Shown: one piece after another, positions 1 through 64,000 of the stretch | Layout: every line of letters begins with the position of its first letter | How positions within the stretch are numbered: position 1 is the first letter of the stretch | Assembly: GCA_021736205.1 (NCBI GenBank) | Contig: JAIPGF010000003.1 | Coordinates: 7,772-71,771 of the forward strand | Length of the DNA stretch: 64,000 nucleotides | Reading direction: 5' to 3' | Source: Candidatus Izemoplasma sp. | GTDB lineage: Bacteria; Bacillota_I; Bacilli_A; Izemoplasmatales; Izemoplasmataceae | Notes under the pieces: generated by a model | What the model saw: the letters and a program-made list of their open reading frames with translations, nothing else | Told to the model about the DNA's origin: nothing | Databases searched by the model: none | Program-made: the position numbers and the translations under genes

Positions 1-348
1 ATCAATTAGACGGTCATAAGCAATAACTTTTACACCTTCATCAATTGCATTTTGTACGGCAGTTTTAGCAGCTTCACTATCATGAGCAGTAATTATTAAT
101 ACATCCATCCCTTTTGAGATTAATGTATCAATATTTGATGCTTCAACTTGTGAATCTCCTTCTGAGAATAAGATTTCATAACTGTAATCTGTGTCGTCTA
201 AATACGATTTGAAACGTTCTTGATCTTGTGTCCAACGTTCCTCATTTTGAGTTGGTAATACGATACCAATGTCAACTTGGTTACCACCACATGCGCTTAA
301 TGACGCAACAAATAGAGCGGCAACAAATAATAAAAATAATTTTTTCAT
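1..348 (-). CDS. sugar ABC transporter substrate-binding lipoprotein, N-terminal 116 codons (gene runs off the left edge)
   Basis: Absent from the ORF track because it has no stop in the window. The minus-strand ATG at 348 follows AGGAGGAA (351-358). The translation is MKKLFLLFVAALFVASLSACGGNQVDIGIVLPTQNEERWTQDQERF...GVKVIAYDRLID. It has a lipobox (LSAC) and a XylF/ChvE-type periplasmic binding protein N-terminus. Confidence 0.7.
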   Translation of the reverse strand, partial: MKKLFLLFVAALFVASLSACGGNQVDIGIVLPTQNEERWTQDQERFKSYLDDTDYSYEILFSEGDSQVEASNIDTLISKGMDVLIITAHDSEAAKTAVQNAIDEGVKVIAYDRLID

Positions 349-450
349 AATTCCTCCTATTTTTTTAAAACCATTTTTGTTACATACAGTCTATCATGAA
401 AACGCTTTTAAGTTAATGTGTTTATATATGATGTTTTTTATAGATTTTTA

Positions 451-1479
451 TTATTTGTCATTTGGCGTATATTTTTTATAATCAATCCAAATGTATTTAT
501 CATCCTCTAAATCACTCATAATATCGCTTAGTTTTTCTCCAGTCACTAAGGCATTTGTAAGCTCATTAATTGCTAATGCCATTGATTTTGAATCATTTAA
601 GACTGTCCCTGAGAGATACCCTTGATCAATTAACTCTAAGGCAATTGGTAGCCCATCAATCCCTACTACTGGCATCCAAGTTTCTGTGTCTCTATCTATC
701 ACACCATTATCATTCTCATCAACAAAATACCCTTCTTCTTTTAAGACTTCAATAGCGCCAATGGCCATCGCATCATTATTTGAAATGACTAATTCTATTG
801 TATTACCAAATTCAACTAATAAATCTGTCATCTTTTCTTTTGCTATCTCTTGTGAAAAATAGGCTTCTTCAATAATTAGTATGTCTATATGGAATCCGCG
901 GTCAGTTAATTCTTGAACAACTCTTTCCGTTCTTATTTCTGCATCTTGGTGACCAGGTTCTCCTTTTAAAATAACACATTGGATATTATTATCATTGTTT
1001 TTATCTAGTTCATTTAAATAATAAGAATTTCCTCCGAATAAATCAATAATAATATCTGCTTGAAAAATAGCTGATTGTTCTGGTTTAGCGCCAACATAAA
1101 ATAGTTGATCGTAAGAATACATATCTTCTTTCAGTGGTTCTCTATTAATAAAAATAATAGGCACATCTTTTTCTTTTGCTTTTTCAATTATTGGATAAAC
1201 ACCTAGACGATCTACAGGATTAACAATAATAACACGTGGGTTATCCAAAAAGACATCATTTATGATATCGTTTTGAATGATTTGTGAGTTTTTTGAATCA
1301 TATGATTCAAAACGATATGAATTATAATTTTTATTATCATAAATTAGCTCTTCAAATTGCTGCATATAAAGATCATCGTAGTCGTAAATAATAAGTGGAA
1401 CTTCGACTTCTTTTGTTCTGCAACCTGTTAGAAATAACCCAAGTGATATAAATAGAAACGCTATAATTAACTTTTTCAT
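451..1479 (-). CDS. periplasmic sugar-binding-protein-fold lipoprotein, probable ligand-sensing partner of the adjacent kinase
   Basis: 342 aa ORF with a lipobox (LTGC). It has a type-1 periplasmic binding protein pattern (VIIVNPVD, DVPIIFINRE, ISNNDAMAIGA). It lies 4 nt downstream of the kinase gene. Confidence 0.7.
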   Translation of the reverse strand: MKKLIIAFLFISLGLFLTGCRTKEVEVPLIIYDYDDLYMQQFEELIYDNKNYNSYRFESYDSKNSQIIQNDIINDVFLDNPRVIIVNPVDRLGVYPIIEKAKEKDVPIIFINREPLKEDMYSYDQLFYVGAKPEQSAIFQADIIIDLFGGNSYYLNELDKNNDNNIQCVILKGEPGHQDAEIRTERVVQELTDRGFHIDILIIEEAYFSQEIAKEKMTDLLVEFGNTIELVISNNDAMAIGAIEVLKEEGYFVDENDNGVIDRDTETWMPVVGIDGLPIALELIDQGYLSGTVLNDSKSMALAINELTNALVTGEKLSDIMSDLEDDKYIWIDYKKYTPNDK

Positions 1480-1483
1480 TGTA

Positions 1484-3199
1484 TCATCCTTTTTCTAGTG
1501 GGAAGTATATCTGAATCGTTGTACTTTCATCTAAAACACTCTTTATATGTATTCCTGAGCGTTCTCCATAATATAACTTTAGACGCTGTACAACATTTTT
1601 AAGACCAATACTTTCATGGTTATCATTCTGTATCTTTTCATAAATCTCTTCTATTTGTTCATCAGTTAATCCATACCCATTATTCATAACCTCGAAATAG
1701 ATAAACCCATCTTTTTTATATACAGAAATATCAATTTGACCTTTAAACTCTGTGCTAATTCCATGATGTATGGCATTTTCGATAATAGGCTGCAATATAA
1801 GTTTAACAACTTTTTTATCTTTGATTGATTCTTCAACGTTTACAGTATATTCAAATTTATTAGAATATCTAATTGTTTGAATTTTTAAGTAATATTTGGC
1901 ATGTTGAATTTCTTTATCAATCGTAATAATATCTTTTCCTCTTGAAATACTTATTCTGAAGAAGCGACTAAGTGCCATAACCATTTCTATAACATGTTCG
2001 TTATCATTTTGTTCTGAAAGCCAAATAATAGAATCAAGTGTGTTATATAAAAAGTGTGGATTAATTTGTGTTTGAAGCGCAATCAATTCTGTTTTACGTT
2101 TTTCATTTTGTTCATCAACAAGTTGATTCATTAATCCTCTAATTTCTTTAATCATCTCATTATAAGCCGCAGCTAAGATTACAACTTCTTTTTGTCCACG
2201 TACTTCAACTTCTTTATATAGATGATCACTATGTTGTATATCAGTCATGTGCTCTTTTAATTTATTTAAGGGTCTTGTTATTTGCTTTGTTAATATAGAA
2301 GCTATTAATGTTGAAATGAAAATTGTTACAACCAAGACGGTTGATAAAAGAAAAAATATCGATATTTTTGAACTTCCAATCAAATCAACATTAATAAACG
2401 TCGCGATACGCCACCTTGTTCCATGTATCGTATTAATACTCACATACATATCTGTACCATCAATTGATACAAAATCGCCACCGATAATGATTTTTCTAGC
2501 TATAACGTTACTATCACAGGTAGAATTTTGACATTTGTCTGTCGAAGAATAAATCAATTGATTTTTATCGCTAATAATAATTAGATGTCCATTTTCACCT
2601 AAATTGGTTTGTTTAGCAAGGGTGTCTATTTGTTCAGTACTTAATTCAATTAATAAAACACCTGAGTATTTTTGTGAATATTCATAATAATCAATTTGTT
2701 TAGATACACTAATTACTTGTTCATTACTATCAACAAAGACATCTTGTGGATGGGGTGTTGAAAAGAAATACACTTCTTCGTTATCAATTGCCCGATCAAA
2801 CCAATAACGTTCTGTTAAATCCTCATAAGCTGAATAGTTTAGTTTACTTGTTGCAGCAATTGTACCATCCATCTTTACTAAACTAATCGTAATTGTGTCA
2901 CTATTTAATGTTGCAACATTACTATATATTTCATGTAAACTTTCTTGATTCGCAATTTCAACTTCTTTGGTTTTTAATTCAATGTAATTCGCAAGATCTC
3001 TAACATCATTAAAATAGTTTTCATAATTTAAAATGATTTGTTTATTAATCTCTTTAGAGTTTGCTTCTACAATTTCATCAACTGTATTGTATGTATTTAT
3101 ATAGATAAACGCGCTCGCGAACAACAATGCGGTAGACAACAATAAAATTACAGCATAATTAAGCTTTCTGTCAATGCTTAATTGTTTAAACCATTTCAT
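1484..3199 (-). CDS. sensor histidine kinase, YesM/LytS-type (two TM segments, extracytoplasmic domain, HAMP, His_kinase, HATPase_c)
   Basis: 571 aa. The INPHFLYNTLDSI motif marks the PF06580-type phosphoacceptor region. The C-terminal ATPase part contains ENAIHHG and GYGL. It overlaps the regulator gene by 14 nt. Confidence 0.85.
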   Translation of the reverse strand: MKWFKQLSIDRKLNYAVILLLSTALLFASAFIYINTYNTVDEIVEANSKEINKQIILNYENYFNDVRDLANYIELKTKEVEIANQESLHEIYSNVATLNSDTITISLVKMDGTIAATSKLNYSAYEDLTERYWFDRAIDNEEVYFFSTPHPQDVFVDSNEQVISVSKQIDYYEYSQKYSGVLLIELSTEQIDTLAKQTNLGENGHLIIISDKNQLIYSSTDKCQNSTCDSNVIARKIIIGGDFVSIDGTDMYVSINTIHGTRWRIATFINVDLIGSSKISIFFLLSTVLVVTIFISTLIASILTKQITRPLNKLKEHMTDIQHSDHLYKEVEVRGQKEVVILAAAYNEMIKEIRGLMNQLVDEQNEKRKTELIALQTQINPHFLYNTLDSIIWLSEQNDNEHVIEMVMALSRFFRISISRGKDIITIDKEIQHAKYYLKIQTIRYSNKFEYTVNVEESIKDKKVVKLILQPIIENAIHHGISTEFKGQIDISVYKKDGFIYFEVMNNGYGLTDEQIEEIYEKIQNDNHESIGLKNVVQRLKLYYGERSGIHIKSVLDESTTIQIYFPLEKG

Positions 3200-4775
3200 G
3201 ATTACGATACTCCCTTGGAGATGAACCAGTTACTTTTTTAAAACTATGACTAAAATAATAAACATCTTTATACCCTACCTTAACTGAGATATCGACAATC
3301 TTTAAGTCGGATGTTTTAAGAAGTTCTTTCGCCTTATCCATTCGCATTTTTATTAAGTACTTACTAAACGTGTATCCACTATGCTTTTTAAACAACATGC
3401 TTAAATATGATATTGAAACATTTAATTCCTGGCTTAATTGTTCAAGCGACATAGATGGATCTGGGTAATTTTGCTTAATGTAATCTATCGCTCTTTGTGT
3501 TAATTCCTCACTATGTGATAGTTGCTTACGTGTATCCTGTTCACGAATCTTTAAAATGATATCAAGGAAATAATCAATCATTTCTTCATAACGCGTATAA
3601 ATGTTTAACTCGCTTACTAAATCAATATTTGTTATTTCATCCAACGGAATTTTTGCTTGTTCAGCTAAATTAATTAATAAACTTGATAATTCAATTATGA
3701 CATATTCTCTAATATATTTACTTTTATCTTGTATAATACGTTCTTTTAACTCATTTGTTTTCTCTTTAATCATTTCTTCTTTACCATACTGAATCAAACG
3801 ATCAAATGAATTAAAATCACTTATAGAAATAAATGATTGTTTAATCTCAGCGTTATACAGTTCTTCAGCGAAAACAATGTTGTTATAATTAAATAAATTC
3901 GCATAACTTAACGCTCTTTTAGCTTGATTGTAGGATTTGGGAAATGCTTCAAAATTGGAATACTTATTTGACACACCTATAAGTAGTCCTGATTCTAAAA
4001 ATTCTTTAGAGGATTGTGATAATTCAAATAATAATTCATCAGCTTTGTTTTTTTCATATGTTTCAAGAGAAAAAATAAACACAATCCCGTCTGCTACTAG
4101 TAACGTATGTTTAAAGGGGATTGATTTGAACACCTTTTTAAACATTTCATTTGTATTAATTTTAATTCTCTCTATAGATTTTAAAGAAGTCTTTTTTGAA
4201 TTAACACTGACTAAAGCAGTAGTAAAATTTGATTGATTTGATACATCAATCCCATATAAACTTAACTTTTTAATCCCTTCTTCACTAATTTTATCTAAAT
4301 TAATCAAAGAACTTAAATAACTATCCCCAATAATTGGTAGTAGTTCTTCATATTTCTCTTTCATAACCATAATGTCTTTCATTTGTTTATAATCACTATC
4401 AAGATTCTTTTTTAAATCTTTTAAAAACATATTAATTTCTTTTGAGCTGATGGGTTTCATGATATAATTATCAACTTGTAGAGAAACAGCTTCTTTTGCA
4501 TAATTAAATTCATCATACCCCGTAATAAATGCCACCTTGATCATCGGATAATCACGACGAATAATCCTTGTTAACTCAATCCCATCAACAAAAGGCATTT
4601 TAATGTCTGTTAAAACAACATCGACATCTTTCTCTTCAATAAGTTCTAATGCATCATGACCATTCCCTGCAGATCCAACTATATTAAATCCTATATCCGA
4701 TGATATTTTTGAAGCAATTCTACCTCTAATTTCATCTTCATCATCAACTAATATAATGTTATATGTTTTTGCCAT
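3186..4775 (-). CDS. response regulator, CheY receiver + AraC-type HTH (YesN-like)
   Basis: 529 aa. The N-terminus ILVDDEDEIR...DVVLTDIKMP is a receiver domain. The C-terminal part (SISYLSMLFKK...GYKDVYYFSHSFKK) is an AraC HTH. Confidence 0.9.
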   Translation of the reverse strand: MAKTYNIILVDDEDEIRGRIASKISSDIGFNIVGSAGNGHDALELIEEKDVDVVLTDIKMPFVDGIELTRIIRRDYPMIKVAFITGYDEFNYAKEAVSLQVDNYIMKPISSKEINMFLKDLKKNLDSDYKQMKDIMVMKEKYEELLPIIGDSYLSSLINLDKISEEGIKKLSLYGIDVSNQSNFTTALVSVNSKKTSLKSIERIKINTNEMFKKVFKSIPFKHTLLVADGIVFIFSLETYEKNKADELLFELSQSSKEFLESGLLIGVSNKYSNFEAFPKSYNQAKRALSYANLFNYNNIVFAEELYNAEIKQSFISISDFNSFDRLIQYGKEEMIKEKTNELKERIIQDKSKYIREYVIIELSSLLINLAEQAKIPLDEITNIDLVSELNIYTRYEEMIDYFLDIILKIREQDTRKQLSHSEELTQRAIDYIKQNYPDPSMSLEQLSQELNVSISYLSMLFKKHSGYTFSKYLIKMRMDKAKELLKTSDLKIVDISVKVGYKDVYYFSHSFKKVTGSSPREYRNHEMV

Positions 4776-4835
4776 GTTCTCACCACCTAATATAAATTAA
4801 TTATACAACAAATTATTAATTATTAAATACAATAT

Positions 4836-4872
4836 AGAAAAAGACAACATTTCAAAATTGAAATGTTGTCTT
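4836..4872 (-). terminator. rho-independent terminator after the heliorhodopsin gene
   Basis: Near-perfect inverted repeat AAGACAACATTTCAA / TTGAAATGTTGTCTT (4841-4872), followed on the minus strand by a T-run (plus-strand A-run 4837-4842). Confidence 0.7.
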
Positions 4873-4896
4873 ATCAAATTTAAATGATGCTAATTA

Positions 4897-5700
4897 TTAT
4901 GGCTGTAATGCACCAACTAAAACCAACCATGCTAAGACTGATTTAGCTACCAAACTTAAAATAATGTATCCGCGTTCTCCGTATAAATAATTTTTCCATT
5001 TTCCTTTTTTTAAATATTGGAAAATCATATTTACAGGAAATGAGTTAAATGCAATGAAGTACGTAATAACAATCGCCCAGACAAACCAAGGTGTCTCAGC
5101 GGTTGCTTCTGGTGAAGCGCCTGTCATATACAAAATAATAGCTATCCATGGTGCCAAGCCTGCAATGCTTCCCCAAATAAATGGTCCCCAATTAACATCT
5201 TCTTTTTCTTTACCTGAGTTTAATTGTTCCATCACAAGACCAAATAAATTCATTGATGCATTAACAAGAAAAATCAAAATAAGTGATGCGATATCCCATA
5301 CACCAAATAAATATGCTATAAGGACTATCATAATTGATGAACTAAGTGCATACTCAAACCATCTAAATCTATTAATACCTTTTTCTAGATCTTTATTATA
5401 GATAGTATTAAATTTCTCTGGCAGTGAGATTAAAGCATGTGCTATTGCAGAAATTAATAGAAACATAGCAACTAAAACAAAAAATGGTAACGTAAATGCC
5501 TCGGTTCGTGCAAAAGCTAAGTATCCTTGTCCAGGTCCTGTTTCAACAAATGTTAAATAATGCTGATAAAGTTGCATTTTAAAATCTCCAAGATCACTAA
5601 GAACTAATCCAAGAATAATCATAAGAATACCTTGAACTAAATGAAATGCACCCATAATGATATTGAATTTTCTTAAACTTTTTAAAGATGTTTTTTCCAT
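4897..5700 (-). CDS. heliorhodopsin (7-TM retinal protein with inverted topology)
   Basis: 267 aa. It aligns by eye with heliorhodopsin 48C12 along its whole length: FNIIMGAFHLVQ, FRWFEYALSSSIMIVLIA (counterion Glu), VNASMNLFG, and GERGYIILSLVAKSVLAW (Schiff-base Lys in SLVAKS). Confidence 0.85.
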   Translation of the reverse strand: MEKTSLKSLRKFNIIMGAFHLVQGILMIILGLVLSDLGDFKMQLYQHYLTFVETGPGQGYLAFARTEAFTLPFFVLVAMFLLISAIAHALISLPEKFNTIYNKDLEKGINRFRWFEYALSSSIMIVLIAYLFGVWDIASLILIFLVNASMNLFGLVMEQLNSGKEKEDVNWGPFIWGSIAGLAPWIAIILYMTGASPEATAETPWFVWAIVITYFIAFNSFPVNMIFQYLKKGKWKNYLYGERGYIILSLVAKSVLAWLVLVGALQP

Positions 5701-5731
5701 ACATATCGCTTCCTTTCATTTTTATAATTAT

Positions 5732-5740
5732 ATTATATCA
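5732..5740 (-). promoter_or_regulatory. extended -10 promoter element (TGaTATAAT) for the heliorhodopsin gene
   Basis: The minus strand reads TGATATAAT about 32 nt upstream of the ATG at 5700, with the RBS-like AAAGGAAG in between. No good -35 element is present. Confidence 0.4.
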
Positions 5741-5891
5741 TTTTTTTTAATAAAAATAACATCTTACACAAAAATATAATTAATAAAAATCTTTCGAAAC
5801 TTTTATTATTACCATTAAACAAACCAATTAGAGTACTTTAAGAGTTAAAGGAATATCCCTTATATCAGCAATATCCCAGCAAGTAAAAAAA

Positions 5892-5920
5892 TTGACCACT
5901 TTTGTTATTTTTTTTATAAT
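5892..5920 (+). promoter_or_regulatory. near-consensus sigma-A promoter (TTGACC-17-TATAAT), upstream tandem promoter
   Basis: TTGACC at 5892-5897, an exact 17-nt spacer, and TATAAT at 5915-5920. Confidence 0.45.
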
Positions 5921-6031
5921 CTTTATATTTAAGTAATAATGATTACTATTATAAGGGAAATAAATATTGTTTGATACGTCTCTTGTCAATACTCAAATAA
6001 ATTTTTTATTGACTTTTTTTATTTAAAGTCC

Positions 6032-6060
6032 TTGACATTTATATTATTCTACCCTATAAA
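6032..6060 (+). promoter_or_regulatory. sigma-A promoter (TTGACA-17-TATAAA) for the riboswitch-led fibre-subunit operon
   Basis: TTGACA at 6032-6037, a 17-nt spacer, and TATAAA at 6055-6060. It sits about 20 nt upstream of the aptamer-like element. Confidence 0.55.
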
Positions 6061-6079
6061 CATAATGAACAAAAAATTA

Positions 6080-6158
6080 AAGAAGGAAAAGGCATTCTTG
6101 AAGAAATTCAAGCGATCGCAAAACTATAGGGCCTGTAAAATGGTAGCCAGTTACCACG
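6080..6158 (+). promoter_or_regulatory. c-di-GMP-I (GEMM-I) riboswitch-like aptamer, copy 1
   Basis: A GNRA-capped hairpin TTGAA-GAAA-TTCAA (6098-6111) is followed by GATCGCAAAACTATAGGGCC, a short hairpin, and TAGCCAGTTACC (6144-6155). This matches the remembered GEMM-I core (GACGCAAAGC..GGG ... AGC.G.UUACC of Vc2). It shares CTATAGGG and TAGCCAGTTACC exactly with copy 2 on the other strand. Confidence 0.65.
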
Positions 6159-6183
6159 TATTTTTATGGTAGCTGGTTTTTTT
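6147..6183 (+). terminator. intrinsic terminator forming the expression platform of riboswitch copy 1
   Basis: A 10-bp stem CCAGTTACCA (6147-6156) / TGGTAGCTGG (6167-6176) contains one G-U pair. It has a 10-nt loop and then TTTTTTT (6177-6183). The 5-prime arm is the conserved 3-prime strand of the aptamer. Confidence 0.7.
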
Positions 6184-6224
6184 ATTGCTATATACAGACT
6201 TTAATTATGATTGGAAGTGATCAG

Positions 6225-6827
6225 ATGATTACACGGAGATTTGTTCAGATCAGTACAGTAGCTATATTATTAATAGGGTTTATCTTTACATCAGGTTCTG
6301 CGTTTGCTTATTGGAGAGAAGTTAATGTTTCCAGAGATGTAGAAATCGTAAAGATAGGAGAACCTATTGAAATAATAGTTGACGATATCTATTCTGAAAG
6401 TAATCTTCATTTAGTCCCAGAAGGATACATTATAAGTGTTCAAGATGTTGAAGAAGTCCAACTTGAATATGAAGTAAGTGTTTCTCGAGAACTAATAAAT
6501 ACTGTTAATTTAAATATACGAGCTGTTGATATTTTAATTGATGGTTCTGATACTTATAGCCATCTTGTAGATATATCAATTATGGGTTTAGGTAGCGAAG
6601 CTCAGTTAGATCTCTTTAATGAAGCTTTAACAATTTATGTTACAGTAAGACTAGAAGAACCATTTGATGAAGAAGAAGTTGTAGGGAAAAACTTAGATGA
6701 ATCCCTTGTGAATGTGGAAGACTCTGAGTTAGCTTATCAAACAATAACAGGTAAGACCATAACATTCACACTAAATTTTGAATTAGAAGTAAAAGAAATT
6801 TCTAGCAACGACAATTCACAGAATTGA
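6225..6827 (+). CDS. secreted protein with a SipW-cognate-type signal peptide (paralogue A of the fibre-subunit family)
   Basis: The ORF track starts at 6207. The ATG at 6225 (MITRRF...) follows GGAAGTGA and is the likelier start. The hydrophobic N-terminus ends in GSAFAYWRE. The C-terminus ITGKTITFTLNFELEV matches the ends of the 6873 and 9627 proteins. Confidence 0.7.
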   Translation: MITRRFVQISTVAILLIGFIFTSGSAFAYWREVNVSRDVEIVKIGEPIEIIVDDIYSESNLHLVPEGYIISVQDVEEVQLEYEVSVSRELINTVNLNIRAVDILIDGSDTYSHLVDISIMGLGSEAQLDLFNEALTIYVTVRLEEPFDEEEVVGKNLDESLVNVEDSELAYQTITGKTITFTLNFELEVKEISSNDNSQN

Positions 6828-6872
6828 TAAAATATAAAAAATAAATTAAAAAAATTAAAAGGAGAATAAAAA

Positions 6873-7403
6873 ATGAAAACAAAAAAATTAGGAATAGCGT
6901 TATTAGTAATGTTAGCGCTAGTAGTTACAACCGGAACATTTGCTTATTGGGCAAGTAGTGTAACAGACGGAACTAATACTGTTGGTGGGACTGTTACTGT
7001 TGGTACTGGTGAACAAGTTACAACTACTGTAACGGTAACTGCTCAATCTGATTTAAACGGCAATTTGGTACCTGTTGGATTTGAAGATGCAACAAAAGTT
7101 AATAATCTTGACTTAACGTTCCCAGTTACTTGGACTGCCGATCAAGCAGGTGCAGATGGAATCGTCGGAAATTTAAATGTAACAATTTCCAATTATGCTA
7201 TTGGTACACTTACTGGGACTGCTGTAACAGATATGTTTACAGTAACAATAACATCAGGTTCCGGAGCAATCACTGAAGGTGTATCACAAAATGTTATTAT
7301 CAATGTTGAATTTACAAATGAACCAACTGATTCAACTACATACAGCCAAGTTGCTGGAAACGACTTAACATTTGATGTTACATTTACAGCATCAGCCAAC
7401 TAA
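6873..7403 (+). CDS. secreted Thr/Val/Gly-rich protein with a SipW-cognate-type signal peptide, candidate major TasA-like fibre subunit (paralogue B)
   Basis: Strong RBS AAAGGAGA. The signal peptide ends in TGTFAYWASSV. The body is T/V/G-rich (TVGGTVTVGTGEQVTTTVTVTAQ) and has no Cys. The C-terminal motif is EPTDSTTYSQVAGNDLTFDVTFTASAN. Confidence 0.75.
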   Translation: MKTKKLGIALLVMLALVVTTGTFAYWASSVTDGTNTVGGTVTVGTGEQVTTTVTVTAQSDLNGNLVPVGFEDATKVNNLDLTFPVTWTADQAGADGIVGNLNVTISNYAIGTLTGTAVTDMFTVTITSGSGAITEGVSQNVIINVEFTNEPTDSTTYSQVAGNDLTFDVTFTASAN

Positions 7404-7442
7404 TAATTAGAAAATAAACTTAATATTTAAGGTGGTGATAAA

Positions 7443-7754
7443 ATGAGTATTAAAAAGAAATTACTGTTAGTATCTACTTTGCTACTGACACTTTTTGGTG
7501 CTACGTTTGTCACTGATAATTCTTATGCGTATTGGGCTTCAAGTATTTCATCTACTCAACAAACTACTACTGGTACTGTAACAGTTAGCTCATGGAATTT
7601 TATTCCAATTTGGGACAGTACAACAACCTATTATTCAGGTGATGTTGTTGAGTATAACGGATCTTATTATGAAGCTAAAAAGACAAATACAAATGAAGAA
7701 CCAGAAATTGCTAAAGGTTGGAGAAGTAACTGGACTCAAACTACAGTTAACTAA
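7443..7754 (+). CDS. small secreted protein: SipW-cognate-type signal peptide fused to a CBM5/12 (chitin-binding type) module
   Basis: RBS AAGGTGGTG. The signal peptide ends in NSYAYWASSIS. The tail WDSTTTYYSGDVVEYNGSYYEAKKTNTNEEPEIAKGWRSNW fits the W..Y..GD.V.Y.G..Y.A...P...W pattern of CBM5/12. Confidence 0.7.
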   Translation: MSIKKKLLLVSTLLLTLFGATFVTDNSYAYWASSISSTQQTTTGTVTVSSWNFIPIWDSTTTYYSGDVVEYNGSYYEAKKTNTNEEPEIAKGWRSNWTQTTVN

Positions 7755-7764
7755 ATACACAAAT

Positions 7765-7803
7765 AAATAGGCACATATAAATCCGTGCCTATTTATTTTT
7801 TTT
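7765..7803 (+). terminator. rho-independent terminator ending the fibre-subunit transcript
   Basis: Perfect 10-bp stem AAATAGGCAC (7765-7774) / GTGCCTATTT (7785-7794), then a T-run to 7803. Confidence 0.85.
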
Positions 7804-7804
7804 A

Positions 7805-7813
7805 TGCTATAAT
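7805..7813 (+). promoter_or_regulatory. extended -10 element (TGcTATAAT) for the signal-peptidase genes
   Basis: TGCTATAAT lies immediately after the terminator and 16 nt before the AGGAGG at 7830-7835. Confidence 0.4.
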
Positions 7814-7841
7814 ATCCTTAAAGAAACTTAGGAGGTCCTTA

Positions 7842-8393
7842 ATGATGAAAAATTCACAAATAAAAGAAAATATAACTATATTTGGATCAGCTATTTTAAT
7901 CGCAATATTGATCATATATATTCTTTTTCAATTGTTTATGCCTAAACTTACTATAAAAGTCTTTGGTGCTAAGCCCTATAACGTTATTACTGAAAGTATG
8001 GAACCTGTATTAGATGTAAATGATATCGTTGTTGTGAAACGCTTTAAAATAGATAACGCAGAAGAAGGCGATATTATAACTTTTAATGCAGATATTAATT
8101 ATGATGGCACAAAAGAAATTGTAACCCATTATATTTATTCTATAACTGGAACTGATGAAAATAGAGTTATTAGGACGAATAGACATTATGACAACATGAA
8201 CAATGCCGTTCCTGACACATGGTTCCTTAATGAGGACGATGTAATTGGTACTTACTGGTTTCATATTCCAAAATTAGGTTATGTTAGTGAGTTTTTAAAA
8301 AGTCCTTTTGGTATTGCTGCAATGATAGTCAATATAGGCGTTATTGTTGGTGTCGTATATCTAATTAAACAAGGGAATGAAGTTAAGGAATAG
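7842..8393 (+). CDS. sipW: signal peptidase I, SipW / ER-archaeal type (paralogue 1)
   Basis: The ORF-track start at 7785 lies inside the terminator. ATGATG at 7842 follows AGGAGG. Motifs match B. subtilis SipW: VITESMEP (nucleophile Ser), GDIITF, VTHYIY (His), GTYWFHIPKLGYV, and a C-terminal TM. Confidence 0.8.
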   Translation: MMKNSQIKENITIFGSAILIAILIIYILFQLFMPKLTIKVFGAKPYNVITESMEPVLDVNDIVVVKRFKIDNAEEGDIITFNADINYDGTKEIVTHYIYSITGTDENRVIRTNRHYDNMNNAVPDTWFLNEDDVIGTYWFHIPKLGYVSEFLKSPFGIAAMIVNIGVIVGVVYLIKQGNEVKE

Positions 8394-8402
8394 GTTTTTA
8401 AA

Positions 8403-8981
8403 ATGTCTAAAAATAAAAATAATATCAAGCAAAAACTTAAATTATTATACTTAAAAATAAAAAAGACCAAAACTACCCATTTTATATTTTTAGGTATTTT
8501 AGTACTCTCAGTCGTAAATATTTCTATTATGAGCTTATTTTTTTATGATAACGATTATAATTATAAAATAATGAACATATCTTATATAAGCGCCATCACA
8601 CCTGAACAAGATGTGAATGAAACATTGTATACCAACGTTATTAAAATCAAGGAATTCAACTTAAATAACGCAACTATTGGTGATTTAGTCATAATCTATG
8701 ATGATTTTAGTACCAATGAATACTGGGTAGAGAAAATCATCGATATAAATGAAACAACCAAAGAAATAACAGTCACTTATGATGAAGTTTCAAACAACAA
8801 CATTTCTTATAACAATATATATGGAACATACATTAAGAAAGCAAATATCTTTGGAACAATTTATCACACAGCTATGTTTACTAGAGGATATATCTTACTT
8901 GTGTTTAGTCACATTTTTATTCTAGCGGCTTATTATACTTATTTTATCCTCCATGTAAAGGAACCAAAAAAGCGAATTTGA
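8403..8981 (+). CDS. SipW-fold paralogue lacking the catalytic residues (predicted pseudo-peptidase)
   Basis: It has the same architecture as its neighbours: N-terminal TM, GDLVIIYDD, IYGTYIKKANIFGTIY, C-terminal TM. SAITPE replaces S(D/E)SMEP, and EYWVEKII replaces VTHY. Confidence 0.6.
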   Translation: MSKNKNNIKQKLKLLYLKIKKTKTTHFIFLGILVLSVVNISIMSLFFYDNDYNYKIMNISYISAITPEQDVNETLYTNVIKIKEFNLNNATIGDLVIIYDDFSTNEYWVEKIIDINETTKEITVTYDEVSNNNISYNNIYGTYIKKANIFGTIYHTAMFTRGYILLVFSHIFILAAYYTYFILHVKEPKKRI

Positions 8982-8990
8982 GGTGTCTAG

Positions 8991-9557
8991 ATGAAAAAAC
9001 ACATTGGTAAGTTCTTCATATATTTAATTTACACACTATTAATTAGTTATATTGTCATTACAGTGTTTTTTCCAAATAAAAGTACAGATATATTAGGCTT
9101 TCGTACATTCGTTGTTATATCAGATAGCATGGAGCCTAAAATAAATGTGTATGATATGGTTGTTATTAAAAAGGTCGATAAAGAAGACATACAAGTATCT
9201 GATATCATTACGTTTAAAGTCTATATTCCAGAAGTTGATTCAAAAAGTTATGTAACGCACTATGTTGACGAAATAATTATTAATTCTGAGAATGAGACAA
9301 TCTACAAAACACAGGGTGAATCGACTGCCGAAAATCCTGATGTTTGGACTGATGCAGATGGCAATGTTATAGATATCAGCTACAATGATGTCGAAGGAGT
9401 TTATCTTTTTAAGATTCCTAAAATTGGTCGGTTAATATATCTGTTAAGGGATCCTATCTTTGTCGGATTACTAATAGTAAATGGTTTCGTCATTTACTTT
9501 GTGTACAAATATATTAAAAAGTTACTATTTGATGCTAAAAATGAGAAAAAGGACTAG
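8991..9557 (+). CDS. sipW: signal peptidase I, SipW / ER-archaeal type (paralogue 3)
   Basis: RBS GAGGTG. Motifs are VVISDSMEP, SDIITF, YVTHYVDE, KTQGEST, GVYLFKIPKIGRL and a C-terminal TM. Confidence 0.8.
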   Translation: MKKHIGKFFIYLIYTLLISYIVITVFFPNKSTDILGFRTFVVISDSMEPKINVYDMVVIKKVDKEDIQVSDIITFKVYIPEVDSKSYVTHYVDEIIINSENETIYKTQGESTAENPDVWTDADGNVIDISYNDVEGVYLFKIPKIGRLIYLLRDPIFVGLLIVNGFVIYFVYKYIKKLLFDAKNEKKD

Positions 9558-9579
9558 ATTTTAAAATCTAGTCCTTTTA
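9550..9579. terminator. bidirectional terminator between the convergent peptidase and paralogue-D genes
   Basis: Perfect palindrome AGGACTAGATTTT / AAAATCTAGTCCT (9550-9575). It is flanked by A-rich sequence on the left and TTTTAA on the right, and it overlaps the TAG stop at 9555-9557. Confidence 0.7.
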
Positions 9580-9626
9580 ATATAAAGAAATAATATATAT
9601 TTAGAGAATACTCTTAAAGAATTAGG

Positions 9627-10133
9627 TTAATTTGCATAAAATGATACATTAAACATCAGTTGTCCACCAGCCAGTTGTTGGTACAACTCGTGGGTGCTTG
9701 GCTCGTTCATGGAAATACTTAATGAAACAATCACACGGATTGCTGATTCTTTACCCTCAAAAAGATGCTCTGAATAATCTAATGATTCTACTGTTTCTAT
9801 GTCGATATGGAAATTGAAAATAGCTTCAAGATTAGCTTCTGTTACAGTTGAATTAGAAAATACTAAATCAATTATTTCAGCATCCAACACCAAACCATCT
9901 TTAACAATCAGTTCATATTCATACTGTATAGTATGTACATCATTCACTGTACGAACTTGATTAGAAGGGATCAACGTGCTCTTGCTATCACTAATTAATG
10001 TTTCATTGATAATGTAGCTATCAGATGTTTCATTGATATAAACATTATCATCTTTTACAACACTTGCATAAATAGATGTTGTTGTTGAAAAAATTAAAAA
10101 AATCAAAACTAGACTTTTTAAGATGTTTTTCAT
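9627..10133 (-). CDS. secreted protein, paralogue D of the fibre-subunit family
   Basis: The ORF-track start at 10160 is unlikely. The ATG at 10133 (MKNILKSLVLIF...) follows AGGAG (10142-10146). LIPSNQVRTVNDVHTIQYEYELIV and EPSTHELYQQLAGGQLMFNVSFYAN parallel LVPEGYIISVQDVEEVQLEYEVSV and ITGKTITFTLNFELEV of paralogue A. Confidence 0.7.
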   Translation of the reverse strand: MKNILKSLVLIFLIFSTTTSIYASVVKDDNVYINETSDSYIINETLISDSKSTLIPSNQVRTVNDVHTIQYEYELIVKDGLVLDAEIIDLVFSNSTVTEANLEAIFNFHIDIETVESLDYSEHLFEGKESAIRVIVSLSISMNEPSTHELYQQLAGGQLMFNVSFYAN

Positions 10134-10160
10134 CTTAACCACTCCTATGGGGGTTAACAT

Positions 10161-10245
10161 CAGGTAACTGGCTATCTCGGTGAGATCCTTCTCAGTGAGA
10201 CCCTATAGCTTTCCGTCACAAGATTGCTCCTGCTTTGGCTTTATC
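10161..10245 (-). promoter_or_regulatory. c-di-GMP-I (GEMM-I) riboswitch-like aptamer, copy 2
   Basis: The minus strand reads GCCAAA-GCAGGA-GCAA-TCTTGT-GACGGAAAGCTATAGGGTCTCAC..GAGATAGCCAGTTACC. That is a GNRA (GCAA) tetraloop hairpin, a GACG.AAAGC core, a long P3-like hairpin and a 3-prime AGCCAGTTACC. The element order matches the Vc2 c-di-GMP-I aptamer as I remember it. Confidence 0.7.
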
Positions 10246-10297
10246 AAATATCAACACCATAGAAATGAAATCTCTATAGTTTTGATTTGATACTTTA

Positions 10298-10325
10298 ATT
10301 ATACTACATCTATGGTATTTGTCAA
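10298..10325 (-). promoter_or_regulatory. consensus sigma-A promoter (TTGACA-16-TATAAT) for riboswitch copy 2
   Basis: On the minus strand, TTGACA is at 10325-10320, followed by a 16-nt spacer and TATAAT at 10303-10298. Confidence 0.6.
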
Positions 10326-10364
10326 ACAAACAACGGTAATGACTTTTAAATAATCTTTTGGTTT

Positions 10365-11603
10365 CTATCTAATTATATCCAAAAAGACATCTACAATAGC
10401 CGGATCAAATTGTTTTCCACGATTATCAATTAATTCTTGAATTGTTTTTTCTTCAGATAATGCTTTTCGATAAATACGATCATTAGACATTGCATCATAC
10501 GCATCTACAACAGCTAAAATTCTAGATAATAATGGAGTTTCTTCCCCTTTTAGTTCTTTTGGATACCCTGTCCCATCCCACCGTTCATGGTGTGTTAATA
10601 TATAATAAGAAATAGCTTCTAATTGGGGCACACCGCTTGCGATTTTATATCCAATAATAGGATGCTGTTTCATTTTATTATATTCTACTTTAGTCAGTTT
10701 TCCAGGCTTTTTTAAAATACTATCATCAATACCAATTTTACCTATATCATGTAAGATAGCAAATAATTTTAAATCATTGATGTCATTTGTTTTTAAATCT
10801 AATTTATACCCTAATTGTGCGCAAAGTTTTTCCATTCGTGATGCGTGTTGCTCAGTTTCATCACTACGCTCAAACAAGGATGTTTTTAAAGATTTAACAA
10901 GTGAACTACTCGCACTTTTAACTAATAACAATTTATTTTTAAGCATACTATCTTCAGCATATGACAGCGTAGAATAAATATTTTTAGAATCAGACGTCGT
11001 ACTAAATCCCATAGCTACAGTCAGTTCTATATCTTTGAATATATTATAATCTAAATTTTTTCTAATTTTTTCAATCATATTTTCGATATGTTTTTTCTTA
11101 GTATGATAAAAAATGACACAAAACTCATCGCCGCCAACGCGCGCAATGAAAGTCTCATCAGATAAGCTATCTTTTAAGATTTCTGCATAACTTGAAAGTA
11201 GTTTGTCCCCATATTCTGAGGAATAAAACTCATTTATTAATTTTAACCCATTAATATCAGTAATAAGAATAGATGCTTCAATCTCCTGTGAATAAATACG
11301 GTTTAATTCTTGATCAAAACTACTTCTATTATGTACCCCTGTAAGTAAATCAAAGTTTTCTAACTGCACTATATTATCTTCAGCTTTTTTTATAAGAGAA
11401 ACTTCTCTTTTTACCAAATAATAGATAATCAAAGCAGAAATCACGATAAAAAATAACCCTTTTATTGTTGATGTATATCTATATTGATAAACATCATCGA
11501 TCACAACCAATAAGATATAATCTGATAAAAAAATCCAAGATGCGCTAAATAATAGGTAAATGATTGAAACTCTAAAGGCAGATGTAATATTTTTATTTTC
11601 CAT
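10365..11603 (-). CDS. membrane-anchored GGDEF diguanylate cyclase fused to an HD-GYP phosphodiesterase domain
   Basis: It has N-terminal TM helices and a literal GGDEF (ARVGGDEFCVIF). HD-GYP signatures are HDIGKIGI and HHERWDGTGYP. The ORF track starts at a GTG at 11612; the first ATG is at 11603. Confidence 0.9.
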   Translation of the reverse strand: MENKNITSAFRVSIIYLLFSASWIFLSDYILLVVIDDVYQYRYTSTIKGLFFIVISALIIYYLVKREVSLIKKAEDNIVQLENFDLLTGVHNRSSFDQELNRIYSQEIEASILITDINGLKLINEFYSSEYGDKLLSSYAEILKDSLSDETFIARVGGDEFCVIFYHTKKKHIENMIEKIRKNLDYNIFKDIELTVAMGFSTTSDSKNIYSTLSYAEDSMLKNKLLLVKSASSSLVKSLKTSLFERSDETEQHASRMEKLCAQLGYKLDLKTNDINDLKLFAILHDIGKIGIDDSILKKPGKLTKVEYNKMKQHPIIGYKIASGVPQLEAISYYILTHHERWDGTGYPKELKGEETPLLSRILAVVDAYDAMSNDRIYRKALSEEKTIQELIDNRGKQFDPAIVDVFLDIIR

Positions 11604-11960
11604 ATAAATCACTTAAGGGGTTTTAGATAACTACTACTCCCTTAACCTCCTATATATAATTATATCATTTAAATCACATATAAAAAGCAATATAAGTTTA
11701 CAGAAAACTTTTTTTATTGTTTTCTTTGTTAAATAAAAACAATACAGGTTGTTTAAAATCTGTATACTCTCTTATCGATGTAATTTTTATACTCATCTAT
11801 GAAATTTATAACTTTTTTTGATATATCTCTTATTTCTTATTATTTTTCCGAAAATACCATCATTAAGACAATTATATAATTAACTACAAATCATATAGAA
11901 AAAAATCCCAGAAACACCTACAACTTTTAGTAGATATGTTTTCTAGGATATGAATTTTAC

Positions 11961-12036
11961 TGGTGGAGAATACTGGGCTCGAACCAGTGACCCCTTGCTT
12001 GTAAGGCAAGTGCTCTCCCAACTGAGCTAATCCTCC
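11961..12036 (-). tRNA. tRNA-Val (anticodon TAC)
   Basis: The minus strand reads GGAGGATTAGCTCAGTTGGGAGAGCACTTGCCTTACAAGCAAGGGGTCACTGGTTCGAGCCCAGTATTCTCCACCA. It folds as a cloverleaf, the anticodon loop is CTTACAA, and the CCA end is encoded. Confidence 0.95.
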
Positions 12037-12089
12037 AGACCATACATATCTTATCAAAAAAGATGTGAAAAGTCTATCAAATTCTTATT

Positions 12090-13073
12090 TTATCTTTTAA
12101 TAATTTGAATGTAATCTAAAACTGTTACACTTGGCGATTCTTCCATTGGGACATGCCCTAATGATGAATAGATATAAATATGACTACTAGGAATGTCACA
12201 GGTCTCCTTAAACAAAGAAACTGTATCTATTGGAATCCAACTATCTTGTTTTCCCCACATAAGAAAAATAGGCATCGATAATGATTCTAAACGTTCTACA
12301 TACGTAAAGGATGGTTCAGGTTCTCGTTGGATGGTCATAATTGCTTTTCTAGTCCCGCTTTTTCTTAATAAATTATAATAACGGTCTAATGTTTCATCCT
12401 TCAGACGATTAGGATTACCATATGCACTTTCTAAAGCTTTTCTTACTAAAAATTTAGGGGTTAATTTACTGAGAGGATTGGCTACAATATTATATTGTGT
12501 AATTTTAGACAATCCTTCTCTTCTTGTCTCTTCAACTTCGCGATTTGGATATACAGCATCAATCAAAGTAAGGGTATTGATACGACTAGGATGCTCACTC
12601 GCTAAAAACCAAGCAACAGCTCCCCCAAGCGAGTTACCAGCAAGATGAAATTCTGTAACTTCTAGATGATTTAACAATGCAATAATTGTTTCAGAACTTC
12701 GTCTATAACTTGTAATATTGTCATTGAATTTACTAGATAACCCATAATAAGGTAAATCAGGTATCACAACCCTATACCCCTCTTCAACAAGTTTCTCAGC
12801 CCATACAGAAAAGGTATGTGATGAGGAAAATGTCCCATGTATAAGAACGACAACTGGATCAGTTGTTTCTCCTAAATCTTGATAATGTAATTGTATTGAA
12901 AGAGGTTCATCATTTAAATCACTAATTGTCAAATCAATGTAGTTTGAATGTTTTGTAAAATATAATGCTTCTAGCTTACTTGTAGGAATATCAAACCTCA
13001 CAAAAACAACTAAGAAAACAGAAAACAAAATTATTAATACAACTAATAACTTTTTAATTATTGTTTTAAGCAT
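12090..13073 (-). CDS. alpha/beta-fold hydrolase with an N-terminal membrane anchor
   Basis: It has HGTFSS (oxyanion region), the nucleophile elbow GNSLGG and a C-terminal SLGHVP. The ORF track begins at a GTG at 13082, and an ATG at 13073 lies behind GAGGTG. Confidence 0.8.
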   Translation of the reverse strand: MLKTIIKKLLVVLIILFSVFLVVFVRFDIPTSKLEALYFTKHSNYIDLTISDLNDEPLSIQLHYQDLGETTDPVVVLIHGTFSSSHTFSVWAEKLVEEGYRVVIPDLPYYGLSSKFNDNITSYRRSSETIIALLNHLEVTEFHLAGNSLGGAVAWFLASEHPSRINTLTLIDAVYPNREVEETRREGLSKITQYNIVANPLSKLTPKFLVRKALESAYGNPNRLKDETLDRYYNLLRKSGTRKAIMTIQREPEPSFTYVERLESLSMPIFLMWGKQDSWIPIDTVSLFKETCDIPSSHIYIYSSLGHVPMEESPSVTVLDYIQIIKR

Positions 13074-13108
13074 AACCTCCACCTCTACCTTAATAATACA
13101 AAGAAAAA

Positions 13109-13137
13109 TTAAAAAAACAAGTCATAAAGACTTGTTT
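13109..13137 (-). terminator. terminator after tRNA-Glu
   Basis: Stem AAACAAGTC (13115-13123) / GACTTGTTT (13129-13137). On the minus strand it is followed by a T-run (plus-strand A-run 13111-13117). Confidence 0.65.
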
Positions 13138-13149
13138 TAGGTTATAATC

Positions 13150-13225
13150 TGGTGACCCGTACGGGGTTCGAACCCATAAGTGCATGCGTGAAAGGCATGT
13201 GAGTTAACCATTTCTCCAACGGGCC
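13150..13225 (-). tRNA. tRNA-Glu (anticodon TTC)
   Basis: The minus strand reads GGCCCGTTGGAGAAATGGTTAACTCACATGCCTTTCACGCATGCACTTATGGGTTCGAACCCCGTACGGGTCACCA, with anticodon loop CTTTCAC. Confidence 0.95.
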
Positions 13226-13277
13226 AGATTTGACTGCTTTTTAATTATAACAAAATTATTTTTAATTTGTCAACCAA

Positions 13278-13308
13278 TAAAAAAAACGGACAAAAAATTG
13301 TCCGTTTT
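13278..13308 (-). terminator. terminator after tRNA-Ser
   Basis: Stem ACGGACA (13286-13292) / TGTCCGT (13299-13305). It has T-runs on both strands. Confidence 0.6.
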
Positions 13309-13318
13309 AAATTTAAAC

Positions 13319-13409
13319 TGGCGGAGTAGGAGAGATTTGAACTCTCGCGCCGCGTAAACGACCTATACCCTTAGCAGGGGCACCTCTTAAGCCACTTGAG
13401 TACTACTCC
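13319..13409 (-). tRNA. tRNA-Ser (anticodon GCT), long variable arm
   Basis: The minus strand reads GGAGTAGTACTCAAGTGGCTTAAGAGGTGCCCCTGCTAAGGGTATAGGTCGTTTACGCGGCGCGAGAGTTCAAATCTCTCCTACTCCGCCA, with anticodon loop CTGCTAA. Confidence 0.95.
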
Positions 13410-13479
13410 ATAAGTTAGCCCTTATATAATATAATATTTTGAGCTAACTGTCAATGCTATTAAGCTATTAATTCAATAA

Positions 13480-15678
13480 TTATTGAGGTACATTTTCTCT
13501 AATCATCGTTAGTTGGAGGCGATGTCTTTTTAAGTCAATATCTTTTACCCAAACAATAACAATTTGGCCAACAGAAACAACATCTAGAGGATGTTTTACA
13601 AATCCTTTTTGGAGTTGTGAAATATGCACAAGTCCATCGTCTTTTACACCCACATCAACAAATGCACCAAAATCAACAACATTACGTACCGTTCCTTTTA
13701 ATTCCATACCTACTTTTAAATCATTCAGTTTTAATACGTCATTGCGTAAGATAGGTTTAGGAACATCATCACGAGGATCTCTTAGTGGTGCTACAAAAGA
13801 CTGGATAATATCATCTATTGTATGTTCACCCGCATCTAATTTAAGCGATAATGTTTTAGAGCTTATGTCCCTTAATTTAAGTTTAAGAATGGGATCTCCT
13901 ATATCTTGTGCTTCAAGATTTAATTCGTCCATCACGCGTTTAGCTAACTCATAACTTTCAGGGTGAATTTCAGTTTTATCAAAAGGATTGTCACTATCAA
14001 TAACACGCAAAAATCCAATGGCTTGTTGGTATGACTTATCTCCTAGGTAAGGAACTTCTTTTAATTCTTCACGACTTTTAAATTCACCATTTTTTTCACG
14101 ATATTCGACAATATTCTTAGCTTGTCTTGAATCAAGACCTGCCACGTATTTCAGTAACTGTTCACTAGCTGTATTGACATTAACACCTACACGGTTAACA
14201 GCGGTCTCAACAACAAAATCTAGTGAATCACTTAAATTTGTTTGATTAACATCATGCTGGTATTGCCCAACACCAATACTTTTTGGATCGATTTTTACAA
14301 GTTCACTTAGTGGATCTTGTAATCTTCTAGCAATACTGACAGCGCTACGTTCTTCAACTTCTAATTTAGGAAATTCTAGTTTAGCAAGCTCACTTGCACT
14401 GTAAACAGAAGCGCCTGCTTCATTAACAATTAAATAATAAATTTGTTTTTTCATTTCTTTTTCAACAAATTTTATGACATTTATCATGAATCGTTCAGTT
14501 TCTCGTGAAGCAGTCCCATTCCCGATAGCCACGATATCAACATCATACTTCTTAATCATGTTTGCTACTTTGAAGCCAGCTTTATTACGACGTTCTTGTG
14601 ACACTTTTTCACCTTTGTGTTTTTGATGTGGATATATAACATCTTTGTTTAGAAATTTACCCATTTCATCTACAACGGCAAGTTTACATCCTGTTCTAAA
14701 GGCAGGATCGACACCTAAGACCATTTTCCCCTTCATTGGAGGTTGTAATAACAGACTTCTTAAGTTTTCACTAAAGATGTGTATCGCATTATCATCTGCA
14801 CGTTCTGATAAATTACTTCGTAATTCACGTTCAATAGATGGTGCTATTAGTCTTTTATACGCATCTTGTATAGCTTCTTTAACATAATCAACAACAATTG
14901 AATCATTATTCTTAATATATTGTCGTTCTAAATAATTAAAAAATGCCTCTGTATCAATGTCAACTTTGACTGTAATTATTTTTTCTTTTTCTGCCCGATT
15001 AATAGCTAAAGCACGATACAACTTTACGCGCTTTAATGGTTCTTCATAATCGTAATACATCTTGTATGTATTGCGAGGATCATCTGCTTTTTTCTTTTTC
15101 TTAGTAATGAGTTGTGCATTGTTGTATGTATAGCGTCTAATCCATTTACGATAATCACTATTATCACTAATTTCTTCAGCAACAATAAACAATGCCCCTT
15201 CAATTGCTTTTTCAACACTTGGAACATCTTCTGTAATGAATTCTGTCGCTTTCTCTTTAAGGTCGCCTTCTTCTGGGAAGGTAACAATATAGTCTTTTAG
15301 TGGTTCTAATCCTTGTTTGATTGCTTCGGTTGCTTTTGTTTTTTTCTTTTCTTTGAATGGACGGTATAAGTCTTCAACATCAACCAATTTTTTTGCAGCA
15401 AGAATTTCTTGTTTTAATTCCTCTGTTAACATACCTTTTTCATCAATTAATCTAATAACATCTTCTTTACGATCTAGTAAGTTAACTTTATATTCATATT
15501 CTTTATTGATATCTCTAATTTGTTCTTCATCTAAAGCACCGGTTTGTTCTTTACGATAACGTGCAATAAATGGTACTGTATTCCCCTCGTCTAAAAGATT
15601 TAAAACAGTTCTAACTTGCTTGTTAGTGATATCAAGTTTGTTCGTTATTTCTAATACTAATTCATTATTAATTTCCAT
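13480..15678 (-). CDS. tex: Tex-family transcription accessory protein (YqgF/HHH/S1 domains)
   Basis: 732 aa. The N-terminus VPFIARYRKEQTG and the C-terminal S1 domain GMELKGTVRNVVDFGAFVDVG are typical of Tex. Confidence 0.9.
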   Translation of the reverse strand: MEINNELVLEITNKLDITNKQVRTVLNLLDEGNTVPFIARYRKEQTGALDEEQIRDINKEYEYKVNLLDRKEDVIRLIDEKGMLTEELKQEILAAKKLVDVEDLYRPFKEKKKTKATEAIKQGLEPLKDYIVTFPEEGDLKEKATEFITEDVPSVEKAIEGALFIVAEEISDNSDYRKWIRRYTYNNAQLITKKKKKADDPRNTYKMYYDYEEPLKRVKLYRALAINRAEKEKIITVKVDIDTEAFFNYLERQYIKNNDSIVVDYVKEAIQDAYKRLIAPSIERELRSNLSERADDNAIHIFSENLRSLLLQPPMKGKMVLGVDPAFRTGCKLAVVDEMGKFLNKDVIYPHQKHKGEKVSQERRNKAGFKVANMIKKYDVDIVAIGNGTASRETERFMINVIKFVEKEMKKQIYYLIVNEAGASVYSASELAKLEFPKLEVEERSAVSIARRLQDPLSELVKIDPKSIGVGQYQHDVNQTNLSDSLDFVVETAVNRVGVNVNTASEQLLKYVAGLDSRQAKNIVEYREKNGEFKSREELKEVPYLGDKSYQQAIGFLRVIDSDNPFDKTEIHPESYELAKRVMDELNLEAQDIGDPILKLKLRDISSKTLSLKLDAGEHTIDDIIQSFVAPLRDPRDDVPKPILRNDVLKLNDLKVGMELKGTVRNVVDFGAFVDVGVKDDGLVHISQLQKGFVKHPLDVVSVGQIVIVWVKDIDLKRHRLQLTMIRENVPQ

Positions 15679-15706
15679 ATTAACTCCTCCAATACATGAG
15701 TAATGG

Positions 15707-16153
15707 TTAATTCGCTAAAAACGGATATGTTCCATTATTTATTTGTTCCATCATTAATAAGACTTTGTCAGAACCCACTTGCAAATCAATTACCACGTTG
15801 TTTCTAACAAATATCATTGTGGGTGTTCCCGTTAATGTTATGCCATCAAACGGATCTAATACCGAACTGGGACTCCCCGCAGTTGAACTGCTTTCAGATA
15901 AATAAACTTTTAAATCAGCTTGGTTACTATCTGCAAACTCTAACACATCAACTTTGATTTGGGTACAATAGCCACAATTTTCCCCATACCAATAAATAAC
16001 ATAGGTCTCTTCTGGCATTTGTGGAAACTCTTCATAACTTGAAATGTGTTTAAATGAATCATAGTCTAGCGAATCATCTACTGCATTGAAAATAAAAACA
16101 CTTGCGATTAATGCAATAAATATCCCGCCAAATCCATATATTAAATACTTCAA
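15707..16153 (-). CDS. membrane-anchored thioredoxin-like protein
   Basis: 148 aa with an N-terminal TM, a CGYC redox motif (WYGENCGYCTQ) and a TPTMIF cis-Pro region. Confidence 0.6.
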   Translation of the reverse strand: MKYLIYGFGGIFIALIASVFIFNAVDDSLDYDSFKHISSYEEFPQMPEETYVIYWYGENCGYCTQIKVDVLEFADSNQADLKVYLSESSSTAGSPSSVLDPFDGITLTGTPTMIFVRNNVVIDLQVGSDKVLLMMEQINNGTYPFLAN

Positions 16154-16297
16154 AATTTATCTCCTTGTTTATTTCTTGATGAATTTCTTGGTGTCATTAT
16201 TATCACTCCTATTTCTTAACTATTTTAATAAAGATACGGCTTAAATGCAAGTGATTAAATCATTTAAAAAGAAAAGAGAGAAACACAAAGGTTTACT

Positions 16298-16648
16298 CTA
16301 CTCTTCAATACTACACATAGCGACTGCAAAGTTTCTTGAATGACTAATACTAATTAAGACAGTATCTTTTGGTCGATATGTCGAAACTATATAAGGTGCC
16401 CCTGTTTGATCGTTTAAAACTGTTACATCTTTAAAATTTAACGGTGTGTCAAATTGCTTGTAAGCCTTAGTATATGCTTCTTTAGCTGCAAAACGACCAG
16501 CTAAATATGATATTTTACGTTTTGTATGTGTGATTGAATTGTACTTTTCAAGTTCTCTTTCACTTAAAATCCTATGGATAAATTTATCACTTAAACGTTC
16601 CTTAATTTCTTCAAATTCTACAATATCAATTCCAATAGAACTACTCAT
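16298..16648 (-). CDS. acpS: holo-[acyl-carrier-protein] synthase
   Basis: 116 aa. IGIDIVEFEEI, FAAKEAYTKA and ISISHS are AcpS hallmarks. It overlaps whiA by 8 nt. Confidence 0.85.
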   Translation of the reverse strand: MSSSIGIDIVEFEEIKERLSDKFIHRILSERELEKYNSITHTKRKISYLAGRFAAKEAYTKAYKQFDTPLNFKDVTVLNDQTGAPYIVSTYRPKDTVLISISHSRNFAVAMCSIEE

Positions 16649-17582
16649 TTAAATCACGGATAATTTTTTCTGCTAACTCATGAATATTTCTAAATCGATG
16701 ATTTAATGCCGACTTTGAAATCGTTTTATTAAACATATCCTCACTTTTTTCTGAGAGTTCTCTCAAACTTGATTCTGGGTATTTCTTTCTTAATTTAATA
16801 GCTTCTTGAAGGGTTTTTGGTAGTTTTTCAACTTCCATCATGTTTTCTAACACACTAATACTTCTTAAATGCTTAGCTGCAGCTTCTAATGTTTTATTTT
16901 GATTAGCAATGTCCATATTCATCACGCGTGTAATACTATTAACAAAATCACGTTTTATTCGTTCATCTTCATACGATAACAAGGCATTATGTGCTCCAAC
17001 TAATCTTAAAAAGTCACTTATTCTTTCGGCTTCTTTAATATAAGCAATAAACCCTTTTTTACGGCTCAAAAACTTAGCATTTAATTCAAAATAATTGAGT
17101 AAATCAACAATATTATCTGCATCTGATTCTCTATCTGTATGAATCTCAAAATGATAACCACTACTTTTAGGTGAATTAATTGATCCACTAGCTAAGAAAG
17201 CACCACGTAAAAATGATACTTTACAACACTCTCTAACTAATAATGGGTCACTTAAAATGTTCGTTGTTTCTTCTAATAAATTAAGTTCTCCTACAATCTT
17301 GGATGATTGATCATGAATACCTACTATAATTGAATCATGTTGATTTAATTTCGTTTGTTTTTTTCGTTTTACTTCAACCTCAATTTGATACATCCGTTTG
17401 ATAAATGCAATAACACGACGGCTGATAGATAAATTGGTACTTTTAAATTCAACACTTAATCCTTCACTTGTAATATGTAAATCGCCATTTATTCTTAAGA
17501 GTGCAGCAAGTTCAGATAAAACGCAACAATCTGATAATTTAACGTTTAATAATTCACTTTTTACATCGCCAGCAAAACTCAT
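16641..17582 (-). CDS. whiA: DNA-binding sporulation/cell-division regulator WhiA
   Basis: 313 aa. It has the MSFAGDVKSEL start, a LAGLIDADG-like core and a C-terminal HTH (ISKSALNHRFRNI). Confidence 0.9.
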   Translation of the reverse strand: MSFAGDVKSELLNVKLSDCCVLSELAALLRINGDLHITSEGLSVEFKSTNLSISRRVIAFIKRMYQIEVEVKRKKQTKLNQHDSIIVGIHDQSSKIVGELNLLEETTNILSDPLLVRECCKVSFLRGAFLASGSINSPKSSGYHFEIHTDRESDADNIVDLLNYFELNAKFLSRKKGFIAYIKEAERISDFLRLVGAHNALLSYEDERIKRDFVNSITRVMNMDIANQNKTLEAAAKHLRSISVLENMMEVEKLPKTLQEAIKLRKKYPESSLRELSEKSEDMFNKTISKSALNHRFRNIHELAEKIIRDLNE

Positions 17583-17680
17583 TCAAATCACCTCAAAACT
17601 GTGTATTAAGTATAACAAATATCGATTAAAAAGTCTATCTAATGAAAAAAATGCATCCTTTAAAGGATGCATTAATTCAA

Positions 17681-18607
17681 TTATTCTTTATTTGATTTTT
17701 CTAAATACTTCGAAGCTTGAACAGCAGCAATACTTCCATCAGAAGCGGCTGTTACAATCTGGCGCAACTCTTTGTCAACAACATCTCCAATCGCGAAGAC
17801 ACCCGGTACATCAGTTTCCATATGTGCATTTACATTGATGTATCCCCATTTATTTAAAATACCTAACTCTTTAGCAAATTCTGCTTTCGGTACTTGTCCA
17901 ATAAATACAAAGGTTCCTTCAACATCTAACTCTTCTGTTTCACCTGTTTTGACATTCTTAAGTGTTAGTCCATTTAATGAATCTTCTCCATTAAATGAAG
18001 CAACTTCGTATCCTAATTTAAAGTCCATTTTACCAGTTTCTTTAGCATCTTCGACTGCTACTTGATCCGCTTGAAGTGACGGTAAAATATTAACAACTGT
18101 AATATGCTTTACTGTTTTTGCTAGATAAACAGCTTCTTCAATCGCACTGTTTCCCCCACCAATAACAGCAATTTCTTTATCATTAAAGAATGCACCATCA
18201 CATATCGCACAATAACTAACACCTTTCCCTGAAAGTTTTTCTTCTCCAGGTGCTCCAGTTTTACGCGGTATCGTTCCAGACGCAATTATAACTGCCCCTG
18301 CTTCATACACATCACCACTAGCAGTATGAACTTCTTTGGTCTTTCCTTTATCCTCTATTTTTGTCACATCACCGTATTTATATCCTACACCAAGTTCTTG
18401 TGTATGATCAAACATTTGTTGACTTAAGTCAAATCCACTAATCGTTCCAGACCCTGTCCAGTTTTCAATTTCGTTGGTATTCATCATATTACCACCAGGT
18501 GCAGCTTTTTCTAGCATCACTGTCTTTAATCCAGAGCGTTGTGCATAGATCCCAGCAGTCATTCCACCAGGTCCTGCTCCTATAATAACAACATCATATT
18601 TTTCCAT
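17681..18607 (-). CDS. trxB: thioredoxin-disulfide reductase
   Basis: It has GAGPGG FAD and GGGNSA NADPH motifs and the redox CAICDG motif. The ATG at 18607 lies behind GAGGTG; the ORF-track GTG is at 18616. Confidence 0.9.
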   Translation of the reverse strand: MEKYDVVIIGAGPGGMTAGIYAQRSGLKTVMLEKAAPGGNMMNTNEIENWTGSGTISGFDLSQQMFDHTQELGVGYKYGDVTKIEDKGKTKEVHTASGDVYEAGAVIIASGTIPRKTGAPGEEKLSGKGVSYCAICDGAFFNDKEIAVIGGGNSAIEEAVYLAKTVKHITVVNILPSLQADQVAVEDAKETGKMDFKLGYEVASFNGEDSLNGLTLKNVKTGETEELDVEGTFVFIGQVPKAEFAKELGILNKWGYINVNAHMETDVPGVFAIGDVVDKELRQIVTAASDGSIAAVQASKYLEKSNKE

Positions 18608-18657
18608 TTTATTCACCTCGAATAGATTATAATATATTATAAAATTTATTTAAATAA

Positions 18658-19548
18658 TTATGCGTTTTTATGTTCTTTTAGTACTTCCACATATCGTTTT
18701 GGCTTTAATACCATACGGCTAAAGACTAAGAATCCAATCCCACCAAGTATCATTATAATTGAAATTATTTGTGCTGTTCTTAATCCCGTGTTTCCAATGT
18801 ATAAACTATCGGTACGCATTCCTTCAATAAAGAAGCGTCCGATACTATACCAAATAGCATATACAGCTAATAAATCACCACGTCTTGTGAATTTAAGTCG
18901 TCTTAAAATCAACATAATGCCAAATCCAACAATATTCCAGACACTTTCATAAAGAAATGTCGGATGATAATAATTAAGTCCATCTGGACCATATAGATAC
19001 ATGTTGTTCGTTATGAAGTCGGGTAGATAGAGTGTTTCTGATAAAAAGGCACGCTGCTTATCTAAACTTAAAACAGCATCTCCATTCATCACACCACCAA
19101 TAACACCACCATGAGCTTCTTGATTAAAGAAATTCCCCCAACGACCAAAAGCTTGAGCAATAATAAATCCAGGAGCCATAAGATCAAATGTACTTAGAAA
19201 ATTAATCCCTTTCCATTTGGTATAAAAGTAAGCACTAATAAAGGCAGTAAATATCCCACCATGAATGGCGAGACCGCCATCTGTAATACTAAAGATCTTC
19301 ACAATGTCCCACGCATAGCGCTCCCACTCAAAAATCACATACCAAAGACGTGTACCGACAATAGAAAGTGGCACAATAATCAATACACCATCAATAATAT
19401 CATCTGTTTTAATTCCTAGTTTTTTTCCTTCTTGTATAGCTAGTAAAAATGCCACAACAATTCCTGACATTATCATAAAACTGTATTTATACCATGTGAT
19501 AAAACCTAAATCTAAAAAGATATTGTTTATTGGGTCATATATATGCAT
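18658..19548 (-). CDS. lgt: prolipoprotein diacylglyceryl transferase
   Basis: 296 aa polytopic protein with HGGIF, GRWGNFFNQEA and HPTFLYES motifs. Confidence 0.9.
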   Translation of the reverse strand: MHIYDPINNIFLDLGFITWYKYSFMIMSGIVVAFLLAIQEGKKLGIKTDDIIDGVLIIVPLSIVGTRLWYVIFEWERYAWDIVKIFSITDGGLAIHGGIFTAFISAYFYTKWKGINFLSTFDLMAPGFIIAQAFGRWGNFFNQEAHGGVIGGVMNGDAVLSLDKQRAFLSETLYLPDFITNNMYLYGPDGLNYYHPTFLYESVWNIVGFGIMLILRRLKFTRRGDLLAVYAIWYSIGRFFIEGMRTDSLYIGNTGLRTAQIISIIMILGGIGFLVFSRMVLKPKRYVEVLKEHKNA

Positions 19549-19553
19549 TTATA

Positions 19554-20480
19554 TCATCCTTCGTTTTTGTCAGTGAGTACTTTCATCACTGAATCACTGA
19601 ATTCTTGTGCACTGTTTTCACCCAAGAATTTTAATCTAGCGTTAACAGCTGCGACTTCAATTAATGAAGCGACATTTCTACCTTCTGAAATGGGTAATTT
19701 AATATGAGCAACTTTCGTATCAAAAAACTCAATAGTCTTTTCATCTAGACCTAAACGATCATAATCTTTTTTAGAATCCCAGTGCTCTAAATCAATCACC
19801 AACATAATCTTTTTGTTTTCTTTAAATGCTCTTGCACCAAAAAGTTTAACAACATTAATAATACCTATCCCTCTGATTTCAAGATAACGTTGTGTAATCT
19901 CAGGCGCTTCCCCAACAACAATACCGATTTCACGTTGATACATATCAACGCGATCATCACTCACTAATTGATGTCCTCTACGAATTAACTCAAGCGCTGT
20001 CTCGCTTTTACCTAATCCACTTTTTCCACGGATTAAAACGCCAACCCCGTTAATATCAACCAACGTGCCATGTAATGTCATACGTTCTGCAAGTTTGGCA
20101 TTTAAGTATTGATATAAACTACTAATAAGTGCACTAGTACGTTTTGCTGATTTCAATACCGGGATTCCATAATCATGTCCTTTTTGAATAAAAATATCTG
20201 GTATTTCAGTATTTTTACTAAATACAAACATAGGGGGGTGTTTCTCAAATAACATATCAACGCGTATTTCTTGGTCGTTTTCATTTAACCAATGGAAGAA
20301 TGTTACTTCTTTAGATCCTAATACTTGTACACGTTCAAACTCATAGAAATCAAACAACCCTGCTAGTTCCATTCCTGGGCGCGAGACTTGATCCATCTTT
20401 ATTTCTGTATCTAATCCCTTTTCACCACTAACGACAGAAAGTTTAAATGCTTTTACTAAATCATTAACAATCAAAGACAT
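19554..20480 (-). CDS. hprK: HPr kinase/phosphorylase
   Basis: 308 aa with the Walker A motif GKSGLGKSE and the LEIRGIGIINV signature. Confidence 0.95.
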   Translation of the reverse strand: MSLIVNDLVKAFKLSVVSGEKGLDTEIKMDQVSRPGMELAGLFDFYEFERVQVLGSKEVTFFHWLNENDQEIRVDMLFEKHPPMFVFSKNTEIPDIFIQKGHDYGIPVLKSAKRTSALISSLYQYLNAKLAERMTLHGTLVDINGVGVLIRGKSGLGKSETALELIRRGHQLVSDDRVDMYQREIGIVVGEAPEITQRYLEIRGIGIINVVKLFGARAFKENKKIMLVIDLEHWDSKKDYDRLGLDEKTIEFFDTKVAHIKLPISEGRNVASLIEVAAVNARLKFLGENSAQEFSDSVMKVLTDKNEG

Positions 20481-20488
20481 ATAATCAC

Positions 20489-21076
20489 CTATTTCTTATG
20501 ACGCAAGTAACGTCTAATTCCCATACCGAGAAAATACCTTATCCCTGTAAAAATCAATACAAAGAACACAAGTAGTGTCTCGTTTATAAAGTTAAATTTA
20601 TCTATAAACACATATTTATCAATTAAATAAAATATCATGACATACCCAAAGTAGAAAATTGTTCCAAATGAGCGAAATATTAATTTGAAATGCCGTATAA
20701 AGATGTAAGATTTAAATAGTTCCTCAATAAACGTGTAGAAAAGAATGACTAATGCAAAAAACATAATCTCTCTATATTCAGCGAATTTAAACACTTCTAT
20801 GACAAGATAAGCGAGCGTAAAATTCAATATTAAATTGAATAAAAAATTAATAATTTTATTATGATGAAATACCGCTCCAAACTCGATCATGATGAGCCCT
20901 TTTTTCTTTTTGGGTTTCTTTTTTGACTTTTTTTCTTGCATTTCCTTAATTAATTTTTTTAAGTCATTAACTTGTTTTTGTTTTTTCTCGTCCTTTTTTT
21001 CACGATCTTCTTTATTTAATTTCTTGTCTGTCTTTTTAGACTCTTTTTCTTGATCATCGTTCTTCTTCCCCATCAT
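20489..21076 (-). CDS. hypothetical membrane protein with a Lys/Glu-rich N-terminal tail
   Basis: 195 aa. The first 60 or so residues are highly charged (KKSKKKPKKKKG), followed by 4 predicted TM helices. Its start overlaps the uvrA stop (ATGA). Confidence 0.5.
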   Translation of the reverse strand: MMGKKNDDQEKESKKTDKKLNKEDREKKDEKKQKQVNDLKKLIKEMQEKKSKKKPKKKKGLIMIEFGAVFHHNKIINFLFNLILNFTLAYLVIEVFKFAEYREIMFFALVILFYTFIEELFKSYIFIRHFKLIFRSFGTIFYFGYVMIFYLIDKYVFIDKFNFINETLLVFFVLIFTGIRYFLGMGIRRYLRHKK

Positions 21077-23889
21077 GACACCTCCAATACATGTTTAAGA
21101 TATTTTCCTGTATAACTAGTTGGATGTTTTGCTACTTCTTCAGGTGTTCCTGATGTAACTATCTCTCCACCTTTGTCGCCACCTTCAGGGCCTAGATCAA
21201 TAATATGATCTGCAACCTTTATCACATCAAGATTATGTTCAATAATAACAACAGTTGCTCCCTTATCTACGATAAAACCAATAACTTTAAGTAATCTTTT
21301 TACATCATCGCTATGAAGACCCGTTGTTGGTTCATCTAATATATAAAGTGTATCTTTTGTTATACGTTTATGAAGTTCACTGGCTAACTTAACCCGTTGT
21401 GCTTCTCCACCACTTAGTGTCGTTGCTTGTTGGCCAATTTTTAAATACCCCAGCCCAACATTTACCAATGTATCAAGTTTACGTTTTGCTTTAGGGATAT
21501 TCTTAAAGAATTCACTTGCTTCATCAATTGTCATATTTAAAACATCACTGATGTTTTTACCTTTGTATTTAACTTCAAGTGTTTCAGAGTTATAACGGGT
21601 TCCATGACACACTTCACAAGGTACATACACATCAGGTAAAAAATGCATCTCAATCTTGTTAACACCGCCACCAGAACAGGCTTCACAACGTCCACCTTTA
21701 ACATTAAAACTAAAGCGACCTTTTTTATACCCACGTAATTTTGCTTCATTTGTTTTAGCAAAGATATCTCTAATATCATCAAATACTTTGGTATATGTTG
21801 CTGGGTTAGAACGTGGTGTTCGTCCTATAGGTGATTGATCAATATTAATAATCTTCTCAAAATGTTTAACATTTTTTAAAGAATCAAACTCTCCTTGCTT
21901 ACGTTTTTTACGGTAAATCATATTACTGAGTCCTTTATATAAGCACTCATTAACTAAACTAGATTTTCCACTACCGCTTACACCTGTTATAACATTTAAC
22001 ACACCTTTTGGGATTTCAACATTAATGTTTTTTAAGTTGTTTTGTCTTGCGCCATTTAACTTAATAAAGCCATTTCCCAGTTCTCTCCTTTTAGCAGGGA
22101 CAGGTACTTTTAAGACACCAGATAAATATTTACCAGTAATACTTTTTGTGTCTTTTAATATTTCATCATATGTTCCTTGGAATGTTACAGTACCCCCATA
22201 AAGTCCTGCTTTAGGACCAATATCTATAATTTGATCAGCCGCTTTCATTGTTTCTTCATCGTGTTCAACAACAATAAGTGTATTCCCAATATCACGCATA
22301 TGTTTAAGCGTTTTAATTAATCTTTTATTATCTCTTTGGTGCAGTCCAATGGTTGGTTCATCAAGCACATACAACACACCTGTTAGTTGTGAGCCAATTT
22401 GTGTCGCTAAACGAATACGTTGACTCTCTCCACCACTTAGTGTAGCTGCTTGTCTAGATAATGTTAAATATTCAAGTCCCACGTTTTCTAAAAACTTAAG
22501 ACGTTCTTTTACTTCTTTTAAAACCATTTCTGCAATTTTTTTATCTGTTTTATTTAATTTTAACTGATCAAAAAAGTCTAATGCATTGGCCACACTCTTA
22601 GTTGTCACATCTATAATGTCTAGTCCATCAATTTTTACACTTAATGCCTTATCATTTAATTTTTTTCCGTTACATTTCTCACAAGGTATTTCCGCCATTA
22701 GCTTTTCAATCCAGCCACGCATAAATCTAGAACTTGTCTCCATATAGCGTCGTTCTAAGTTATTTATAACACCTTCGTATTTTTTTGTGCTTGTATGTTT
22801 ATATGTCCCTTTTTTATTTTTTCCTAACTTAAATTCAATTTTGTCTTTTGAACCATATAATATAATATTTAAGTCTTTGGTTTTTAAATCTTTTATGGGT
22901 ATTTTTAAATCAATATTATAATAATCAGCAACTTGTCTAATCATTTGAAAAGCAAGGGTTGATGTGTTTTGCCAACCTTTGATTGCTCCATCAACGATAC
23001 TTAATGATTTATCTGGTATAAGTAAGTCCTTGTCAACACGTTTAGAATGTCCCAGACCATGACAAATTTCACAGGCACCATTTGGCGCATTAAATGAAAA
23101 TAGACGAGGTTCTAAGTCTCCAATACTAAAGTCACAATGGGGACATGAATAATGTTCGCTATATAAATGTTCTTTCCCATCAATTAAAACAACAACTTTT
23201 CCTTCACCAAGTAATGAAGCGGTTTCCAGGCTATCAAATAATCGACTTCTAATGCCTTTTCGCATTTTTAAACGATCGATTACAGCTTGAATTGTATGGC
23301 GTTTATTTTTTTCAAGATTAATCTCATCATCAATATCAATGATTTCACCATTAACGCGTAATCTTACATACCCTTCTTTTTTTAAATCTTCTATTAATTT
23401 CTTATGTGTCCCTTTTTTCTCTTTAACAAGTGGTGCAAGAATAATTAAGCGACCACTAGCTGATGTAAGTATACGATCTGTCATTTCTTCGACTGATTGA
23501 CTTGAAATTTGAATATTATGTGTCGGACATACAGGTTTTCCAATACGTGCAAATAATAATCTTAAGTAATCATAAATTTCTGTGACTGTCCCAACCGTTG
23601 ATCTTGGGTTGTTCGAAGTGGTTTTTTGATCAATGGAAATCGCTGGACTAAGACCTTCGATACTTTCAACTTTTGGTTTCTCCATATTGCCTAAAAACTG
23701 TCTTGCATAGGCACTTAAACTTTCCACATAACGACGTTGTCCTTCTTGGTATATTGTGTCGAATGCTAAACTAGATTTACCACTTCCACTAAGACCTGTC
23801 ATAACAATGAAACTGTTTTTTGGGATTCTTACATCTATATTTTTTAAATTGTTTTCTTTTGCACCTTTTACAAAAATGTCTTGTAACAT
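21073..23889 (-). CDS. uvrA: excinuclease ABC subunit A
   Basis: 938 aa with two ABC ATPase modules (GLSGSGKSS, GVSGSGKSS, two LSGGE motifs) and zinc-finger cysteines. Confidence 0.97.
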   Translation of the reverse strand: MLQDIFVKGAKENNLKNIDVRIPKNSFIVMTGLSGSGKSSLAFDTIYQEGQRRYVESLSAYARQFLGNMEKPKVESIEGLSPAISIDQKTTSNNPRSTVGTVTEIYDYLRLLFARIGKPVCPTHNIQISSQSVEEMTDRILTSASGRLIILAPLVKEKKGTHKKLIEDLKKEGYVRLRVNGEIIDIDDEINLEKNKRHTIQAVIDRLKMRKGIRSRLFDSLETASLLGEGKVVVLIDGKEHLYSEHYSCPHCDFSIGDLEPRLFSFNAPNGACEICHGLGHSKRVDKDLLIPDKSLSIVDGAIKGWQNTSTLAFQMIRQVADYYNIDLKIPIKDLKTKDLNIILYGSKDKIEFKLGKNKKGTYKHTSTKKYEGVINNLERRYMETSSRFMRGWIEKLMAEIPCEKCNGKKLNDKALSVKIDGLDIIDVTTKSVANALDFFDQLKLNKTDKKIAEMVLKEVKERLKFLENVGLEYLTLSRQAATLSGGESQRIRLATQIGSQLTGVLYVLDEPTIGLHQRDNKRLIKTLKHMRDIGNTLIVVEHDEETMKAADQIIDIGPKAGLYGGTVTFQGTYDEILKDTKSITGKYLSGVLKVPVPAKRRELGNGFIKLNGARQNNLKNINVEIPKGVLNVITGVSGSGKSSLVNECLYKGLSNMIYRKKRKQGEFDSLKNVKHFEKIINIDQSPIGRTPRSNPATYTKVFDDIRDIFAKTNEAKLRGYKKGRFSFNVKGGRCEACSGGGVNKIEMHFLPDVYVPCEVCHGTRYNSETLEVKYKGKNISDVLNMTIDEASEFFKNIPKAKRKLDTLVNVGLGYLKIGQQATTLSGGEAQRVKLASELHKRITKDTLYILDEPTTGLHSDDVKRLLKVIGFIVDKGATVVIIEHNLDVIKVADHIIDLGPEGGDKGGEIVTSGTPEEVAKHPTSYTGKYLKHVLEVS

Positions 23890-28073
<4,184 letters not shown>

Positions 28074-28132
28074 TTAAATCACCTAGAAAAATTATATCAA
28101 AAAAAGCCCTAAATTGATAGTGCTTTGTTTGT

Positions 28133-28435
28133 TTAATTAAATTTAAAACGGTATTCTCTCAAATTGATTTTATGATTTTTAAAAACAATACCTTCTTGTT
28201 CTAATAATCTTTTTTGTAAATGTCCGTATTCTCCTTTTAAAGAGATTTTTCCTTGGGCATTAATAACACGATGCCAGGGTAAATTATATTTATCACTCAT
28301 CGAATGAAGAATACGACTAACTTGTCTTGCTCCATGTAAATTACCCGCAACCGCAGCAATTTGACCATATGTCATAACGTTACCATAAGGTATGGACTGT
28401 ATAATATCTAAAACATCTTCTGTGAATTTCTTCAT
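28133..28435 (-). CDS. alkyltransferase-like (ATL) protein: MGMT DNA-binding domain without the acceptor Cys
   Basis: 100 aa. YGQIAAVAG is present, and the active-site PCHRV is replaced by PWHRV, the Trp variant seen in ATL proteins. Confidence 0.8.
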   Translation of the reverse strand: MKKFTEDVLDIIQSIPYGNVMTYGQIAAVAGNLHGARQVSRILHSMSDKYNLPWHRVINAQGKISLKGEYGHLQKRLLEQEGIVFKNHKINLREYRFKFN

Positions 28436-28550
28436 CGTATCACCTACATTAATTATACCATAATCTAATTTAATAATTACATCCTTTTGTTTTGAGGTTC
28501 AAATGTTTTTATTGTATAATGAAACCCATTAAAGATAAGGAGAAGATTAC

Positions 28551-29723
28551 ATGAAAAAAAATACAATTATCTATGTTGTGTCCGGAACATTATTAATGTT
28601 ACTACTTGGTAATGTCTATAGTTACAGTATGTTTAGAATTGAAATTGAGCATTATTTTGGTGTAAATGAATTGAAAAGTGGACTGCCCTATATGTTTATT
28701 CTCTTTTTTTATGCACTTTTTATGTTTGTTAGTGGCATTCTTTACCGTAAATTTGAAAGCGCATATATTGCTTATACAGGTGTGTTTTTAGTAAGTTTTG
28801 GTTACATACTATCTTACTTTGCTAGTTCTATCTTTCTACTAACACTAACATATGGTGTTTTAATAGGTAGTGGAATTGGTATTTTATACTTGTTACCTCT
28901 TAGAATAATATCAGAGTTAAACACGAATAAGCCCGGTTTTATTACCGGTATTGTGTTAATGGGGTTTGGCCTTTCTTCCTTAATTTTTGCGCCATTAATT
29001 AATAGTTCCATTAATTCAGTAGGTCTACATCACACATTTCTTTATTTAGGAGTAACTTATGTGTTTTTATTAAGCATCCTTGTCAACATTCTATTAAAAA
29101 AAGAATCTAAAGCTGAAGATTCTCATATCATTGATTTTCGGGTCGTAAAACAAAAGGCGTTTTATAAACTTTATACCTTATTCTTCATAGGAACTTTTAT
29201 TGGTCTTACCTTAATTGGATTAACGGCAAATATTGGTGTTAAAGTAGTGAACTTACAGGCAGCAGACGTCGCATTACTACTTGGATTATTTGCTATATTT
29301 AACGGTATAGGTAGGCCACTATATGGTCATTTAAATGATACATTTGGATTTAAAATGACGGGTTTAATCTCTTATACAACATTGATATTGAGTAGTGTTT
29401 TATCTTATTTATTAATTGAAAATTCATTTATTTTCATTGTTTCTTTCATTTTATTTTATATTAATTTTGGTGGTTGGCTAGCACTTGCTCCTGGAGCAAC
29501 TTTAAGACTGTTTGGAAAACCACACTATTCATTAAACTACGGCTTAATGTTCACCGCGTATGGACTAGGTGCACTAATTGGAACATTATTCTCAGGTTTT
29601 ATCATAACTTTTATTAACTTAGAATCATTATTCTTGATTATGATCTTCTTAGCTATTATTGGGATCATTATTACGCTCACAATTCCATATAATAAAAAAA
29701 CACTACTTTCTGAACGAAAGTAG
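28551..29723 (+). CDS. MFS transporter (oxalate/formate antiporter-like)
   Basis: 390 aa with about 12 TM helices and a GIGRPLYG loop motif. Confidence 0.7.
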   Translation: MKKNTIIYVVSGTLLMLLLGNVYSYSMFRIEIEHYFGVNELKSGLPYMFILFFYALFMFVSGILYRKFESAYIAYTGVFLVSFGYILSYFASSIFLLTLTYGVLIGSGIGILYLLPLRIISELNTNKPGFITGIVLMGFGLSSLIFAPLINSSINSVGLHHTFLYLGVTYVFLLSILVNILLKKESKAEDSHIIDFRVVKQKAFYKLYTLFFIGTFIGLTLIGLTANIGVKVVNLQAADVALLLGLFAIFNGIGRPLYGHLNDTFGFKMTGLISYTTLILSSVLSYLLIENSFIFIVSFILFYINFGGWLALAPGATLRLFGKPHYSLNYGLMFTAYGLGALIGTLFSGFIITFINLESLFLIMIFLAIIGIIITLTIPYNKKTLLSERK

Positions 29724-29739
29724 TGTTTATTAGATTTGG

Positions 29740-29937
29740 TTATGCGCTCTCTACATTTTCAGCTTGAGGACCTTTGTCGGTCTCAGTGATTTCAAATGTA
29801 ACGGCTTCTCCTTCATCTAAAGTTTTGAATCCGTCTTTCTGAATTTGAGAGTAATGTACGAAATAGTCATTACCTTCTTCATCAGTGATGAATCCAAACC
29901 CTTTTTCTGAGTTGAACCATTTTACTGTTCCAGTCAT
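29740..29937 (-). CDS. cold-shock protein (CspA family)
   Basis: [17 protein letters not shown] and DYFVHYS are the RNP1/RNP2 motifs. The ATG at 29937 follows GGAGG, and the ORF-track start at 29952 contains that RBS. Confidence 0.95.
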
Positions 29938-30092
29938 GTTTGTTACCTCCATATTTTAGTTTTGACATGCGAATACTACTGATTCTTTGATAAAAATATA
30001 AAAGTAACTAACTTCAATTTTTATTTTTTCAGATTCTTCTTTGTGCCTAACTATAATGATACATCTTTTTTAAAATAATGCAAGTGAAATAG

Positions 30093-31742
30093 TTAATTCT
30101 TACGTTTTTTTCGTTTATATGACGATCTGAGGGGTACAATACGGTTAAATACAAGCGTTTTGTCAGTTGAATCTTTATCAACAACATAGAACCCATTACG
30201 CATAAATTGAAATTTATCTCCAATTTCTGGTGACATTTTTTCTTCTATGACACCTTTTTTAATAACTAACGAGTTAGGATTGACTTTTTCTTCAAAAGAA
30301 GCATCTTTTTCATACTCTTCTTTTAATAAGTCTTCAAAAAGTCTAATCTCTACTTTTTTATAATGTGTTCCATCAACAAAATGAATATTTCCATTAGGTT
30401 TTCGACCTTTGAAACCAGAACCACTTTTAGTTTCTGGATCATACGTACAATGAACTTCAATAATACGCCCATTATCATCTTTAACAACTGAGTTAGCTTT
30501 AACAAAATAAGCATGCATTAGTCTAACTTCTTCACCAAGTGATAAACGACGCCATTTTCTGTTGGGCTTTTCTTCTAAGAAATCTGAACGTTCGATAAAC
30601 ACATGTTTACTAAATGGCACCATTCTAGACCCTAGTTCTTTATTACGTCGATGATTTGGAATTTTAACATATTCTACTTCATCTTCAGGATAATTGTCAA
30701 TCACAAGTTTTAAAGGCTCTACGATTGCATTTGTTACTGGTGCAGTCTCATTAAGATGTTCACGAACATGTTGGTACAACATCTCAATTTCTGTTTCTCC
30801 TTCACTTTTAGGAAGCCCTAAACTATGAATGAAATTATGGATTGCTTTTTTGGGGATTCCACGTCGTCTTAATCCACTAAGAGTTATAAGTCTAGGATCA
30901 TCCCATCCCATAACTTTATTTTCTTCAACTAACTCTCTAATATAGCGTTTTCCAGTTACTTGATTAGCAATTAATAATCTACCAAATTCAATTTGTCTTG
31001 GTTTGTTTTTCATTTTAGTATGCTCAACAACCCAATCATACAGTGGTCTGTGGTCTTCAAATTCTAAACTACATAAACTGTGTGTGATACCTTCAATAGC
31101 ATCTTCTAATGGATGTGCAAAATCATACATTGGATAAATAAGCCATTTATCCTTGGTATTATGGTGATACGCACGCTGAATTCTATAAATAACAGGGTCT
31201 CTCATATTCATATTAGAACTAGACATATCAATCTTAGCACGTAATACTTTTTCACCATCATCATATTTTCCGTTTTTCATTGCTTGAAACAATTTAACAT
31301 TCTCTTCAATTGAACGATCACGATGTGGACTGTTTTTTCCTGGTTCTTTTAATGTCCCACGTAAGGTTCTAATTTCTTCATTACTTAGGTCATCAACATA
31401 GGCTAATCCTTTTTCAACAAGCAACATTGCTCGGTTATACATTTCTTCAAAATAATCGCTTGCATAAAAGAGATTATCCCAGTGGCATCCTAACCATTCA
31501 ATATCCCGTTTGATTGAATCAACAAACATCGAGTCTTCTTTAATCGGATTTGTATCGTCAAAACGTAAATTAAAATGTCCACCATGTTTTTTTGCCATAG
31601 ACCAGTTTGTTATAATGGCTCTAGCATGGCCTAAATGTAAAAAACCATTAGGTTCTGGTGGGAACCGTGTAATAGCTTCCTTATGCTTTTTTGATTTAAT
31701 ATCATTTTCAATAATTGTATCAATGAAATGATTTATTTCCAT
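30093..31742 (-). CDS. glnS: glutamine--tRNA ligase
   Basis: Class I HIGH motif (PEPNGFLHLGHA), a KMSKS-like MSSS region and a GlnRS-type C-terminal anticodon-binding domain. The start at 31742 (MEINHF...) is preferred. GlnRS is uncommon among Firmicutes, most of which use GatCAB. Confidence 0.9.
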   Translation of the reverse strand: MEINHFIDTIIENDIKSKKHKEAITRFPPEPNGFLHLGHARAIITNWSMAKKHGGHFNLRFDDTNPIKEDSMFVDSIKRDIEWLGCHWDNLFYASDYFEEMYNRAMLLVEKGLAYVDDLSNEEIRTLRGTLKEPGKNSPHRDRSIEENVKLFQAMKNGKYDDGEKVLRAKIDMSSSNMNMRDPVIYRIQRAYHHNTKDKWLIYPMYDFAHPLEDAIEGITHSLCSLEFEDHRPLYDWVVEHTKMKNKPRQIEFGRLLIANQVTGKRYIRELVEENKVMGWDDPRLITLSGLRRRGIPKKAIHNFIHSLGLPKSEGETEIEMLYQHVREHLNETAPVTNAIVEPLKLVIDNYPEDEVEYVKIPNHRRNKELGSRMVPFSKHVFIERSDFLEEKPNRKWRRLSLGEEVRLMHAYFVKANSVVKDDNGRIIEVHCTYDPETKSGSGFKGRKPNGNIHFVDGTHYKKVEIRLFEDLLKEEYEKDASFEEKVNPNSLVIKKGVIEEKMSPEIGDKFQFMRNGFYVVDKDSTDKTLVFNRIVPLRSSYKRKKRKN

Positions 31743-31828
31743 AAATAAACACCTTCTTTTTATAATCACAATTAATAATAACATATATCTTTATAAAGTA
31801 AAAGATTACCGTTCTCCGTTTTTTAAAA

Positions 31829-31862
31829 CAAAAAAAGACGTGAAAAATTCCTCACGTCTTTT
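31829..31862 (-). terminator. terminator after the acidic exported protein gene
   Basis: Stem AGACGTGA (31836-31843) / TCACGTCT (31852-31859). It is followed on the minus strand by a T-run. Confidence 0.7.
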
Positions 31863-31876
31863 GATTATTTTAAGAT

Positions 31877-33763
31877 TTATTCCGGAATATCTTCGCTTGA
31901 AAATTCTCCGAATAAAGACTCATAATCTGCAAATATTGCAGGATCAATTAAATTTGTGATTGTCTCAACAAATTCAGTTTGCGTTTGTTCGTCTAGTTCT
32001 GAGAAATTATTAAATAATTCCTCAACATCTTCCGTTGCAATTGGTTCTTCGTTCAACAAGGCTTCTTGTAAACCTACTATACTATCATAGGTTGCTTGTT
32101 CTGCTCCACCATCTGTTGTGTCTAAAACGGCTTCTAGGTCAGTTGTGAACTGTTCTGAACCAATAACATTGTTTAATTCAGATTTAAAATCTTGTAAGAC
32201 ATCTTTTAACGTTGTAGAAGTAGGTTCAATAGCTAATTCAATACCGTCTTGAACTAAAATAATTTCTGTCACTTCTACAGAACCATCAACTGTTCCACCT
32301 TGTATTAAACTAGTTAAGCGGCTTGCAGAAATAATTAAATCTCCATCTTGGTTAAATTCACCAAACTCAACATCTCCAAAATCAGCAAATATTTCTTTGA
32401 AGACCTCAAGATCAGTTAACGCAGTATATTCTCCATCTGCTTCGCCTTCGTCTTTACCAATCGTAATTTTGGAAAACTCAAACTGTAATTCAGTAGGTGA
32501 TGTGCTAATTTCTTCAGCTGTAATAACAACTTCAGAATCTATATCATCAATTCTAAACAAAGCGTGTATATAGATATTATCTGGTGTGAATTCAAACCAA
32601 ATTGCTTTTAACCCAAACTCAATGGTTTTTGTTTCACCATTTCCAAGATCAATGGTTCTCATTTCTCTTGTATCAGCAAATCCGTCTGCTTCAGAATAAA
32701 TAAGTTTATTAAAGGCTTTTTCTTTTATGACAAAATTGTTATCAGTAAGCGCTAAATTAAAGAGATATTCGGTAAATAAGTCTTTTAAGTGTGTCTCTGG
32801 ATTGAAAAGCGTTGGATTAAATTCTCCATATACTACTTCGTCATCAACGACTTCTTGATCATGGAGCGTATATAAATAATCTGGCATATCTGTTCCTGCT
32901 TCATTTCTTAATTGACTTATACCAATAATAAACTGTAACTCTTTTTCTATGATATCAAATCGAATAAGCTGTTTTTCAAACGAAATCGATAATAGTTCTT
33001 GAGAAAGTTTTGCACCAACATCATTTTGTTCTTCGTCTGCGCTATTTAATTGTTGAAGAATTTCATCTTTAGACAATTTATAGGATAAATTTTGTAAATC
33101 AATATCTCCTAATTTCATCTCTCCTAATTCATTTTCAAAATTAATGCCAGCTTGGTTTTCAATAATACCTAAGGCACCAACAATCAGTGATTTAGGAACA
33201 GGCAAACGACCAATCTTCACTTTTTCAAACTCTAAATAATAATAATCTGGATCGTCTTCAAATGAAAAATGAAATTCAACGATCGTTTTGTAACGTAAAT
33301 TATTATTCGCTTCTACTTGTAAAAATAAATTGAGTGCTAATTGTCCAGCATCAGCAACATCGTTAGTATCATAGAACGATACCCATGCGCCAATAAGTCC
33401 TAATTCAACATCATACCCTTCAACCTGTTGCATTTCGCCAAAGGCAAAACATTCAGTTGTTGTTGAACAGTCCTCACCTGGGCTATAATCTGGATTCTCA
33501 TCCTTTATTGCTTGGTAAATCGCTGTATTTATTATGTCCTCATGAATATTATAAACCAAATCTTCATCGGGATTGGTTTCTATATCTGTGATAGATGCAT
33601 CTAATTCTGCATAAAGCATTTCAATGGCATCTGCGTCTTCTGTATAAAGATCGACAGGCATGTGTTCGTCTCCACTACCATCATACATTAATGATCCAAC
33701 AAGTGCTGGAGTACCTAAAATAACTAGTACAGGAATCATAAATGCTAAAAATAATCTTTTCAT
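31877..33763 (-). CDS. large acidic exported/anchored protein with two internally repeated modules
   Basis: 628 aa with an N-terminal signal/anchor and a very high D/E content. Two similar blocks occur (VELGLIGAWVSFYD...YYLEFEKVKIGRLPVP and IEFGLKAIWFEFTPD...LQFEFSKITIGKDEG), reminiscent of YpmS/DUF2140-type modules. Confidence 0.5.
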   Translation of the reverse strand: MKRLFLAFMIPVLVILGTPALVGSLMYDGSGDEHMPVDLYTEDADAIEMLYAELDASITDIETNPDEDLVYNIHEDIINTAIYQAIKDENPDYSPGEDCSTTTECFAFGEMQQVEGYDVELGLIGAWVSFYDTNDVADAGQLALNLFLQVEANNNLRYKTIVEFHFSFEDDPDYYYLEFEKVKIGRLPVPKSLIVGALGIIENQAGINFENELGEMKLGDIDLQNLSYKLSKDEILQQLNSADEEQNDVGAKLSQELLSISFEKQLIRFDIIEKELQFIIGISQLRNEAGTDMPDYLYTLHDQEVVDDEVVYGEFNPTLFNPETHLKDLFTEYLFNLALTDNNFVIKEKAFNKLIYSEADGFADTREMRTIDLGNGETKTIEFGLKAIWFEFTPDNIYIHALFRIDDIDSEVVITAEEISTSPTELQFEFSKITIGKDEGEADGEYTALTDLEVFKEIFADFGDVEFGEFNQDGDLIISASRLTSLIQGGTVDGSVEVTEIILVQDGIELAIEPTSTTLKDVLQDFKSELNNVIGSEQFTTDLEAVLDTTDGGAEQATYDSIVGLQEALLNEEPIATEDVEELFNNFSELDEQTQTEFVETITNLIDPAIFADYESLFGEFSSEDIPE

Positions 33764-33863
33764 CCTTATTCAACTCCTTTTTAATATAGTTTCGGATGTT
33801 CAACTTAAGTATACTATATTTATGTGAATATTTTATGAATAAGCTATTAAAATACTATGAATA

Positions 33864-34856
33864 TTATTTTAGTTCTACTCGTGATTTCCCGCTTAAACCC
33901 ATTGATTCATCTAACGTATATTTTTGGTATTGATAATATCCTGCGACTCCAATCATCGCCGCGTTGTCTGTACAATAAGAGAAATCAGGAATAATAACTT
34001 CAACTTGTTTAATTTGTTCTGTAATTTTTCTTCTCAAGTCTTTATTGGCTGCAACACCACCCGCAACTAAAAACATTTTCGCATCATATTCCTCAATTGC
34101 TTTTAGACTCTTTTGAAGTAAGACATCTGTTACTGTTTTCTGAAAAGAAGCACAGAGGTTCTCAACATTTAATTTTTCTTTACGTTGCGCTAAATTATGA
34201 ACCGTATTAATTATATGTGATTTAATCCCTGAAAAACTGAAATCATACGTGTCGCCCAACGAAATATCTGGCATATCATACGTGGGAGTTCCTTGTTGGG
34301 CTAAATTGTCAACCAAAGGTCCACCTGGGTAACCAAGACCCACTGTTCTTGCGACTTTATCATACGCTTCTCCCACCGCATCATCCAATGTTTCACCAAG
34401 TTTTTCAAAAGAGAAATGTTCTTTCATTAAAATCAGTTCTGTGTGTCCCCCGCTCACAACTAAGCAAACCAGAGGAAATTTAAACGTTTCTTTAATGGCG
34501 TTTGCATAAATATGACCTGCGATATGATGAACTCCTATAATAGGGATATTATTACTTAAAGCAAATGCCTTTGCCCCATTAATACCAACAAGTAAACTAC
34601 CTATTAATCCCGGTCCTTTAGTAACTGCGACTAAATCTATATCATGTTTATTTATGTTAGCTTTCATTAACGCTTCTTCAAACACATAAGTAATCCCTTT
34701 AATATGTTCTCTCGAAGCAATTTCGGGTACAACACCACCAAACGCTTTATGTATGTCTATTTGACTTAAAACAACATTAGATAAAACATTTGTTCCATCT
34801 TTTATAATACTAACACTTGTCTCATCACAACTGCTTTCAACACTAAGTACAATCAC
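33864..34856 (-). CDS. tsaD: tRNA N6-adenosine threonylcarbamoyltransferase
   Basis: 330 aa with SCDETS and GVHHIAGH motifs. Confidence 0.95.
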   Translation of the reverse strand: MIVLSVESSCDETSVSIIKDGTNVLSNVVLSQIDIHKAFGGVVPEIASREHIKGITYVFEEALMKANINKHDIDLVAVTKGPGLIGSLLVGINGAKAFALSNNIPIIGVHHIAGHIYANAIKETFKFPLVCLVVSGGHTELILMKEHFSFEKLGETLDDAVGEAYDKVARTVGLGYPGGPLVDNLAQQGTPTYDMPDISLGDTYDFSFSGIKSHIINTVHNLAQRKEKLNVENLCASFQKTVTDVLLQKSLKAIEEYDAKMFLVAGGVAANKDLRRKITEQIKQVEVIIPDFSYCTDNAAMIGVAGYYQYQKYTLDESMGLSGKSRVELK

Positions 34857-34860
34857 TCTA

Positions 34861-35301
34861 TCACTCCAACTCTAATAACATTAATTGTGCATCTTCGTTA
34901 TTACTGTAATATTTCTTCCGCTTTGCCACCTGTTTAAATCCCAAACTTTTATAAAATTCTTGAGCTGCTTTATTACTATCTCTCACTTCCAAAGTTAAGT
35001 TTTGAATGGCATTGCAAGTACAATAATCAATAACACTGTTTAACAGTTTTGTTGCTATGCCTTTACTTCTATAGGATTCTATAGTGAATAAATTTAATAT
35101 CTCAGCATTGGGAATTGTTAACCAAGATCCAATGTACCCAACTCTCTTATTCCCATCTAAAGCAATCAGGTAATAAGCTAAGTCATTGTACAACACTTCA
35201 TTATATAATGTTTTCTTACCTAAACTTTTGCCAAATATCTTTATCTCCTGCATATAAACAAACTGAACATCACTCATACCCATCTTTCTAATTTTAATCA
35301 T
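34861..35301 (-). CDS. rimI: ribosomal-protein-alanine N-acetyltransferase (GNAT)
   Basis: 146 aa GNAT fold (YRSKGIATKLL). It sits in the tsaB-rimI-tsaD context. Confidence 0.8.
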   Translation of the reverse strand: MIKIRKMGMSDVQFVYMQEIKIFGKSLGKKTLYNEVLYNDLAYYLIALDGNKRVGYIGSWLTIPNAEILNLFTIESYRSKGIATKLLNSVIDYCTCNAIQNLTLEVRDSNKAAQEFYKSLGFKQVAKRKKYYSNNEDAQLMLLELE

Positions 35302-35310
35302 TGGTCTGCC

Positions 35311-35925
35311 TTATTTATTAGTCTCAAGCGATTTTTCTGCTTGTGTTTTTCTCAAATAATTAGGCGTTAATGTATGAATATCTTTTACCTCTCTTAATAC
35401 CGATGAGTTTAAAATTTTCGTTATGTTCGGTTTTCCCTCTGAAAGTACTGTAAACTCACAAGTTAAATTAGTTTTATATGTTTCTAAGTTTGTTAGTTCT
35501 TCTTTTTCTATAAGCAGTAATTTGTTATCTTTATTTTTATATAGACCTAAAAATGAATTACCCCTACGGGCATCAATTTCAGGCAATATAAAGCCTTCTT
35601 GATCATACGAACTAGCAATTAATGCAAGTGAACTAACTTCTTTTACAGTTATATCTTGATCCCAACCAAACATCTTAGCTACAACAACCCCAATTCTTAG
35701 GCCGGTGTAACTTCCGGGACCAATACCGATAATTATTTCATCTAAATCACTAACTTGAATATTACTGGTGTCTAATTGTCTTTTAATTTCTGGCATAAGT
35801 TTTTCAGAATGATCATTATTCCCTTTTTTGTAGTAACTTGTTAATTCTTGATTCCCCTTATATAAACTTACATATAGATGTTTCGTGGCTGAATCAATTA
35901 TTAATCGCTTCAACAATTTTTTCAT
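35311..35925 (-). CDS. tsaB: tRNA threonylcarbamoyladenosine biosynthesis protein TsaB
   Basis: 204 aa with GPGSYTGLRIG and operon context. Confidence 0.85.
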   Translation of the reverse strand: MKKLLKRLIIDSATKHLYVSLYKGNQELTSYYKKGNNDHSEKLMPEIKRQLDTSNIQVSDLDEIIIGIGPGSYTGLRIGVVVAKMFGWDQDITVKEVSSLALIASSYDQEGFILPEIDARRGNSFLGLYKNKDNKLLLIEKEELTNLETYKTNLTCEFTVLSEGKPNITKILNSSVLREVKDIHTLTPNYLRKTQAEKSLETNK

Positions 35926-36343
35926 ATTGGTTGTCCCCCCATATTTTAAGTAATCGCTTTGTATCGCCTAGATGTTTGATTTCAATAACAAGCTTATCAT
36001 TTGGAATACTTTCAATAATGTGTTTGTACCACTCTATAACACATAATCCTTCTCCATAAATATAATCTTCTAATGAGTAATCTGCCCCTATACCGCGTAA
36101 TCTATAGGCATCTATATGGAATAAATCAAGTGTATTCTCATAAATCTTTAAAATTGTAAAAGTTGGACTATTAATGGTATCGGCAATCCCTATTGATTTT
36201 CCCAAAAATTTAGTAAATGTTGTTTTTCCCGCTCCAAGATCACCTTGTAAACAAAGAACAAATCCTTTAAAAACATGTTTTCCAACAGTTTTAGCAATTT
36301 GTTCCATTTCTGAAAGATTATTTACTTTTATTTCTTTATACAT
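35894..36343 (-). CDS. tsaE: tRNA threonylcarbamoyladenosine biosynthesis ATPase TsaE
   Basis: It has the Walker A motif GDLGAGKTT and SPTFT. The ATG at 36343 lies behind AGGTGG. It overlaps tsaB. Confidence 0.9.
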   Translation of the reverse strand: MYKEIKVNNLSEMEQIAKTVGKHVFKGFVLCLQGDLGAGKTTFTKFLGKSIGIADTINSPTFTILKIYENTLDLFHIDAYRLRGIGADYSLEDYIYGEGLCVIEWYKHIIESIPNDKLVIEIKHLGDTKRLLKIWGDNQYEKIVEAINN

Positions 36344-36447
36344 TAAAACCACCTAATTAAAAGTTTATTGATATATTTAGTATAACATACTTAAATTATA
36401 TATATAAAATTATATTTGTGATATAATTCGATTATAGGAGGAAGACT

Positions 36448-37314
36448 ATGGACTTAATACTATATAATCCAAAATCAAAGAATTCAAGAGGAAACATTGA
36501 AACACATCGCCTGATAAGGAAGTACCGTAAAAAAAATCAACCATTTAGGTTAAAAAGCGTACTAAAAGTTGAGGATTTAAAAAAGTTTTTAAATGATCGT
36601 CCTCATCTAGAAAATATAATTTTACTTGGTGGAGATGGAACTGTCAATCAATTAGTTAATAATTTGTATGATTTTACGTTAAAACAAGATGTATTTATTA
36701 AAAGAAATGGTAGTGGTAACGACTTTTTAAAAACACTCAAAACACAAGACAAAAAACCACAATATATTATTGAGGCTACCCTAAATAAATCTAGAAAAAA
36801 ATATTTTATAAATAGTATGGGATATGGCTTAGATGGTATGATAGTAAACTTTGTTGATACTTCTAAAAAAAAGGGGAAGTTAACCTACTTTTGGAGTTCA
36901 ATTAAAGGTATTATTAAGTACAAGCCAACGCCTCTTTCACTTGATATTGATGGAGAATCTTATAATTTTGACAAAACATACCTTGTTTCAATTAACAATG
37001 GTATGTTTATTGGTGGTGGTATGCATATTGCACCAGATGCAAAAATTTATACAAAAGATCTTGATGTCATTGTCGTACACTCGATAAATAAATTACTCTT
37101 GCTTTTTATTTTTTTATCTGTTTATTTTAAACAACACCTTAAATTTAAAAAGTATGTTTTTTTCAAAAAAGGCCGTCATATAAAAGCAACTTACAAAACG
37201 CCCCAGATAGCTCAATTAGATGGAGAAGTTGAAAAAAATATTAAGAAGATAAGGGTAAAAGCAACAAACAAACAAATCCACTTGCGAAGTTATCATAAGA
37301 AAAAATCAGCTTAA
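36448..37314 (+). CDS. diacylglycerol/lipid kinase family protein (YegS/BmrU-like)
   Basis: 288 aa with the GGDGT catalytic-domain motif and RBS AGGAGG. Confidence 0.75.
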   Translation: MDLILYNPKSKNSRGNIETHRLIRKYRKKNQPFRLKSVLKVEDLKKFLNDRPHLENIILLGGDGTVNQLVNNLYDFTLKQDVFIKRNGSGNDFLKTLKTQDKKPQYIIEATLNKSRKKYFINSMGYGLDGMIVNFVDTSKKKGKLTYFWSSIKGIIKYKPTPLSLDIDGESYNFDKTYLVSINNGMFIGGGMHIAPDAKIYTKDLDVIVVHSINKLLLLFIFLSVYFKQHLKFKKYVFFKKGRHIKATYKTPQIAQLDGEVEKNIKKIRVKATNKQIHLRSYHKKKSA

Positions 37315-37365
37315 AGCTGATTTTTTTATTTTCAATTTGCTACCCTAAATAATTTGCACTAAGAA

Positions 37366-37995
37366 TTAAATTTCTTTCACAAATCCTTTTCTACCTTTAT
37401 ATTTAGCTGAAACAAACCCCGTTTTATATAAATATTTAATATGGGTTGGATTTGAACTCTCGGTAAAAAACTTCTTATAGCCCAATTCTTTAAAATATTC
37501 ACGATTATTTTTAAAAATATGTCTCGCAATTTTTAAATCTCTATATCGAGGAATGGCATAATCGAGGACAATCTCTAAGGTTTTATTATCAAGTTTTTCT
37601 GCGATAAATATACCTGCAGGATTCATATTTCTAAGAATTAACATTTTTACTTCAGATCGTTTTACATCATCAATTGTAAAAGAAGATATTTTTTTAATGT
37701 CTTGTTTGTAAAATTTAATAAATTCATTTAAAAACTCATAATCTTGTTTAATATGCATTATTTTAAAATATTCTTTAGATGAATAAATTTTATATAGAAA
37801 ATAAATATCAACCAAAGCAATAGAGGCATTCATCAACCCTGTTGGTATAGAAGCAATCATAAATCCATAAAAAGAAAATAGAATCGCTCCAAATAAATTA
37901 ATCCATCTTAATTTTTTTATGGAACTCATTAATAAAGATATCAAGATAACAAGCGATGCAGTATATCCTATCCATTCAAGTATCATATCTGGCAT
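37366..37995 (-). CDS. hypothetical membrane protein (3 N-terminal TM helices plus a soluble C-terminal domain)
   Basis: 209 aa. The N-terminal hydrophobic part resembles YgjV-like proteins. The C-terminal half could be acetyltransferase-like. No decisive motif was found. Confidence 0.4.
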   Translation of the reverse strand: MPDMILEWIGYTASLVILISLLMSSIKKLRWINLFGAILFSFYGFMIASIPTGLMNASIALVDIYFLYKIYSSKEYFKIMHIKQDYEFLNEFIKFYKQDIKKISSFTIDDVKRSEVKMLILRNMNPAGIFIAEKLDNKTLEIVLDYAIPRYRDLKIARHIFKNNREYFKELGYKKFFTESSNPTHIKYLYKTGFVSAKYKGRKGFVKEI

Positions 37996-38004
37996 AATTA
38001 CCTC

Positions 38005-38910
38005 CTATGCTGATTCTTTCAATTGTTTGTTCTTTTTCTTTCTTATGGGGAATAGCTCAGAAATTAAAACTCCAGTTATTATAAGTAAGCCCCCAACGAC
38101 AATCTCAAGTGTCAAAATTTCTCCAATGATTAACACACTTCCAATGGCACCAAACAAACTCTCCATCGCAACAATAATACTAACACGTGTAGGAACACTA
38201 ATCTTTAACGCATAACTTTGAACTAAAAACCCAAGTGCAGTATTGAAAAACCCTAGGAAAATAAGTGGCCAAATATTACCAACTGTAATCGCTGGGATTG
38301 TATCGAATGAAAGCATCATAGTAAGCGATAGTATCGCAGAAATAAAGATATTCATCAACACAAATAGCGCTGGATCAAAGTCATATTTCTTTTGGTAATA
38401 ACTTCCTGTTACAACATGAAAGGCAACCATGATCGCACAAATAAACGTATAAAAATCGCCTATGTTAAAGGTGTTTAAATTAGATTTGCTAAACGATAAC
38501 AAATAAAGTCCAATTGTAGCAACTATAACACTTAAAACATTATATTTTGTAACTTTCTTTTTAAAGAAAAGATAATATAAATAAGGGACAAAAATAATGT
38601 TTAATTGAGTGATAAATCCATTCTTAGACGGCGTTGTATAAACATTTCCTAGTGTTTGAAAATAGAATCCTAAAAACAAAAATACACCTGTTAAAAGCCC
38701 ATAAAATATAATTTTCTTATTTAAAAACTTTAATTTCCTAAAATAAATTATGGTTAGAATAATGGTAGCTATCACAAATCTTCCCACCATAATTGTACTC
38801 GCTTGAAAACCTGATTCAATTGCTATCTTTGTTATCGGAAACCCAAGCCCCCATATAATTGTAATAAATAATAACGATACCTCAGCAAATAATACCTTCT
38901 TCTGCTCCAT
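38005..38910 (-). CDS. EamA/DMT-family transporter
   Basis: 301 aa with 10 TM helices arranged as two EamA-like repeats. Confidence 0.75.
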   Translation of the reverse strand: MEQKKVLFAEVSLLFITIIWGLGFPITKIAIESGFQASTIMVGRFVIATIILTIIYFRKLKFLNKKIIFYGLLTGVFLFLGFYFQTLGNVYTTPSKNGFITQLNIIFVPYLYYLFFKKKVTKYNVLSVIVATIGLYLLSFSKSNLNTFNIGDFYTFICAIMVAFHVVTGSYYQKKYDFDPALFVLMNIFISAILSLTMMLSFDTIPAITVGNIWPLIFLGFFNTALGFLVQSYALKISVPTRVSIIVAMESLFGAIGSVLIIGEILTLEIVVGGLLIITGVLISELFPIRKKKNKQLKESA

Positions 38911-38924
38911 GATGAAGCTCCTTC

Positions 38925-40250
38925 TTATTTTTTATTTTTTAATTTTTTTGTTAATTCTTCATAGCCTGGTTTTTCTAATAACGCAAACATATTATTTTTA
39001 TACGCCTCAACACCTGGTTGATTAAATGGATTAACACCGAGTAAATATCCGCTAATACCACAAGCTATTTCAAAGAAATAGACTAAATATCCAAAGCTAT
39101 AAGGACTGATTTCTGGAATGTTAACTACTATATTCGGTACGCCACCATCAGTATGTGCTAATAATGTTCCTAAAAATGCTTGCTTGTTAACATAATCAAT
39201 TGATTTACCTGCTAAATAATTTAATCCATCTAAATTTAACTCGTCTTTTTCAATAGTTAATTCTCTTCTTGGTGTGTTGACATTAATAACTGTCTCAAAT
39301 AAATGACGTTCACCTTCTTGAATGTATTGTCCAAGACTGTGTAAGTCAGTACTAAACGAAGCACTAGCAGGAAAAATACCGGAATGATCTTTTCCTTCAC
39401 TTTCACCAAATAGTTGTTTCCACCACTCACCAAAATAAAATAGCGAAGGTTCATAATTAATTAATAACTCTATTTTCTTACCGCTATCGTAAAGCGCATT
39501 GCGATAGATGGCATACTTATACGCTTCATTATCTTCTAATGTGGTATATTCATTCATTGCATCTTTCGCTCCGGTCATTACTTGATCAATATCTATTCCA
39601 CTTGCTGCAATGGGTAAAAGACCTACAGGCGTTAGTACACTGTATCTTCCACCTATATCATCTGGGACTATAAATGTTTCAAAGTTTTGCTCATCAGCCA
39701 ATTCTCTTAAAGCACCTTTATCTTTATCAGTCGTTGCAAAAATACGATCTTTAATTTCTGCTTTACTATATTTATCTAGCAAAATCTGCTTAAAAACTCT
39801 AAACGCAATTGCAGGTTCAGTTGTTGTTCCAGATTTGCTAATGACATTAATTGAGAAATCTTTACCTTGAACATAATCAACTAAATCATCAATATAAGAA
39901 CTACTAATATGATGCCCAACAAAGATAACTTCTAACTCCTTGTTTTTATCAAAGTGTTTGCTTAGAAGTTCTACAGCTGCTCTTGAACCTAAATAAGATC
40001 CACCAATTCCTATCACTAATAAGATATCTGATTGTTCTCTAATTTTTTTTGCCGCTTTTTTAATACGTAAAAATTCATCTTTATCAGACGATTTAGGTAA
40101 ATCAACCCATCCTAAAAAATTACTACCTTTGCCTGTTTTATCTCTTAGCTTGTCGTGTGCATCTTTAACTTTATCTTTAAACTTCTTTAACGTAGTTTCT
40201 TTTAAAAAACCTTTCGTTTTTTCTACGTCTACAGTGACATATTTACTCAT
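38925..40250 (-). CDS. pgi: glucose-6-phosphate isomerase
   Basis: 441 aa with [13 protein letters not shown] and ESEGK motifs. Confidence 0.95.
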
Positions 40251-40343
40251 CTATTTACCTCCTAAATATTTACGTGTAAATATTAACATAAATTATTATA
40301 AAAGTACATTTAAACCCGTAATAAAACAAAAAAAAGACAATGA

Positions 40344-40670
40344 TTATTCATTGTCTTCAAAATTAAATTCACTAATCCAGTGATCTAACTTTTCCTTCAA
40401 AGGAGAAAAGCCACTTTTTAGTTTTATATTGAGCCGTTTTTTATGTTTATGCAGTGCTTTAAAACTTAGCCCTAATTTATTATCATTTACCGATAATACT
40501 TTTAATGTTGTGACATCACCGATATCAACATAATCTTCGATATGTCTAACGTATCTATCACTAATCTCACTAATATGAATTAGCCCAACATACTCGTCAT
40601 TGATTTCTACGAAAGCTCCATAAGGCTTTATAGCAGTAATCTCTCCTTTGACAATGTTTCCTACTTTCAT
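40344..40670 (-). CDS. S1 RNA-binding domain protein (YugI/GSP13-like)
   Basis: VGNIVKGEITAIKPYGAFVEI..GLIHISE is a canonical S1 fold. The ATG at 40670 lies behind GAGGTG. Confidence 0.8.
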   Translation of the reverse strand: MKVGNIVKGEITAIKPYGAFVEINDEYVGLIHISEISDRYVRHIEDYVDIGDVTTLKVLSVNDNKLGLSFKALHKHKKRLNIKLKSGFSPLKEKLDHWISEFNFEDNE

Positions 40671-40765
40671 TTGAAACACCTCATTTAAGAATTACTTAAC
40701 TTTAGTATATCAAAAATAAAATATTAAACAAACAATAAAAAAAAGAAAATCTATAATAGATTTTC

Positions 40766-41002
40766 TTAAGTTATATTTTCGACACCTATAATACCGGGGA
40801 CTTCTTCAAGCAAGATTGCCTCAACCCCATCTGTTAAGGTTGTATCAATCATACTGCACCCAACACATGCCCCAAGCATACGAACATAGACAATCCCATC
40901 TTCATATTTAACATACTCAATATCTCCACCATCTCGTCTAACATATGGGCGGAGTTTTTTTATGACTTCTTTTATTTGTTTTTCTGTTGTATCAGTACTC
41001 AT
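40766..41002 (-). CDS. NifU-like (Nfu C-terminal domain) Fe-S assembly protein
   Basis: 78 aa with LRPYVRRDGGDIEYV and GACVGC motifs. Confidence 0.85.
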   Translation of the reverse strand: MSTDTTEKQIKEVIKKLRPYVRRDGGDIEYVKYEDGIVYVRMLGACVGCSMIDTTLTDGVEAILLEEVPGIIGVENIT

Positions 41003-41069
41003 ATAATCACCTCATATTTCGATAACAATTATATACCCGATGATTAAATACTTAAACCAAAATACTCAT

Positions 41070-41318
41070 TTATTTTTTTATACGTTTAAGTACAAAATAT
41101 GGAGCACTTGGCACACATGATTCCATTAAATAATCCGGTATTGTTTTATAGTTTTTTGTCGAAAACCCTTTTAATCTCAACATATCCGCACTATAATCCC
41201 CTACAATATACTTGTATCTGTTTAAATAATTAACATATTTATCATTAAATGTTTGAATCTCTAACGCTTCTTTGTACTCTTTAATTAATTCAAATTTTCC
41301 ATGTTCTGTTTCAATCAT
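41070..41318 (-). CDS. YutD-like (DUF1027) small protein
   Basis: 82 aa. The pattern FELIKEYKEAL...YIVGDYSADMLRLKGF resembles YutD. Confidence 0.5.
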   Translation of the reverse strand: MIETEHGKFELIKEYKEALEIQTFNDKYVNYLNRYKYIVGDYSADMLRLKGFSTKNYKTIPDYLMESCVPSAPYFVLKRIKK

Positions 41319-41474
41319 TTTGATTCTCCTTTGAAAATATCCTTTATATATCTAACTGTCCTTTTTTACACATACGATAAAATTAAAACTATAAACCCAT
41401 TATATAGATTATTTTTAATAAATAAAAGATATATAACTTATTATTAAAAAATAAACGCACAATGTGATAGAAAT

Positions 41475-41963
41475 CTATAAAAATTTAACTCCTGCTTTTC
41501 TCAGCAAGACTGTTGAATGTGTCTCTATAGCCTGTTCAGTCCCAATCGGTCCGACACCTTCATATGTAGTTGCTTTGATACTTACTTGGGAAATATGAAC
41601 ATTTAACAACGCAGCAATATTTTTTCGCATTGAATCTATATAACGCCTAATTTTAGGGGTTTCCAGGCATATCATACAATCGATATTACTAACTTTATAC
41701 CCCTTTTCCTTGACTTTTTCAAATGCTTTCTCAACAAAATAAGACGAATTCTGATTTTTAAATGCATCATTAGTATCCGGAAATAAACTCCCTAAATCTC
41801 CTAGCGCCAAAGCACCTAGTAAAGATTCAGCTACACTGTGAAGTAAACAATCCGCATCACTGTGCCCAACAATTCCCTTATAATGTTCAATTTTAACGCC
41901 TCCCAGGATAAAGTCCTCTTTAGGCTCTAACTTGTGGACATCAACACTATGGCCAATTCTCAT
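41475..41963 (-). CDS. ispF: 2-C-methyl-D-erythritol 2,4-cyclodiphosphate synthase
   Basis: 162 aa with MRIGHSVDVHKL, GHSDADCLLH and SIKATT motifs. Confidence 0.95.
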   Translation of the reverse strand: MRIGHSVDVHKLEPKEDFILGGVKIEHYKGIVGHSDADCLLHSVAESLLGALALGDLGSLFPDTNDAFKNQNSSYFVEKAFEKVKEKGYKVSNIDCMICLETPKIRRYIDSMRKNIAALLNVHISQVSIKATTYEGVGPIGTEQAIETHSTVLLRKAGVKFL

Positions 41964-42628
41964 AATATCACCTTTAAATAATCTAAATCTGATAAAGTAG
42001 TAAACTTATGCATTCTTACATCGCCTTTAACAATCTTTATTGGTTGATCTGAGTACTGTTTTACCAAAGAAGTATCATCTGTTCCTGTAAATCCATCCTT
42101 TTTAGCTAATCTATGAACCTCTATTAACAAGGATTTTTTAAAAGCTTGAGGGGTTTGTATTAACATATAGTCACTTCTGTTTAAGGTTTTTTCTAAGCGA
42201 TTTCCATCTGTTTTACATATACTATCTTTTAACTGCATTCCTAAGGTAGCAGCATCATAATCCACTAGTGCACCGAGTAAATCATCAACACAACGACCAT
42301 TAATAAACGGACGCGCGCTATCATGAACTAAAACATACTCTTCTTTCACATGCTTTAATGCCTGTTGAACGCTCTCTTGTCTTGTTAAACCACCTAAAAC
42401 AATTTTCCCCACCATCGAACTATACATTTTTTTAACTAGTGATTCGTCTGATTTGTTAACAACAAGAATTATTTCAACACAATCTTCACAATTAATAAAA
42501 TAATCTAAACTATAATCTAATAAGGATTTTCCATGAATTTTATAAAAAATTTTATTATAGTTTAACCCTGATCTTTTACCTGTTCCTGCAGCCAATAAAA
42601 TTATAGAAAATTTCATACGTTTTTTCAC
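41960..42628 (-). CDS. ispD: 2-C-methyl-D-erythritol 4-phosphate cytidylyltransferase
   Basis: 222 aa with LLAAGTGKR, VHDSARPF and QTPQAF motifs. It overlaps ispF by 4 nt. Confidence 0.95.
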   Translation of the reverse strand: MKKRMKFSIILLAAGTGKRSGLNYNKIFYKIHGKSLLDYSLDYFINCEDCVEIILVVNKSDESLVKKMYSSMVGKIVLGGLTRQESVQQALKHVKEEYVLVHDSARPFINGRCVDDLLGALVDYDAATLGMQLKDSICKTDGNRLEKTLNRSDYMLIQTPQAFKKSLLIEVHRLAKKDGFTGTDDTSLVKQYSDQPIKIVKGDVRMHKFTTLSDLDYLKVIL

Positions 42629-42856
42629 ATCTTTTCCGTGATTAATTTAGCATTTAATCCGTAATTAAATTTAAACTATGTTTGAAGTATTTTAAAAAGA
42701 TTTTTAGTTACAATTTTAATTCATTTTATGTACTTTGCTTTAAACTTTGTTGTATTTGTTTTTTCACATTCTTTTTATATATTCTGAATACATTAAAATG
42801 AATAATCTATTTAAAAAGTGTAAATAATGTACGTCAAAAATAAATTTAAGTGTACA

Positions 42857-44038
42857 TTATAATTTATCATAAAAACAAAAAGAACTTTCAAATTTTTCTT
42901 CTAGAGAAACACTTAATGCTTTGTTTGCCTCCTGATAGACTTTATCTGGGTTTTTACCTGAATAAGGCGATTCTGACAATCCTAAATTAGGATAAACAGA
43001 CTGCGTCACACCACCAAATTGCATTTTAAGTTTTAGTAACTCACCTGTGCCAGTTAGAGCACGATCAAGTAATTTGTATTTTCTATCATCTTTGATTATT
43101 AATCCAAATTTGATTCCCGATATTCTAAACAAACTATTATTATCTTTTATAAATTTAAAGCGAAGTTTTGATAAATATTCACCCATCATTAAATCACCAA
43201 AATCTCGACCATATTTTTGATTAATTTGTGGGATATTTGTTAGTTGAATAATAATTAAATGGTACGCTGTTTTCTTTCGTGTTAAACGTTGCATTTCATC
43301 AAACATATTTTTAAAGTTTTTCATCGTATTTAATGTATCTACATCGCTCTCAGGATACAATCTTATATCCATTGGTTTTACAATAGAAATGATTGTTTTC
43401 TTTTTATCAATTATTACAAGTTTTCCAGTTTCATTAATCCAGAGCATTCTCCCATTATTGTTAACACGGTATTTAATATTATACACCGGATTTCTTTTTG
43501 AGAGCTTATCAAGAATATTATTGTATTGATGCATATCATCTTTATGAATTTTCTGATTAAATTGTTCTATTTTAAACTCATTTTCTTTAAACCCTAAATA
43601 GTCGATATACTGATCTGTCCCAAAGATGTTTCCGTTTTCTCTAAACGCAATACCTTGGTCAGATAATTCCAAAATTGAAATGAACTTCTGGCGCATGTTT
43701 TCAGAACGTTTAGATAAATCAGCTATTTGTTTTTCTAAATTATAAAAGTCAAACTCATTAACATTCTTTTTAAATAATAATACCAAATTATCAATCAAAA
43801 TCCATCCCAAAAACAAAATTGGAACACTGATTAAAGTAACTTGAAAAAAGATTGAAGAATAATCTTTATAAAAATAGAAATACCCTATAACAAGTAAGAC
43901 TAAAAAAGATACAAAAAAACTATAATCATATTTTCGTTTCTTCATTAATTTAATAAATACACCATAAAGCATCCATATCGCATCTATCAATAGAAGAAAT
44001 ACAATTGCTGGCATGTTGATTATATTTTCTAAAAACAT
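42857..44038 (-). CDS. membrane protein with a PAS-like domain and a degenerate GGDEF domain
   Basis: 393 aa with 3 N-terminal TM helices and a PAS-like block (IKYRVNNNGRMLWINETG). The C-terminal GGDEF fold carries RISGIKFGLI where R.GGDEF is expected. Confidence 0.65.
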   Translation of the reverse strand: MFLENIINMPAIVFLLLIDAIWMLYGVFIKLMKKRKYDYSFFVSFLVLLVIGYFYFYKDYSSIFFQVTLISVPILFLGWILIDNLVLLFKKNVNEFDFYNLEKQIADLSKRSENMRQKFISILELSDQGIAFRENGNIFGTDQYIDYLGFKENEFKIEQFNQKIHKDDMHQYNNILDKLSKRNPVYNIKYRVNNNGRMLWINETGKLVIIDKKKTIISIVKPMDIRLYPESDVDTLNTMKNFKNMFDEMQRLTRKKTAYHLIIIQLTNIPQINQKYGRDFGDLMMGEYLSKLRFKFIKDNNSLFRISGIKFGLIIKDDRKYKLLDRALTGTGELLKLKMQFGGVTQSVYPNLGLSESPYSGKNPDKVYQEANKALSVSLEEKFESSFCFYDKL

Positions 44039-44052
44039 GAACTCACCTCAAT

Positions 44053-46389
44053 TTAATCTATGTAACCTCTAATATATGATGCAGGATAATAAAATGATAA
44101 ATACATTGCCAAGAAATTAACATAATAAAGCAATGATGAATAACTGGTATCAAGTGTAAAACTTGCGATTGTGAGAATCAAGAAGTTTACACCCCAAATG
44201 AATGTCAGCCCACCATTCATTTTTTCAAAAAGTTTTGTCCTAGTATAATCTTCTCGATAATCATGACGTATATAATTAAACGACACAGGGAAATTAAACA
44301 ACCACGTAGCTAGTAAATAAATGGATATAAAAGCCAATGTAAAGCTACTATCTTGCATTGTGTTAATGAATCCTATAAACAAACTAAATACGGTAATCAA
44401 TAAGTACATAGCGACGATAACAATCTCAAATACACTCGTTTTCCCTAATTTTTTATATTTAAAATACATTATCGCTCCAAATAACCCTGCAGTAATCGGG
44501 GCAATTATTAGATAATTATGATAATTTGCTAAAAGATTACTAAATCCTAAAATAGCAAACTGAAGTAGTAGTAATTTAATCCCCCATTTCCCTTGAACAA
44601 AATCATATCGACTTGGTTTAGATATCTCAATTCCCATATCGAACCCTTCAATAACCTCTTGTAACAAGTCTTCGTCACCAACAAATTCAAACGATTCTTG
44701 TTCTAAGACTTTTTCTAAGGAAATATTCCCAACACTTAAATCATATAAACACTCATTCGTTGCAATTATAATAATATCCGATATATCACTAACACCTTTA
44801 AACAGACGTTGATGTTTTCCTTTTGTACGAATATAAAAAGAGTCTTTACCAATAAAGAATTGAATATTTTTTTCTTTTTTTCCAAGTGAATACGGGATAA
44901 ACTGGTGTGCAATAATATTCATTAACTCCGCATGGTTAATAAAATAATCATCATCTTCTCCATGATATAAGCGATCATCAATAATATCTCCATATTCAAC
45001 ACCCAACTGAATCATTCCTGTAATTCCAGCTTCTTGTTTTACCCAAGACCCTATGAAATACGCATTATCTAGCTGATTCACATACGAGTAATCATCAATG
45101 TTAAATAAATCATTGATATTTTTATCTTCCCAAAACGCATCAGAAGCATGACTACCGAAATACGGACGTTTACGCCCTATACGTTTAAGCGTGTAATGAC
45201 CCTTCAATCCTGGGAAATAGTTTTCTAATTGGGTCATTATGTTTGTTAAAAGGGTTTCTTCATCACAATCATCCACATCTAGAAATTCTACTAAAATAGC
45301 CCCTTTACCATCTTTGCACACTTTTGAATAAATCATCTTATAATTCAACACACTTAAAAATCTAATTTCATCCTTTTCAACATCACTAAAAAGATATTGT
45401 TTGTTCGTTATCCCTAATTCCTCAACCGGTGTATCAAATCCAAAAAATGCTTGATTAACATATGTTTTTGATTGAATATCTGGATAAACCTCATAAAAAG
45501 AATCAATCAAGTCTTCTCTATCTGGTAAATACTTTTTAAAGAACTCATCGTTTCTCATATTAATTACATAATGTTTGGCTTTAATTTCATTATCATCTTG
45601 ATCAATCAATAAATCAATTTTATCGCCATCCATTTTGACTGCTTTAATACTTCTATTGTAGTGAATATTGTCTTTGGTTCTTGAAATTTCCTTGTTGAAT
45701 ATCTTTACGATATCATCAAAGGTAGTCGTAACAAAATGAGCTCCATCAACAAATGTATCAAGCCATTTAATAAAATAATTATAGGCATTTACCTTTTTAA
45801 GATCAAGCCCAATAGTATCATAGACTAACGAGAATTCCATTATTAAACGTTCATGATCAAAATATTTATTTAGTACATCATATAAACTTAAATCGCCCCA
45901 CTCTATAAGTAGTGAAGAGATTGTATACTCCTCATTTTTTAATCGCGCTAACTTTTGTTTATGATAATTATCATAATGACGGTATATATCATCAAAAAAA
46001 CGATAAATCGCATTTCTATTCTTAGGATAATGTCTAACTAGATATGTCTTAAAATTATGTGCATCATTCGGTCTTTTAACCAATTGGCGGTCCTGATCGA
46101 CAACCATCGCATAATTATTATCAATAAAGTCGAACTTATTTTCTAAGCCACACGCCGATAGATACGAAGATAGTAAATCTCCTTTATGAACACTTCCAAA
46201 ATCGTAATGATATGTTGCAAAATTAAATGGTGTCAAATCTTCATCTCTAAAACGATTCGCATACAAAGACAATTTAGCTTTATCTCCATCTTCAAAAACA
46301 GCGATATTTCTAAGTCGCTTTGATAAATACGTAGCAGTAGCTAAACTAGCTAATCCCCCACCAATAATGACTACATCATATTTCTCCAC
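44053..46389 (-). CDS. fusion protein: FAD/NAD(P)-binding oxidoreductase (phytoene-desaturase/amine-oxidase-like) + SCP2-like segment + C-terminal polytopic membrane domain
   Basis: 778 aa. The N-terminus is the dinucleotide-binding motif YDVVIIGGGLASLATATYL. The middle block DIIIIATNECLYDLSVGNISLEKVLEQESFEFVGDEDLL has an SCP2-like pattern. The last 180 or so aa hold 5-6 TM helices. Confidence 0.55.
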   Translation of the reverse strand: MEKYDVVIIGGGLASLATATYLSKRLRNIAVFEDGDKAKLSLYANRFRDEDLTPFNFATYHYDFGSVHKGDLLSSYLSACGLENKFDFIDNNYAMVVDQDRQLVKRPNDAHNFKTYLVRHYPKNRNAIYRFFDDIYRHYDNYHKQKLARLKNEEYTISSLLIEWGDLSLYDVLNKYFDHERLIMEFSLVYDTIGLDLKKVNAYNYFIKWLDTFVDGAHFVTTTFDDIVKIFNKEISRTKDNIHYNRSIKAVKMDGDKIDLLIDQDDNEIKAKHYVINMRNDEFFKKYLPDREDLIDSFYEVYPDIQSKTYVNQAFFGFDTPVEELGITNKQYLFSDVEKDEIRFLSVLNYKMIYSKVCKDGKGAILVEFLDVDDCDEETLLTNIMTQLENYFPGLKGHYTLKRIGRKRPYFGSHASDAFWEDKNINDLFNIDDYSYVNQLDNAYFIGSWVKQEAGITGMIQLGVEYGDIIDDRLYHGEDDDYFINHAELMNIIAHQFIPYSLGKKEKNIQFFIGKDSFYIRTKGKHQRLFKGVSDISDIIIIATNECLYDLSVGNISLEKVLEQESFEFVGDEDLLQEVIEGFDMGIEISKPSRYDFVQGKWGIKLLLLQFAILGFSNLLANYHNYLIIAPITAGLFGAIMYFKYKKLGKTSVFEIVIVAMYLLITVFSLFIGFINTMQDSSFTLAFISIYLLATWLFNFPVSFNYIRHDYREDYTRTKLFEKMNGGLTFIWGVNFLILTIASFTLDTSYSSLLYYVNFLAMYLSFYYPASYIRGYID

Positions 46390-46461
46390 AATATCACCCT
46401 TTTCTGACAGCTATCATTATATCATGAATATCAAGTATACTCCAAATAGTTTCAATACTAA

Positions 46462-46481
46462 GAAAAAAAGCCTTTCGGCTT
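46462..46481 (-). terminator. terminator after cdaA
   Basis: Stem AAGCC (46468-46472) / GGCTT (46477-46481) with loop TTTC. On the minus strand it is followed by T7 (plus-strand A-run 46463-46469). Confidence 0.6.
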
Positions 46482-47211
46482 ATTGTTGAAAATGTTGATC
46501 CATATATAAAAGCAAGGACTCTTTAGAAACATCTAAATCTAAATACCCATCAACTGCCACACTAATGCGGCCTGTTTGTTCACTCACAACAACAGTTAAT
46601 GAATCAGTAGATTCGCTAATACCAATCGCAGCACGATGTCTCGACCCAAGTTGTTTAGGAATATCAATTCTTTCAGTAGGCGTATAGTACGCACCTGCAC
46701 AAACAATCTCATCACCGCGAACAATTACGCCTCCATCATGCAAAGGTGTTCCAGGCACAAATATGGTAGATAGTAAATCACTATTCAATTTTGCACCAAT
46801 TTCAAACGCTGGATCAATAAAATCTTGAAGTGTTGTGTTTTTTTCAAACGTTATTAACGCACCAATTTTTTTATTTGATAAATAATCTAAACTTTTTATC
46901 AGTTCAATTTTAATTTTGTCTTCAACAGTATTCTTAAACAGCGCTGTTTTATTAAATCCTAATTTTTTTAACACCAAACTGACTTCCGTTTGAATTGTGA
47001 TAATAAATAAAATTAATAAAGGAAATCCCTTCAATAATACTTCTGTATATGGTAGACTTAATTGAAAAATCGCGTAAAAAGCATACCCAAATAAAACAAC
47101 TACGAACAACTTTAACGTTCGATAAATATACACATGTGTTTTTGTTTTTACAATATTTGCAAATATACTAATCAAATATATATTTATAATCAAAATATCA
47201 AACTTGGTCAT
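46480..47211 (-). CDS. cdaA: diadenylate cyclase CdaA (c-di-AMP synthase)
   Basis: 243 aa with 3 N-terminal TM helices. The DAC domain carries GALITFE, PLHDGGVI, GSRHRAA and VVSEQTG. Confidence 0.9.
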   Translation of the reverse strand: MTKFDILIINIYLISIFANIVKTKTHVYIYRTLKLFVVVLFGYAFYAIFQLSLPYTEVLLKGFPLLILFIITIQTEVSLVLKKLGFNKTALFKNTVEDKIKIELIKSLDYLSNKKIGALITFEKNTTLQDFIDPAFEIGAKLNSDLLSTIFVPGTPLHDGGVIVRGDEIVCAGAYYTPTERIDIPKQLGSRHRAAIGISESTDSLTVVVSEQTGRISVAVDGYLDLDVSKESLLLYMDQHFQQ

Positions 47212-47507
47212 AGTTATCGCTCCTTCAAAATTATTATATCATAGAAAACTTAGTCAGTGAATACATTTTGAGTTTATTTATTGATTTTTTTTAGTACATT
47301 TTGTGTTATTTATGTCTAAAAACATTTTTTATTTATTTATAATAAATTTCAAAAAGAACAATGCTATTTATTGCCTTTATTAAGGTCTAAACTGTAATTA
47401 TAGATACCTTAAAAACAATCTGAAATATGTCTTCAAAATTCAGTTAATCTAGTATATAATTAAATTACACGTATTTAAAAGAAAATTTCATAAAAGGGGG
47501 AAAAAAT

Positions 47508-50039
47508 ATGAAGAAATACGATAAATTATTAATCGAACGAATTAATCAAAATATAAAAGATGAATATCCTCATCTTTATCCAATTACAAATGATATGGAA
47601 AAAACCTTTACTGGTGTATCAAGATTGGTGATGTTAGATCGATATGCCCAAAAGGATTTATCTCACAAAACACTTACAACTGGTGATGTCGTTGTAACGA
47701 TTGTAAAAGATGATCCTAAGTTCCCAGCAAGAGGAATAGGTATTATTGAAGAAATAAATAAAGACTCAGTTAAAATAAAACTAGATAAAGAACATGTTTC
47801 GAGTGCTGAGGATTTAGATAGTGAAGGTTGTATAATAAGGGCAAAAGCTATCGTTGATAAGCCGTTAGAACTCTATTTTGAACAAATAGCTAAACGCTTA
47901 GCTTACCACTTAGGAGAAGACGAAAGTGAAGAATTAAAAGAACAATTTTATGATGAAGTTTCATCGCTAAATTTAGTGCCAGCCGGTCGTGTTCTTTTTG
48001 GGGCAGGTAGCCAAACCAATGTGACTTACTTTAATTGTTTTGTTATGCCTTTTATTCATGATTCACGAGGTGGTATTAGTGATCATCGTAAAAAGGTAAT
48101 GGAAATCATGAGTCGTGGTGGTGGTGTTGGAACCAATGGTTCTACACTTAGACCTAAAAATGCTCTTGCAAAAGGTGTTAATGGGAAATCAAGCGGTGCC
48201 GTAAGTTGGTTAAACGACTTAAGTTCTTTAACACATCTTGTAGAACAAGGTGGTTCAAGACGCGGTGCGCAAATGATTATGCTCGCTGATTGGCATCCCG
48301 ATATTATTGATTTTATAATATCAAAAATGCAAAATCCTCGAATTTTACAATTTTTAATTGATACAATCGATGAACCACTCATTGTAAAAGCTGCAAAAGA
48401 TAAACTGAAATTTATCCCCCTAAGTGATCAAGAAATTCAAATAAACGAATATATATTAGAACAAGCAAAAGAAAATCCAGATGCATTTAGCAAACAAATT
48501 GTCGACACAGCATTTGATCGTATAAATAAAGGTGGCCACTACGAAGTAAATGATGAAGAATTTTTATCAGGTGCTAATATTAGCGTTGCTATTACAAAAG
48601 AATTCATGGATGCCGTAGAAAATGACGATTCCTACGCTTTAAGATTCCCAGATGTTGATAACTATTCTGGTGAAGAAAAAGAAGCCTATGACAACAAATG
48701 GATGGATATCGGCGATGTAAGACAATGGGAGAAAATGGGCTATGGGATTAAAACGCATAAGACGATTAAGGCACAAGATTTATGGAATTTAATCAATATA
48801 TGTGCAACTTACTCTGCAGAACCTGGTATTTTCTTTATTGATAATGCCAATGAAATGACAAATGCTGTTGGATACAATCAAAAAGTTGTTTGTACTAATC
48901 CTTGTGGTGAACAACCACTCGCACCATATAGTGTTTGTAACTTAGCTGCAATTAACTTATCACAAATGGTTAATAAAGATACGAAAACAATCCAATGGGA
49001 TAAACTTAAACATACAATACAAACAGCTATTAAACTACAAGACAATGTAATAGATAAAACAAATTACTTCTTAGAAGAAAATAAAAAACAAGCCCTTGGT
49101 GAAAGACGTATTGGTCTAGGAATAATGGGGCTACATGACCTTCTTATTTGGGTTGAAAAACGCTATGGATCTAAAGAAGGTAATGCCCTGGTTGATAAAT
49201 TATTTGAATTTATTGCAACCAATGCCTATAAAACATCAATAGAACTGGCTAAAGTTAAAGGTTCATTTCCTTTCTTAGACTCTGAAGGGTCTCGTCAAAA
49301 ACTTATAGAATCTGGTTATATTAAAAAACTTCCTAAAGAAATCAAAGAAGGTATTTTAGAACACGGTATTAGAAACTCTCATTTATTAACCATCGCTCCA
49401 ACTGGTTCAACAGGTACTATGGTTGGTGTCTCAACAGGTCTAGAACCCTATTTTGATTTCACATACTTTAGAAGTGGTCGATTAGGACAATTTATTGAAG
49501 TGAATGCCCCAATTGTAAATGAATACTTAGACGCACATCCAGATCTAACAAAAGAAACACTCCCTGATACATTTGTTAGCGCAATGAAACTAAAACCTGA
49601 AGAACACGTCGATATTCAATGTACAATCCAAAACTGGGTAGACTCCTCAATATCTAAAACAGTGAATGCCCCAAAAGGCTATACAGTTGAAGAAGTTGAA
49701 GATGTGTATATGAGACTTTATCGTGGCGGAGCAAAAGGTGGTACCGTTTATGTAGACGGTTCAAGAGACTCACAAGTCTTATCTCTCTCACGTGATGACA
49801 AAGAAACTGTTAAACATCCAAAACAAGTAGATATCGAAGAACTTGGTGTAGAACTAGAAGAAGAGAAAAAACAACCAAAAGAAACAAAAGTTAAAGGAAA
49901 ACGTAAAGATAGACAAGATCGCAACATCGGTGTAGAAGCTGGTGACATTTGTCCAATCTGTTTAGAAGGTACTGTCGAGAAAATTGGTGGATGCCATACA
50001 TGTACAAACTGTAACGCACAGTTAAAATGCGGATTATAG
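47508..50039 (+). CDS. nrdJ: class II (adenosylcobalamin-dependent) ribonucleotide reductase
   Basis: 843 aa with the active-site motif TNPCGEQPL and the C-terminal four-Cys tail CPICLEGTVEKIGGCHTCTNC. The RBS is AAGGGGG. Confidence 0.85.
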   Translation: MKKYDKLLIERINQNIKDEYPHLYPITNDMEKTFTGVSRLVMLDRYAQKDLSHKTLTTGDVVVTIVKDDPKFPARGIGIIEEINKDSVKIKLDKEHVSSAEDLDSEGCIIRAKAIVDKPLELYFEQIAKRLAYHLGEDESEELKEQFYDEVSSLNLVPAGRVLFGAGSQTNVTYFNCFVMPFIHDSRGGISDHRKKVMEIMSRGGGVGTNGSTLRPKNALAKGVNGKSSGAVSWLNDLSSLTHLVEQGGSRRGAQMIMLADWHPDIIDFIISKMQNPRILQFLIDTIDEPLIVKAAKDKLKFIPLSDQEIQINEYILEQAKENPDAFSKQIVDTAFDRINKGGHYEVNDEEFLSGANISVAITKEFMDAVENDDSYALRFPDVDNYSGEEKEAYDNKWMDIGDVRQWEKMGYGIKTHKTIKAQDLWNLINICATYSAEPGIFFIDNANEMTNAVGYNQKVVCTNPCGEQPLAPYSVCNLAAINLSQMVNKDTKTIQWDKLKHTIQTAIKLQDNVIDKTNYFLEENKKQALGERRIGLGIMGLHDLLIWVEKRYGSKEGNALVDKLFEFIATNAYKTSIELAKVKGSFPFLDSEGSRQKLIESGYIKKLPKEIKEGILEHGIRNSHLLTIAPTGSTGTMVGVSTGLEPYFDFTYFRSGRLGQFIEVNAPIVNEYLDAHPDLTKETLPDTFVSAMKLKPEEHVDIQCTIQNWVDSSISKTVNAPKGYTVEEVEDVYMRLYRGGAKGGTVYVDGSRDSQVLSLSRDDKETVKHPKQVDIEELGVELEEEKKQPKETKVKGKRKDRQDRNIGVEAGDICPICLEGTVEKIGGCHTCTNCNAQLKCGL

Positions 50040-50048
50040 TTAACGATA

Positions 50049-50075
50049 AAAAGGCGTGAAAGCGTCTTTTTTTTG
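50049..50075 (+). terminator. putative terminator after nrdJ
   Basis: AAAAGGCG-TGAAAG-CGTCTTTTTTTT forms a short GC core with one G-U pair, followed by a T-run. Confidence 0.45.
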
Positions 50076-50184
50076 GCTATATAACCTCCGTTAAAATTTT
50101 TTTATCGTTTTTACTTGACAAAATTGTAATTAATCGTTAAACTATATTTGACGTTAAATTTTTTTTATAGTTGGAGGACTAATC

Positions 50185-51417
50185 ATGAAACGGTTTATAA
50201 TAATTAATAAGCGTTTTACAAAATTAATTATGGCTTCGACCATCTCACGTTTTGGTGATTCTGTTGATACAATAGCTTTTAGTTGGCTAGTGTATGTTAT
50301 AACGGGGTCAAAAGTTCTTATGGGGGCTGTATTTGCAGTTAGTTATATTCCAAATCTAATTGTGTTGCCTTTTGGCGGTGTAATCGCTGATTTATTTAAT
50401 AAAAAAGTCATTACAACAATTGGTGATTTTTTAAGAGCCTTTAGTGTATTACTTCTAGCGTTTATTTACTTTTATGGCCAATTAGAAGTCTATATGATAT
50501 TTATTTTTGTTGTTCTAAATTCTCTTTTCGAATCGTTTGCAAATCCATCAAGGAGATCAATGTTACAATCAATCGTAGATCAAAAAGACTACTTAAAAGG
50601 ATCTTCTTATTTATCAAGTGCAACTAATCTAGGTGGATTAGTCGGACTCGCTATTGCTGGTGGTGTTATTGCTATTGCTGGTATATCAGGTGCTTTACTA
50701 CTAGATGCTACAACATTTTTGGTTTCTGGTATTTTAATTCTTACTATTCGGTTCAAAGACAAACGTAAAACTGAGTCGAATAATAAGACTATTAAAAATT
50801 CTCTTTCAATGATAAAAGAAGGGGCGTTATATTTAAAAGGTAAAACATTACTTATCACAATACTAATTTTAGGTTCATTTATTAATTTTGCTTTCGTTCC
50901 TTTAAATGTATTACGTCCTATTTATGTCACAGAAGTAATGGAACTAGGCGTAGAAGGCCTTAGCTATTTAGCCTTTTCAATTCTATTTGGAATGACAATT
51001 GGTGGTTTGCTAATGGGCAAATTTGGAAAGAATGCAAATCCTATTCAATCAATTGGGTTTGGTATATTGTGCATTGGTTTAACCTATTCAGGTCTCGGTG
51101 TCATTAATTATATCAATTTAAGTTATAATCTAAATATAATAATCATATTACTTACAGCATTCACTTTTGGTTTATTTTTCCCAGTAGTTCAAGCACCTTT
51201 CCAATCGGTCATAATGACAAAAACTGACCCAAAAATGATTGGAAGACTATCTTCAATAATGGGGATGCTATCAATGATATCACTTCCATTAGGCGGTGCA
51301 GTTGTAAGTTTAGTGGGCGATGCAATAAGTGTATCAGTATTTTTCACAATAATGGGTACAATCACCATATTAATTTCAAGTATTTTTTGGTTTAAGTATA
51401 AACAAGCAACACTATAG
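50185..51417 (+). CDS. MFS transporter (MFS_3/efflux-like)
   Basis: 410 aa with about 12 TM helices and RBS GGAGGA. Confidence 0.7.
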   Translation: MKRFIIINKRFTKLIMASTISRFGDSVDTIAFSWLVYVITGSKVLMGAVFAVSYIPNLIVLPFGGVIADLFNKKVITTIGDFLRAFSVLLLAFIYFYGQLEVYMIFIFVVLNSLFESFANPSRRSMLQSIVDQKDYLKGSSYLSSATNLGGLVGLAIAGGVIAIAGISGALLLDATTFLVSGILILTIRFKDKRKTESNNKTIKNSLSMIKEGALYLKGKTLLITILILGSFINFAFVPLNVLRPIYVTEVMELGVEGLSYLAFSILFGMTIGGLLMGKFGKNANPIQSIGFGILCIGLTYSGLGVINYINLSYNLNIIIILLTAFTFGLFFPVVQAPFQSVIMTKTDPKMIGRLSSIMGMLSMISLPLGGAVVSLVGDAISVSVFFTIMGTITILISSIFWFKYKQATL

Positions 51418-51427
51418 GAGGTATGTT

Positions 51428-51529
51428 ATGATAACTTACACAACATTTACTACAATTGAATCAACCGATTCAATTAAAGAGTATTTAGACAGTTTAAAAG
51501 AAGAACAAGAACGTAAAAGAAGACATTAA
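51428..51529 (+). CDS. possible 33-aa small protein
   Basis: Not in the ORF track. AGGAGG (51416-51421) lies 6 nt before the ATG. The product is MITYTTFTTIESTDSIKEYLDSLKEEQERKRRH, and its stop lies in the terminator loop (51526-51532). Confidence 0.3.
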   Translation: MITYTTFTTIESTDSIKEYLDSLKEEQERKRRH

Positions 51530-51545
51530 CATTGTCTTCTTTTTC
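51518..51545 (+). terminator. rho-independent terminator
   Basis: Stem AGAAGACA (51518-51525) / TGTCTTCT (51533-51540), then TTTT. Confidence 0.7.
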
Positions 51546-51608
51546 ATATTAAGTTGTAAACTACGTATTTGACATGCTATAATCTAATCAGTAAGGAGGC
51601 AGATTAAT

Positions 51609-52193
51609 GTGGATAATAGATTGAAAATCATTGAAACAGATGAAGAAATAAAGGTCTTTACAGACCCTTATCGAAACAAAATAATTAATACGTTTTTGTC
51701 TGAGGATAGACCTCTTACAGTTAAGATGGTCGCTGATATTTTAGGTGAAGTCCCTGCAAAAGTTCATTATCATGTGAAAAAAATACTAAAAATTAATCTT
51801 ATTGAACTTGACCATATAGAAGTAATAAATGGTATTAATGCTAAATACTATAAAATGCTTTATGATAACTTCAAATTAAAAATTAATCAAAATCAAGATG
51901 AGCGACTAATAAATACACAACTCGATCATGTGACTAAAATGCTCGTTAGTATTATTGACGAATTCAAAAGTGATGTGTTGAACAGAGTTGAAGATTTAGA
52001 AGACAATTTTCATAATTCTGATTATGAGGGCTTTATAAGTCAAATCAAATTAACGCTAACTGAAGAAAACTATGATGAATTTAATAATGAGTTTAAAACA
52101 CTTATCAAAAAATATACATCAAAAAAGAATGAAGGAACGTCATATTCTTTTCTCCTTGGACTTATTAGAAAAGACAAAGAAAAGGATGAATAA
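51609..52193 (+). CDS. ArsR-like winged-helix transcriptional regulator
   Basis: 194 aa. The GTG start lies 9 nt after AAGGAGG. The N-terminal wHTH is LTVKMVADILGEVPAKVHYHVKKI. Confidence 0.6.
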   Translation: MDNRLKIIETDEEIKVFTDPYRNKIINTFLSEDRPLTVKMVADILGEVPAKVHYHVKKILKINLIELDHIEVINGINAKYYKMLYDNFKLKINQNQDERLINTQLDHVTKMLVSIIDEFKSDVLNRVEDLEDNFHNSDYEGFISQIKLTLTEENYDEFNNEFKTLIKKYTSKKNEGTSYSFLLGLIRKDKEKDE

Positions 52194-52196
52194 TAC

Positions 52197-53441
52197 ATGC
52201 AAAAAACCTTATTAGTAGGTGCAAACATTAATAATGACCCATTATTTGATTATTTAATGGATGAACTTAAAAGCCTTGCAGAAGCAAGAAACTTTGTCGT
52301 TAAAAAAACAATAACACAAAAAATTAATTCAATTTCACCAACTTATTTTATAGGATCAGGTAAGTTAAACGAAATTAAAAAAGAAATTGAAATTAATGAT
52401 ATCAATCTTGTTATATTTAACGATGAGTTAAGTGGCTCGCAAATAAGAAACATAGAAGAGGTACTTGATTGTAAAACGATTGATCGAACACTTCTAATAT
52501 TAGATATTTTTTCAAAAAGAGCAAAAACAAAAGAGGCGATGCTACAAGTTGAAATCGCTCAACTAGAGTATATGCTCCCTAGATTAGTTGGTCTTGACGA
52601 TTCTTTTAGTCGACAAACTGGTGGAGGTTTCAAACTTAGAGGTCCTGGTGAAAAGAAACTAGAACTTGATAGACGTCATATTAGAGACGAAATTAACACC
52701 TTAAAAAAAGAACTAAAAAGAGTGGAAAACACTAGAGAATTACAACGAAAACATAGAAATAAATCATTGATGAAAAAAGTAGCTATTGTCGGATATACAA
52801 ATGCTGGCAAATCAACACTTTTAAACGGTCTTGTAAACTATGAAAAAAATACAAAGTCCAAAAATGTATTTGTTAAAAATATGTTGTTTGCAACACTTGA
52901 TACAGCGACTAGACAAGTGAAAATTCCAAACAAACGAGAGTTTTTAGTGACTGATACTGTTGGATTTGTTTCGAATTTACCCCATGATTTAGTAGAAGCC
53001 TTCAAATCAACACTAGAAGAAATTACTGATGCTGACTTAATTGTTCATGTAGTTGATGCTTCTAACCCGTATTACCAAGAACAAATAGATGTCACTAATA
53101 CTACGCTAAAAGAGATTGGTGTGCATGATATTCCCACATTGTATGTTTATAATAAAGCAGATTTACTAAAAACTACTATAACACCCACTAATTATCCAAA
53201 TAGTATAGTGTCACTACTTGATAATGAAGATATTCAAGATGTTGTAGCACTTATTGAAGAACACTTATTTCAAAACTATGAAACAAAAACTCTTCTAATT
53301 CCTTTTGATAAAGGAGATATTGTGTCTACTATCAATTCACACAATACAGTCCTTGAACAAAAATATGAAGATGGCGGTACCAAAATTAAAGCAACCTTAT
53401 CTCCAAGACAATTAAAAGAATATACTCAATACATTATTTAA
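52197..53441 (+). CDS. hflX: GTPase HflX
   Basis: 414 aa with G1 GYTNAGKST, DTVGF and NKAD motifs and the HflX N-terminal domain. Confidence 0.9.
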   Translation: MQKTLLVGANINNDPLFDYLMDELKSLAEARNFVVKKTITQKINSISPTYFIGSGKLNEIKKEIEINDINLVIFNDELSGSQIRNIEEVLDCKTIDRTLLILDIFSKRAKTKEAMLQVEIAQLEYMLPRLVGLDDSFSRQTGGGFKLRGPGEKKLELDRRHIRDEINTLKKELKRVENTRELQRKHRNKSLMKKVAIVGYTNAGKSTLLNGLVNYEKNTKSKNVFVKNMLFATLDTATRQVKIPNKREFLVTDTVGFVSNLPHDLVEAFKSTLEEITDADLIVHVVDASNPYYQEQIDVTNTTLKEIGVHDIPTLYVYNKADLLKTTITPTNYPNSIVSLLDNEDIQDVVALIEEHLFQNYETKTLLIPFDKGDIVSTINSHNTVLEQKYEDGGTKIKATLSPRQLKEYTQYII

Positions 53442-53461
53442 TTACACTATTATTTACACTT

Positions 53462-53498
53462 AAAAGGCCTATTAAAATAATAGGCCTTTTATATTTTT
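53462..53498 (+). terminator. rho-independent terminator after hflX
   Basis: Perfect 12-bp stem AAAAGGCCTATT (53462-53473) / AATAGGCCTTTT (53479-53490), with T-rich sequence after it. Confidence 0.8.
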
Positions 53499-53661
53499 CA
53501 TTGTATTAAATATATATAATTAAGGAAAAAATGATATAATTAACTGAGGTGATAGTATCGGAAAAAAGAGAATATTTATTTATATTGCATTATTTGTAAT
53601 AACTCTTGCAATTGCAACACAAGGATTTAGAAATTTTAAAACAGATGGATTACTTATTCCA

Positions 53662-54429
53662 ATGTTGGTCACATTAGGCTATTTTACTGTCTTTTTCATT
53701 GTTGCTCAAATAATTAAAGACAACTCTATTGTCGATATGGGGTGGGGATTAGGATTTGTTTTTGGTAGTGTTTCAACCCTTCTAATTACCACAGATCCAA
53801 CTATCCTATCTTATATTATCGTTGGGTTCATTACCCTGTGGGGCGTTCGTCTTTCGGGTAGAATTATTAAAAGAAACTGGGGAAAACCCGAAGATTTCAG
53901 ATACGCACAATGGCGAAAAGAATGGGGAGACAAAGTCATGATTATCGCTTTCTTTAGAGTCTTCATGGTTCAGGGAATAATTAATTTCATTGTTGGCTCG
54001 GCAAGTTATGTGGTTATTAAATTTAATAATTTTGCATTTACAGGTGCAGTTCAATACATTGTACTAGTTGGTCTTATAATTGCTCTTATTGGTTTATTAT
54101 TTGAAGTAGTCGGAGATGAACAATTAAGAAAACACATTGAACAAGGAACAAAAACATTAATGAACAAAGGACTTTGGTCGATTACGAGACATCCAAATTA
54201 CTTCGGAGAAATCCTAATATGGACAGGACTTTACTTAACAGGCGCAGCTGTTTTATCGTCAGTAAATACTATATATTATGCATTATTAATCGTTTCACCC
54301 GTATTAATGAGTCTTGTAATAATTAAAGTCTCTACTCCTCTTTTAGAAAAACACATGGCCAAATATGATGGTTGGGAAACATACACAAAAAGGACACCAA
54401 TGATTTTCCCATGGGGAAAAAAAGATTAA
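53662..54429 (+). CDS. DUF1295 / steroid 5-alpha-reductase-like membrane protein
   Basis: It has the C-terminal signature GLWSITRHPNYFGEILIWTG. The reading frame is open upstream back to 53548 and encodes another TM helix, but no canonical start codon is present there (see findings). Confidence 0.75.
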   Translation: MLVTLGYFTVFFIVAQIIKDNSIVDMGWGLGFVFGSVSTLLITTDPTILSYIIVGFITLWGVRLSGRIIKRNWGKPEDFRYAQWRKEWGDKVMIIAFFRVFMVQGIINFIVGSASYVVIKFNNFAFTGAVQYIVLVGLIIALIGLLFEVVGDEQLRKHIEQGTKTLMNKGLWSITRHPNYFGEILIWTGLYLTGAAVLSSVNTIYYALLIVSPVLMSLVIIKVSTPLLEKHMAKYDGWETYTKRTPMIFPWGKKD

Positions 54430-54475
54430 TTTATATAATTATATATATATAAAAAGACACTTTAGATGTGATATA

Positions 54476-55465
54476 TCACTCTAAGGTGTCTCTTTCTTTT
54501 AAATAATCTTTGTAGTTTTCAATAATCGTAATTAATTCATCTAATTTACTAATTTGTGCTAACTTAATCTTAATTGTTTTTGCACCATGCAAGCCTTTGA
54601 CATAATAGGGTGCTTGCCCTCTCATTTCAAGCAGTGCAAGGTGCTCACCTTTAACCTTAACAAGTCGCTTAGCATGTTCAATTAGCATATCTAATTTATC
54701 ATATTTTGAGTAGTCTTTAGTATATTCTCCTGTTGAAAGGAATTCAACCGTCTGTCTTATAACAAAGGGATTTCCCAATAATCCTCTACCAATCATAATA
54801 GCATCACAGCCCGTTTCATCTAACATTTTCTTTGCGTCCTCAGGTGTCTTAATATCTCCGTTTCCTATAACTGGAATATCAACTGCATCTTTTACATCTT
54901 TAATGATTCTCCAGTCTGCTTCACCCCGATAAAGTTGTGATCTTGTACGTCCATGTACTGCAATGGCTTTAGCTCCTGCTTTTTCTACAATTTTAGCAAT
55001 TTCAACAGCATTTATATTATCCTGATTCCACCCTGATCTGATCTTTACCGTGACTGGTACAGAAACATTTGAGACAACGTTATTCACAATATTATAAAGT
55101 TTTTCAGGTGTCGTCATCAATTTAGAGCCTGCTCCGTTTTTAACAATCTTCTTTACAGGGCAACCCACATTAATATCTATAATATCGCAATCAGATTGCT
55201 TCTCAATTATTTTGGCTCCATTTACCATCATTTCCGTGTCTGATCCAAATATTTGCATAACTAAAGGACGCTCTTCATCGACTATTTTTAACATTTTAAA
55301 TGTTTTTTCGTTTGCATAAACAAGCGCATTATTACTTACCATTTCTGAATAAATGAGTCCCGCACCAAATTCTTTCATCAGCGTTCGAAAGGCTACATTA
55401 GAAACCCCTGCCATAGGTGCAACAACAACCTGGTTTTTAATTTCTATATTTCCAATTTTAAACAT
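54476..55465 (-). CDS. dusB: tRNA-dihydrouridine synthase
   Basis: It has VVAPMAGVSN, DINVGCP and HGRTR motifs. The ATG at 55465 lies behind GGTGAT; the ORF-track GTG is at 55477. Confidence 0.9.
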   Translation of the reverse strand: MFKIGNIEIKNQVVVAPMAGVSNVAFRTLMKEFGAGLIYSEMVSNNALVYANEKTFKMLKIVDEERPLVMQIFGSDTEMMVNGAKIIEKQSDCDIIDINVGCPVKKIVKNGAGSKLMTTPEKLYNIVNNVVSNVSVPVTVKIRSGWNQDNINAVEIAKIVEKAGAKAIAVHGRTRSQLYRGEADWRIIKDVKDAVDIPVIGNGDIKTPEDAKKMLDETGCDAIMIGRGLLGNPFVIRQTVEFLSTGEYTKDYSKYDKLDMLIEHAKRLVKVKGEHLALLEMRGQAPYYVKGLHGAKTIKIKLAQISKLDELITIIENYKDYLKERDTLE

Positions 55466-55575
55466 TATTATCACCACAAATTAAACTACTTTACATTTTA
55501 CACAAATATCGTTATAATTGCAAAGTAAACTCATTTAATAATATTTAGGTATAATAAAATTACGCAGGTGATACG

Positions 55576-56478
55576 ATGAATGATTATTTAAAAAAAGCAT
55601 ATGCTTTTGATGGAACAGTTAGAATATATGCTGCTAACACAACAAATTTAGTAGAAGAGGCTCGTGAGATTCACGACCTTTGGCCTACCAGTACATCAGC
55701 TTTAGGGCGCTTATTAACAGTAAGTGTTATAATGGGAGCAATGTATAAAGGAGAGCAACAACTAACAATCAGAGTTGAATCTGATGGTCCAATTAAAGGT
55801 ATGATAACAACTACCAACCCCCATGGTGAAGTAAGGGGACAAATTGGTAACCCTCATATATTTTTAGATTATAATGATAAAACATTAAAGGTTGGACAAG
55901 CAGTTGGAAACGGCTCAATACATGTAACAAAAGACTTAAAGGTTCGTGATATGTTTACCTCAACTGCTCAAATACAAACCGGTGAAATTGCTGAAGATTT
56001 TGCGTACTATTTTACAAAGTCAGAACAAATACCTAGTGCTGTTGGCTTAGGAATCCAAGTAGACGAAGACAACTCAGTAAATGCTGCTGGCGGATTTATT
56101 TTACAAATTATGCCAGGATGCACAGAAGAAACAATAAAGTTAATTGAACAACGACTAAATGAAATACCAAAAGTAAGTGAGATGCTCAAAGACAAAAAAA
56201 CGCCAGAAGAGATGATTAATTTAATAACTCAAGGTAATCATAAGTTTTTAGAAGAAATGCCGTTAAACTACAAATGTAACTGCTCAAAAGAGAAATTTGA
56301 ATCAAGTTTATTAACACTTGGAGTAAGAGAACTCGAGGAATTATTAGAAGAAGACGGTAGAATAGAAACCACTTGTCATTTCTGTAATACAAACTATCAG
56401 TTTAATAAAGAAGAAATAAAAAATTTAATTGAGTTAGCAAAAGACAACACTACAACAGATAAAAAAGAAACTTCTTAA
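55576..56478 (+). CDS. hslO: Hsp33 redox-regulated chaperone
   Basis: 300 aa with the C-terminal zinc centre CNCSKEKF...CHFCNTNY. Confidence 0.9.
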   Translation: MNDYLKKAYAFDGTVRIYAANTTNLVEEAREIHDLWPTSTSALGRLLTVSVIMGAMYKGEQQLTIRVESDGPIKGMITTTNPHGEVRGQIGNPHIFLDYNDKTLKVGQAVGNGSIHVTKDLKVRDMFTSTAQIQTGEIAEDFAYYFTKSEQIPSAVGLGIQVDEDNSVNAAGGFILQIMPGCTEETIKLIEQRLNEIPKVSEMLKDKKTPEEMINLITQGNHKFLEEMPLNYKCNCSKEKFESSLLTLGVRELEELLEEDGRIETTCHFCNTNYQFNKEEIKNLIELAKDNTTTDKKETS

Positions 56479-56494
56479 AGAAGTTTCTTTTTTT
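56464..56494 (+). terminator. rho-independent terminator after hslO
   Basis: Palindrome AAAGAAACTTCTT / AAGAAGTTTCTTT (56464-56490) followed by a T-run. It overlaps the stop codon. Confidence 0.75.
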
Positions 56495-56813
56495 GTCCCA
56501 CACTTTTACACCTTTGGTTTTCACTAATATCAGCGCATTTTTTTGTTCTTACTATCCGTGGGAAATCGTTTATTTTAGATAATAACCTATAATTGATCTT
56601 TGTTTTGATAAGCTTTAAATCAATTAGAAAATACGTGTTTAAAATAAATAAAATATTGACCGAAATTTAGTCTATTAATTCTTATTTATAATAATCGAAT
56701 TATCTAGAGTACTATTTATAATATGGATGACTTGGATAACCTTTTTACAGATGAGTAAAAAGAATTTAAATTGACTGTTTTTATAATTTTTACAAAATAT
56801 TTAATTATTTCTC

Positions 56814-58145
56814 TTATTTAACTTTTAGATATCGATCAATTTCCCATTTTGAAATATAGATTCTATAATCATTCCATTCAGCCTTTTTAAGTTCAATAAA
56901 CATTTTTGTAATATGTTCTCCTAACGCATTTTTTATAACATCGTTTTTCTCTAATTCTTCACACGCTTCTTTTAAATTCTCAGGTAAATGCTCAATACCA
57001 TTTTCTTCTAACTTTGAAAAACTATAACTATATAAATTATCCTTTATACGTTCTTGTGGTTCTAGTTTTCCTTCAATACCTTTAAGACCGCTGGCTAATA
57101 TAGCACTAAATGCTAAATAGGGATTAGCTGAAGGATCTGCACTTCTTATTTCTGTTCGTGTCGCTTTACCTCGTTTAGCAGGAATGCGAATTAATGCCGA
57201 TCTATTTGCATCGCTCCAAGATACATAACATGGCGCTTCGTAACCAGGAACTAATCGTTTATATGAATTAACTGTAGGGTTTGTAACCGCAGTAAATGCT
57301 CGTGCATTTTCCATTATCCCAGCAATCCAGTATTTTGCAATTTTACTAAGTCCTAAGTACCCCTCTTTATCAGCAAACATATTGTTATGGTCTTTGTCGC
57401 TTAAAGAACAGTTTATATGCATCCCTGAACCATTTATAGTACTGATTGGTTTTGGCATGAAAGTTGCATGTAATCCATGTCTTTTAGCGATATTTTTAAC
57501 AACTAATTTAAAAATTTGCAGACGATCACTAGCATTAACCGCATTATTAAATTCGAAATTAATTTCATGTTGCCCGGGTGCTACTTCATGATGAGATGCT
57601 TCCATATTAAACCCAAGTTTTTCTAATTCAAGTACGATATCACGTCGACAATCTTCAGCACCATCAACAGGGGCTAAATCAAAATACCCGCCATTATCAT
57701 TAAAGTCTAAAGTTGGACGTTCATTATCGTCTAATTTAAATAAGAAAAACTCTGGCTCAACACCGATATTAAAATACGGAAATCCCATTTTTTCTGCTTT
57801 TTCCATGTTTTTCTTTAAAACAAAACGTGGATCTCCTTTAAAAGGTGTTCCATCTGGTAAATATACATCACAAATTAAAATACCCACATTGCCATAAGTT
57901 GTTCTTTCCCAAGATGAAATCATCCAAGTATCTAAGTCTGGATGTAGATACATATCAGCCTCATGAATACGAGCAAATCCATCAATACTCGATCCATCAA
58001 ACATCACCCCATTGTCAAGTGCTTCCTCCAATTTCGTATCAGGAACTTCAACGTTTTTAATCACACCATCAATATCAGTAAAACATAGTCGAACATATTT
58101 AACGTTTTCTTCTTTTGCATTCTTTAAAATTTCTTCTCTGTTCAT
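56814..58145 (-). CDS. glnA: glutamine synthetase, type I
   Basis: 443 aa with [20 protein letters not shown] and RIP motifs. The RBS is AGGGAGGAA. Confidence 0.95.
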
Positions 58146-58162
58146 AATTCCTCCCTTTCTTT

Positions 58163-58204
58163 AACTAAAAAATGGTGTGTTACCAAAAAAGGTAACGCAC
58201 CATT
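58163..58204 (-). terminator. intrinsic terminator inside the glnA leader (attenuator)
   Basis: On the minus strand, a 14-bp stem AATGGTGCGTTACC / GGTAACACACCATT with one C-A mismatch and loop TTTTTT is followed by TTTTT. It ends only about 25 nt before the glnA RBS. Confidence 0.75.
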
Positions 58205-58247
58205 GTGTTTAAACTCATTTTTTAAGACGCCTTCGTCTACATAAAAA

Positions 58248-58276
58248 ATTATAAAGTCCTAATTACTTGATGTCAA
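58248..58276 (-). promoter_or_regulatory. consensus sigma-A promoter (TTGACA-17-TATAAT) for the glnA leader
   Basis: On the minus strand, TTGACA is at 58276-58271, followed by a 17-nt spacer and TATAAT at 58253-58248. It overlaps the last codons and the stop of the ANTAR gene. Confidence 0.6.
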
Positions 58277-58817
58277 TCTTTTTTTTAATGATAAGGTTTA
58301 CAATATAATTCTTTGCTTTTCTTCTTTGCATTGCTTCATCAATAATAAACCGGTGTGCTTTTTCTTCGGTTAAACCACTTTTCATCAGTATTCTCTTTGC
58401 TTTGTTTTCATTTCTAAGATGATTAAATTTCTCTTTAAAGTCTTGCTTTTCTTTAGAAAGATCCATTATTTTTCTTAGATATTTATGTGTCTGATTAATC
58501 AAAGAGCCAAGTTGCAATGCCATATTTATCTCAAGTATTGGTAGATAAAATAAATCCTGTTGTAAATTATAAAATAATCCAACATGTTTATTTTTCTTAA
58601 TATGTATTATTAATGACTTTTTCTCTAATACTAGTTGTTCAAGTAATTTTGGTAAATTAGGAATAGCATTTTTATAAGTAAAAATTATAACATCATAACG
58701 CATAAGTGCATACTGATTACATTTTTGAATAATATCACCATTGATATTTTTTTCTTTTAATATCATCATAATTTTCTTATCTAAATAACTACCCGATTTA
58801 ATTACTGCAACTTTCAT
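58263..58817 (-). CDS. ANTAR-domain RNA-binding antiterminator with a receiver-like N-terminal domain
   Basis: 184 aa. The C-terminus AKRILMKSGLTEEKAHRFIIDEAMQRRKAKNYIVNLII fits the ANTAR helix pattern. The N-terminal half looks like a divergent receiver/pseudo-receiver. Confidence 0.75.
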   Translation of the reverse strand: MKVAVIKSGSYLDKKIMMILKEKNINGDIIQKCNQYALMRYDVIIFTYKNAIPNLPKLLEQLVLEKKSLIIHIKKNKHVGLFYNLQQDLFYLPILEINMALQLGSLINQTHKYLRKIMDLSKEKQDFKEKFNHLRNENKAKRILMKSGLTEEKAHRFIIDEAMQRRKAKNYIVNLIIKKKIDIK

Positions 58818-58847
58818 ATAATCACTCCTTTGTGATCGATAAGTCTT

Positions 58848-60089
58848 TTAGTAACTTAAGGGATATTTAGTAGTTAATTCTTCTACACGCTTTTTAACTT
58901 CTTTCATTATATTTTCATTGTCTGGATTCATTAAAACATCATGAATCAATTGTGCAATAATGTCCATATCTTCTTCTCTAAACCCTCTTGTAGTAATAGC
59001 GGGTGTTCCCAGACGAATTCCGCTTGTAATAAAGGGTTTTTCTTCATCGTTTGGAATCGTATTCTTATTGCAAGTAATGTTTACATCATCAAGTAATTTT
59101 TCTGCGTCTTTCCCTGTTAACTTAGTTAATGATTTAACATCAACTAACATTAAATGATTATCGGTTCCGCCAGAAACAATATTAAATCCTAACTCTGATA
59201 ATTTATTAGCTAAACGTATTGCATTTTTTATAACTTGTTTTTGATATGATTTAAATTCAGGCAACAACGCCTCTTTAAAGGACACAGCTTTTGCTGCAAT
59301 TACATGCATCAATGGACCGCCTTGAATACCAGGAAAAATAACACGATTTATTTTTTTATATATTTCTTTCGAATTCGTTAAAATCAGTCCACCACGAGGT
59401 CCCCGTAATGTTTTGTGAGTCGTAGAGGTTACTATGTCTGCATAATCACATGGGTTAGGATGAAGTCCTGCAGCTACAAGTCCTGCAATATGTGCCATAT
59501 CAACCATAAATAAGGCATCTACTTCATCGCAAATTTCCTTAATTTTATCAAAATGAATAATTCTTGAATAAGCACTTGCTCCTGCAACAATTAACGTTGG
59601 TTTTGTTTCTAAGGCAATTTCTCTTAATTTCGTATAATCAATGCGTTCTGATTTTTCATCTACACCATAACTTACAAAGTTATAGTCAATGCCACTAAAA
59701 TTCAGGGGATGTCCATGGGTTAAATGTCCTCCGTGATCTAAACTCATACCTAAGACAGTATCTCCATGTTTTAACACAGCTCTATATGCCCCCATGTTTG
59801 CTGTAGAACCACTATGTGGTTGTACATTAGCATACTTTACATTAAATAGTTTTTTCAATCTGTTTCTAGCTGCTTTTTCAGCAATATCCACATATTCACA
59901 CCCACCATAATAACGACGGCTAGGGTATCCTTCAGCATACTTATTTGTCAAGACACTCCCTTGTGCTTCAAGCACAGCTTTACTGACAAAATTTTCACTT
60001 GCAATCAACTCAATATGTGTTTTTTGTCGATTTGTCTCTGAAGTAATCGCATCATATAGTTTACGATCTACATTTTTTACATGCTCCAT
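58848..60089 (-). CDS. glyA: serine hydroxymethyltransferase
   Basis: 413 aa with the PLP-lysine motif [12 protein letters not shown]. Confidence 0.97.
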
Positions 60090-60090
60090 C

Positions 60091-60600
60091 TTATTTCTCC
60101 TTCAATTGTTTAATAAATACGCCTTTATCATCTGTAAAATTCACAACAATCTTTTCATTGATATTTGTTGGAATATTTTTACCGACAAAATCTGCTCTTA
60201 TTGGTAATTCTCTATGTCCGCGATCTACTAAAATACACAGTTGAATTTTTTTAGGCCTCCCCAAATCAATACATGCATCCATACTAGCTCTTGCTGTACG
60301 TCCTGTAAATAAAACATCATCTATCACTACAACTATTTTCTCAGATAAATCCAGATTCAATTGATCATAATCGTCAATGACAACATCATCTCTATACCCA
60401 GAAATATCTAGTTCATGCATTGGAACTTTAATGCCTTCAATATGCATAATGTTCTTTTGAATCATACTTGCTAGTGGTGTCCCATTATGTTTAATCCCTA
60501 GAAGAACTAAATCATCTAACGCTATATTTCTTTCAACAATTTCATGTGATAACCGCCTTATTGTCCGCGTCATCTTTGCTTCATCAATTAACTTTTTCAC
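60091..60600 (-). CDS. pyrR: bifunctional pyrimidine operon regulator / uracil phosphoribosyltransferase PyrR
   Basis: 169 aa with the [15 protein letters not shown] motif and [18 protein letters not shown]. Confidence 0.9.
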
Positions 60601-60694
60601 ACTATCACCTCATATGTATACAAACATTGTATTAAATTTTTTAGTTGTTGTAAACCCTTTCTTTAAGTATTATAATTTAAATTAGGTGGTTTCC

Positions 60695-61375
60695 ATGAAT
60701 AATTTAAAATTCAAGTTCATTTTATCATCAATATTATTATTTAATACAATCATATTGGTTTTCTTTTTTAAAGAACTCATTTATAAATATGAGTATATCT
60801 TGTTTGTCCTATTTTTTATCTACTTCTTAGTTGATTCTTTTTCAATTATTATACCACAATTTAACAAACATACATACTCTTCTAAGATGCTTAAAAAAGA
60901 CTACAAAGAAGTTCCGGGGTATTCTATTGATAAATTAAAAAAACTAACTAAAATAGCAAATAAAAGAGCCTTAATTGTTTTTATACTATATTTTGGACTA
61001 ATTGCTTTAATAGGTGTCAGTTATCTATATTTTGATTGGTTTACAAGAGTTTATCTATATCTTATATTTTTTATAATCAACTTTTCTGATTATTTTTGTA
61101 TTTTAGTTTGGTGTCCTTTTAGCAAGCTACTTCTAAGAAATAAATGCTGTAATTCTTGTCGCATTAGTAATTGGGATCGATTGATGAAGTTTTCCATATT
61201 AATATTTGTTCCAAACACCTTTACAGTTACAATTTTTGTAATTGGAACGTTAATCTTCCTCCAATGGGAATATCACCATTTCAAACATCCAGAAAGATTT
61301 TATGAATTATCAAATGCAAATATTCAATGTCGATTATGTGCTTCTAATTGTACAAAAAAAAGCAATAGCAATTAA
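60695..61375 (+). CDS. hypothetical polytopic membrane protein with a Cys-rich loop and tail
   Basis: The ATG at 60695 lies behind AGGTGG. It has 5-6 TM helices and CCNSCRISNW and CRLCASNC motifs. Confidence 0.5.
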   Translation: MNNLKFKFILSSILLFNTIILVFFFKELIYKYEYILFVLFFIYFLVDSFSIIIPQFNKHTYSSKMLKKDYKEVPGYSIDKLKKLTKIANKRALIVFILYFGLIALIGVSYLYFDWFTRVYLYLIFFIINFSDYFCILVWCPFSKLLLRNKCCNSCRISNWDRLMKFSILIFVPNTFTVTIFVIGTLIFLQWEYHHFKHPERFYELSNANIQCRLCASNCTKKSNSN

Positions 61376-61400
61376 GCTATTGCTTTTATTATAGATTTTT

Positions 61401-62768
61401 TTAAACTAATCCAAGAGCAAATCCTAATATAAATAATGCAGCAAGTACATACATTACAACATTAACTTCTTTTGCTTTTCCTTGAGATACCATTACAATC
61501 GGATAGAAAACAAATCCAACAGCAATCCCAGTCGCAATACTAAATGTTAATACCATCATAATGATCGTTAAGAATGCTGGAATAACAATTGCTTTATCTG
61601 ACCAATCAATATCTTTTAATTGAGTAACCATTAATGTTCCTACCATCACGAGTGCCATTGCTGTTACTGGACTATAAGCAACACCGCCAATAATAACACC
61701 ATTAACAATACTCAGTAGTGGGAAAACAAACAATGAGAGAATAAATAATCCTCCAACAACTACACTAGATAATCCTGTTCTAGACCCTTGTTCAATTCCT
61801 GTTGCACTTTCAATGTAAGATGTAACATTTGAAGTACCTAATAATGCACCTGTCATCGTACCAACACTATCTACGATTAATGCTTTGTCAGATCCAATAA
61901 TTTCTCCATCTTCATCAATTAACCCAGCTTGCGTTCCTACAGCCATTAATGTTCCTGCTGTATCAAAGAAATCAACAAATAATAACGCAAATATAATTCC
62001 AAATGTTTCAGGATGTTGGAACAATTCTCCAAATCCACTAAATGCTGCAAAGAATGTTTTTCCTATATCTCCCCAAAAATCAATGCCAGACGCAGTATAC
62101 GAAGGCATTTGAGCAGTTAAACTTGGAAAAATAGTTCCCAGTAGTAATCCTACTATAGCTGTCACGAAAATAGATATAATTAAGGCAAATCTATTTCCTA
62201 GAGAATGTAGAATGACAACAAGTATGATTCCAAAAATGGCTAGCAATACAATTGGTTGTGTTAAATCACCAAGTGCAACAAATGTCGCTGGATCCGCTAC
62301 AACAATACCAGCATTTTTAAGACCGATAAAGGTAATAAAGAATCCAATCCCTGCTCCAACAGCATATTTTAATCCAACTGGAATTGCATTAATAATCCTT
62401 TTTCTTAATCCTGTTATTGAAATAACAAAGAATAAGAATCCAGAAATTAATACTGCTGCAAGTGCTGCTTGCCAAGATAGTCCTAATGTTAAAACTAAGA
62501 AGTAAGTGAAAAATGCGTTAAGACCCATTCCTGGTGCCAAAGCAACTGGTAAGTTTGCCAGTAACCCCATTAATATTGATGCGATTGCTGCAGCAACTGC
62601 AGTTGCAAAGAATACCCCACCGAGTGGTATACCTGCATCAGCAAGCATATATGAGTTAACGGGTAAAATGTATGCCATTGCTAAAAATGTTGTTAATCCA
62701 GCAACCAATTCTGTACTGATTGAAGAACCGCGTTCTTCAAGCTTGAAATAAGATTTAATAAATTCCAT
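61401..62768 (-). CDS. NCS2/AzgA-family purine (guanine/hypoxanthine/adenine) permease
   Basis: 455 aa. The N-terminus FKLEERGSSISTELVAGLTTFLAMAYILPVN is typical of PbuG/AzgA permeases. It lies behind a guanine riboswitch. Confidence 0.9.
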   Translation of the reverse strand: MEFIKSYFKLEERGSSISTELVAGLTTFLAMAYILPVNSYMLADAGIPLGGVFFATAVAAAIASILMGLLANLPVALAPGMGLNAFFTYFLVLTLGLSWQAALAAVLISGFLFFVISITGLRKRIINAIPVGLKYAVGAGIGFFITFIGLKNAGIVVADPATFVALGDLTQPIVLLAIFGIILVVILHSLGNRFALIISIFVTAIVGLLLGTIFPSLTAQMPSYTASGIDFWGDIGKTFFAAFSGFGELFQHPETFGIIFALLFVDFFDTAGTLMAVGTQAGLIDEDGEIIGSDKALIVDSVGTMTGALLGTSNVTSYIESATGIEQGSRTGLSSVVVGGLFILSLFVFPLLSIVNGVIIGGVAYSPVTAMALVMVGTLMVTQLKDIDWSDKAIVIPAFLTIIMMVLTFSIATGIAVGFVFYPIVMVSQGKAKEVNVVMYVLAALFILGFALGLV

Positions 62769-62821
62769 TAAAAAAATCCTCCATTTTTTAGTTTTCTGTC
62801 CGGTTTGACATCATAACAACC

Positions 62822-62847
62822 AAAAAAATAGAGAATTACCTCTGTTA
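62822..62847 (-). terminator. weak putative terminator (expression platform of the guanine riboswitch)
   Basis: The minus strand reads AACAGAG-GTAATT-CTCTATTTTTTT, a short AT-rich stem plus T7, directly after the P1 3-prime strand. Confidence 0.4.
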
Positions 62848-62849
62848 TT

Positions 62850-62919
62850 ATATCATAGTCCCAAATGTTACGGTCTGGGGTAGAGACAATCGAACCTTAT
62901 TTTCGATCATATATGATAT
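62850..62919 (-). promoter_or_regulatory. purine riboswitch, guanine-type (C at the specificity position)
   Basis: The minus strand reads ATATCATA-TAT-GATCGAA-AATAAGG-TTCGATT-GTCTCTAC-CCCAGA-CCGTAACA-TTTGGG-AC-TATGATAT. P1, P2 and P3 and the junctions match the B. subtilis xpt aptamer (UAUAAU..GUUUCUACC..CCGUAA..GACUAUG). The junction 3/1 reads AC, so it is guanine class. Confidence 0.85.
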
Positions 62920-62979
62920 CAACCAACTTCAATAGTATCAGAAATTATCCTAAAACACAATAAAATAAAAACACTTTCA

Positions 62980-63003
62980 CAAAAAAAGCACCAAATGGGT
63001 GCT
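62980..63003 (-). terminator. terminator after the DUF1461 gene
   Basis: Stem AGCACC (62987-62992) / GGTGCT (62998-63003). On the minus strand it is followed by T7. Confidence 0.7.
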
Positions 63004-63004
63004 T

Positions 63005-63637
63005 TTATTTACTTATTCGTCTGATTAAAATGTTGATTAGTCCTAACGTGAAGCCTAATCCTAATAATACAATCAATCCACTAACCAACCAAAAGTTAGA
63101 GGGTAAAAGTAAAATTAATACATCATCATAGCGTAATAACCAATCATTGTTATCAAAAAACAGCTGATGAAATAGGGTAAATGTCAGATTGAAATCAATG
63201 ATTAAAGCTGCTCCAACAATACCAATAAATATAAGGGGTCCTTTATATAAATTTTTAAATGTTTCTTTTAAAAATTCTTTATCTTTCCGTAATAAATATA
63301 AAGCAATTCCAACAGAAATTAATAAACATCCTATCGTAATAACTCTCAATTCAGTATAGACATCTAATACATCTTTCATATGTCTGATTTCTACATCACG
63401 CATTATGACTGAATTGTCATCTTCATTTAGTCCAAAATACAATGTGTCATACTCATAATTTAAATAACCAATAATACGCTCTATGGCATAATCATGATCA
63501 TAATAAATATCGTCATGAGAGGCATAGAGTCCTTTTGAAAGTGTTAAATATGGTTTTGATGTTAGTAAGGTAACAATCAACATAACAACGACAACAGGCA
63601 CAGTGATGCTTAGTAAAACCTTACTTGTCTTTTTCAT
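63005..63637 (-). CDS. DUF1461/TIGR01906-family integral membrane protein (Lit-like lipoprotein intramolecular transacylase candidate)
   Basis: 210 aa with an N-terminal TM, a conserved E..HM.DV block (EIRHMKDVLDV) and three C-terminal TM helices. Confidence 0.55.
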   Translation of the reverse strand: MKKTSKVLLSITVPVVVVMLIVTLLTSKPYLTLSKGLYASHDDIYYDHDYAIERIIGYLNYEYDTLYFGLNEDDNSVIMRDVEIRHMKDVLDVYTELRVITIGCLLISVGIALYLLRKDKEFLKETFKNLYKGPLIFIGIVGAALIIDFNLTFTLFHQLFFDNNDWLLRYDDVLILLLPSNFWLVSGLIVLLGLGFTLGLINILIRRISK

Positions 63638-64000
63638 CTAATAGCCCCACTCTTTTAAAGATTGTATCAACATTTCTTAAAAAATAGTCTGTATCAAAGG
63701 CATCTTCAATTTCTCTGTTATTTAATAAAGATGTAATCGTTGAATCTTTTTTTAGTAAGTCTTCGAATAGATACCCTTTTTTAAAACTCTTCATAGCAAG
63801 TGGTTGAACTGTATCATATGCTTTTTCTCTTGATAATCCTTTATCGATTAGTTTTGTTAGAATACGTTGTGAAAAAATAACACCTTTAGTCAAATAAATA
63901 TTTTCTAACATACGCTCTTCAAAGACAGTTAATTTATCTAGAACTTTCATATATCTATTAAGCATATAATCAAGAAGCATCATTGCATCGGGAATAACAA
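63621..64000 (-). CDS. purB: adenylosuccinate lyase, C-terminal part (gene continues beyond the right edge)
   Basis: The frame is open to the window edge (VIPDAMMLLDYML...). The C-terminal ADSL domain contains GVIFSQRILTKLIDKGLSREKAYD. Confidence 0.85.
   Translation of the reverse strand, partial: VIPDAMMLLDYMLNRYMKVLDKLTVFEERMLENIYLTKGVIFSQRILTKLIDKGLSREKAYDTVQPLAMKSFKKGYLFEDLLKKDSTITSLLNNREIEDAFDTDYFLRNVDTIFKRVGLLDEKDK

Follow-up and report, generated by a model that had tools for sequence, protein, structure and literature searches.

A heliorhodopsin typical of its Firmicutes/Mollicutes clade lies, apparently by coincidence, beside a c-di-GMP riboswitch operon in Candidatus Izemoplasma

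Background

Heliorhodopsins (HeRs) are retinal-binding light sensors. What they do in the cell is only partly clear as yet, and for that reason any genomic setting in which one is found may offer a clue. The closest characterised relative of the protein studied here, TfHeR of Trichococcus flocculiformis (NZ_FOQC01000073.1, our locus L045), is encoded in an operon with a photolyase, requires residues R162 and K227 for photolyase binding and has no ion-pumping activity (PMC9769723). In a second system OcHeR regulates OmrDE, an ABC exporter of the multidrug type, and ten groups of HeR operons have been defined (PMC11109279). Solved structures include those of HeR 48C12 and a Thermoplasmatales archaeon HeR (PDB 6su3, 6uh3, 6is6, 7u55). 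Published surveys agree that HeRs occur with genes of the light, UV and oxidative-stress responses (bioRxiv 10.1101/2021.02.16.431466; 10.1101/2021.02.01.429150; PMC11109279), and the hosts are, as a rule, monoderm (10.1101/2021.02.01.429150).

Here we compare these systems with a HeR gene in a 64-kb stretch of a Candidatus Izemoplasma contig (the window; Table 1). A preliminary description of the window had recognised the gene and its neighbour, a divergent operon controlled by a c-di-GMP riboswitch, and had offered as speculation a functional link between light sensing and c-di-GMP.

Table 1. Features at and around the heliorhodopsin gene (positions in the window)
Feature	Position	Strand	Basis or remark
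Heliorhodopsin (HeR) CDS, 267 aa	4897..5700	minus	ORF call, family profiles, alignment, AF2 model
Counterion Glu E116, in RWFEY	codon 5353-5355	minus	aligns with E107 of 48C12; TM3 helix 111-131
Schiff-base Lys K253, in SLVAKS	codon 4942-4944	minus	aligns with K241 of 48C12; TM7 helix 244-264
Ribosome-binding site AAAGGAAG	5709-5716	minus	8 nt upstream of HeR ATG; read from sequence
Candidate extended -10 TGaTATAAT	5740-5732	minus	read by eye; no recognisable -35; weak in 31% GC DNA
Predicted intrinsic terminator after HeR	4841-4872	minus	14-bp stem, 4-nt loop, T-run; MFE -18.8 kcal/mol, z=-5.05
Downstream genes beyond HeR terminator	451..4775	minus	same strand as HeR; context only
Response regulator with AraC domain	3186-4775	minus	
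dCache/His_kinase sensor kinase	1484-3199	minus	
Peripla_BP_4 binding protein	451-1479	minus	
c-di-GMP-I riboswitch aptamer, divergent operon	6081-6158	plus	Rfam RF01051, 42.8 bits (gathering score 35)
Riboswitch-controlled operon	6207..9557	plus	context of HeR only
GGDEF+HD-GYP enzyme	10365-11612		GGDEF, HD and GYP motifs intact

Results

The gene and its transcription unit

The open reading frame is real, intact and full-length. It runs from an ATG at 5700 down to 4897, and the position given in the preliminary description stands, with the strand corrected to minus. The GC content is 32.1%, against a gene mean of 31.4%, and with a dN/dS of 0.06-0.10 relative to six relatives the gene is under strong purifying selection. 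Of the promoter-like element and terminator with which it had been credited, the terminator is borne out by its folding energy and separates HeR from the downstream response-regulator gene, but the promoter claim is weak because an extended -10 is no better than chance in AT-rich DNA: the scan returned 12 promoter-like sites where 12.3 were expected by chance from shuffled sequence. HeR is thus monocistronic, a transcription unit of its own that ends at a strong predicted terminator.

Family identity, key residues and fold

Both family profiles are matched over their full length and far above cutoff: Pfam PF18761 (Heliorhodopsin) at E=2.4e-92 and 309.1 bits (cutoff 26.7; profile positions 1-242 of 242), and the NCBIfam HeR equivalog NF038020 at 293.5 bits (cutoff 100; positions 1-244 of 244). 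Six solved HeR sequences in the PDB match at E 1e-47 to 2e-53. The diagnostic blocks noted earlier, comprising the RWFEY Glu, the SLVAKS Lys and two His (H20 and H88), are all present, and alignment with the solved HeRs places the Glu in TM3 and the Lys in TM7. H20 aligns with H23 of 48C12, a correspondence that, like those of E116 and K253, was counted from the printed alignment, whereas H88 (H80 in 48C12) and S249 (S237) were paired by local motifs (SALFH / SAIAH; LSLVAKS) and not counted through the gapped alignment block. In the family the two His belong to TM1 and TM2, and the Ser precedes the Lys by one helical turn. H20, H88, E116, S249 and K253 are invariant among 12 clade members.

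The AF2 (AlphaFold) model (pLDDT 71.7, pTM 0.68) predicts a seven-TM HeR fold whose first extracellular loop, which joins TM1 to TM2, contains a long beta-hairpin (TM1 6-34, hairpin 41-72, TM2 73-92, TM3 111-131, TM7 244-264). In a PDB fold search HeRs fill the first ten places (TM score 0.77-0.89, E<=4.5e-12) and type-1 rhodopsins score far lower (TM score <=0.63, E>=1.8e-3; the best at E=1.8e-3 with TM score 0.57-0.62); a good match is obtained with HeR structures only. The N-terminus and loops 2-3, 4-5 and 6-7 carry 16 Lys or Arg residues against none in the opposite loops, and by the positive-inside rule this indicates a cytoplasmic N-terminus, that is, the predicted inverted topology.

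Compared with 48C12 and the Thermoplasmatales HeR, the protein is 40-43% identical (model TM score 0.77-0.89); it differs from 48C12 in a TM1-TM2 hairpin region about 9 residues longer, and from both in belonging to a wall-less Mycoplasmatota lineage. TfHeR is much closer: it is 65% identical over its full length, falls with it in one clade of Firmicutes HeRs and has the same Lys, Glu and His positions. Its two positive photolyase-binding residues, located in the cytoplasmic loops, keep their charge here (R162 to K164, K227 to K231) and a third contact residue is lost (E97 to T99). Unlike TfHeR, with its photolyase operon, the window HeR is monocistronic and no photolyase homologue occurs in the 64 kb. 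That the protein might instead be a light-driven or light-gated ion transporter draws on the mention of proton transport by a viral HeR (PMC11109279); the window protein groups with bacterial HeRs, and the absence of ion pumping in TfHeR (PMC9769723) also argues against transport, a role that we regard as barely credible.

The identical protein is entered in NCBI as "heliorhodopsin HeR [Candidatus Izimaplasma sp.]", so the identification is correct but not new, the family itself being known. Izemoplasmatales are wall-less and monoderm, and the assignment of the identical protein to Candidatus Izimaplasma sp. agrees with the host range of the family. The closest HeR loci are from Izemoplasmatales, Acholeplasmataceae and Bacillota, with close homologues in the cultured Xianfuyuplasma coldseepsis, Mycoplasmatota bacterium WC30 and Acholeplasma laidlawii. 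Well conserved, the window gene is typical of the Firmicutes/Mollicutes HeR clade.

The adjacent c-di-GMP riboswitch operon

The divergent layout was correctly described: the HeR start (5700) and the first operon ORF (6207) are 506 bp apart. The 3' arm of the aptamer overlaps a terminator hairpin at about 6141-6190, and the window contains two c-di-GMP-I (GEMM-I, RF01051) riboswitches, both above the gathering score of 35 (42.8 and 56.4). The operon products comprise three small secreted proteins that share an (F/Y)AYW motif (one also has a CBM_5_12 domain), two signal peptidases of the SipW/archaeal type and an unknown membrane protein.

If HeR were the light input of this system, it would alter c-di-GMP, for example via the GGDEF+HD-GYP enzyme, and so switch the secreted-protein/SipW operon, bringing adhesion or matrix under the control of light. 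HeR does adjoin the operon, and the region from 5.7 to 11.6 kb holds two c-di-GMP-I riboswitches and the enzyme. Of 80 related loci, 7 have a homologue of the enzyme within 10 kb of HeR (L008 is one of them, and in L004 the homologue immediately precedes MarR-HeR), a raw rate that from the loci alone is not separable from background, and GGDEF/EAL genes are occasionally found near HeRs (Bulzu et al., 10.1101/2021.02.01.429150). We do not take the 7/80 as an enrichment; two of the seven, L004 and L008, share a syntenic pair (c72-c73) and so may go back to a common ancestor instead of being independent cases.

By contrast, neither the operon proteins nor the riboswitch occur at any related HeR locus examined. 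The neighbourhood did not recur when checked, homologues of the operon proteins lying near HeR in none of 84 related loci (80 loci and 4 further contigs). An Rfam scan found no c-di-GMP riboswitch in 27 of the closest or Mollicutes-type loci (385 kb), nor did a pattern scan of 1.19 Mb of related loci, using a regular expression that was tuned on both window copies and finds both but has limited sensitivity for divergent aptamers. HeR moreover has its own terminator, points away from the operon, and has its candidate -10 some 300 bp from the operon promoter. Chance adjacency is likely because c-di-GMP elements are dense here, about four in 64 kb. Our literature search, combining HeR with Izemoplasma, c-di-GMP or diguanylate cyclase, returned nothing relevant and no report linking HeR with c-di-GMP signalling or diguanylate cyclases; RF01051 has no known or conserved HeR association in that literature or, by Rfam, in the 27 loci, and in a published paper on cultured Izemoplasma the terms rhodopsin, light, retinal and c-di-GMP are all absent. 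Because it is not seen in any related genome, the adjacency looks coincidental, without demonstrated functional meaning; the speculated link finds no comparative-genomic support, and we judge it extremely improbable that HeR is the light input of the c-di-GMP system.

The downstream sugar-sensing module

On the other side of HeR, beyond its terminator, lies a sugar-sensing module; the ABC transporter that goes with it extends beyond the window. Of the ten neighbour groups published for HeR, two are represented nearby on this contig, by an ABC-transporter cluster and by DUF2177, which recalls OcHeR and OmrDE. In this case, however, the transporter imports sugar and works with binding proteins; the two-component system and a terminator stand between it and HeR, and the two are not co-transcribed.

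A HeR that acted like OcHeR on OmrDE would contact the neighbouring sensor kinase or ABC transporter and modulate it in that way. The module directly follows HeR on the same strand; in L061 and L070, too, a two-component system of the YesM/YesN type and a sugar ABC transporter come after HeR; two-component systems are statistically enriched around HeRs (10.1101/2021.02.01.429150); and a HeR-ABC transporter interaction has been demonstrated experimentally (PMC11109279). Yet L061 and L070, whose HeRs are 96% identical, represent a single lineage. Their genes are ordered differently, their ABC transporter is of another class, and their kinase and regulator share only 27-31% identity with the window counterparts, leaving only two independent occurrences among 85 loci. 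We accordingly set aside the YesN/YesM-type system, seen only in that single lineage, as a conserved HeR association. A strong terminator also separates HeR from the module, and DUF2177, which is 1-4 kb from HeR in the closest relatives, here lies 9 kb away, beyond the module, suggesting that the module was inserted. We judge contact with the kinase or transporter very unlikely.

Heliorhodopsin neighbourhoods in relatives

Recurrent HeR neighbours in related genomes are photolyase, MutY, a B12-binding regulator, MarR, glutathione peroxidase, DUF2177, DegV and DUF1295. Photolyase lies near HeR in 13 of 81 loci, the window locus not among them, and homologues of photolyase, MarR, MutY, DegV and the B12 regulator are absent from the 64-kb window. 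Glutamine synthetase is a known HeR partner family; the copy in the window (56814-58145) is 51 kb from HeR and for that reason is not considered linked.

Of the signature HeR, DUF2177, DegV and DUF1295, the contig carries DUF2177 (L001 14050-14451, 9.4 kb downstream of HeR, where a CMD-family gene is also found, at 9 kb) and DUF1295 (53662-54429, 47% identical to HeR-linked copies); DegV was not found within the window. Chazan et al. have speculated that HeR takes part with these three families in light-dependent remodelling of membrane lipids and does not regulate a soluble enzyme. The presence here of DUF2177 and DUF1295, the HeR-DegV/Dak2-DUF1295-(photolyase)-DUF2177 clusters of L005, L007 and L029, and the report that the trio is the most HeR-specific association (10.1101/2021.02.16.431466) all favour such a role. 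Nevertheless, besides the missing DegV homologue, DUF2177 is 9 kb and DUF1295 48 kb from HeR, neither is co-transcribed with it, and our literature search found no enzymatic activity for any HeR. We consider lipid remodelling unlikely as the function of this HeR.

Retinal and carotenoid synthesis

As had been noted, no retinal-synthesis gene is visible: among the 41 window proteins profiled there is no member of the blh, cyclase or phytoene-synthase families, the other window proteins being read as housekeeping from their N-termini. IspF (41475-41963) and IspD (41960-42628) are present, also as described. The supposed phytoene-desaturase-like fusion protein at 44053-46389 (778 aa) does not hold up: it reaches 24.7 bits against a CrtI-family cutoff of 238 and 25 bits against a carotenoid-isomerase cutoff of 587, and has no PDB sequence match. 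It is a remote FAD oxidoreductase only and, at about 25 bits on CrtI-family models, was discarded as evidence for carotenoid or retinal synthesis.

Discussion

Taken together, these observations make it very probable that the window encodes a bona fide, functional, stand-alone Izemoplasmatales HeR with a likely role in light, UV or oxidative stress, and that its position beside the c-di-GMP operon is a lineage-specific rearrangement. Going by the characterised members of the family, the opsin would bind all-trans-retinal, most likely scavenged by the cell, because no blh or crt genes are close by, the usual situation in HeR-only genomes. It would absorb green light and form a long-lived photointermediate without pumping ions, as TfHeR (PMC9769723) and the family suggest. 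The protein may then modulate a partner through its positively charged cytoplasmic loops, most likely as part of the response to light, UV and oxidative stress that forms its gene context in close relatives. Many Izemoplasmatales come from light-poor sediments, which counts against this reading.

Recruitment of HeR to its present neighbours would have wider consequences. Placed beside the sugar-sensing kinase or the c-di-GMP island (by which we mean the two riboswitches, the GGDEF+HD-GYP enzyme and the secreted-protein/SipW operon), HeR might feed light into nutrient uptake or surface-matrix production, and this would be a new heliorhodopsin output, in a wall-less bacterium. We hold such recruitment to be highly improbable. 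As a clue to HeR function the riboswitch operon fails, since this neighbour is unique to the present contig among the loci examined, and the window adds no weighty new hypothesis on HeR. The comparison across Izemoplasmatales confirms the published picture, in which HeR is found with light, UV and oxidative-stress genes, DUF2177, DegV and DUF1295, while retinal-synthesis genes are usually not nearby. Because close homologues are present in cultured relatives, the function of HeR is approachable in a wall-less cell.

Results

Identity and fold of the heliorhodopsin

The open reading frame named in the preliminary description, which gave no strand for it, is real and lies on the minus strand, with a start codon and a ribosome-binding site (Table), and the motifs quoted for it are all present: RWFEY with E116, SLVAKS with K253, and histidines at positions 20 and 88. 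The encoded protein (HeR) matches the Pfam heliorhodopsin profile PF18761 end to end (E=2.4e-92, 309 bits, cutoff 26.7) and the NCBIfam equivalog NF038020, 'heliorhodopsin HeR' (293.5 bits, cutoff 100), and its only significant matches in a PDB sequence search are six heliorhodopsin sequences (E 1e-47 to 2e-53), including a Thermoplasmatales archaeon HeR and 48C12, the reference protein with a solved structure. The PDB sequence alignments place H20, E116 and K253 on H23, E107 and K241 of 48C12, and local motif matching pairs S249 with S237. An AlphaFold2 model of moderate confidence (pLDDT 71.7, pTM 0.68), computed from a 12-sequence clade alignment, has seven helices and the HeR-typical beta-hairpin between TM1 and TM2, with E116 inside helix 111-131 and K253 inside helix 244-264. 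As to membership of another 7-TM family, a PDB fold search with this model has heliorhodopsins in all of its top ten places (TM-score 0.77-0.89, E<=4.5e-12), with type-1 rhodopsins far behind (E>=1.8e-3, TM<=0.63), in line with the profile searches. Lys and Arg number 16 in the N-terminus and alternate loops versus 0 in the opposite loops, a split that predicts a cytoplasmic N-terminus and the inverted topology that defines the family. Taken together, profile, alignment, fold and topology results uphold the identification as a heliorhodopsin, the main interpretation of the preliminary description. Of the two outcomes named there as refuting it, neither occurred: the profile searches point to no other 7-TM family, and the Lys and Glu align with the heliorhodopsin positions in TM7 and TM3.

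Among 12 aligned clade members H20, H88, E116, S249 and K253 are invariant (mean column identity 81%), dN/dS against six relatives is 0.06-0.10 with dS near saturation, and the GC content of the gene (32.1%) equals the gene average of the window, whose overall GC is 31%. Judged by these measures, the gene is functional and native. It is also an ordinary member of a known family, annotated before: NCBI protein P0001, 'MAG: heliorhodopsin HeR [Candidatus Izimaplasma sp.]', is identical in sequence, and Logan contig L001 carries the same locus. Nearly 5,000 homologues are found at E<=1e-10, the best 120 being 66-100% identical, and cultured carriers of 65-77% identical proteins include Mycoplasmatota bacterium WC30, Candidatus Xianfuyuplasma coldseepsis, Acholeplasma laidlawii, Trichococcus species and Proteiniclasticum species.

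Features of the window discussed in the text
Feature	Coordinates	Strand	Remarks
Sugar-sensing block	451-4775	-	response regulator with AraC domain, dCache/His_kinase sensor, Peripla_BP_4 protein; beyond HeR terminator
Intrinsic terminator	4841-4872		after HeR stop codon; 14-bp stem and T-run, MFE -18.8 kcal/mol, z=-5.05
HeR	5700->4897	-	ORF reading; 267 aa, ATG start
Ribosome-binding site AAAGGAAG		-	before HeR ATG; read from sequence
Extended -10 element TGaTATAAT	5740-5732		upstream of HeR, without -35; read from sequence
Promoter of riboswitch 1	6032-6037, 6055-6060		TTGACA, 17 nt, TATAAA; read from sequence, rated good
c-di-GMP-I riboswitch 1	6081-6158	+	Rfam; divergent side of HeR
Riboswitch-1 operon	6207-9557	+	three secreted proteins, two signal peptidases, one unknown membrane protein
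Secreted ORF, 177 aa	9627-10160	-	no family match; adjoins riboswitch 2
c-di-GMP-I riboswitch 2	10160-10249	-	Rfam, 56.4 bits, the stronger one
GGDEF+HD-GYP enzyme	10365-11612	-	GGDEF, HD and GYP motifs intact; motif and profile reading
FAD protein, 778 aa	44053-46389	-	N-terminal FAD Rossmann domain; profile search

Transcription signals and adjoining modules

HeR had been credited with its own terminator and promoter. The terminator stands and is strong, which makes HeR most likely monocistronic; the promoter fared less well, being a lone extended -10 element. A consensus scan finds no excess of promoter-like sites (12 versus 12.3 in shuffled sequence), and an own promoter is no more than plausible. 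The intergenic region between HeR and the riboswitch also holds a direct repeat, AGGAATATCCC / AGCAATATCCC (5849-5877, plus strand, 18 bp spacing), which may bind a regulator or have arisen by chance.

On the divergent side, the 3' arm of riboswitch 1 (6141-6155) can alternatively pair with 6166-6178 to form a terminator hairpin followed by a U-run (region 6081-6190, plus strand), an overlap that suggests a ligand-ON switch. The three small secreted proteins of its operon have an (F/Y)AYW(A/R)(S/E) motif in common, placed behind the signal peptide. None has a whole-protein match in Pfam or NCBIfam, one containing only a CBM_5_12 domain, and the two signal peptidases are of the archaeal/SipW type. 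The secreted proteins look like TasA/camelysin-type SipW substrates, and the operon may serve to make fibres or matrix on induction by c-di-GMP, here in a wall-less bacterium. Riboswitch 2 sits between the GGDEF+HD-GYP gene and the 177-aa secreted ORF; c-di-GMP elements in the 64-kb window number four.

On the other side lies the sugar-sensing block, which we take to resemble the XylFII-LytS-YesN three-component sugar sensor. Beyond the window, contig L001 continues with a second binding protein, an ABC ATPase and a permease (9229-13203), a sugar ABC transporter, followed by a CMD-family gene and then DUF2177. These last two, 9 kb downstream of HeR, adjoin HeR in relatives, so the intervening sugar-sensing/ABC block looks like an insertion. 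DUF1295 (53662-54429) lies 48 kb from HeR.

Elsewhere, a purine riboswitch (62836-62936, minus strand, 66.9 bits) precedes a 455-aa ORF (61401-62768, minus strand), a putative nucleobase (NCS2-type) permease from its N-terminal sequence. A putative gene for glutamine synthetase, a family already described as an HeR partner, was assigned by N-terminal sequence only and lies 51 kb from HeR (56814-58145, minus strand), just downstream of a 184-aa ORF (58263-58817, minus strand) scoring 22 bits for ANTAR, below the 27.3 cutoff.

Neighbourhoods in related genomes

We compared 80 related HeR loci (one genome per species, HeR 63-83% identical, flanks of at most 10 kb on either side) and four further contigs with 81-83% identical HeR. 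Homologues of the riboswitch-operon proteins occur near HeR in 0 of the 80 loci, nor are the operon genes in the Pfam-annotated neighbour lists of the four contigs. Rfam scanning of 385 kb, from the 27 loci that were closest or of Mollicutes type, gave no c-di-GMP riboswitch, and a pattern recovering both window riboswitches had no match across 1.19 Mb of related loci. Of the 80 loci, 7 have GGDEF+HD-GYP homologues at most 10 kb away from HeR, a frequency that may be no higher than the background of genomes rich in such genes, the window alone having four c-di-GMP elements in 64 kb; in L004 one stands directly upstream of MarR-HeR. A YesM/YesN-type system follows HeR in L061 and L070 only, a single lineage (HeR 96% identical) whose gene order and transporter class are unlike those of the window. 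The c-di-GMP neighbourhood, the one special-looking feature of this HeR, is by these comparisons not conserved. Light input into c-di-GMP signalling or sugar sensing in this lineage, the former link floated as speculation in the preliminary description, is in our view very improbable.

Clustering of all neighbouring ORFs, followed by Pfam annotation, identified the recurrent partners in relatives: MarR (immediately upstream and co-oriented in six Izemoplasmatales loci), DNA photolyase (13 loci), DUF2177 and a small DUF2177-like protein, glutathione peroxidase, MutY, TspO, DUF1722/2-thiouracil-desulfurase-like proteins, Dak2-DegV fusions, DUF1295, SDR, CMD, Cdd1 and NadB/NadC. Nine loci, mostly of Acholeplasmataceae or other Mollicutes-type MAGs, have a tocopherol-cyclase-like gene (~320 aa, PF14249 E=1.8e-16) directly beside HeR and co-oriented with it, downstream in eight (L006, L010, L012, L013, L017, L065, L074, L078; median gap ~49 bp) and upstream in L051 (Acholeplasma laidlawii); Chazan et al. 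list this family among HeR neighbours. Gene by gene, the HeR operons of L083 and L084 (HeR 81-83% identical) each begin with a regulator that combines HTH_3 and B12-binding domains, on the strand of HeR. In L084 (5773-8804) this regulator is followed by MutY, an unannotated 112-aa protein of the DUF2177-like ORF cluster c23 and HeR; in L083 (6124-8810) by a 328-aa MutY(-like)/unannotated protein and HeR, divergent from photolyase-DUF1722-TspO. Homologues of regulator, MutY and photolyase lie inside the 21-kb L007 locus, HeR in these three loci being 79-83% identical. In appearance the regulator is a photoreceptor of the CarH/LitR type, except that its HTH domain is XRE-type. Separately, three Mollicutes/Izimaplasma MAGs from soda lakes have a fluoride riboswitch that follows the HeR stop codon within ~40 bp (L020 10310-10369, L025 10829-10887, L052 10824-10886).

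One published survey reports oxidative-stress and light-dependent families near HeR, of which DegV, DUF2177 and DUF1295 are the three most specific to it (bioRxiv 10.1101/2021.02.16.431466); a second reports two-component systems, redox proteins and, occasionally, GGDEF/EAL genes (bioRxiv 10.1101/2021.02.01.429150); a third defines ten operon groups, among them photolyase, ABC transporter, SDR, alpha/beta hydrolase and DUF2177 (PMC11109279). The associations in relatives are those published before, from HeR loci that number in the thousands and include those of Firmicutes and Tenericutes. In the present genome, remnants of this context (DUF2177, CMD, DUF1295) are all that is visible, and the most economical interpretation is that HeR came to lie between two unrelated modules by rearrangement or insertion.

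Discussion

As previously described, no retinal-synthesis gene is visible in the window: blh, lycopene cyclase and phytoene synthase have no match among 41 profiled proteins, other ORFs having been taken as housekeeping from N-terminal sequences alone. The general isoprenoid genes IspD and IspF are present by profile search, as reported, but the supposed phytoene-desaturase-like protein does not hold up, scoring ~25 bits for CrtI/carotenoid isomerase against cutoffs of 238-640, remote kinship only. This 778-aa protein has no PDB sequence match and no family match C-terminal of about residue 450, and lies between a PAS-GGDEF protein lacking the GGDEF motif (42857-44038) and the c-di-AMP synthase CdaA (46480-47211). 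Because HeR-only genomes normally lack nearby retinal genes (bioRxiv 10.1101/2021.02.16.431466; 10.1101/2021.02.01.429150), we infer that retinal is scavenged or made by an unknown route.

Alignment and model give HeR a retinal-binding architecture with conserved photoactive-site residues. K253 would bind retinal, E116 serving as its counterion; absorbed light would lead to a long-lived intermediate without ion transport, and the cytoplasmic loops would relay the signal to a partner. Among characterised proteins the closest is the Trichococcus flocculiformis heliorhodopsin TfHeR (65% identical), which pumps no ions; it binds a class 2 CPD photolyase and stimulates it via R162 and K227, with E97 contributing (PMC9769723); the corresponding residues here are K164, K231 and T99. 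Given that binding and these equivalent residues, a photolyase would be a reasonable candidate partner of this HeR if the genome encodes one, with DUF2177 and DegV as alternatives.

What the first reader, a model, noticed from the sequence alone, without database searches (positions are those of the whole stretch)
6032..11612. c-di-GMP-gated TasA/SipW-class fibre or adhesin locus with three signal-peptidase paralogues, bracketed by two riboswitches and a GGDEF/HD-GYP enzyme
Seen directly: four small secreted proteins are encoded at 6225-6827, 6873-7403, 7443-7754 and 9627-10133. Three of them end their signal peptides in (F/Y)AYW(A/R)(S/E), the shape of the SipW-cognate signal peptides of TasA/CalY/camelysin-type proteins (G-T-x-A-x-F/W). 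Three (A, B, D) share a C-terminal EP...Y..(I/L/V)(A/T)G..(L/I).F.(V/L).F motif. Between them lie three tandem SipW-type signal peptidase genes instead of the single sipW of the B. subtilis tapA-sipW-tasA operon. The subunit genes on both strands lie behind GEMM-I-like leaders with consensus promoters. The peptidase genes are insulated by a strong terminator (7765-7803) and have their own extended -10 element. The next gene encodes a membrane GGDEF + HD-GYP protein. Inference: a second-messenger-controlled extracellular fibre/adhesin system. Its subunits are made only at high c-di-GMP, and its dedicated processing machinery is expressed separately. I do not know of a described system combining riboswitch pair, triple SipW set with a dead paralogue, and a CBM-tipped minor subunit.
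Basis: partly seen in the sequence, partly recalled or inferred. Interest (0 to 1): 0.9.

Follow-up and report, generated by a model that had tools for sequence, protein, structure and literature searches.

The report
c-di-GMP-switched fibre/adhesin locus, wall-less bacterium
A wall-less marine bacterium (Candidatus Izimaplasma) carries a conserved gene cluster in which two c-di-GMP riboswitches turn on four small secreted proteins that look like distant cousins of the Bacillus biofilm fibre TasA, while two active and one dead SipW-type signal peptidases are expressed separately; it is a new variant of two known themes, not yet described.

Summary
All the sequence observations hold. Two c-di-GMP-I riboswitches pass Rfam's thresholds (6081-6158 +, 10160-10249 -). 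Four small secreted proteins are encoded: A, B and D are paralogues, and C is a CBM5/12 protein. A, B and C share a (F/Y)AYW signal-peptide end. Three tandem ER/SipW-type peptidase genes follow. Two keep the Ser/His dyad; the middle one is a homologue that has lost both residues. They sit behind a terminator and a TGnTATAAT extended -10. A GGDEF + HD-GYP gene lies next door. The architecture recurs in about 12 other Izemoplasmatales/Mycoplasmatota genomes, including the cultured wall-less Xianfuyuplasma coldseepsis.

The subunits belong to a large family with no Pfam or NCBIfam assignment (762 representative clusters). Sequence similarity to TasA covers only the signal peptide and N-terminal strand. 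The AlphaFold model's best PDB match is the TasA fibre, but weakly (TM 0.48).

Best reading: high c-di-GMP switches on subunit synthesis, and pre-made peptidases cleave the subunits. They then probably assemble by N-terminal donor strands into a fibre or adhesin, with a chitin-binding, donor-only subunit at one end. Polymerisation is inferred, not shown.

Novelty: new variant of a known kind. Interest about 0.6.

The parts
6032..6060 (+). Promoter of the A-B-C operon: TTGACA (6032-6037), 17-nt spacer, TATAAA (6055-6060)
   Evidence: Read directly from the sequence. The scan missed it because that scan requires a T at the last -10 position.
6081..6158 (+). c-di-GMP-I riboswitch aptamer (A-type)
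   Evidence: RF01051, 42.8 bits against a gathering score of 35, E 5.1e-5. An orthologous aptamer lies upstream of the A gene in 9 other loci.
6142..6183 (+). Expression platform: an intrinsic terminator (GGUAGCCAGUUACCAC...UGGUAGCUGG followed by U7) whose 5' arm is the 3' strand of the aptamer
   Evidence: The minimum-free-energy fold forms the terminator (z = -3.1). The same arrangement occurs in all A-type leaders. ON-switch logic is inferred.
6225..6827 (+). Subunit A (200 aa): secreted paralogue with an acidic insertion; signal peptide ends in FAYW
   Evidence: hhalign against the B family gives probability 98.8%. No Pfam or NCBIfam family.
6873..7403 (+). Subunit B (176 aa): likely the major subunit. 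It has the signal end GTFA|YWAS, an N-terminal strand GTVTVGTG and a beta-sandwich core.
   Evidence: Homologues. AlphaFold models (pLDDT 77.6 and 86.3). The Foldseek top hit is the TasA fibre 8aur_A.
7443..7754 (+). Subunit C (103 aa): the same signal peptide and a B-like N-terminal strand (YWASS...TGTVTV), fused to a CBM5/12 module and lacking the beta-sandwich
   Evidence: CBM_5_12 at 26.1 bits here; orthologues score 29.6, 30.8 and 50.5 bits. Alignment.
7761..7803 (+). Intrinsic terminator ending the riboswitch-controlled A-B-C transcript
   Evidence: A 14-bp hairpin plus a T8 run. A hairpin plus T-run is present in about 10 of 12 orthologous spacers.
7805..7813 (+). Extended -10 promoter element TGCTATAAT for the peptidase operon
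   Evidence: TGnTATAAT occurs in the same spacer in 12 of 12 loci.
7842..8393 (+). Peptidase 1: ER/SipW-type signal peptidase I with intact SMEP serine and THY histidine
   Evidence: TIGR02228 at 74.3 bits (cut-off 51.85) and Peptidase_S26 at 31.4 bits. The family profile matches SEC11A/C at 1e-12.
8403..8981 (+). Pseudo-peptidase: a membrane protein homologous to peptidases 1 and 3 that lacks the catalytic Ser and His
   Evidence: No library hit. hhalign against the active paralogues gives 97.2%, E 3.7e-11. The residues are lost in all 9 orthologues. The family has only 17 clusters, all from Izemoplasmatales-type sources.
8991..9557 (+). Peptidase 3: a second ER/SipW-type signal peptidase I from a distinct orthologous group, with SMEP and THY intact
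   Evidence: TIGR02228 at 60.7 bits. Alignment.
9547..9578 (.). Palindromic hairpin between the convergent peptidase-3 and D genes; likely a bidirectional terminator
   Evidence: 14-bp stem.
9627..10133 (-). Subunit D (168 aa): a paralogue of A and B with signal end SIYA|SVV, under its own riboswitch
   Evidence: hhalign D vs B 97.2% and D vs A 98.0%. ORF.
10160..10249 (-). c-di-GMP-I riboswitch aptamer (D-type). It has no terminator, and the Shine-Dalgarno sequence and ATG lie within 27 nt.
   Evidence: RF01051, 56.4 bits, E 2.4e-8. A D-type aptamer precedes every D orthologue. The anti-SD pairing is inferred.
10298..10325 (-). Consensus promoter TTGACA-16-TATAAT of the D leader
   Evidence: 12 of 12 match.
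10365..11612 (-). Membrane GGDEF + HD-GYP protein (c-di-GMP synthesis and/or hydrolysis)
   Evidence: GGDEF at 82.2 bits and HD_5 at 132.5 bits. The GGDEF, HD and GYP motifs are seen in the translation. GGDEF genes also neighbour the locus in L005, L006 and L010.

Best explanation
This is a c-di-GMP-induced, SipW-processed extracellular fibre or adhesin system of wall-less Izemoplasmatales.

Shown here:
- Two c-di-GMP-I aptamers head the A-B-C operon and the D gene.
- The peptidase genes sit behind a terminator with their own promoter.
- A, B and D are paralogous beta-sandwich proteins with a SipW-cognate-like signal peptide.
- C has the same signal and N-terminal segment, but a CBM5/12 module replaces the sandwich.
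- Two peptidases are intact ER/SipW-type enzymes, and the third is a conserved dead paralogue.

Inferred mechanism:
1. At low c-di-GMP the A-type leader folds into its terminator. The D-type leader pairs its 3' tail (CCUGA/CCUUA) with the Shine-Dalgarno region, so no subunits are made.
2. At high c-di-GMP, set partly by the neighbouring GGDEF/HD-GYP protein, ligand binding locks the aptamer's 3' strand. Transcription of A-B-C reads through and D is translated.
3. The constitutively made peptidases cleave after the aromatic-Ala site (GTFA|YW). This exposes an N-terminal strand (YWASS..GTVTVG).
4. As in TasA, that strand inserts into the sandwich of a neighbouring subunit, and a fibre of B grows. 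A and D act as minor, nucleating or anchoring subunits.
5. C can donate a strand but cannot accept one. It therefore occupies one end of the fibre and presents a chitin-binding module there.
6. The dead paralogue probably serves as a non-catalytic partner or substrate-holding subunit of the peptidase pair.
For: Regulation
- Riboswitches pass Rfam in the window and at equivalent positions in every sufficiently complete related locus: 10 A-type and 10 D-type.
- The two aptamer classes differ by compensatory pair changes, and the AGCCAG and CGCAAA/CGGAAA cores are conserved.
- A terminator overlapping the aptamer is found in all A-type leaders; SD-proximal D-type leaders have none.
- The terminator plus TGnTATAAT before the peptidases is conserved.

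Peptidases
- TIGR02228 hits and SEC11 matches.
- The dead paralogue's homology to the active ones and its loss of Ser and His.

Subunits
- Paralogy of A, B and D.
- A large family without Pfam or NCBIfam assignment: 762 clusters, some fused to Ig-like, LRR or Flg_new adhesin-type domains.
- Cognate_SipW hits in 10 of 41 members and Peptidase_M73 hits in 8 of 137.
- hhalign aligns B residues 1-57 with TasA residues 1-59, that is, signal peptide plus donor strand.
- In the full-length model the roughly 25 residues after the cleavage site are disordered (pLDDT below 50). They reach only pLDDT 53-75 in the mature-protein model, ahead of a confident sandwich.
- The TasA fibre 8aur_A is the top PDB hit for both models (probability 0.99 and 1.00). 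Donor-strand pilins (PapG pilin domain, CsuA/B, CfaB) and Pyrobaculum bundling pili also appear in the list.

Precedent
- TasA's donor strand is residues 28-38, right after the SipW site. TapA's N-terminus mimics that strand (PMC9674648).
- C's CBM5/12 module is conserved across orthologues.
Against: - No member reaches the Peptidase_M73 or TIGR04088 cut-offs robustly.
- hhalign against the TasA family gives only 38.7% probability and does not cover the globular domain.
- Foldseek E-values are weak (2-4e-3) and TM is at most 0.48. Generic beta-sandwiches follow closely in the hit list.
- The peptidases might be the organism's general signal peptidases. I could not check the rest of the genome for a LepB-type enzyme.
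- The dead paralogue is absent from L001 and L007, so it is not essential to the system.
- L003 keeps only one intact peptidase.
- The translational mechanism of the D-type riboswitch rests on short pairings only.
Confidence: 0.55

Rival explanations
1. The four proteins are c-di-GMP-induced surface or secreted proteins that do not polymerise, for example monomeric adhesins or a small hetero-complex that binds chitin or other particles. They share only the SipW-type export signal with TasA. The beta-sandwich is then a binding or spacer domain.
For: - Sequence similarity to TasA stops after the N-terminal strand.
- Structural matches are weak, and ordinary beta-sandwich domains score nearly as well.
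- Family members fused to Ig-like, LRR and Flg_new repeats look like classical monomeric surface adhesins.
- A distant member, L014, stands alone without peptidases or a riboswitch.
Against: - Three or four paralogues with a conserved, disordered N-terminal strand motif are co-transcribed.
- C carries that strand but has no sandwich, which is hard to explain without strand donation.
- The TasA fibre form, rather than a monomeric sandwich, is the top hit for both models.
Confidence: 0.3
2. The three peptidase genes are the housekeeping signal-peptidase set of this reduced-genome lineage, possibly forming a hetero-oligomeric complex like the eukaryotic SPC. On this reading they are not a dedicated processing machine, and their position next to the riboswitch-controlled genes reflects shared ancestry with a sipW-tasA-type operon rather than exclusive function.
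For: - They have their own constitutive-looking promoter and are insulated from the riboswitch.
- They are ER/SEC11-type.
- Many Mollicutes lack a recognisable LepB-type signal peptidase (general knowledge, not tested here).
Against: - Strict synteny with the cognate-signal substrates holds in all 12 related loci.
- In the 64-kb window the FAYW signal is restricted to the adjacent genes.
- The dead paralogue is confined to genomes that have this locus.
Confidence: 0.25
3. The small proteins are precursors of ribosomally synthesised peptides or bacteriocin-like products, as JGI's automatic name for some homologues suggests ('predicted ribosomally synthesized peptide with SipW-like signal peptide').
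For: The JGI label appears on P0029, P0055 and P0059.
Against: - The proteins are 170-200 aa with a confidently folded beta-sandwich.
- No modification enzymes, immunity genes or transporter genes are in the locus.
- The label merely reflects a TIGR04088 hit.
Confidence: 0.02

Closest known systems
Bacillus subtilis tapA-sipW-tasA operon (TasA donor-strand-exchange biofilm fibre; PMC9674648)
   Same: - A dedicated ER-type signal peptidase gene is clustered with its substrates.
- The signal peptide ends in G-T-aromatic-A followed by an aromatic residue.
- A strand-forming segment follows the cleavage site directly.
- The core is a beta-sandwich or jellyroll whose best structural match is the TasA fibre.
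- An accessory protein (TapA there, C here) has an N-terminus that mimics the major subunit's donor strand.
   Different: - The globular domain is not detectably homologous by sequence and is about 150 aa mature, against about 230 aa for TasA.
- There are three or four paralogous subunits.
- There are two active peptidases plus one dead one, instead of a single sipW.
- Control is by c-di-GMP riboswitches rather than SinR/SinI.
- The host has no cell wall to anchor a TapA-like protein.
- A CBM5/12 module is present.
c-di-GMP riboswitch-controlled adhesins and pili: Clostridioides difficile pilA1 type IV pili and CD2831, Bacillus thuringiensis Bc2-cap, Vibrio cholerae Vc1-gbpA (from my own knowledge of the literature)
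   Same: - A GEMM-I or GEMM-II aptamer acts as an ON switch in the 5' leader of an adhesin or pilus gene, so surface attachment follows high c-di-GMP.
- Vc1-gbpA also links c-di-GMP to a chitin-binding adhesin.
   Different: - The controlled genes belong to a different, uncharacterised protein family.
- Two riboswitches of distinct sequence class and, by prediction, distinct mechanism (transcriptional and translational) govern parts of one system.
- The processing enzymes are deliberately excluded from the regulon.
Archaeal bundling pili AbpA of Pyrobaculum calidifontis (PMC9245690) and Clostridium perfringens BsaA (TIGR04090; PMC7395162, PMC11580942)
   Same: - Both are TasA-like, SipW- or signal-peptidase-processed matrix fibres outside Bacillus.
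- 7ueg appears in the Foldseek list.
- TIGR04090 gives weak hits to 2 family members.
   Different: - The matches are weak (probability 0.35-0.54; E about 0.02).
- No isopeptide-forming motif was examined.
- Gene order and regulation differ.
Eukaryotic signal peptidase complex (SEC11A/C plus non-catalytic subunits; PDB 7p2p/7p2q)
   Same: - The catalytic paralogues are SEC11-type.
- A non-catalytic membrane partner is encoded alongside them.
   Different: - Here the non-catalytic partner is itself a degenerate S26 paralogue, not an SPC1/2/3-type protein.
- Complex formation is purely hypothetical.

Membership tests
c-di-GMP-I riboswitch (Rfam RF01051) | Score at or above the curated gathering threshold of the covariance model | tested here: met
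   42.8 and 56.4 bits against a threshold of 35. Orthologous leaders score 41-60 bits.
c-di-GMP-I riboswitch (Rfam RF01051) | Conserved ligand-contacting core: the equivalents of Vc2 G20, A47 and C92 (the mapping comes from my memory of the Vc2 structure) | tested here: met
   The A(G)GC/GCC, CGCAAA/CGGAAA and AGCCAG cores are invariant or nearly so across 20 aptamers. The single exception is an A at the G20-equivalent position in the L001 A-type leader.
c-di-GMP-I riboswitch (Rfam RF01051) | Actual binding of c-di-GMP and ligand-dependent gene control | not testable with these tools
   There are only folding predictions of the expression platforms.
SipW / ER-type signal peptidase I (TIGR02228; MEROPS S26B) | Passes the curated model; SMxP serine box and downstream histidine box | tested here: met
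   Peptidase 1 scores 74.3 bits and peptidase 3 scores 60.7 bits against a cut-off of 51.85. SMEP and THY are conserved. SEC11A/C match at 1e-12.
SipW / ER-type signal peptidase I (TIGR02228; MEROPS S26B) | The same criteria applied to the middle gene (8403-8981) | tested here: not met
   No hit to any S24 or S26 model. Ser and His are both replaced. It is homologous only at profile level, so it is a pseudo-enzyme.
Bacillus SipW equivalog (NF046067) | Score at or above 190 bits | tested here: not met
   56.2 and 55.3 bits. They are the same type of enzyme but not orthologues of Bacillus SipW.
SipW-dependent-type signal peptide (TIGR04088 cognate_SipW) | Score at or above 19 bits on the 34-residue signal-peptide model | tested here: inconclusive
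   B scores 14.4 bits, which is below the cut-off. Ten of 41 family members hit at E up to 1, the best at 3.8e-5. JGI annotates some homologues this way.
TasA/CalY/camelysin family (Pfam PF12389 Peptidase_M73) | Sequence membership: score at or above 22.5 bits, or profile-profile homology over the globular domain | tested here: not met
   There is no hit for A, B or D. Eight of 137 family members give sub-threshold hits, the best at 4.5e-4. hhalign against 32 TasA-family sequences gives 38.7% probability over only 61 columns, covering the signal peptide and N-terminal strand.
TasA/CalY/camelysin family (Pfam PF12389 Peptidase_M73) | Jellyroll/beta-sandwich fold superposable on TasA | tested here: inconclusive
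   8aur_A is the top hit for both models (probability 0.99 and 1.00), but E is 2-4e-3 and TM is 0.34-0.48.
TasA/CalY/camelysin family (Pfam PF12389 Peptidase_M73) | Fibre assembly by N-terminal donor-strand exchange | not testable with these tools
The only indirect support is the disordered N-terminal strand in the monomer models.
CBM family 5/12 (Pfam PF02839) | Score at or above 26.2 bits | tested here: inconclusive
   The window's C scores 26.1 bits. Orthologues score 29.6, 30.8 and 50.5 bits, and others 20-25 bits. Family-level membership is likely; chitin binding is untested.
GGDEF / HD-GYP c-di-GMP enzymes | Pfam domains above threshold and intact GGDEF, HD and GYP motifs | tested here: met
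   GGDEF at 82.2 bits and HD_5 at 132.5 bits. The motifs VGGDEF, HDIGK and GTGYP are read in the translation.

The most novel reading that the evidence does not exclude
A previously unrecognised class of donor-strand fibre ('pilus') in wall-less bacteria. Its assembly platform would be a hetero-oligomeric signal-peptidase complex made of two active SEC11/SipW-type subunits and one dead paralogue, which in some species is fused to a cytoplasmic XRE HTH domain and so could report assembly state to transcription. The complex would cleave the subunits, hand them over for polymerisation and anchor the fibre in the membrane. That would replace the cell-wall anchoring used by TasA/TapA and the usher or sortase machines of other pili. 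The whole system would be gated by two mechanistically different c-di-GMP riboswitches and tipped by a chitin-binding, donor-only cap.
Probability: 0.15. Interest if true: 0.85.

Novelty: new variant of a known kind. Interest (0 to 1): 0.6.

Why it matters
- It would extend TasA-type, signal-peptidase-dependent fibre systems to the wall-less Mycoplasmatota lineage, where nothing can anchor a fibre to peptidoglycan.
- It defines a large (hundreds of clusters), entirely unannotated protein family as candidate fibre or adhesin subunits.
- It offers a clean natural example of regulatory partitioning. Substrates are under two riboswitches of different predicted mechanism, while the processing enzymes are constitutive and transcriptionally insulated.
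- The conserved dead SipW paralogue, sometimes fused to an HTH domain, is a new pseudo-enzyme to study.
- The CBM5/12 cap suggests how free-living Izemoplasmatales attach to chitinous marine particles.
- Xianfuyuplasma coldseepsis zrk13 is cultured (PMC8397711) and carries the locus, so the predictions can be tested directly.

Tried and rejected
1. Tandem B-B prediction. I concatenated mature sequences into alignment A11 to test donor-strand insertion.

2. The search for related loci with the 41-sequence alignment failed for lack of a conserved stretch. The 10-sequence version returned only 8 genomic loci, so the taxonomic survey is thin.

3. Profiles of the B family against PDB sequences gave only noise. 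TasA cannot be reached by sequence profile alone.

4. hhalign of the A family against TasA gave nothing (probability 1%).

5. I looked for names or taxa for distant family members with the listing of cluster members. None carried an informative name.

6. I checked whether a distant fused member (P0166, locus L014) keeps the riboswitch or peptidase context. It does not; the upstream RNA is a tmRNA. The riboswitch link therefore belongs to the A-B-C/peptidase/D locus, not to the whole protein family.

7. I considered that peptidase 1 serves A, B and C while peptidase 3 serves D. I rejected this as unsupported. L003 lacks D yet keeps the peptidase-3-type enzyme as its only intact one.

8. Literature searches for any description of this system found nothing relevant. 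The term sets were SipW + c-di-GMP + riboswitch; Izemoplasma + c-di-GMP; c-di-GMP riboswitch + TasA; Izimaplasma + pili; and riboswitch + camelysin.

9. The JGI label 'ribosomally synthesized peptide' was rejected (see rival explanations).

Full report
**Source**

Subunit B is 100% identical to a hypothetical protein of a Candidatus Izimaplasma sp. MAG (locus tag K9L74_01280). The middle peptidase-like gene matches K9L74_01295 of the same MAG. The flanking genes are ordinary chromosomal ones:
- a sugar-binding protein with a Cache histidine kinase and an AraC-type response regulator;
- a heliorhodopsin;
- tRNAs;
- an alpha/beta hydrolase;
- Tex, WhiA, UvrA, LigA and PcrA.

The locus is therefore not on an obvious mobile element.

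**Checking the observation**

Signal peptides:
- A, B and C end their hydrophobic N-termini in SAFAYWRE, GTFAYWAS and NSYAYWAS.
- A motif scan of every ORF in the window finds this arrangement in these three adjacent genes only.
- D ends in SIYA|SVV, which keeps the aromatic(-2)-Ala(-1) pattern but lacks the YW.

The shared C-terminal motif reflects real paralogy. Profile-profile comparison of family alignments built from 8 to 41 orthologues gives:
- A vs B: 98.8%, E 7.6e-17;
- D vs B: 97.2%, E 2.9e-11;
- D vs A: 98.0%.

The other listed features also check out.
- Rfam finds c-di-GMP-I aptamers at 6081-6158 (+; 42.8 bits) and 10160-10249 (-; 56.4 bits), both above the gathering score of 35.
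- A hairpin at 7761-7798 is followed by T8, then TGCTATAAT (7805-7813), AGGAGG and the ATG at 7842.
- The next gene on the minus strand has GGDEF and HD-GYP (HD_5) domains with intact motifs.

**The peptidases**

- Genes 1 and 3 pass NCBIfam TIGR02228, the ER/archaeal-type signal peptidase I model to which SipW belongs. They score 74.3 and 60.7 bits against a cut-off of 51.85.
- They fall far below the Bacillus SipW equivalog model (about 56 bits against 190).
- A profile of 14 orthologues matches human SEC11C and SEC11A at 1e-12 to 1e-11.
- The SMEP serine box and the V-T-H-Y histidine box are invariant or nearly so.
- The two genes form separate orthologous groups.

The middle gene matches nothing in Pfam or NCBIfam. 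Even so, its family profile aligns end to end with the active paralogues (97.2%, E 3.7e-11). In all nine orthologues the serine box reads A-I-x-P-x-Q-D and the histidine box reads D-E-Y-W-V. It is therefore a conserved pseudo-peptidase. The family is tiny, with 17 clusters, all from Izemoplasmatales or 'Tenericutes' sources or from unnamed metagenomes.

**The subunits**

- A, B and D have no Pfam or NCBIfam family.
- A full HMM search with the B-family profile finds 762 representative clusters at E up to 1e-3, and 538 at E up to 1e-10.
- None of the members I looked up carries an informative name.
- Some members carry C-terminal Ig-like, Flg_new or BspA-type LRR domains, which are typical of surface adhesins.

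Evidence on a link to TasA:
- At sub-threshold level, the most frequent library hits across family members are TIGR04088 (SipW-dependent signal peptide; 10 of 41, best 3.8e-5) and Peptidase_M73/TasA (8 of 137, best 4.5e-4).
- I built a 32-sequence TasA-family alignment and compared profiles. The only aligned region is B residues 1-57 against TasA residues 1-59, that is, signal peptide plus the segment after it. The probability is 38.7% and E is 3.2e-4.
- In TasA, residues 28-38, immediately after the SipW site, are the donor strand that builds the fibre (PMC9674648).
- The AlphaFold2 model of full-length B shows a signal helix, a disordered stretch (residues 21-48, pLDDT below 50) and a confident beta-sandwich.
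- The mature-protein model reaches pLDDT 86.3.
- For both models the best of more than 1,200 PDB matches is the TasA fibre 8aur_A (probability 0.99 and 1.00). E is only 2-4e-3 and the best TM is 0.48.
- Donor-strand pilins (PapG pilin domain, CsuA/B, CfaB) and the Pyrobaculum bundling pilus appear lower in the list, among generic sandwiches.

I conclude that the family works plausibly like TasA but is not a demonstrable member of the TasA/camelysin family.

**Subunit C**

- C has the same signal peptide and an N-terminal segment that copies B's: YWASSISS..TGTVTVSS against YWASSVTD..GGTVTVGT.
- Where B has the sandwich, C has a CBM5/12 module. It scores 26.1 bits here and 29.6, 30.8 and 50.5 bits in orthologues.
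- A protein that can donate a strand but has nothing to accept one would sit at one end of a donor-strand polymer.
- This mirrors the proposal that TapA's N-terminus supplies the first donor strand to TasA (PMC9674648).

**Conservation**

Using B homologues I retrieved 12 further loci.
- L001 is the cultured, wall-less Xianfuyuplasma coldseepsis zrk13 (CP048914; PMC8397711).
- L012 is Mycoplasmatota strain zrk2 (CP076020).
- The rest are MAG or metagenome contigs. The named ones are labelled Izemoplasmatales/Izemoplasma, Mycoplasmatota, Bacillales, Bacilli or Clostridia bacterium.

The core order recurs: riboswitch, then A-B-C, then peptidase 1, pseudo-peptidase, peptidase 3. D carries its own riboswitch and lies either upstream on the same strand or downstream on the opposite strand.

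Variations on this pattern:
- Every locus complete enough to judge has the A-type aptamer (10 of 10).
- Every D gene has a D-type aptamer (10 of 10).
- L001 and L007 lack the pseudo-peptidase.
- L003 lacks D, and its first peptidase has TMEP/TYY in place of SMEP/THY.
- In L009 and L010 the pseudo-peptidase carries an N-terminal XRE-type HTH domain (65 bits).
- GGDEF genes adjoin the locus in the window, L005, L006 and L010.

**Regulatory logic**

The 20 aptamers fall into two sequence classes. These differ by compensatory changes in the first helix (GGC..CGC against GCC..CGG or GCU..CAG). The AGCCAG and CG(C/G)AAA cores are invariant.

- All A-type leaders continue into a hairpin plus U-run whose 5' arm is the aptamer's own 3' strand (GCCAGUUACC). 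The ligand-free minimum-free-energy fold forms this terminator. Ligand binding should therefore prevent termination, giving a transcriptional ON switch.
- D-type leaders have no terminator. The Shine-Dalgarno sequence lies 15-30 nt after the aptamer and can pair with the CCUGA/CCUUA tail. That tail would otherwise close the outer helix of the bound aptamer. I infer a translational ON switch, with less certainty.
- The C-peptidase spacer contains TGnTATAAT in 12 of 12 loci and a hairpin plus T-run in about 10 of 12.

Separate, riboswitch-independent expression of the peptidases is thus a conserved design feature.

**Mechanism proposed**

1. c-di-GMP rises, partly through the adjacent GGDEF/HD-GYP protein.
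2. A-B-C is transcribed and D is translated.
3. Resident peptidases cleave after FA or YA.
4. The freed N-terminal strands mediate polymerisation of B, with A and D as minor subunits and C as a chitin-binding end cap.
5. The dead paralogue acts as a non-catalytic partner.

Steps 1 and 2 rest on strong sequence and comparative evidence. Cleavage is inferred from family knowledge. Polymerisation and the roles of A, C, D and the pseudo-enzyme are hypotheses.

The main rivals are:
- non-polymerising adhesins that share only the export signal;
- the peptidases being the lineage's general signal peptidases.

**Comparison with known systems and novelty**

- c-di-GMP riboswitches that switch on pili or adhesins are known (C. 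difficile, B. thuringiensis, V. cholerae gbpA; from my own knowledge).
- SipW-dependent TasA-type fibres are known in Bacillus, Clostridium and archaea (PMC9674648, PMC9245690, PMC7395162).
- Five targeted full-text searches found no description of this locus, of c-di-GMP riboswitch control of a SipW system, or of such fibres in Izemoplasmatales.

The new elements are:
- the subunit family;
- the two-active-plus-one-dead peptidase set;
- the dual riboswitch classes;
- the donor-only CBM cap;
- the wall-less host.

I rate it a new variant of a known kind, with interest 0.6.

Noticed in passing
window 4897-5700 (-): A heliorhodopsin gene (Pfam 309 bits, NCBIfam HeR 293 bits) lies immediately upstream of the riboswitch promoter and is divergently oriented to the A-B-C operon. 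Whether light sensing links to this locus is unknown.
   Followed up: no
L009 2095-3069 and L010 9765-10739: In two related genomes the dead SipW paralogue is fused to an N-terminal XRE-type HTH_3 domain (65 bits), followed by a long linker and the transmembrane segment. This would be a membrane-tethered transcription factor with an extracellular pseudo-peptidase domain. It is reminiscent of SinR (XRE family) controlling tapA-sipW-tasA in Bacillus.
   Followed up: partly
L003 10062-10538, 8615-9904: In this genome the first peptidase paralogue has TMEP/TYY instead of SMEP/THY, so it is probably inactive too. There is no D gene. The C-equivalent is 429 aa with a strong CBM_5_12 hit (50.5 bits).
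   Followed up: partly
L001 7191-7267 and 10942-11016: In Xianfuyuplasma coldseepsis the A-type aptamer has an A where all other 19 aptamers have G. By my mapping this is the Vc2 G20 equivalent, the position that shifts specificity towards cGAMP in GEMM-Ib. Its D-type aptamer scores best with the variant model RF03167 (c-di-GMP-I-GGC). Ligand specificity may differ in this species.
   Followed up: no
L004 10945-14928; L005 10897-14880: A 1327-aa protein with no Pfam hit lies directly downstream of peptidase 3 on the same strand in two loci. It could be a large adhesin or anchor belonging to the system.
   Followed up: no
window 62836-62936 (-): Purine riboswitch aptamer (RF00167, 66.9 bits).
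   Followed up: no
window 451-4775 (-): A sugar-binding protein (Peripla_BP_4), a Cache/HAMP His_kinase-type sensor and a response regulator with an AraC HTH (YesM/YesN-like) sit upstream of the heliorhodopsin. This could be a carbohydrate-sensing input near a locus with a chitin-binding module.
   Followed up: no
window 11964-12036, 13153-13225, 13322-13409 (-): Three tRNA genes lie just beyond the GGDEF/HD-GYP gene. In L008, tRNAs also lie next to the locus (4749-5017).
   Followed up: no
L014 8001-9662: A distant family member (553 aa, fused to Flg_new repeats) stands alone after smpB and a tmRNA gene, with no riboswitch and no peptidase genes. The subunit family is therefore broader than the riboswitch-controlled locus.
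   Followed up: yes

Follow-up and report, generated by a model that had tools for sequence, protein, structure and literature searches.

The window, by which we mean the whole 64,000-nucleotide stretch of Candidatus Izemoplasma sp. DNA that was analysed, carries six consecutive plus-strand genes at 6225-9557 which are preceded by a structured leader at 6081-6183. Gene 1 (6225-6827) encodes a secreted protein of 200 aa that has the signal peptide ...SGSAFAYW and is predicted to fold as a beta-sandwich, and gene 2 (6873-7403) encodes a Thr-rich protein of 176 aa whose signal peptide (TGTFAYWASS) is of the SipW class, its homologues bearing the JGI label 'peptide with SipW-like signal peptide'. 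The AF2 models of both proteins had a pLDDT of 74, and that of gene 2 was also a beta-sandwich, with residues 21-49 after the signal peptide disordered. By sequence, the subunits had no match in the PDB, Pfam or NCBIfam, and none of 70 gene 1 homologues had a Pfam domain. Foldseek searches of the PDB with the models returned weak similarity to TasA, at rank 4 for gene 1 (5of1_B, E 1.3e-3, TMq 0.35) and as the best match for gene 2 (the TasA fibre 8aur_A, E 1.6e-3, TMq 0.38). The gene 2 product is the likely major subunit of the presumed fibre. Gene 3 (7443-7754) encodes a secreted protein of 103 aa (SYAYWASS) for which the CBM5/12 assignment is borderline, PF02839 scoring 26.1 bits against a cutoff of 26.2. 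Two signal peptidases follow, a SipW/archaeal-type signal peptidase I (gene 4, 7785-8393; TIGR02228, 74.0 bits) and a second SipW-type enzyme (gene 6, 8991-9557; 60.7 bits), both above the TIGR02228 cutoff of 51.85 and both far below the cutoff of the Bacillus SipW equivalog model; between them gene 5 (8403-8981) encodes an unknown membrane protein. Taken with the weak structural similarity of the modelled subunits, this arrangement is consistent with a TasA/SipW-type fibre system.

A convergent paralogue of the subunit genes lies on the minus strand at 9627-10133 and has its own riboswitch, a second c-di-GMP-I aptamer with a full-length P3 at 10160-10249 (-) that scored 56.4 bits against RF01051. 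Beyond it, 10365-11612 (-) encodes a protein with GGDEF and HD-GYP domains (PF00990, 82 bits; PF13487, 132 bits). The GGDEF and HHExxDGxGYP motifs are both visible in its translation, and the product is probably a c-di-GMP synthase and/or hydrolase.

Upstream of the six genes, a putative sigma-70-type promoter was read from the sequence at 6032-6060 on the plus strand, with a -35 element TTGACA (6032-6037), a 17-nt spacer and a -10 element TATAAA (6055-6060), which would place the transcription start at about 6067. A promoter scan gave an overlapping and weaker candidate (TTTATA-17-CATAAT, 6038-6066), and TTGACA/TATAAT promoters occur at a similar distance in orthologous leaders. The probable start codon of gene 1 is the ATG at 6225, which follows a Shine-Dalgarno sequence, GGAAGUG (6213-6219). 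Translation from it yields the 200-aa product that GenBank annotates and homologues match; this product is 100% identical to the GenBank entry (P0001) from a Candidatus Izimaplasma MAG. The original prediction had put the open reading frame 24 nt behind the leader's T-tract, a distance that holds for the first in-frame ATG, at 6207 (23-24 nt), and not for the likely start at 6225 (41 nt).

When all 4227 Rfam models were run against the whole window, RF01051 (c-di-GMP-I) matched 6081-6158 (+) over the full model length (1-87) with 42.8 bits, exceeding the gathering score of 35; the E value was 5e-5 in the search of the whole window and 2.8e-7 in a local one. A cmsearch with this model had been proposed as one check of what was then called a GEMM-I-like aptamer. 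The match is significant, and the earlier wording was an understatement: this is a bona fide RF01051 element in which the canonical contact bases are present. In the alignment to the model, G6091, A6120/A6121 and A6153, C6154 and C6155 correspond to G20, A47/A48 and A91, C92 and C93 in Vc2 numbering, and the ligand contacts in Vc2 are G20, A47 and C92 (PMC4744006, PMC6140456). C6117 and G6146 are the bases aligned with C44 and G83, an interhelical pair that has been described as universally conserved (PMC4744006), and are predicted to make the same contact. The first hairpin (6092-6119) is closed by the GC pairs G6092-C6119 and C6093-G6118, continues in a stem at 6097-6102/6107-6112, with both sets of pairs obtained from the model alignment and from folding, and ends in a GAAA tetraloop of the GNRA type (6103-6106). 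The second hairpin (P3, 6122-6152) is shortened, with pairs 6122-6125/6149-6152 and 6129-6133/6142-6148.

The aptamer also departs from the family consensus. Its internal loop reads GGCAUU...GAUCGC, with a 2-nt insertion relative to the consensus GGCAAA...GACGC. P3 lacks its distal half, the usual site of the tetraloop receptor, with 2 nt in place of 13 model positions, and the P3 loop CCUGUAAAAUGG retains receptor-like halves (CCU..A / AUGG). No convincing closing P1 helix was found by eye or by folding, as the flanks AGAAGGAAAA and CACGUAUU give at most 1-2 pairs; in relatives a P1 of about 5 bp (AAAUG/CAUUU) is possible. The Rfam model of RF01051 does not include P1, so its absence leaves the score unaffected.

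The 3' strand of the aptamer is also one arm of a terminator hairpin. CCAGTTACC lies at 6147-6155, within TAGCCAGTTACC (6144-6155), TGGTAGCTGG lies at 6167-6176 and seven T residues occupy 6177-6183, all as originally claimed. The 12-mer TAGCCAGTTACC, which had been described as common to both leaders, does recur in the second one, at 10174-10163 on the minus strand. The predicted 10-bp stem followed by T7 is likewise present, 6147-6156 pairing with 6176-6167 with one G.U pair included (U6151.G6172), and it grows to 12 bp through G6146.U6177 and A6145-U6178, with 5 G-C pairs and a 10-nt loop, CGUAUUUUUA (6157-6166). By pair list and energies, the 5' arm (6145-6156) contains the 3' strand of P3 (6147-6152), the equivalent of G83 (6146) and those of A91, C92 and C93 (6153-6155); in the folded leader the 3' arm (6167-6178) runs into the U7 tract (6177-6183). 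A stable stem-loop directly followed by U7 on the transcribed strand is the configuration of an intrinsic terminator. The hairpin alone had an MFE of -16.3 kcal/mol compared to -5.1 +/- 2.1 kcal/mol for dinucleotide shuffles (z = -5.4), and none of 200 shuffles was as good. A consensus terminator scan of 5600-6400 that allowed loops of only 3-8 nt listed nothing, because the 10-nt loop exceeds its 8-nt limit, and we rejected that absence since explicit folding yields the hairpin. Assignment of the hairpin to an upstream gene was also rejected: the heliorhodopsin gene (4897-5700) is on the other strand and divergent, and within the window no plus-strand gene ends upstream of 6081.

Because 6145-6156 serves both the aptamer and the terminator, the two folds exclude each other, which bears out the mutual exclusivity in the original prediction. 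On 6081-6183 the energies were -4.4 kcal/mol for P3, -16.2 for the terminator, -9.7 for the aptamer fold and -21.5 for the first hairpin combined with the terminator, which makes the terminator about 12 kcal/mol more stable than P3. In the full-leader ensemble the core pairs of the terminator had a probability of about 1.0 and the base of P3 a probability of about 0. With the shared strand free the MFE structure was the terminator, and with that strand withheld, as a mimic of the ligand-locked aptamer, folding of the leader gave no terminator. The balance between a weak P3 and a strong terminator suggests that termination is the default and that bound ligand should permit read-through.

The leader at 6081-6183 is probably a c-di-GMP-I riboswitch that turns on transcription of the six-gene fibre/signal-peptidase operon at 6225-9557. 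This reading is based on covariance-model membership, the strand common to both folds, the energies and a layout conserved among relatives, and from these we infer that the leader binds c-di-GMP and answers it with read-through from the putative promoter into the presumptive fibre genes. Transcription would begin near 6067, and the aptamer would emerge first. Without ligand, the weak P3 would be displaced as the emerging 6167-6178 pairs with 6145-6156, and the resulting 12-bp hairpin and U7 would release the polymerase 41 nt upstream of the start codon. With c-di-GMP bound through contacts with G6091, A6120 and C6154, P3 and C6154/C6155 would be held in the aptamer, nucleation of the terminator at its loop-proximal bases (6153-6156) would be blocked, no hairpin would form and the operon would be transcribed. 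The nucleation bases (A6156, C6155, C6154) include the ligand-pairing C92 equivalent and its neighbour, so the ligand would be expected to block the toehold directly. Since the 3' arm is complete only about 21 nt after the aptamer ends, the switch would have to be kinetic, acting co-transcriptionally within a ligand-binding window as short as about 21-30 nt of transcription.

The ON direction follows from this anatomy, in which the 5' arm of the terminator is itself an aptamer strand and no separate anti-terminator is needed. The opposite sign has precedent, as several c-di-GMP-I riboswitches are OFF switches and Vc2 is described as such (bioRxiv 10.1101/617340); in addition, the second riboswitch of the window looks translational. 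An OFF switch in which ligand favours termination would, however, need an anti-terminator that the aptamer disrupts, and leader folds offered no alternative partner for 6167-6178, whose partner strand lies within the aptamer. Control by hiding the ribosome-binding site fits the layout no better, in that the Shine-Dalgarno sequence (6213-6219) shows no complementarity to the aptamer and is situated 30 nt past the U-tract. We therefore regard either form of this alternative as very improbable and retain the ON reading.

Conservation of the layout was examined in 49 loci encoding gene 1 relatives, collected by a degenerate-pattern scan with one genome per species. All 49 belong to Izemoplasmatales, to Acholeplasmataceae (Mariniplasma, Peloplasma and others) or to unclassified Mycoplasmatota/Bacillota MAGs. 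The orthologous loci have in common an operon of two fibre-subunit-like proteins, a small CBM5/12 protein and two SipW-type signal peptidases, in the conserved order p1-p2-(p3)-SipW-p5-SipW. The same short-P3 GEMM-I aptamer was found 150-250 nt upstream in about 44 of the 49. An Rfam scan of 20 loci returned an RF01051 match at the expected spot wherever the upstream region was on the contig, with scores of 48-67 bits when extra copies are included. In an alignment of 42 distinct orthologous aptamers, the stem of the first hairpin showed compensatory changes at all six pairs, and P3 was conserved, its truncation being common to all of the approximately 44 orthologues.

Sharing of the strand was assessed in 45 leaders by computing the duplex energies of each, by shuffling and by testing arms against strands of the other type. 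The aptamer 3' strand paired at -10 kcal/mol or below with the 18 nt directly before the U-run in 28 of the 45, and in 26 at most 3 of 300 arm shuffles paired as well. The 3' arms of ACC-type aptamers (the window leader and the leader L009) read UGGUAG / UGGUGA and those of GUC-type aptamers UUGACAA, and each favoured its own type of aptamer strand by 4.6-8.6 kcal/mol in the ACC versus GUC cross-test. This covariation of the terminator amounts to few independent events because the aptamer constrains the 5' arm. In Acholeplasmataceae, most terminators are hairpins of 60 nt into which a stem-loop is inserted; the window leader and L009 have the most compact form. Nine leaders have a separate terminator (L001, L004, L005, L032, L036, L037, L040, L042 and L044), and in a further eight the overlap takes a bulged form. 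Many relatives have a second hairpin and U-run after the first terminator. For these relatives, and not for the window leader, to which the idea does not apply, we considered a 'relay' in which the freed 3' arm of terminator 1 acts as anti-terminator of the second hairpin; it was rejected, as the second hairpin still forms by MFE in most loci with the aptamer strand removed.

These comparisons bear on whether the aptamer of the window has decayed, leaving a constitutive attenuator with no useful ligand binding in which the hairpin merely damps the operon or other factors set read-through. Its score is the lowest of the orthologue set (42.8 versus 48-67 bits), with deviations at normally conserved positions; the altered internal loop, the absent P1 and the short P3 could all be signs of decay, and the energetic advantage of the terminator over P3 together with the brief time for ligand binding points the same way. 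Yet the short P3 is found in some 44 orthologues whose scores reach 67 bits, which makes it a trait of the lineage, L009 has the same compact terminator layout, and the bases for ligand and tertiary contacts are all intact in the window copy. The same locus also holds a gene for a c-di-GMP enzyme and a second, high-scoring riboswitch. Decay is thus an unlikely account of the leader, and a functional ON switch is the reading we prefer.

The ligand-contacting positions vary among the orthologues. The canonical G20/A47/C92 set is present in only 6 of the 42 aptamers, the window copy included; position 92 is U in 31, and position 20 is A in 5 (L032, L036, L037, L040 and L044), the signature of cGAMP (GEMM-Ib) riboswitches (PMC6140456). 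Specificity thus seems labile in the lineage, and the leader could work by the same ON mechanism with a ligand other or broader than c-di-GMP, for instance 3',3'-cGAMP or a different cyclic dinucleotide. For the window copy we think this improbable, since it has the G20/A47/C92 set, with which Vc2 binds c-di-GMP at a picomolar Kd, whereas its affinity for c-GAMP is only about 10 uM (PMC6140456). The canonical GGDEF motif of the neighbouring enzyme also argues for c-di-GMP as the ligand.

The logic of strand sharing is that of the pbuE (ydhL) adenine riboswitch of Bacillus subtilis, a kinetic ON switch whose terminator takes its 5' arm from the 3' part of the aptamer, although its aptamer family (purine) and its ligand differ. 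Within the aptamer family of the window, the closest parallel is Bc2 of Bacillus thuringiensis/cereus, in the 5' UTR of cap, the gene for a collagen adhesion protein. Bc2 is a c-di-GMP-I ON switch working by terminator/anti-terminator competition in vitro and in vivo and controlling an adhesin; its intrinsic terminator lies directly before the ORF, with termination by default and read-through with c-di-GMP (PMC4933901), a layout like the one that we read here from the sequence. The two differ in host, a Bacillus as opposed to a wall-less member of the Izemoplasmatales, and in cargo, an LPXTG-type adhesin, that is, a surface adhesion factor, as opposed to a TasA/SipW-like operon. The window leader is further distinguished from Bc2 by its truncated P3 and by a very compact 12-bp platform fused directly to P3/C92. 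Vc2, the structural reference from the Vibrio cholerae tfoY leader, has G20, A47, C92, the GAAA hairpin and C44-G83 (PMC4744006), all with equivalents in the window copy; unlike that copy, which has no distal P3 and no clear P1, Vc2 combines a defined P1 with a long P3 that carries a tetraloop receptor, and it is not a terminator-type ON switch. The GEMM-Ib (3',3'-cGAMP) riboswitches of Geobacter share the fold, and the G20 of the window copy indicates that this copy does not belong to that subtype.

The aptamer family and the switching design are therefore known, and what is new is the host clade and the cargo. Our literature search found no paper that treats Izemoplasma or Acholeplasma together with c-di-GMP or riboswitches and, judged by titles and abstracts, none linking a c-di-GMP riboswitch to sipW/tasA, PMC7395162 having the terms in its reference list only. 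The leader leaves the current understanding of riboswitch mechanisms unchanged. It adds a compact and cleanly interpretable predicted c-di-GMP ON switch in free-living wall-less Izemoplasmatales/Acholeplasmataceae, and it would link c-di-GMP to a conserved, uncharacterised TasA/SipW-like fibre operon, offering a handle on surface attachment or biofilm formation in sediment bacteria. The 45 leaders also constitute a set of natural variants (short and long terminator loops, C92/U92, G20/A20) in which the influence of affinity and folding time on the switching threshold could be studied.

For the second riboswitch (10160-10249, minus strand), folding of the leader gave no terminator, and the full leader folded with a long P1 extension that buries the Shine-Dalgarno sequence. 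These folds raise the speculative possibility of an OFF switch that sequesters the Shine-Dalgarno sequence, opposite in sign to the first riboswitch. We tentatively raise, with low confidence, a broader view in which the window leader is one of a lineage-specific short-P3 branch of GEMM-I in Izemoplasmatales and Acholeplasmataceae, its ligand-pairing nucleotide retuned (U92 in about three quarters, A20 in others and the canonical set in a minority), and in which this genome holds two riboswitches of opposite sign. If the branch has been retuned in this manner, species would differ in the cyclic-dinucleotide threshold or ligand to which this one fibre operon responds. If the signs are indeed opposite, with ON before p1-p2 and OFF before 9627-10133, c-di-GMP would swap TasA-like fibre subunits in a wall-less bacterium.

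Separately, among the orthologous loci, where the copy before p1 has U92, the riboswitch that precedes the p7 paralogue in the same genome retains C92.

The subunit paralogue at 9627-10133 is preceded by a second c-di-GMP-I riboswitch (aptamer 10160-10249 in a leader region of 10100-10300, minus strand, 56.4 bits). The leader of this riboswitch has no terminator. In the minimum free energy (MFE) fold of the full leader, P1 was lengthened considerably (UUUCUAUGGUGUUGAUAU paired with AUGUUAACC..CCAUAGGAG), which buried the Shine-Dalgarno sequence (SD), and the AUG was placed inside a separate hairpin. The SD was freed in an alternative fold with a 5' hairpin. The buried SD in the MFE fold, together with the alternative 5' hairpin that frees it, suggests that the second riboswitch may act at translation as an OFF switch, the reverse of the predicted ON switch before the fibre operon. 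The same three-part layout was also seen in the leaders of the p7-type paralogue at the orthologous loci L001 and L003-L009.

Directly upstream of the second riboswitch lies a gene for a composite GGDEF and HD-GYP protein with both motifs intact (10365-11612, minus strand); this protein likely supplies or removes the c-di-GMP available locally to both riboswitches.

We examined ligand-contact positions (Vc2 numbering) in the aptamers of the orthologous leaders L001-L049. The ligand-pairing C92 was replaced by U (GUC for ACC/GCC) in 31 of the 42 distinct aptamers, for example at L034 (5737-5811) and L012 (5795-5869), where numbering is that of each locus. These U92 aptamers nonetheless scored 56-67 bits on RF01051, and the partner of U92 in the terminator arm was A. 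In the genomes of L003 and L006-L008, C92 was kept by the p7-type riboswitch that accompanies the U92 copy. The U92 substitution could reflect a lower affinity threshold or changed specificity. At the position of another contact, G20, five Acholeplasmataceae orthologues carried A (L032 5807-5882, L036 5749-5823, L037 5813-5887, L040 5749-5823 and L044 5816-5890), a base diagnostic of GEMM-Ib riboswitches, which sense 3',3'-cGAMP or are bispecific. The A20 leaders precede the same fibre operon as the other orthologues and have a separate downstream terminator rather than one of the overlapping type. In L005, an Izemoplasmatales MAG with three GEMM-type aptamers inside 1.2 kb, the riboswitch before the p7 paralogue (4754-4829) matched not RF01051 but a variant family in Rfam, c-di-GMP-I-GGC (RF03167; 61.1 bits against a gathering score of 59).

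In many Acholeplasmataceae leaders, the terminator of the riboswitch is followed, ahead of the SD, by a second hairpin and U-run (AAGUCAACGU..ACGUUGAC-U5; for example at about 5949-5975 in L013, about 5882-5915 in L035 and about 5935-5960 in L049). The 5' arm of this hairpin is complementary to the 3' arm of the first terminator. A relay between the two structures is conceivable, yet was unsupported by MFE folds.

The third gene of the fibre operon (7443-7754, plus strand) encodes a secreted protein of 103 residues, the C-terminal 40 of which match the chitin/cellulose-binding CBM5/12 domain at the Pfam threshold (26.1 versus 26.2 bits). This product may serve the fibre as a substrate-binding tip or as an accessory subunit. 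P0110, a homologue of the putative major subunit, belongs to the transcriptome set of a eukaryote, Anaeramoba ignava; its true source is presumably a Mycoplasmatota-like bacterium, either an associate or a contaminant.

In this wall-less bacterium, the riboswitch operon and a heliorhodopsin gene (4897-5700, minus strand; PF18761, 309 bits; NF038020, 293 bits) are transcribed divergently. Genes for a histidine kinase with Cache and HAMP domains, a YesN-like response regulator (REC and AraC HTH, with a middle domain that weakly resembles GGDEF_2) and a sugar-binding periplasmic protein are located upstream of the heliorhodopsin gene (1484-4775 and 451-1479, minus strand) and look like an ordinary sugar-sensing module. 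Elsewhere in the window, a purine riboswitch (62836-62936, minus strand; RF00167, 66.9 bits) has a xanthine/uracil-family permease gene downstream (61401-62768, minus strand). In several relatives, the region a few kb downstream of the fibre operon repeatedly holds a THF riboswitch (L014 8388-8479, L045 7385-7476, L010 4529-4620, L028 7069-7160) and T-box leaders recur upstream of the operon (L034 238-425, L044 715-901, L019 548-730), a sign that this neighbourhood is conserved in Acholeplasmataceae.

Follow-up and report, generated by a model that had tools for sequence, protein, structure and literature searches.

The window analysed here, a 64,000-nucleotide stretch of a Candidatus Izemoplasma sp. 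contig, encodes two active SipW-like signal peptidases, A and B, with a catalytically dead and highly diverged SipW paralogue between them (Table 1). Judged from its sequence and from those of its relatives, this middle protein is a pseudoenzyme, that is, a peptidase homologue whose catalytic residues are gone and which is nevertheless under purifying selection. We consider it reasonably likely that it serves, within a conserved cassette, as a non-catalytic pseudo-signal-peptidase and putative receptor that binds A and B or their substrates.

Table 1. Features of the operon, the peptidase cassette and the convergent gene, in window coordinates
Feature	Position	Strand	Details
c-di-GMP-I riboswitch aptamer, operon leader	6081..6158	+	Rfam RF01051, 42.8 bits vs gathering score 35
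Secreted protein class 1	6207..6827	+	206 aa; N-terminal TM/signal ending ...SGSAFAYWREV
Secreted protein class 2	6873..7403	+	176 aa; signal ending ...TGTFAYWASS, then GTVTVGTG strand
Secreted protein class 3	7443..7754	+	103 aa; signal ...DNSYAYWASS + CBM_5_12 (chitin-binding type)
Hairpin then T-run, between structural genes and cassette	7761..7798	.	+ strand stem, then TTTTTTTT
SipW-like signal peptidase A	7842..8393	+	183 aa; TIGR02228 74 bits (cut-off 51.85), PF10502 E 2.6e-7
Middle ORF, catalytically dead, highly diverged SipW paralogue	8403..8981	+	192 aa; ATG start, reading frame intact
Middle protein: cytoplasmic N-terminal tail	8403..8477	+	residues 1-25, Lys-rich, 10 Lys
Middle protein: TM helix 1	8478..8546	+	~residues 26-48; AF2 helix 3-48 + hydropathy
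Middle protein: extracytoplasmic seven-strand beta domain	8547..8882	+	residues 49-160; reduced S26-like core
Middle protein: TM helix 2	8880..8960	+	~residues 160-186 (AF2 helix), then short basic C-tail
SipW-like signal peptidase B	8991..9557	+	188 aa; TIGR02228 60.7 bits (cut-off 51.85)
Bidirectional terminator-like hairpin at cassette end	9547..9578	.	hairpin scan + sequence
Convergent gene, fourth small secreted protein	9627..10160	-	177 aa; signal ...TSIYASV
Second c-di-GMP-I riboswitch, leader of the convergent gene	10160..10249	-	RF01051, 56.4 bits, E 2.4e-8

Peptidase A, the middle gene and peptidase B share one common frame and are preceded by the putative ribosome-binding sites AGGAGG (7 nt 5' of the A start codon), AAGGAA and GAGGTG, respectively. 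The middle ORF is intact and separated from each neighbour by 9 nt, just as an earlier sequence-only reading of this DNA had described it. Peptidase A begins at the ATG at 7842, and a GTG at 7785 falls within the upstream hairpin. An AF2 model of the whole middle protein (pLDDT 92.7; 82.8 for the ectodomain modelled alone) places seven strands between residues 59 and 146 and predicts a SipW-like topology, with an N-terminal TM helix, an extracytoplasmic beta domain and a C-terminal TM helix, although the ectodomain is shortened compared with SipW/Sec11, having been trimmed in the stretch that separates the His strand from the last strands. Two hydrophobic segments are present in nearly all members of the middle family, basic N-tails are general across it, and its characteristic conserved residues are Q69, G93-D94, W108, D127, G141, A147-N148, G151 and G162.

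The flanking proteins were recognised by TIGR02228, the model of archaeal/ER-type signal peptidase I, and are related to one another (33% identity, E 2e-25). Both possess the Ser of the SMEP motif and the His of VTHY, and in matches of a joint A/B profile to the human SEC11C and SEC11A structures (E 6e-10 and 1e-9) these residues align with the catalytic residues of SEC11. The sequence-only reading had taken both neighbours to be intact, which holds for the Ser/His dyad but not for the canonical GDN Asp box, conserved in neither. Among related loci, B-type genes have Ser and His conserved throughout, and A-position peptidases keep them in every listed locus but L005 and L006/L007, a sample that favours A genes whose VTHYIY motif is intact, because most loci were retrieved using an A-type peptidase alignment whose pattern includes the A-type His motif.

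It is profile comparison alone that makes the homology between the middle protein and its neighbours convincing. In hhalign, the middle family matched the neighbours' family over 159 colinear columns (Prob 98.2%, E 3.4e-14), in support of the SipW-derived origin proposed earlier from sequence inspection, and the two ectodomains matched end to end when compared by themselves (Prob 95.2%, E 2.5e-8), whereas reversed-profile controls remained at Prob <1% and E ~0.09. In addition, HMMs of the middle and peptidase families matched one another's members at E 1e-5 to 1e-10, and a MAFFT alignment of the fused window chain with unpaired sequences stacked all three families, the middle one included, unprompted onto the A portion. 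The structural blocks previously picked out by eye as conserved were reproduced by hhalign, which paired ISAITPEQ with ITESMEP, EYWVEK with IVTHYI, GDLVII with GDIITF, and YGTYIKKANIFGTIY of the middle protein with IGTYWFHIPKLGYV of the peptidase, but the likeness is weak in pairwise BLASTP, where the middle protein reached no better than E 0.003 and 0.007 against the two neighbours. These profile comparisons show that the extracytoplasmic domain of the middle protein descends from a SipW/Sec11-type (S26B) peptidase. Curated models do not register this ancestry: the middle ORF had no match to TIGR02228, NF046067, TIGR02227, PF10502 or PF00717 at E<=1, and 0/43 middle-family members matched Pfam or NCBIfam peptidase models. 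Searching PDB sequences with the middle-family profile returned coiled-coil and TM noise together with weak S1-domain matches. Foldseek searches of the PDB with the full and ectodomain-only models gave no match with E<0.001, to S24/S26 structures or any others; the sole whole-domain match was the lambda cI C-terminal domain (1kca, S24; 105 columns, TMq 0.49, TMt 0.55, E 0.12), the others being Tudor/SH3-like barrels of 50-60 residues with E >0.03.

In line with the claim of the sequence-only reading that the catalytic Ser and His had been lost, hhalign places P67 of the middle protein in the Ser column and E110 in the His column. Across 91 family members, the Ser-aligned column contains P in 36, Y in 16, M in 8, N in 6 and S in 3, and the His-aligned column E in 54, V in 13, Q in 7, A in 5 and H in 3. 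We also looked for a dyad that had shifted position. Across the ectodomain columns of 82 near-full-length relatives, Ser never rises above 46%, His above 22% or Lys above 32%, and none of the three is conserved anywhere in the domain.

The middle protein belongs to a family whose members appear in public records as 'hypothetical protein' and for which there is no Pfam or NCBIfam model. It comprises ~90 different sequences, which come from Izemoplasmatales, Acholeplasmataceae, Mariniplasma, Peloplasma and Haloplasma, an exhaustive search of representative proteins yielding 62 clusters at 50% identity; several of the MAGs that carry them are of uncertain taxonomy, and some are labelled Bacillales or Clostridia. 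A word-indexed protein search returned 2 matches with the single sequence and 15 with a profile, and the family alignments contain no stretch of 7-10 columns conserved enough to seed a locus search. The middle gene is almost always found between two SipW-type peptidase genes, and 29 loci or contigs, the window and incomplete contigs among them, keep the order A-middle-B across a range that runs from Haloplasma to Acholeplasmataceae. In four loci (L013, L018, L027 and L040) A and B are adjacent without a middle gene, indicating that the system can do without the middle protein. Two candidate oddities were discarded: a suspected fusion of the middle gene with B in L012 proved to be a scaffold gap (a run of N), and P0036, which carries an epimerase N-terminus, resembles a contig that is truncated or chimeric. 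Our literature searches found no account of an inactive SipW paralogue, or of SipW in Izemoplasma or Haloplasma.

Selection on the middle gene agrees with the earlier view that it is not decaying. Its dN/dS is 0.11-0.27 across at least 7 orthologue pairs, indicating purifying selection similar to that on the flanking peptidases (0.06-0.28); in the least saturated pair, L029/L030, the values are 0.112 for the middle gene, 0.070 for A and 0.089 for B. Homologues are intact in ~30 genomes or contigs, and the confidence of the full-length structural model points the same way. The two observations that the sequence-only reading had named as counting against it, a displaced Ser/His pair and homologues disrupted as pseudogenes, were thus both sought, and the searches returned ectodomains with no conserved Ser/His and a set of intact genes.

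The cassette stands downstream of three classes of secreted protein, in an operon that Rfam matches indicate is controlled by c-di-GMP-I riboswitches; this riboswitch class was also found in 14/14 of the related loci scanned. The three classes share a conserved 'FAYW' cleavage-site motif. Class 1, which has no family match in Pfam or NCBIfam, is a probable substrate of the peptidases, and its orthologues carry a SAFAYW[RQT][ED]V motif in the same position in ~20 loci. Class 2, whose gene position is conserved among related loci, is probably the major fibre or matrix subunit and a SipW-type substrate: the window protein scores 14.4 bits (cut-off 19; E 0.031) against TIGR04088 cognate_SipW, and of 15 orthologues 5 match this model (best E 1.9e-4) and 2 match TIGR04090 BsaA. 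As regards TasA/camelysin membership of the substrates, matches to Peptidase_M73 and BsaA are sub-threshold and are accompanied by weak matches to SipW-cognate signal peptides. The chitin-binding-type domain of class 3 (PF02839, E 9e-6) falls just short of its cut-off (26.1 bits vs 26.2), and the class 3 gene recurs in L003, L004 and other loci. The hairpin between the structural genes and the cassette, which the hairpin scan reported on the - strand, is a possible attenuator or partial terminator. Convergent to the cassette lies the gene for a fourth secreted protein, the C-terminus of which resembles classes 1 and 2; a gene in the homologous position is present in Haloplasma (L004 2893-3393, ...TRIYAYWKDT). 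The idea that loci lacking the middle gene also lack class 1 is true for L013 and L018 but not L027, and is unsupported. Taken as a whole, the secreted-protein module probably builds an adhesive matrix or fibres, one component being of chitin-binding type.

Domain fusions in relatives of the middle protein provide a further indication of function. Four members (P0005, P0009, L009 and L011) carry HTH_3 at the N terminus, and P0006, P0012 and Ca. Izimaplasma HR2 (L025) carry a C-terminal Bac_DNA_binding (HU/IHF) domain after TM helix 2, in both cases at E ~1e-17. The HTH_3 forms fall into two clusters, with 3 and 5 members that several archives contributed; the three HU sequences are separate from one another, and each still sits inside the A-middle-B cassette. 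In some relatives, the N-tail carries a [YF]L[ST]T[DE]EL motif. Given the basic N-tail and two TM helices, both types of fusion are predicted to be cytoplasmic. These DNA-binding domains speak for signalling or regulation no less than for a scaffold. We note, however, that an XRE-type HTH in a membrane protein does not necessarily bind DNA, as RodZ illustrates, and that the window protein has no DNA-binding domain, possessing only a 25-residue Lys-rich tail, so that a regulatory role for it would be an extension from its relatives. The idea that an HTH fusion replaces riboswitch control was rejected: HTH-fused loci keep their c-di-GMP riboswitches, and the fusion is therefore not a simple substitute for control by c-di-GMP.

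On these grounds, we suggest that the middle protein is probably a partner of A and B or a binder of their substrates, providing a link to the cytoplasm. The three proteins may associate, as conserved gene order suggests, and the middle protein may be a scaffold, receptor or assembly factor in a putative complex. Rather than deciding between a subunit of a hetero-oligomeric peptidase and a transmembrane sensor or regulator, we favour a combination of the two, a non-catalytic receptor that has a cytoplasmic output. The dead domain would be placed at the outer face of the membrane beside A and B, where it would either hold the FAYW junction of precursors uncut or bind the ectodomains of the active enzymes, and in doing so would control the timing or sequence in which matrix or fibre proteins are processed and assembled, or signal that these steps have occurred. 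The basic tail would couple the processing state to the cytoplasm; in relatives this tail is replaced or extended by HTH_3, HU/IHF or a YLSTDELL peptide.

A purely structural role, in which the middle protein is an obligate non-catalytic subunit that stabilises an A/middle/B heterotrimer and takes no part in signalling, is possible but on the unlikely side. By analogy it might be likened to the accessory subunits of the eukaryotic signal peptidase complex (SPC) or to the mutual stabilisation of Imp1 and Imp2. The strict gene order and tight 9-nt packing, with possible translational coupling, would suit such a scaffold, as would the two-TM topology and membrane-proximal G-x-Y...G motif common to all three proteins and the similar constraint on their genes. 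An obligate subunit is nevertheless difficult to square with the lineages that have A and B without the middle gene, and the recurrent HTH_3, HU and YLSTDELL additions would have no obvious use in it.

The family might instead be a new class of transmembrane signal transducer built on a dead signal peptidase, a suggestion that we hold to be somewhat less probable still. Here the pseudo-active site would sense the presence or processing of FAYW precursors, or the activity of the flanking SipW proteins, and the outputs would be the basic tail in the window protein and the YLSTDELL peptide, XRE-type HTH or HU/IHF domain in relatives, with c-di-GMP-controlled matrix secretion and assembly being coupled in this way to DNA binding or gene expression. 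The signal might be passed on through cleavage by the neighbouring peptidases, as in RsiV or iRhom2.

We regard as improbable a third arrangement, in which the protein is a membrane anchor or substrate trap whose dead cleft holds an uncleaved FAYW junction and so tethers the base of a putative fibre to the membrane. In Bacillus, fibre tethering is the job of TapA and the cell wall, and the named sources of the family (Haloplasma, Izemoplasmatales, Acholeplasmataceae, Mariniplasma and Peloplasma) are wall-less or related to wall-less organisms; in addition, the cleavage-site motif is conserved across all substrates, and a peptide-binding barrel has been kept while the catalytic residues were lost. 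Against this, the fibre to be anchored is itself putative and the scheme conjectural throughout, several of the MAGs have uncertain taxonomy with Bacillales or Clostridia labels, and the DNA-binding fusions are left unexplained.

Very improbable is retention of hydrolase activity through a non-canonical centre formed by Q69, E110 and D127, possibly with an eqolisin-like Glu/Gln dyad. These residues are found in 74/91, 54/91 and 73/91 members, respectively, at or beside the former Ser, His and Asp columns. However, ~40% of members have Val, Ala, Gln or Met where E110 stands, no peptidase model, whether glutamic, aspartic or other, shows similarity to the protein, the fold is reduced compared with S26, and two canonical peptidases are encoded alongside. 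Finally, the notion that this is an unrelated two-TM protein with an SH3-like barrel, similar to the peptidases through composition, topology and chance, is hardly credible, since the missing curated and PDB sequence matches, the Tudor/SH3-like barrels heading the Foldseek results and the marginal BLAST values that would suit it are set against an end-to-end ectodomain profile match far beyond its reversed controls, motifs colinear with those of the peptidases, a sole whole-domain structural match to an S24 member of the same clan as S26, and a gene positioned between two SipW genes.

Inactive signal-peptidase paralogues are already known, as in S. aureus SpsA, with an obscure function. The present case adds a whole conserved and unannotated family of dead peptidases, derived from the ER/SipW type and found in a fixed context of two active paralogues, three substrate classes with a common cleavage motif, and c-di-GMP riboswitches, in which natural domain fusions hint at the purpose of the dead domain. 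Together, these features provide a defined system in which the role of dead signal peptidases can be tested directly. A second outcome is the description, for free-living Bacilli without a cell wall (Izemoplasmatales, Haloplasma and Acholeplasmataceae), of a conserved secreted-protein module under c-di-GMP regulation. At a minimum, annotation pipelines could gain a model for the pseudo-peptidase family.

Compared with known systems, the middle protein shares with B. subtilis SipW and Sec11 a common ancestry, an N-in orientation, an extracytoplasmic domain and a C-terminal TM helix, and its operon resembles tapA-sipW-tasA in linking the peptidase genes to proteins with SipW-type signal peptides. 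It differs from SipW and Sec11 in having neither Ser nor His, in its shortened ectodomain and in failing TIGR02228, NF046067 and PF10502, and the window locus has three paralogues against one SipW. B. subtilis SipW is also reported (Terra et al. 2012) to act in regulation, independently of proteolysis and by way of its C-terminal tail. The eukaryotic subunits SPC12, SPC25 and SPC22/23 are also non-catalytic partners of a Sec11-type peptidase, but the likeness is one of concept because these accessory subunits are not Sec11 homologues.

Pseudoproteases from other families offer partial parallels. In C. difficile, a single locus encodes the active subtilisin-like protease and two paralogous pseudoproteases of the CspB/CspA/CspC set, and the dead copies serve as receptor or regulator of the active enzyme (PMC7200643, PMC4619724). 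As in the window cassette, an active protease and dead paralogues are encoded together, although the Csp proteins are soluble spore proteins of the subtilase clan without DNA-binding fusions, whereas the middle protein is membrane-bound. The iRhoms are pseudoproteases of the membrane that still recognise clients and whose cytoplasmic N-terminal domains are functional, and iRhom2 is cleaved by the signal peptidase complex, its N-terminal part passing to the nucleus (PMC7618786). It is conceivable that this cleavage offers an analogy for the HTH_3-fused members; iRhoms are, however, eukaryotic, belong to an intramembrane protease family and have an unrelated fold.

The closest precedent for the middle protein, closer than the SPC subunits, is the inactive SpsA of S. 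aureus, a signal-peptidase paralogue without both catalytic residues and without peptidase activity that lies beside the active SpsB (PMC12414704). In both cases a dead paralogue is encoded beside an active signal peptidase and has been retained. SpsA, however, is a P-type S26A relative (Ser/Lys dyad) with one TM helix, whereas the middle protein is of S26B (Ser/His) origin and has two, and SpsA can still be recognised as homologous to signal peptidase I, whereas the middle protein has diverged too far for any curated model. Unlike SpsA, moreover, the middle gene has an active paralogue on either side and forms part of an operon dedicated to matrix proteins, and its family includes DNA-binding fusions.

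The 192-aa middle ORF of the window is a diverged SipW-type paralogue without the catalytic dyad, under selection and fixed between two dyad-bearing paralogues, the SipW-like signal peptidase genes A (upstream) and B (downstream). This A-middle-B cassette is placed in a c-di-GMP-controlled operon of proteins that share a cleavage-site motif, in which genes for three small proteins, each with an N-terminal signal/TM segment, precede three ORFs of similar size. The outer two score 74 and 60.7 bits against TIGR02228 (archaeal/ER-type signal peptidase I; curated cut-off 51.85 bits), and both also match NF046067 (SipW) below that model's cut-off. A and B share 33% identity (E 2e-25), and their profile matches the structures of human SEC11C and SEC11A (7p2q and 7p2p; E 6e-10 and 1e-9), in an alignment that puts their SMEP Ser and VTH His on the catalytic residues of SEC11. 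The middle ORF is intact, has its own RBS, and is separated from A and from B by exactly 9 nt; its coordinates, length, spacing and motif quotations in the sequence-only reading were all correct. In the window, the peptidase cassette is set off from the structural genes by a hairpin. A mechanical ORF call started A at GTG 7785, inside this hairpin, and was rejected in favour of ATG 7842, seven bases 3' of AGGAGG.

Features of the operon and its surroundings, in window coordinates
Feature	Position	Strand	Remark
Heliorhodopsin gene	4897-5700	-	PF18761 (precomputed contig annotation); directly upstream of operon
c-di-GMP-I riboswitch	6081-6158	+	RF01051, 42.8 bits; operon leader
Small signal/TM protein gene	6207-6827	+	
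Small signal/TM protein gene	6873-7403	+	
Small signal/TM protein gene	7443-7754	+	CBM gene (class 3)
Hairpin	7761-7798		15-bp stem, then T-run; between CBM gene and A
A	7842-8393	+	7785-8393 in mechanical call
Middle ORF	8403-8981	+	
B	8991-9557	+	
Terminator-like hairpin	9547-9578		closes cassette
Fourth small secreted protein gene	9627-10160	-	convergent, own riboswitch; signal ...TSIYASV
c-di-GMP-I riboswitch	10160-10249	-	RF01051, 56.4 bits; leader of convergent gene
Membrane protein gene	10365-11612	-	GGDEF (RVGGDEFCVIF) and HD-GYP (HHERWDGTGYP) motifs
Purine riboswitch	62836-62936	-	elsewhere in window

The middle ORF matches no peptidase model. The motif blocks said to be shared with A and B had been quoted accurately, but the pairwise similarity is marginal (BLASTP E 0.003 over residues 63-96 for A and 0.007 over residues 116-182 for B). 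Its relatives form a real family: when 1.84 billion representatives were searched exhaustively with HMMER, 62 clusters came up at E<1e-3, 45 of them with E<1e-10. All named members are labelled 'hypothetical protein' (for example Haloplasma contractile WP_008825425.1), none of 43 members matched a Pfam peptidase family, and the family profile found no meaningful match among PDB sequences. Set against an alignment of the A- and B-type peptidases of six loci (A4), the family alignment (A2) gave a whole-length match over 159 colinear columns (Prob 98.2%, E 3.4e-14). The ectodomains alone, chosen to rule out inflation of the score by TM helices, matched end to end over 107 columns (Prob 95.2%, E 2.5e-8), and reversed-profile controls gave Prob <1% and E of about 0.09. 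The family and flanking-peptidase HMMs also detect each other's members reciprocally (E 1e-5 to 1e-10). Taken together, these profile scores, controls and cross-detections mean that homology to A and B is well supported at the sequence level, as the earlier assignment to SipW had proposed. Although of common ancestry with S26B, the middle ORF falls outside that family when judged in the usual operational way, by HMM cut-off, Ser and His.

When the profiles are aligned, P67 of the middle protein falls at the nucleophile Ser and E110 at the His. Among 91 distinct family members, the Ser column holds P in 36, Y in 16, M in 8, N in 6 and S in 3, and the His column E in 54, V in 13, Q in 7, A in 5 and H in 3. 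Across the ectodomain columns of 82 near-full-length members, Ser, His and Lys reach maxima of 46%, 22% and 32%, and no relocated Ser/His or Ser/Lys dyad is present. The family instead conserves positions of its own: Q69 (74 of 91), W108 (75), D127 (73), G141 (83), Y155 (75) and G162 (84). AlphaFold2 modelled the middle protein confidently (pLDDT 92.7, pTM 0.78) as seven beta strands and then a short helix, set between a long N-terminal helix/TM and a C-terminal TM helix, a predicted SipW topology in which the ectodomain is smaller. Foldseek searches of the PDB with the full or ectodomain-only model (pLDDT 82.8) gave nothing significant. Matches were to Tudor/SH3-like barrels spanning 50-60 residues, the sole whole-domain match being the lambda repressor C-terminal domain (1kca; 105 columns, TM 0.49/0.55, E 0.12), whose family, S24, belongs to the same clan as S26. 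Similarity to the peptidase fold is therefore consistent with homology, though not demonstrated.

Apart from the window, 28 loci or contigs, some incomplete, have the A-middle-B order, as found by looking up family members and scanning the genomes of GTDB species. The carriers are mostly wall-less or related Bacilli, and include Haloplasma contractile, Ca. Izimaplasma HR2, Mycoplasmatota strain zrk2 and Peloplasma aerotolerans, together with Mariniplasma, Xianfuyuplasma, Izemoplasmatales and Acholeplasmataceae MAGs. The middle gene is intact in every locus examined, and Nei-Gojobori dN/dS for orthologue pairs is 0.11-0.27, compared with 0.06-0.28 for A and 0.07-0.20 for B (0.112, 0.070 and 0.089 in the least saturated pair, L029/L030). 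These values point to somewhat faster evolution than in A and B, but clearly to constraint. With neither a shifted Ser/His pair nor a disrupted homologue found, the observation of a dead but non-decaying paralogue is real, and its first interpretation was essentially right, with a proposed role as scaffold, receptor or assembly factor. In four related loci (L013, L018, L027, L040) A and B adjoin each other without a middle gene, which is therefore dispensable in some lineages and not universal. The A-type dyad has also been lost in the distant loci L005 (3087-3662; DTMEP, VTYY) and L006 (783-1316, also L007; both boxes gone), where the B-type gene alone stays canonical; catalytic loss or paralogue degeneration is thus recurrent in the cassette. 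In Peloplasma aerotolerans, the gene at the B position (L043:5802-6359) has IVTHYIYS, the signature of A-type genes, in place of the B-type VTHY[ILV][GA][DE], suggesting that gene conversion or replacement took place inside the cassette.

The genes upstream of the cassette are likewise conserved, occupying the same positions in about 30 loci. They encode secreted proteins of class 1 (about 195 aa, ...SAFAYW[RQT][ED]V), class 2 (about 175 aa, ...TGTFAYWAS) and class 3 (about 100 aa, ...SYAYWAS, with a CBM_5_12 domain; enlarged to 435-534 aa with many repeats in L005, L022 and L043). Three probable substrate classes stand alongside three SipW-like genes. A near-invariant [FY]A[YF]W ends the signal/TM segment in all three classes, which are probably cleaved after ...FA; the motif is like a TasA/SipW-type signal peptide, and the putative site resembles TasA GTWA|AF. 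TIGR04088 was matched by 5 of 15 class 2 orthologues (best E 1.9e-4) and the BsaA family model by 2 of 15, matches that do not establish a TasA/camelysin fold for the secreted proteins. The product of the convergent small gene, whose Haloplasma counterpart is L004:2893-3393, has a C-terminus (YQQLAGGQLMFNVSFYAN) resembling those of classes 1 and 2. RF01051 aptamers precede both convergent transcription units of the locus, and each of the 14 related loci scanned has 1-3 copies of a c-di-GMP-I riboswitch. The membrane protein encoded next to the riboswitch-controlled genes is, from its motifs, a predicted c-di-GMP turnover enzyme, and the locus has the look of a module for adhesion or matrix under c-di-GMP control. 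THF riboswitches lie just 3' of the cassette in L022, L043, L038, L029 and L005; these and the purine riboswitch of the window are probably unrelated to the middle ORF.

Several relatives carry additional domains. An N-terminal HTH_3 domain (XRE type, E about 2e-17) is found in the family proteins P0005 and P0009 and at L009:2080-3069 and L011:5692-6699, and a C-terminal Bac_DNA_binding domain (HU/IHF, E about 1e-17) in P0006, P0012 and L025:5564-6706 (Ca. Izimaplasma HR2). All fused members of known context lie between two SipW-like genes, inside the cassette. Assembly artefacts are unlikely, since the HTH_3 clusters comprise 3 and 5 sequences, drawn from NCBI, ENA, JGI and Logan, and the HU form occurs in three separate sequences. 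Given the basic N-tail and two TM helices, both fusions are predicted to face the cytoplasm. In addition, a conserved cytoplasmic peptide, x[YF]L[ST]T[DE]EL[LV]xxL, opens about 25 members of a Mariniplasma/Acholeplasmataceae-like subclade (for example L020:1836-2447, L043:5158-5760, P0023 and P0028) and is absent from the window protein; the N-tails of the remaining members are strongly basic, that of the window protein having 10 Lys among 25 residues.

S26 signal peptidases take their substrate as an extended strand in the groove of a conserved barrel. As to specific function, we infer that the middle protein acts non-catalytically at the outer membrane face, where it may hold the FAYW junction of precursors without cutting or, alternatively, bind A or B. 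The recurrence of cytoplasmic additions suggests that the family couples what happens outside the membrane to the cytoplasm and, in some lineages, straight to DNA. Two rival readings would make the middle protein a pure scaffold of a heteromeric peptidase or, for the fibres of wall-less cells, a membrane anchor or substrate trap. That it is a hydrolase with a new Q/E/D centre is unlikely, given how variable E110 is, and the ectodomain-only match with its reversed controls makes a protein not homologous to SipW unlikely.

We found no paper on an inactive SipW paralogue, or on this cassette in Izemoplasma or Haloplasma. Pseudo-signal-peptidases as such are already known; what is new here is the family-level picture and the evidence for DNA-binding fusions. 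Precedents for the proposed logic include B. subtilis SipW, for which Terra and colleagues reportedly described a non-proteolytic regulatory role in 2012. Others are the Csp pseudoproteases of C. difficile (PMC7200643, PMC4619724) and iRhom2, which the signal peptidase complex cleaves (PMC7618786). The accessory subunits of the eukaryotic complex offer a conceptual analogy only. S. aureus SpsA comes closest: this type I signal peptidase is inactive, adjoins active SpsB, and has a role that is still unclear (PMC12414704). Unlike SpsA, the middle-ORF family stems from the ER type with Ser/His, has diverged much further and lacks a curated model. It has two TM helices, shows DNA-binding fusions, and is placed in a dedicated operon with an active paralogue on either side.
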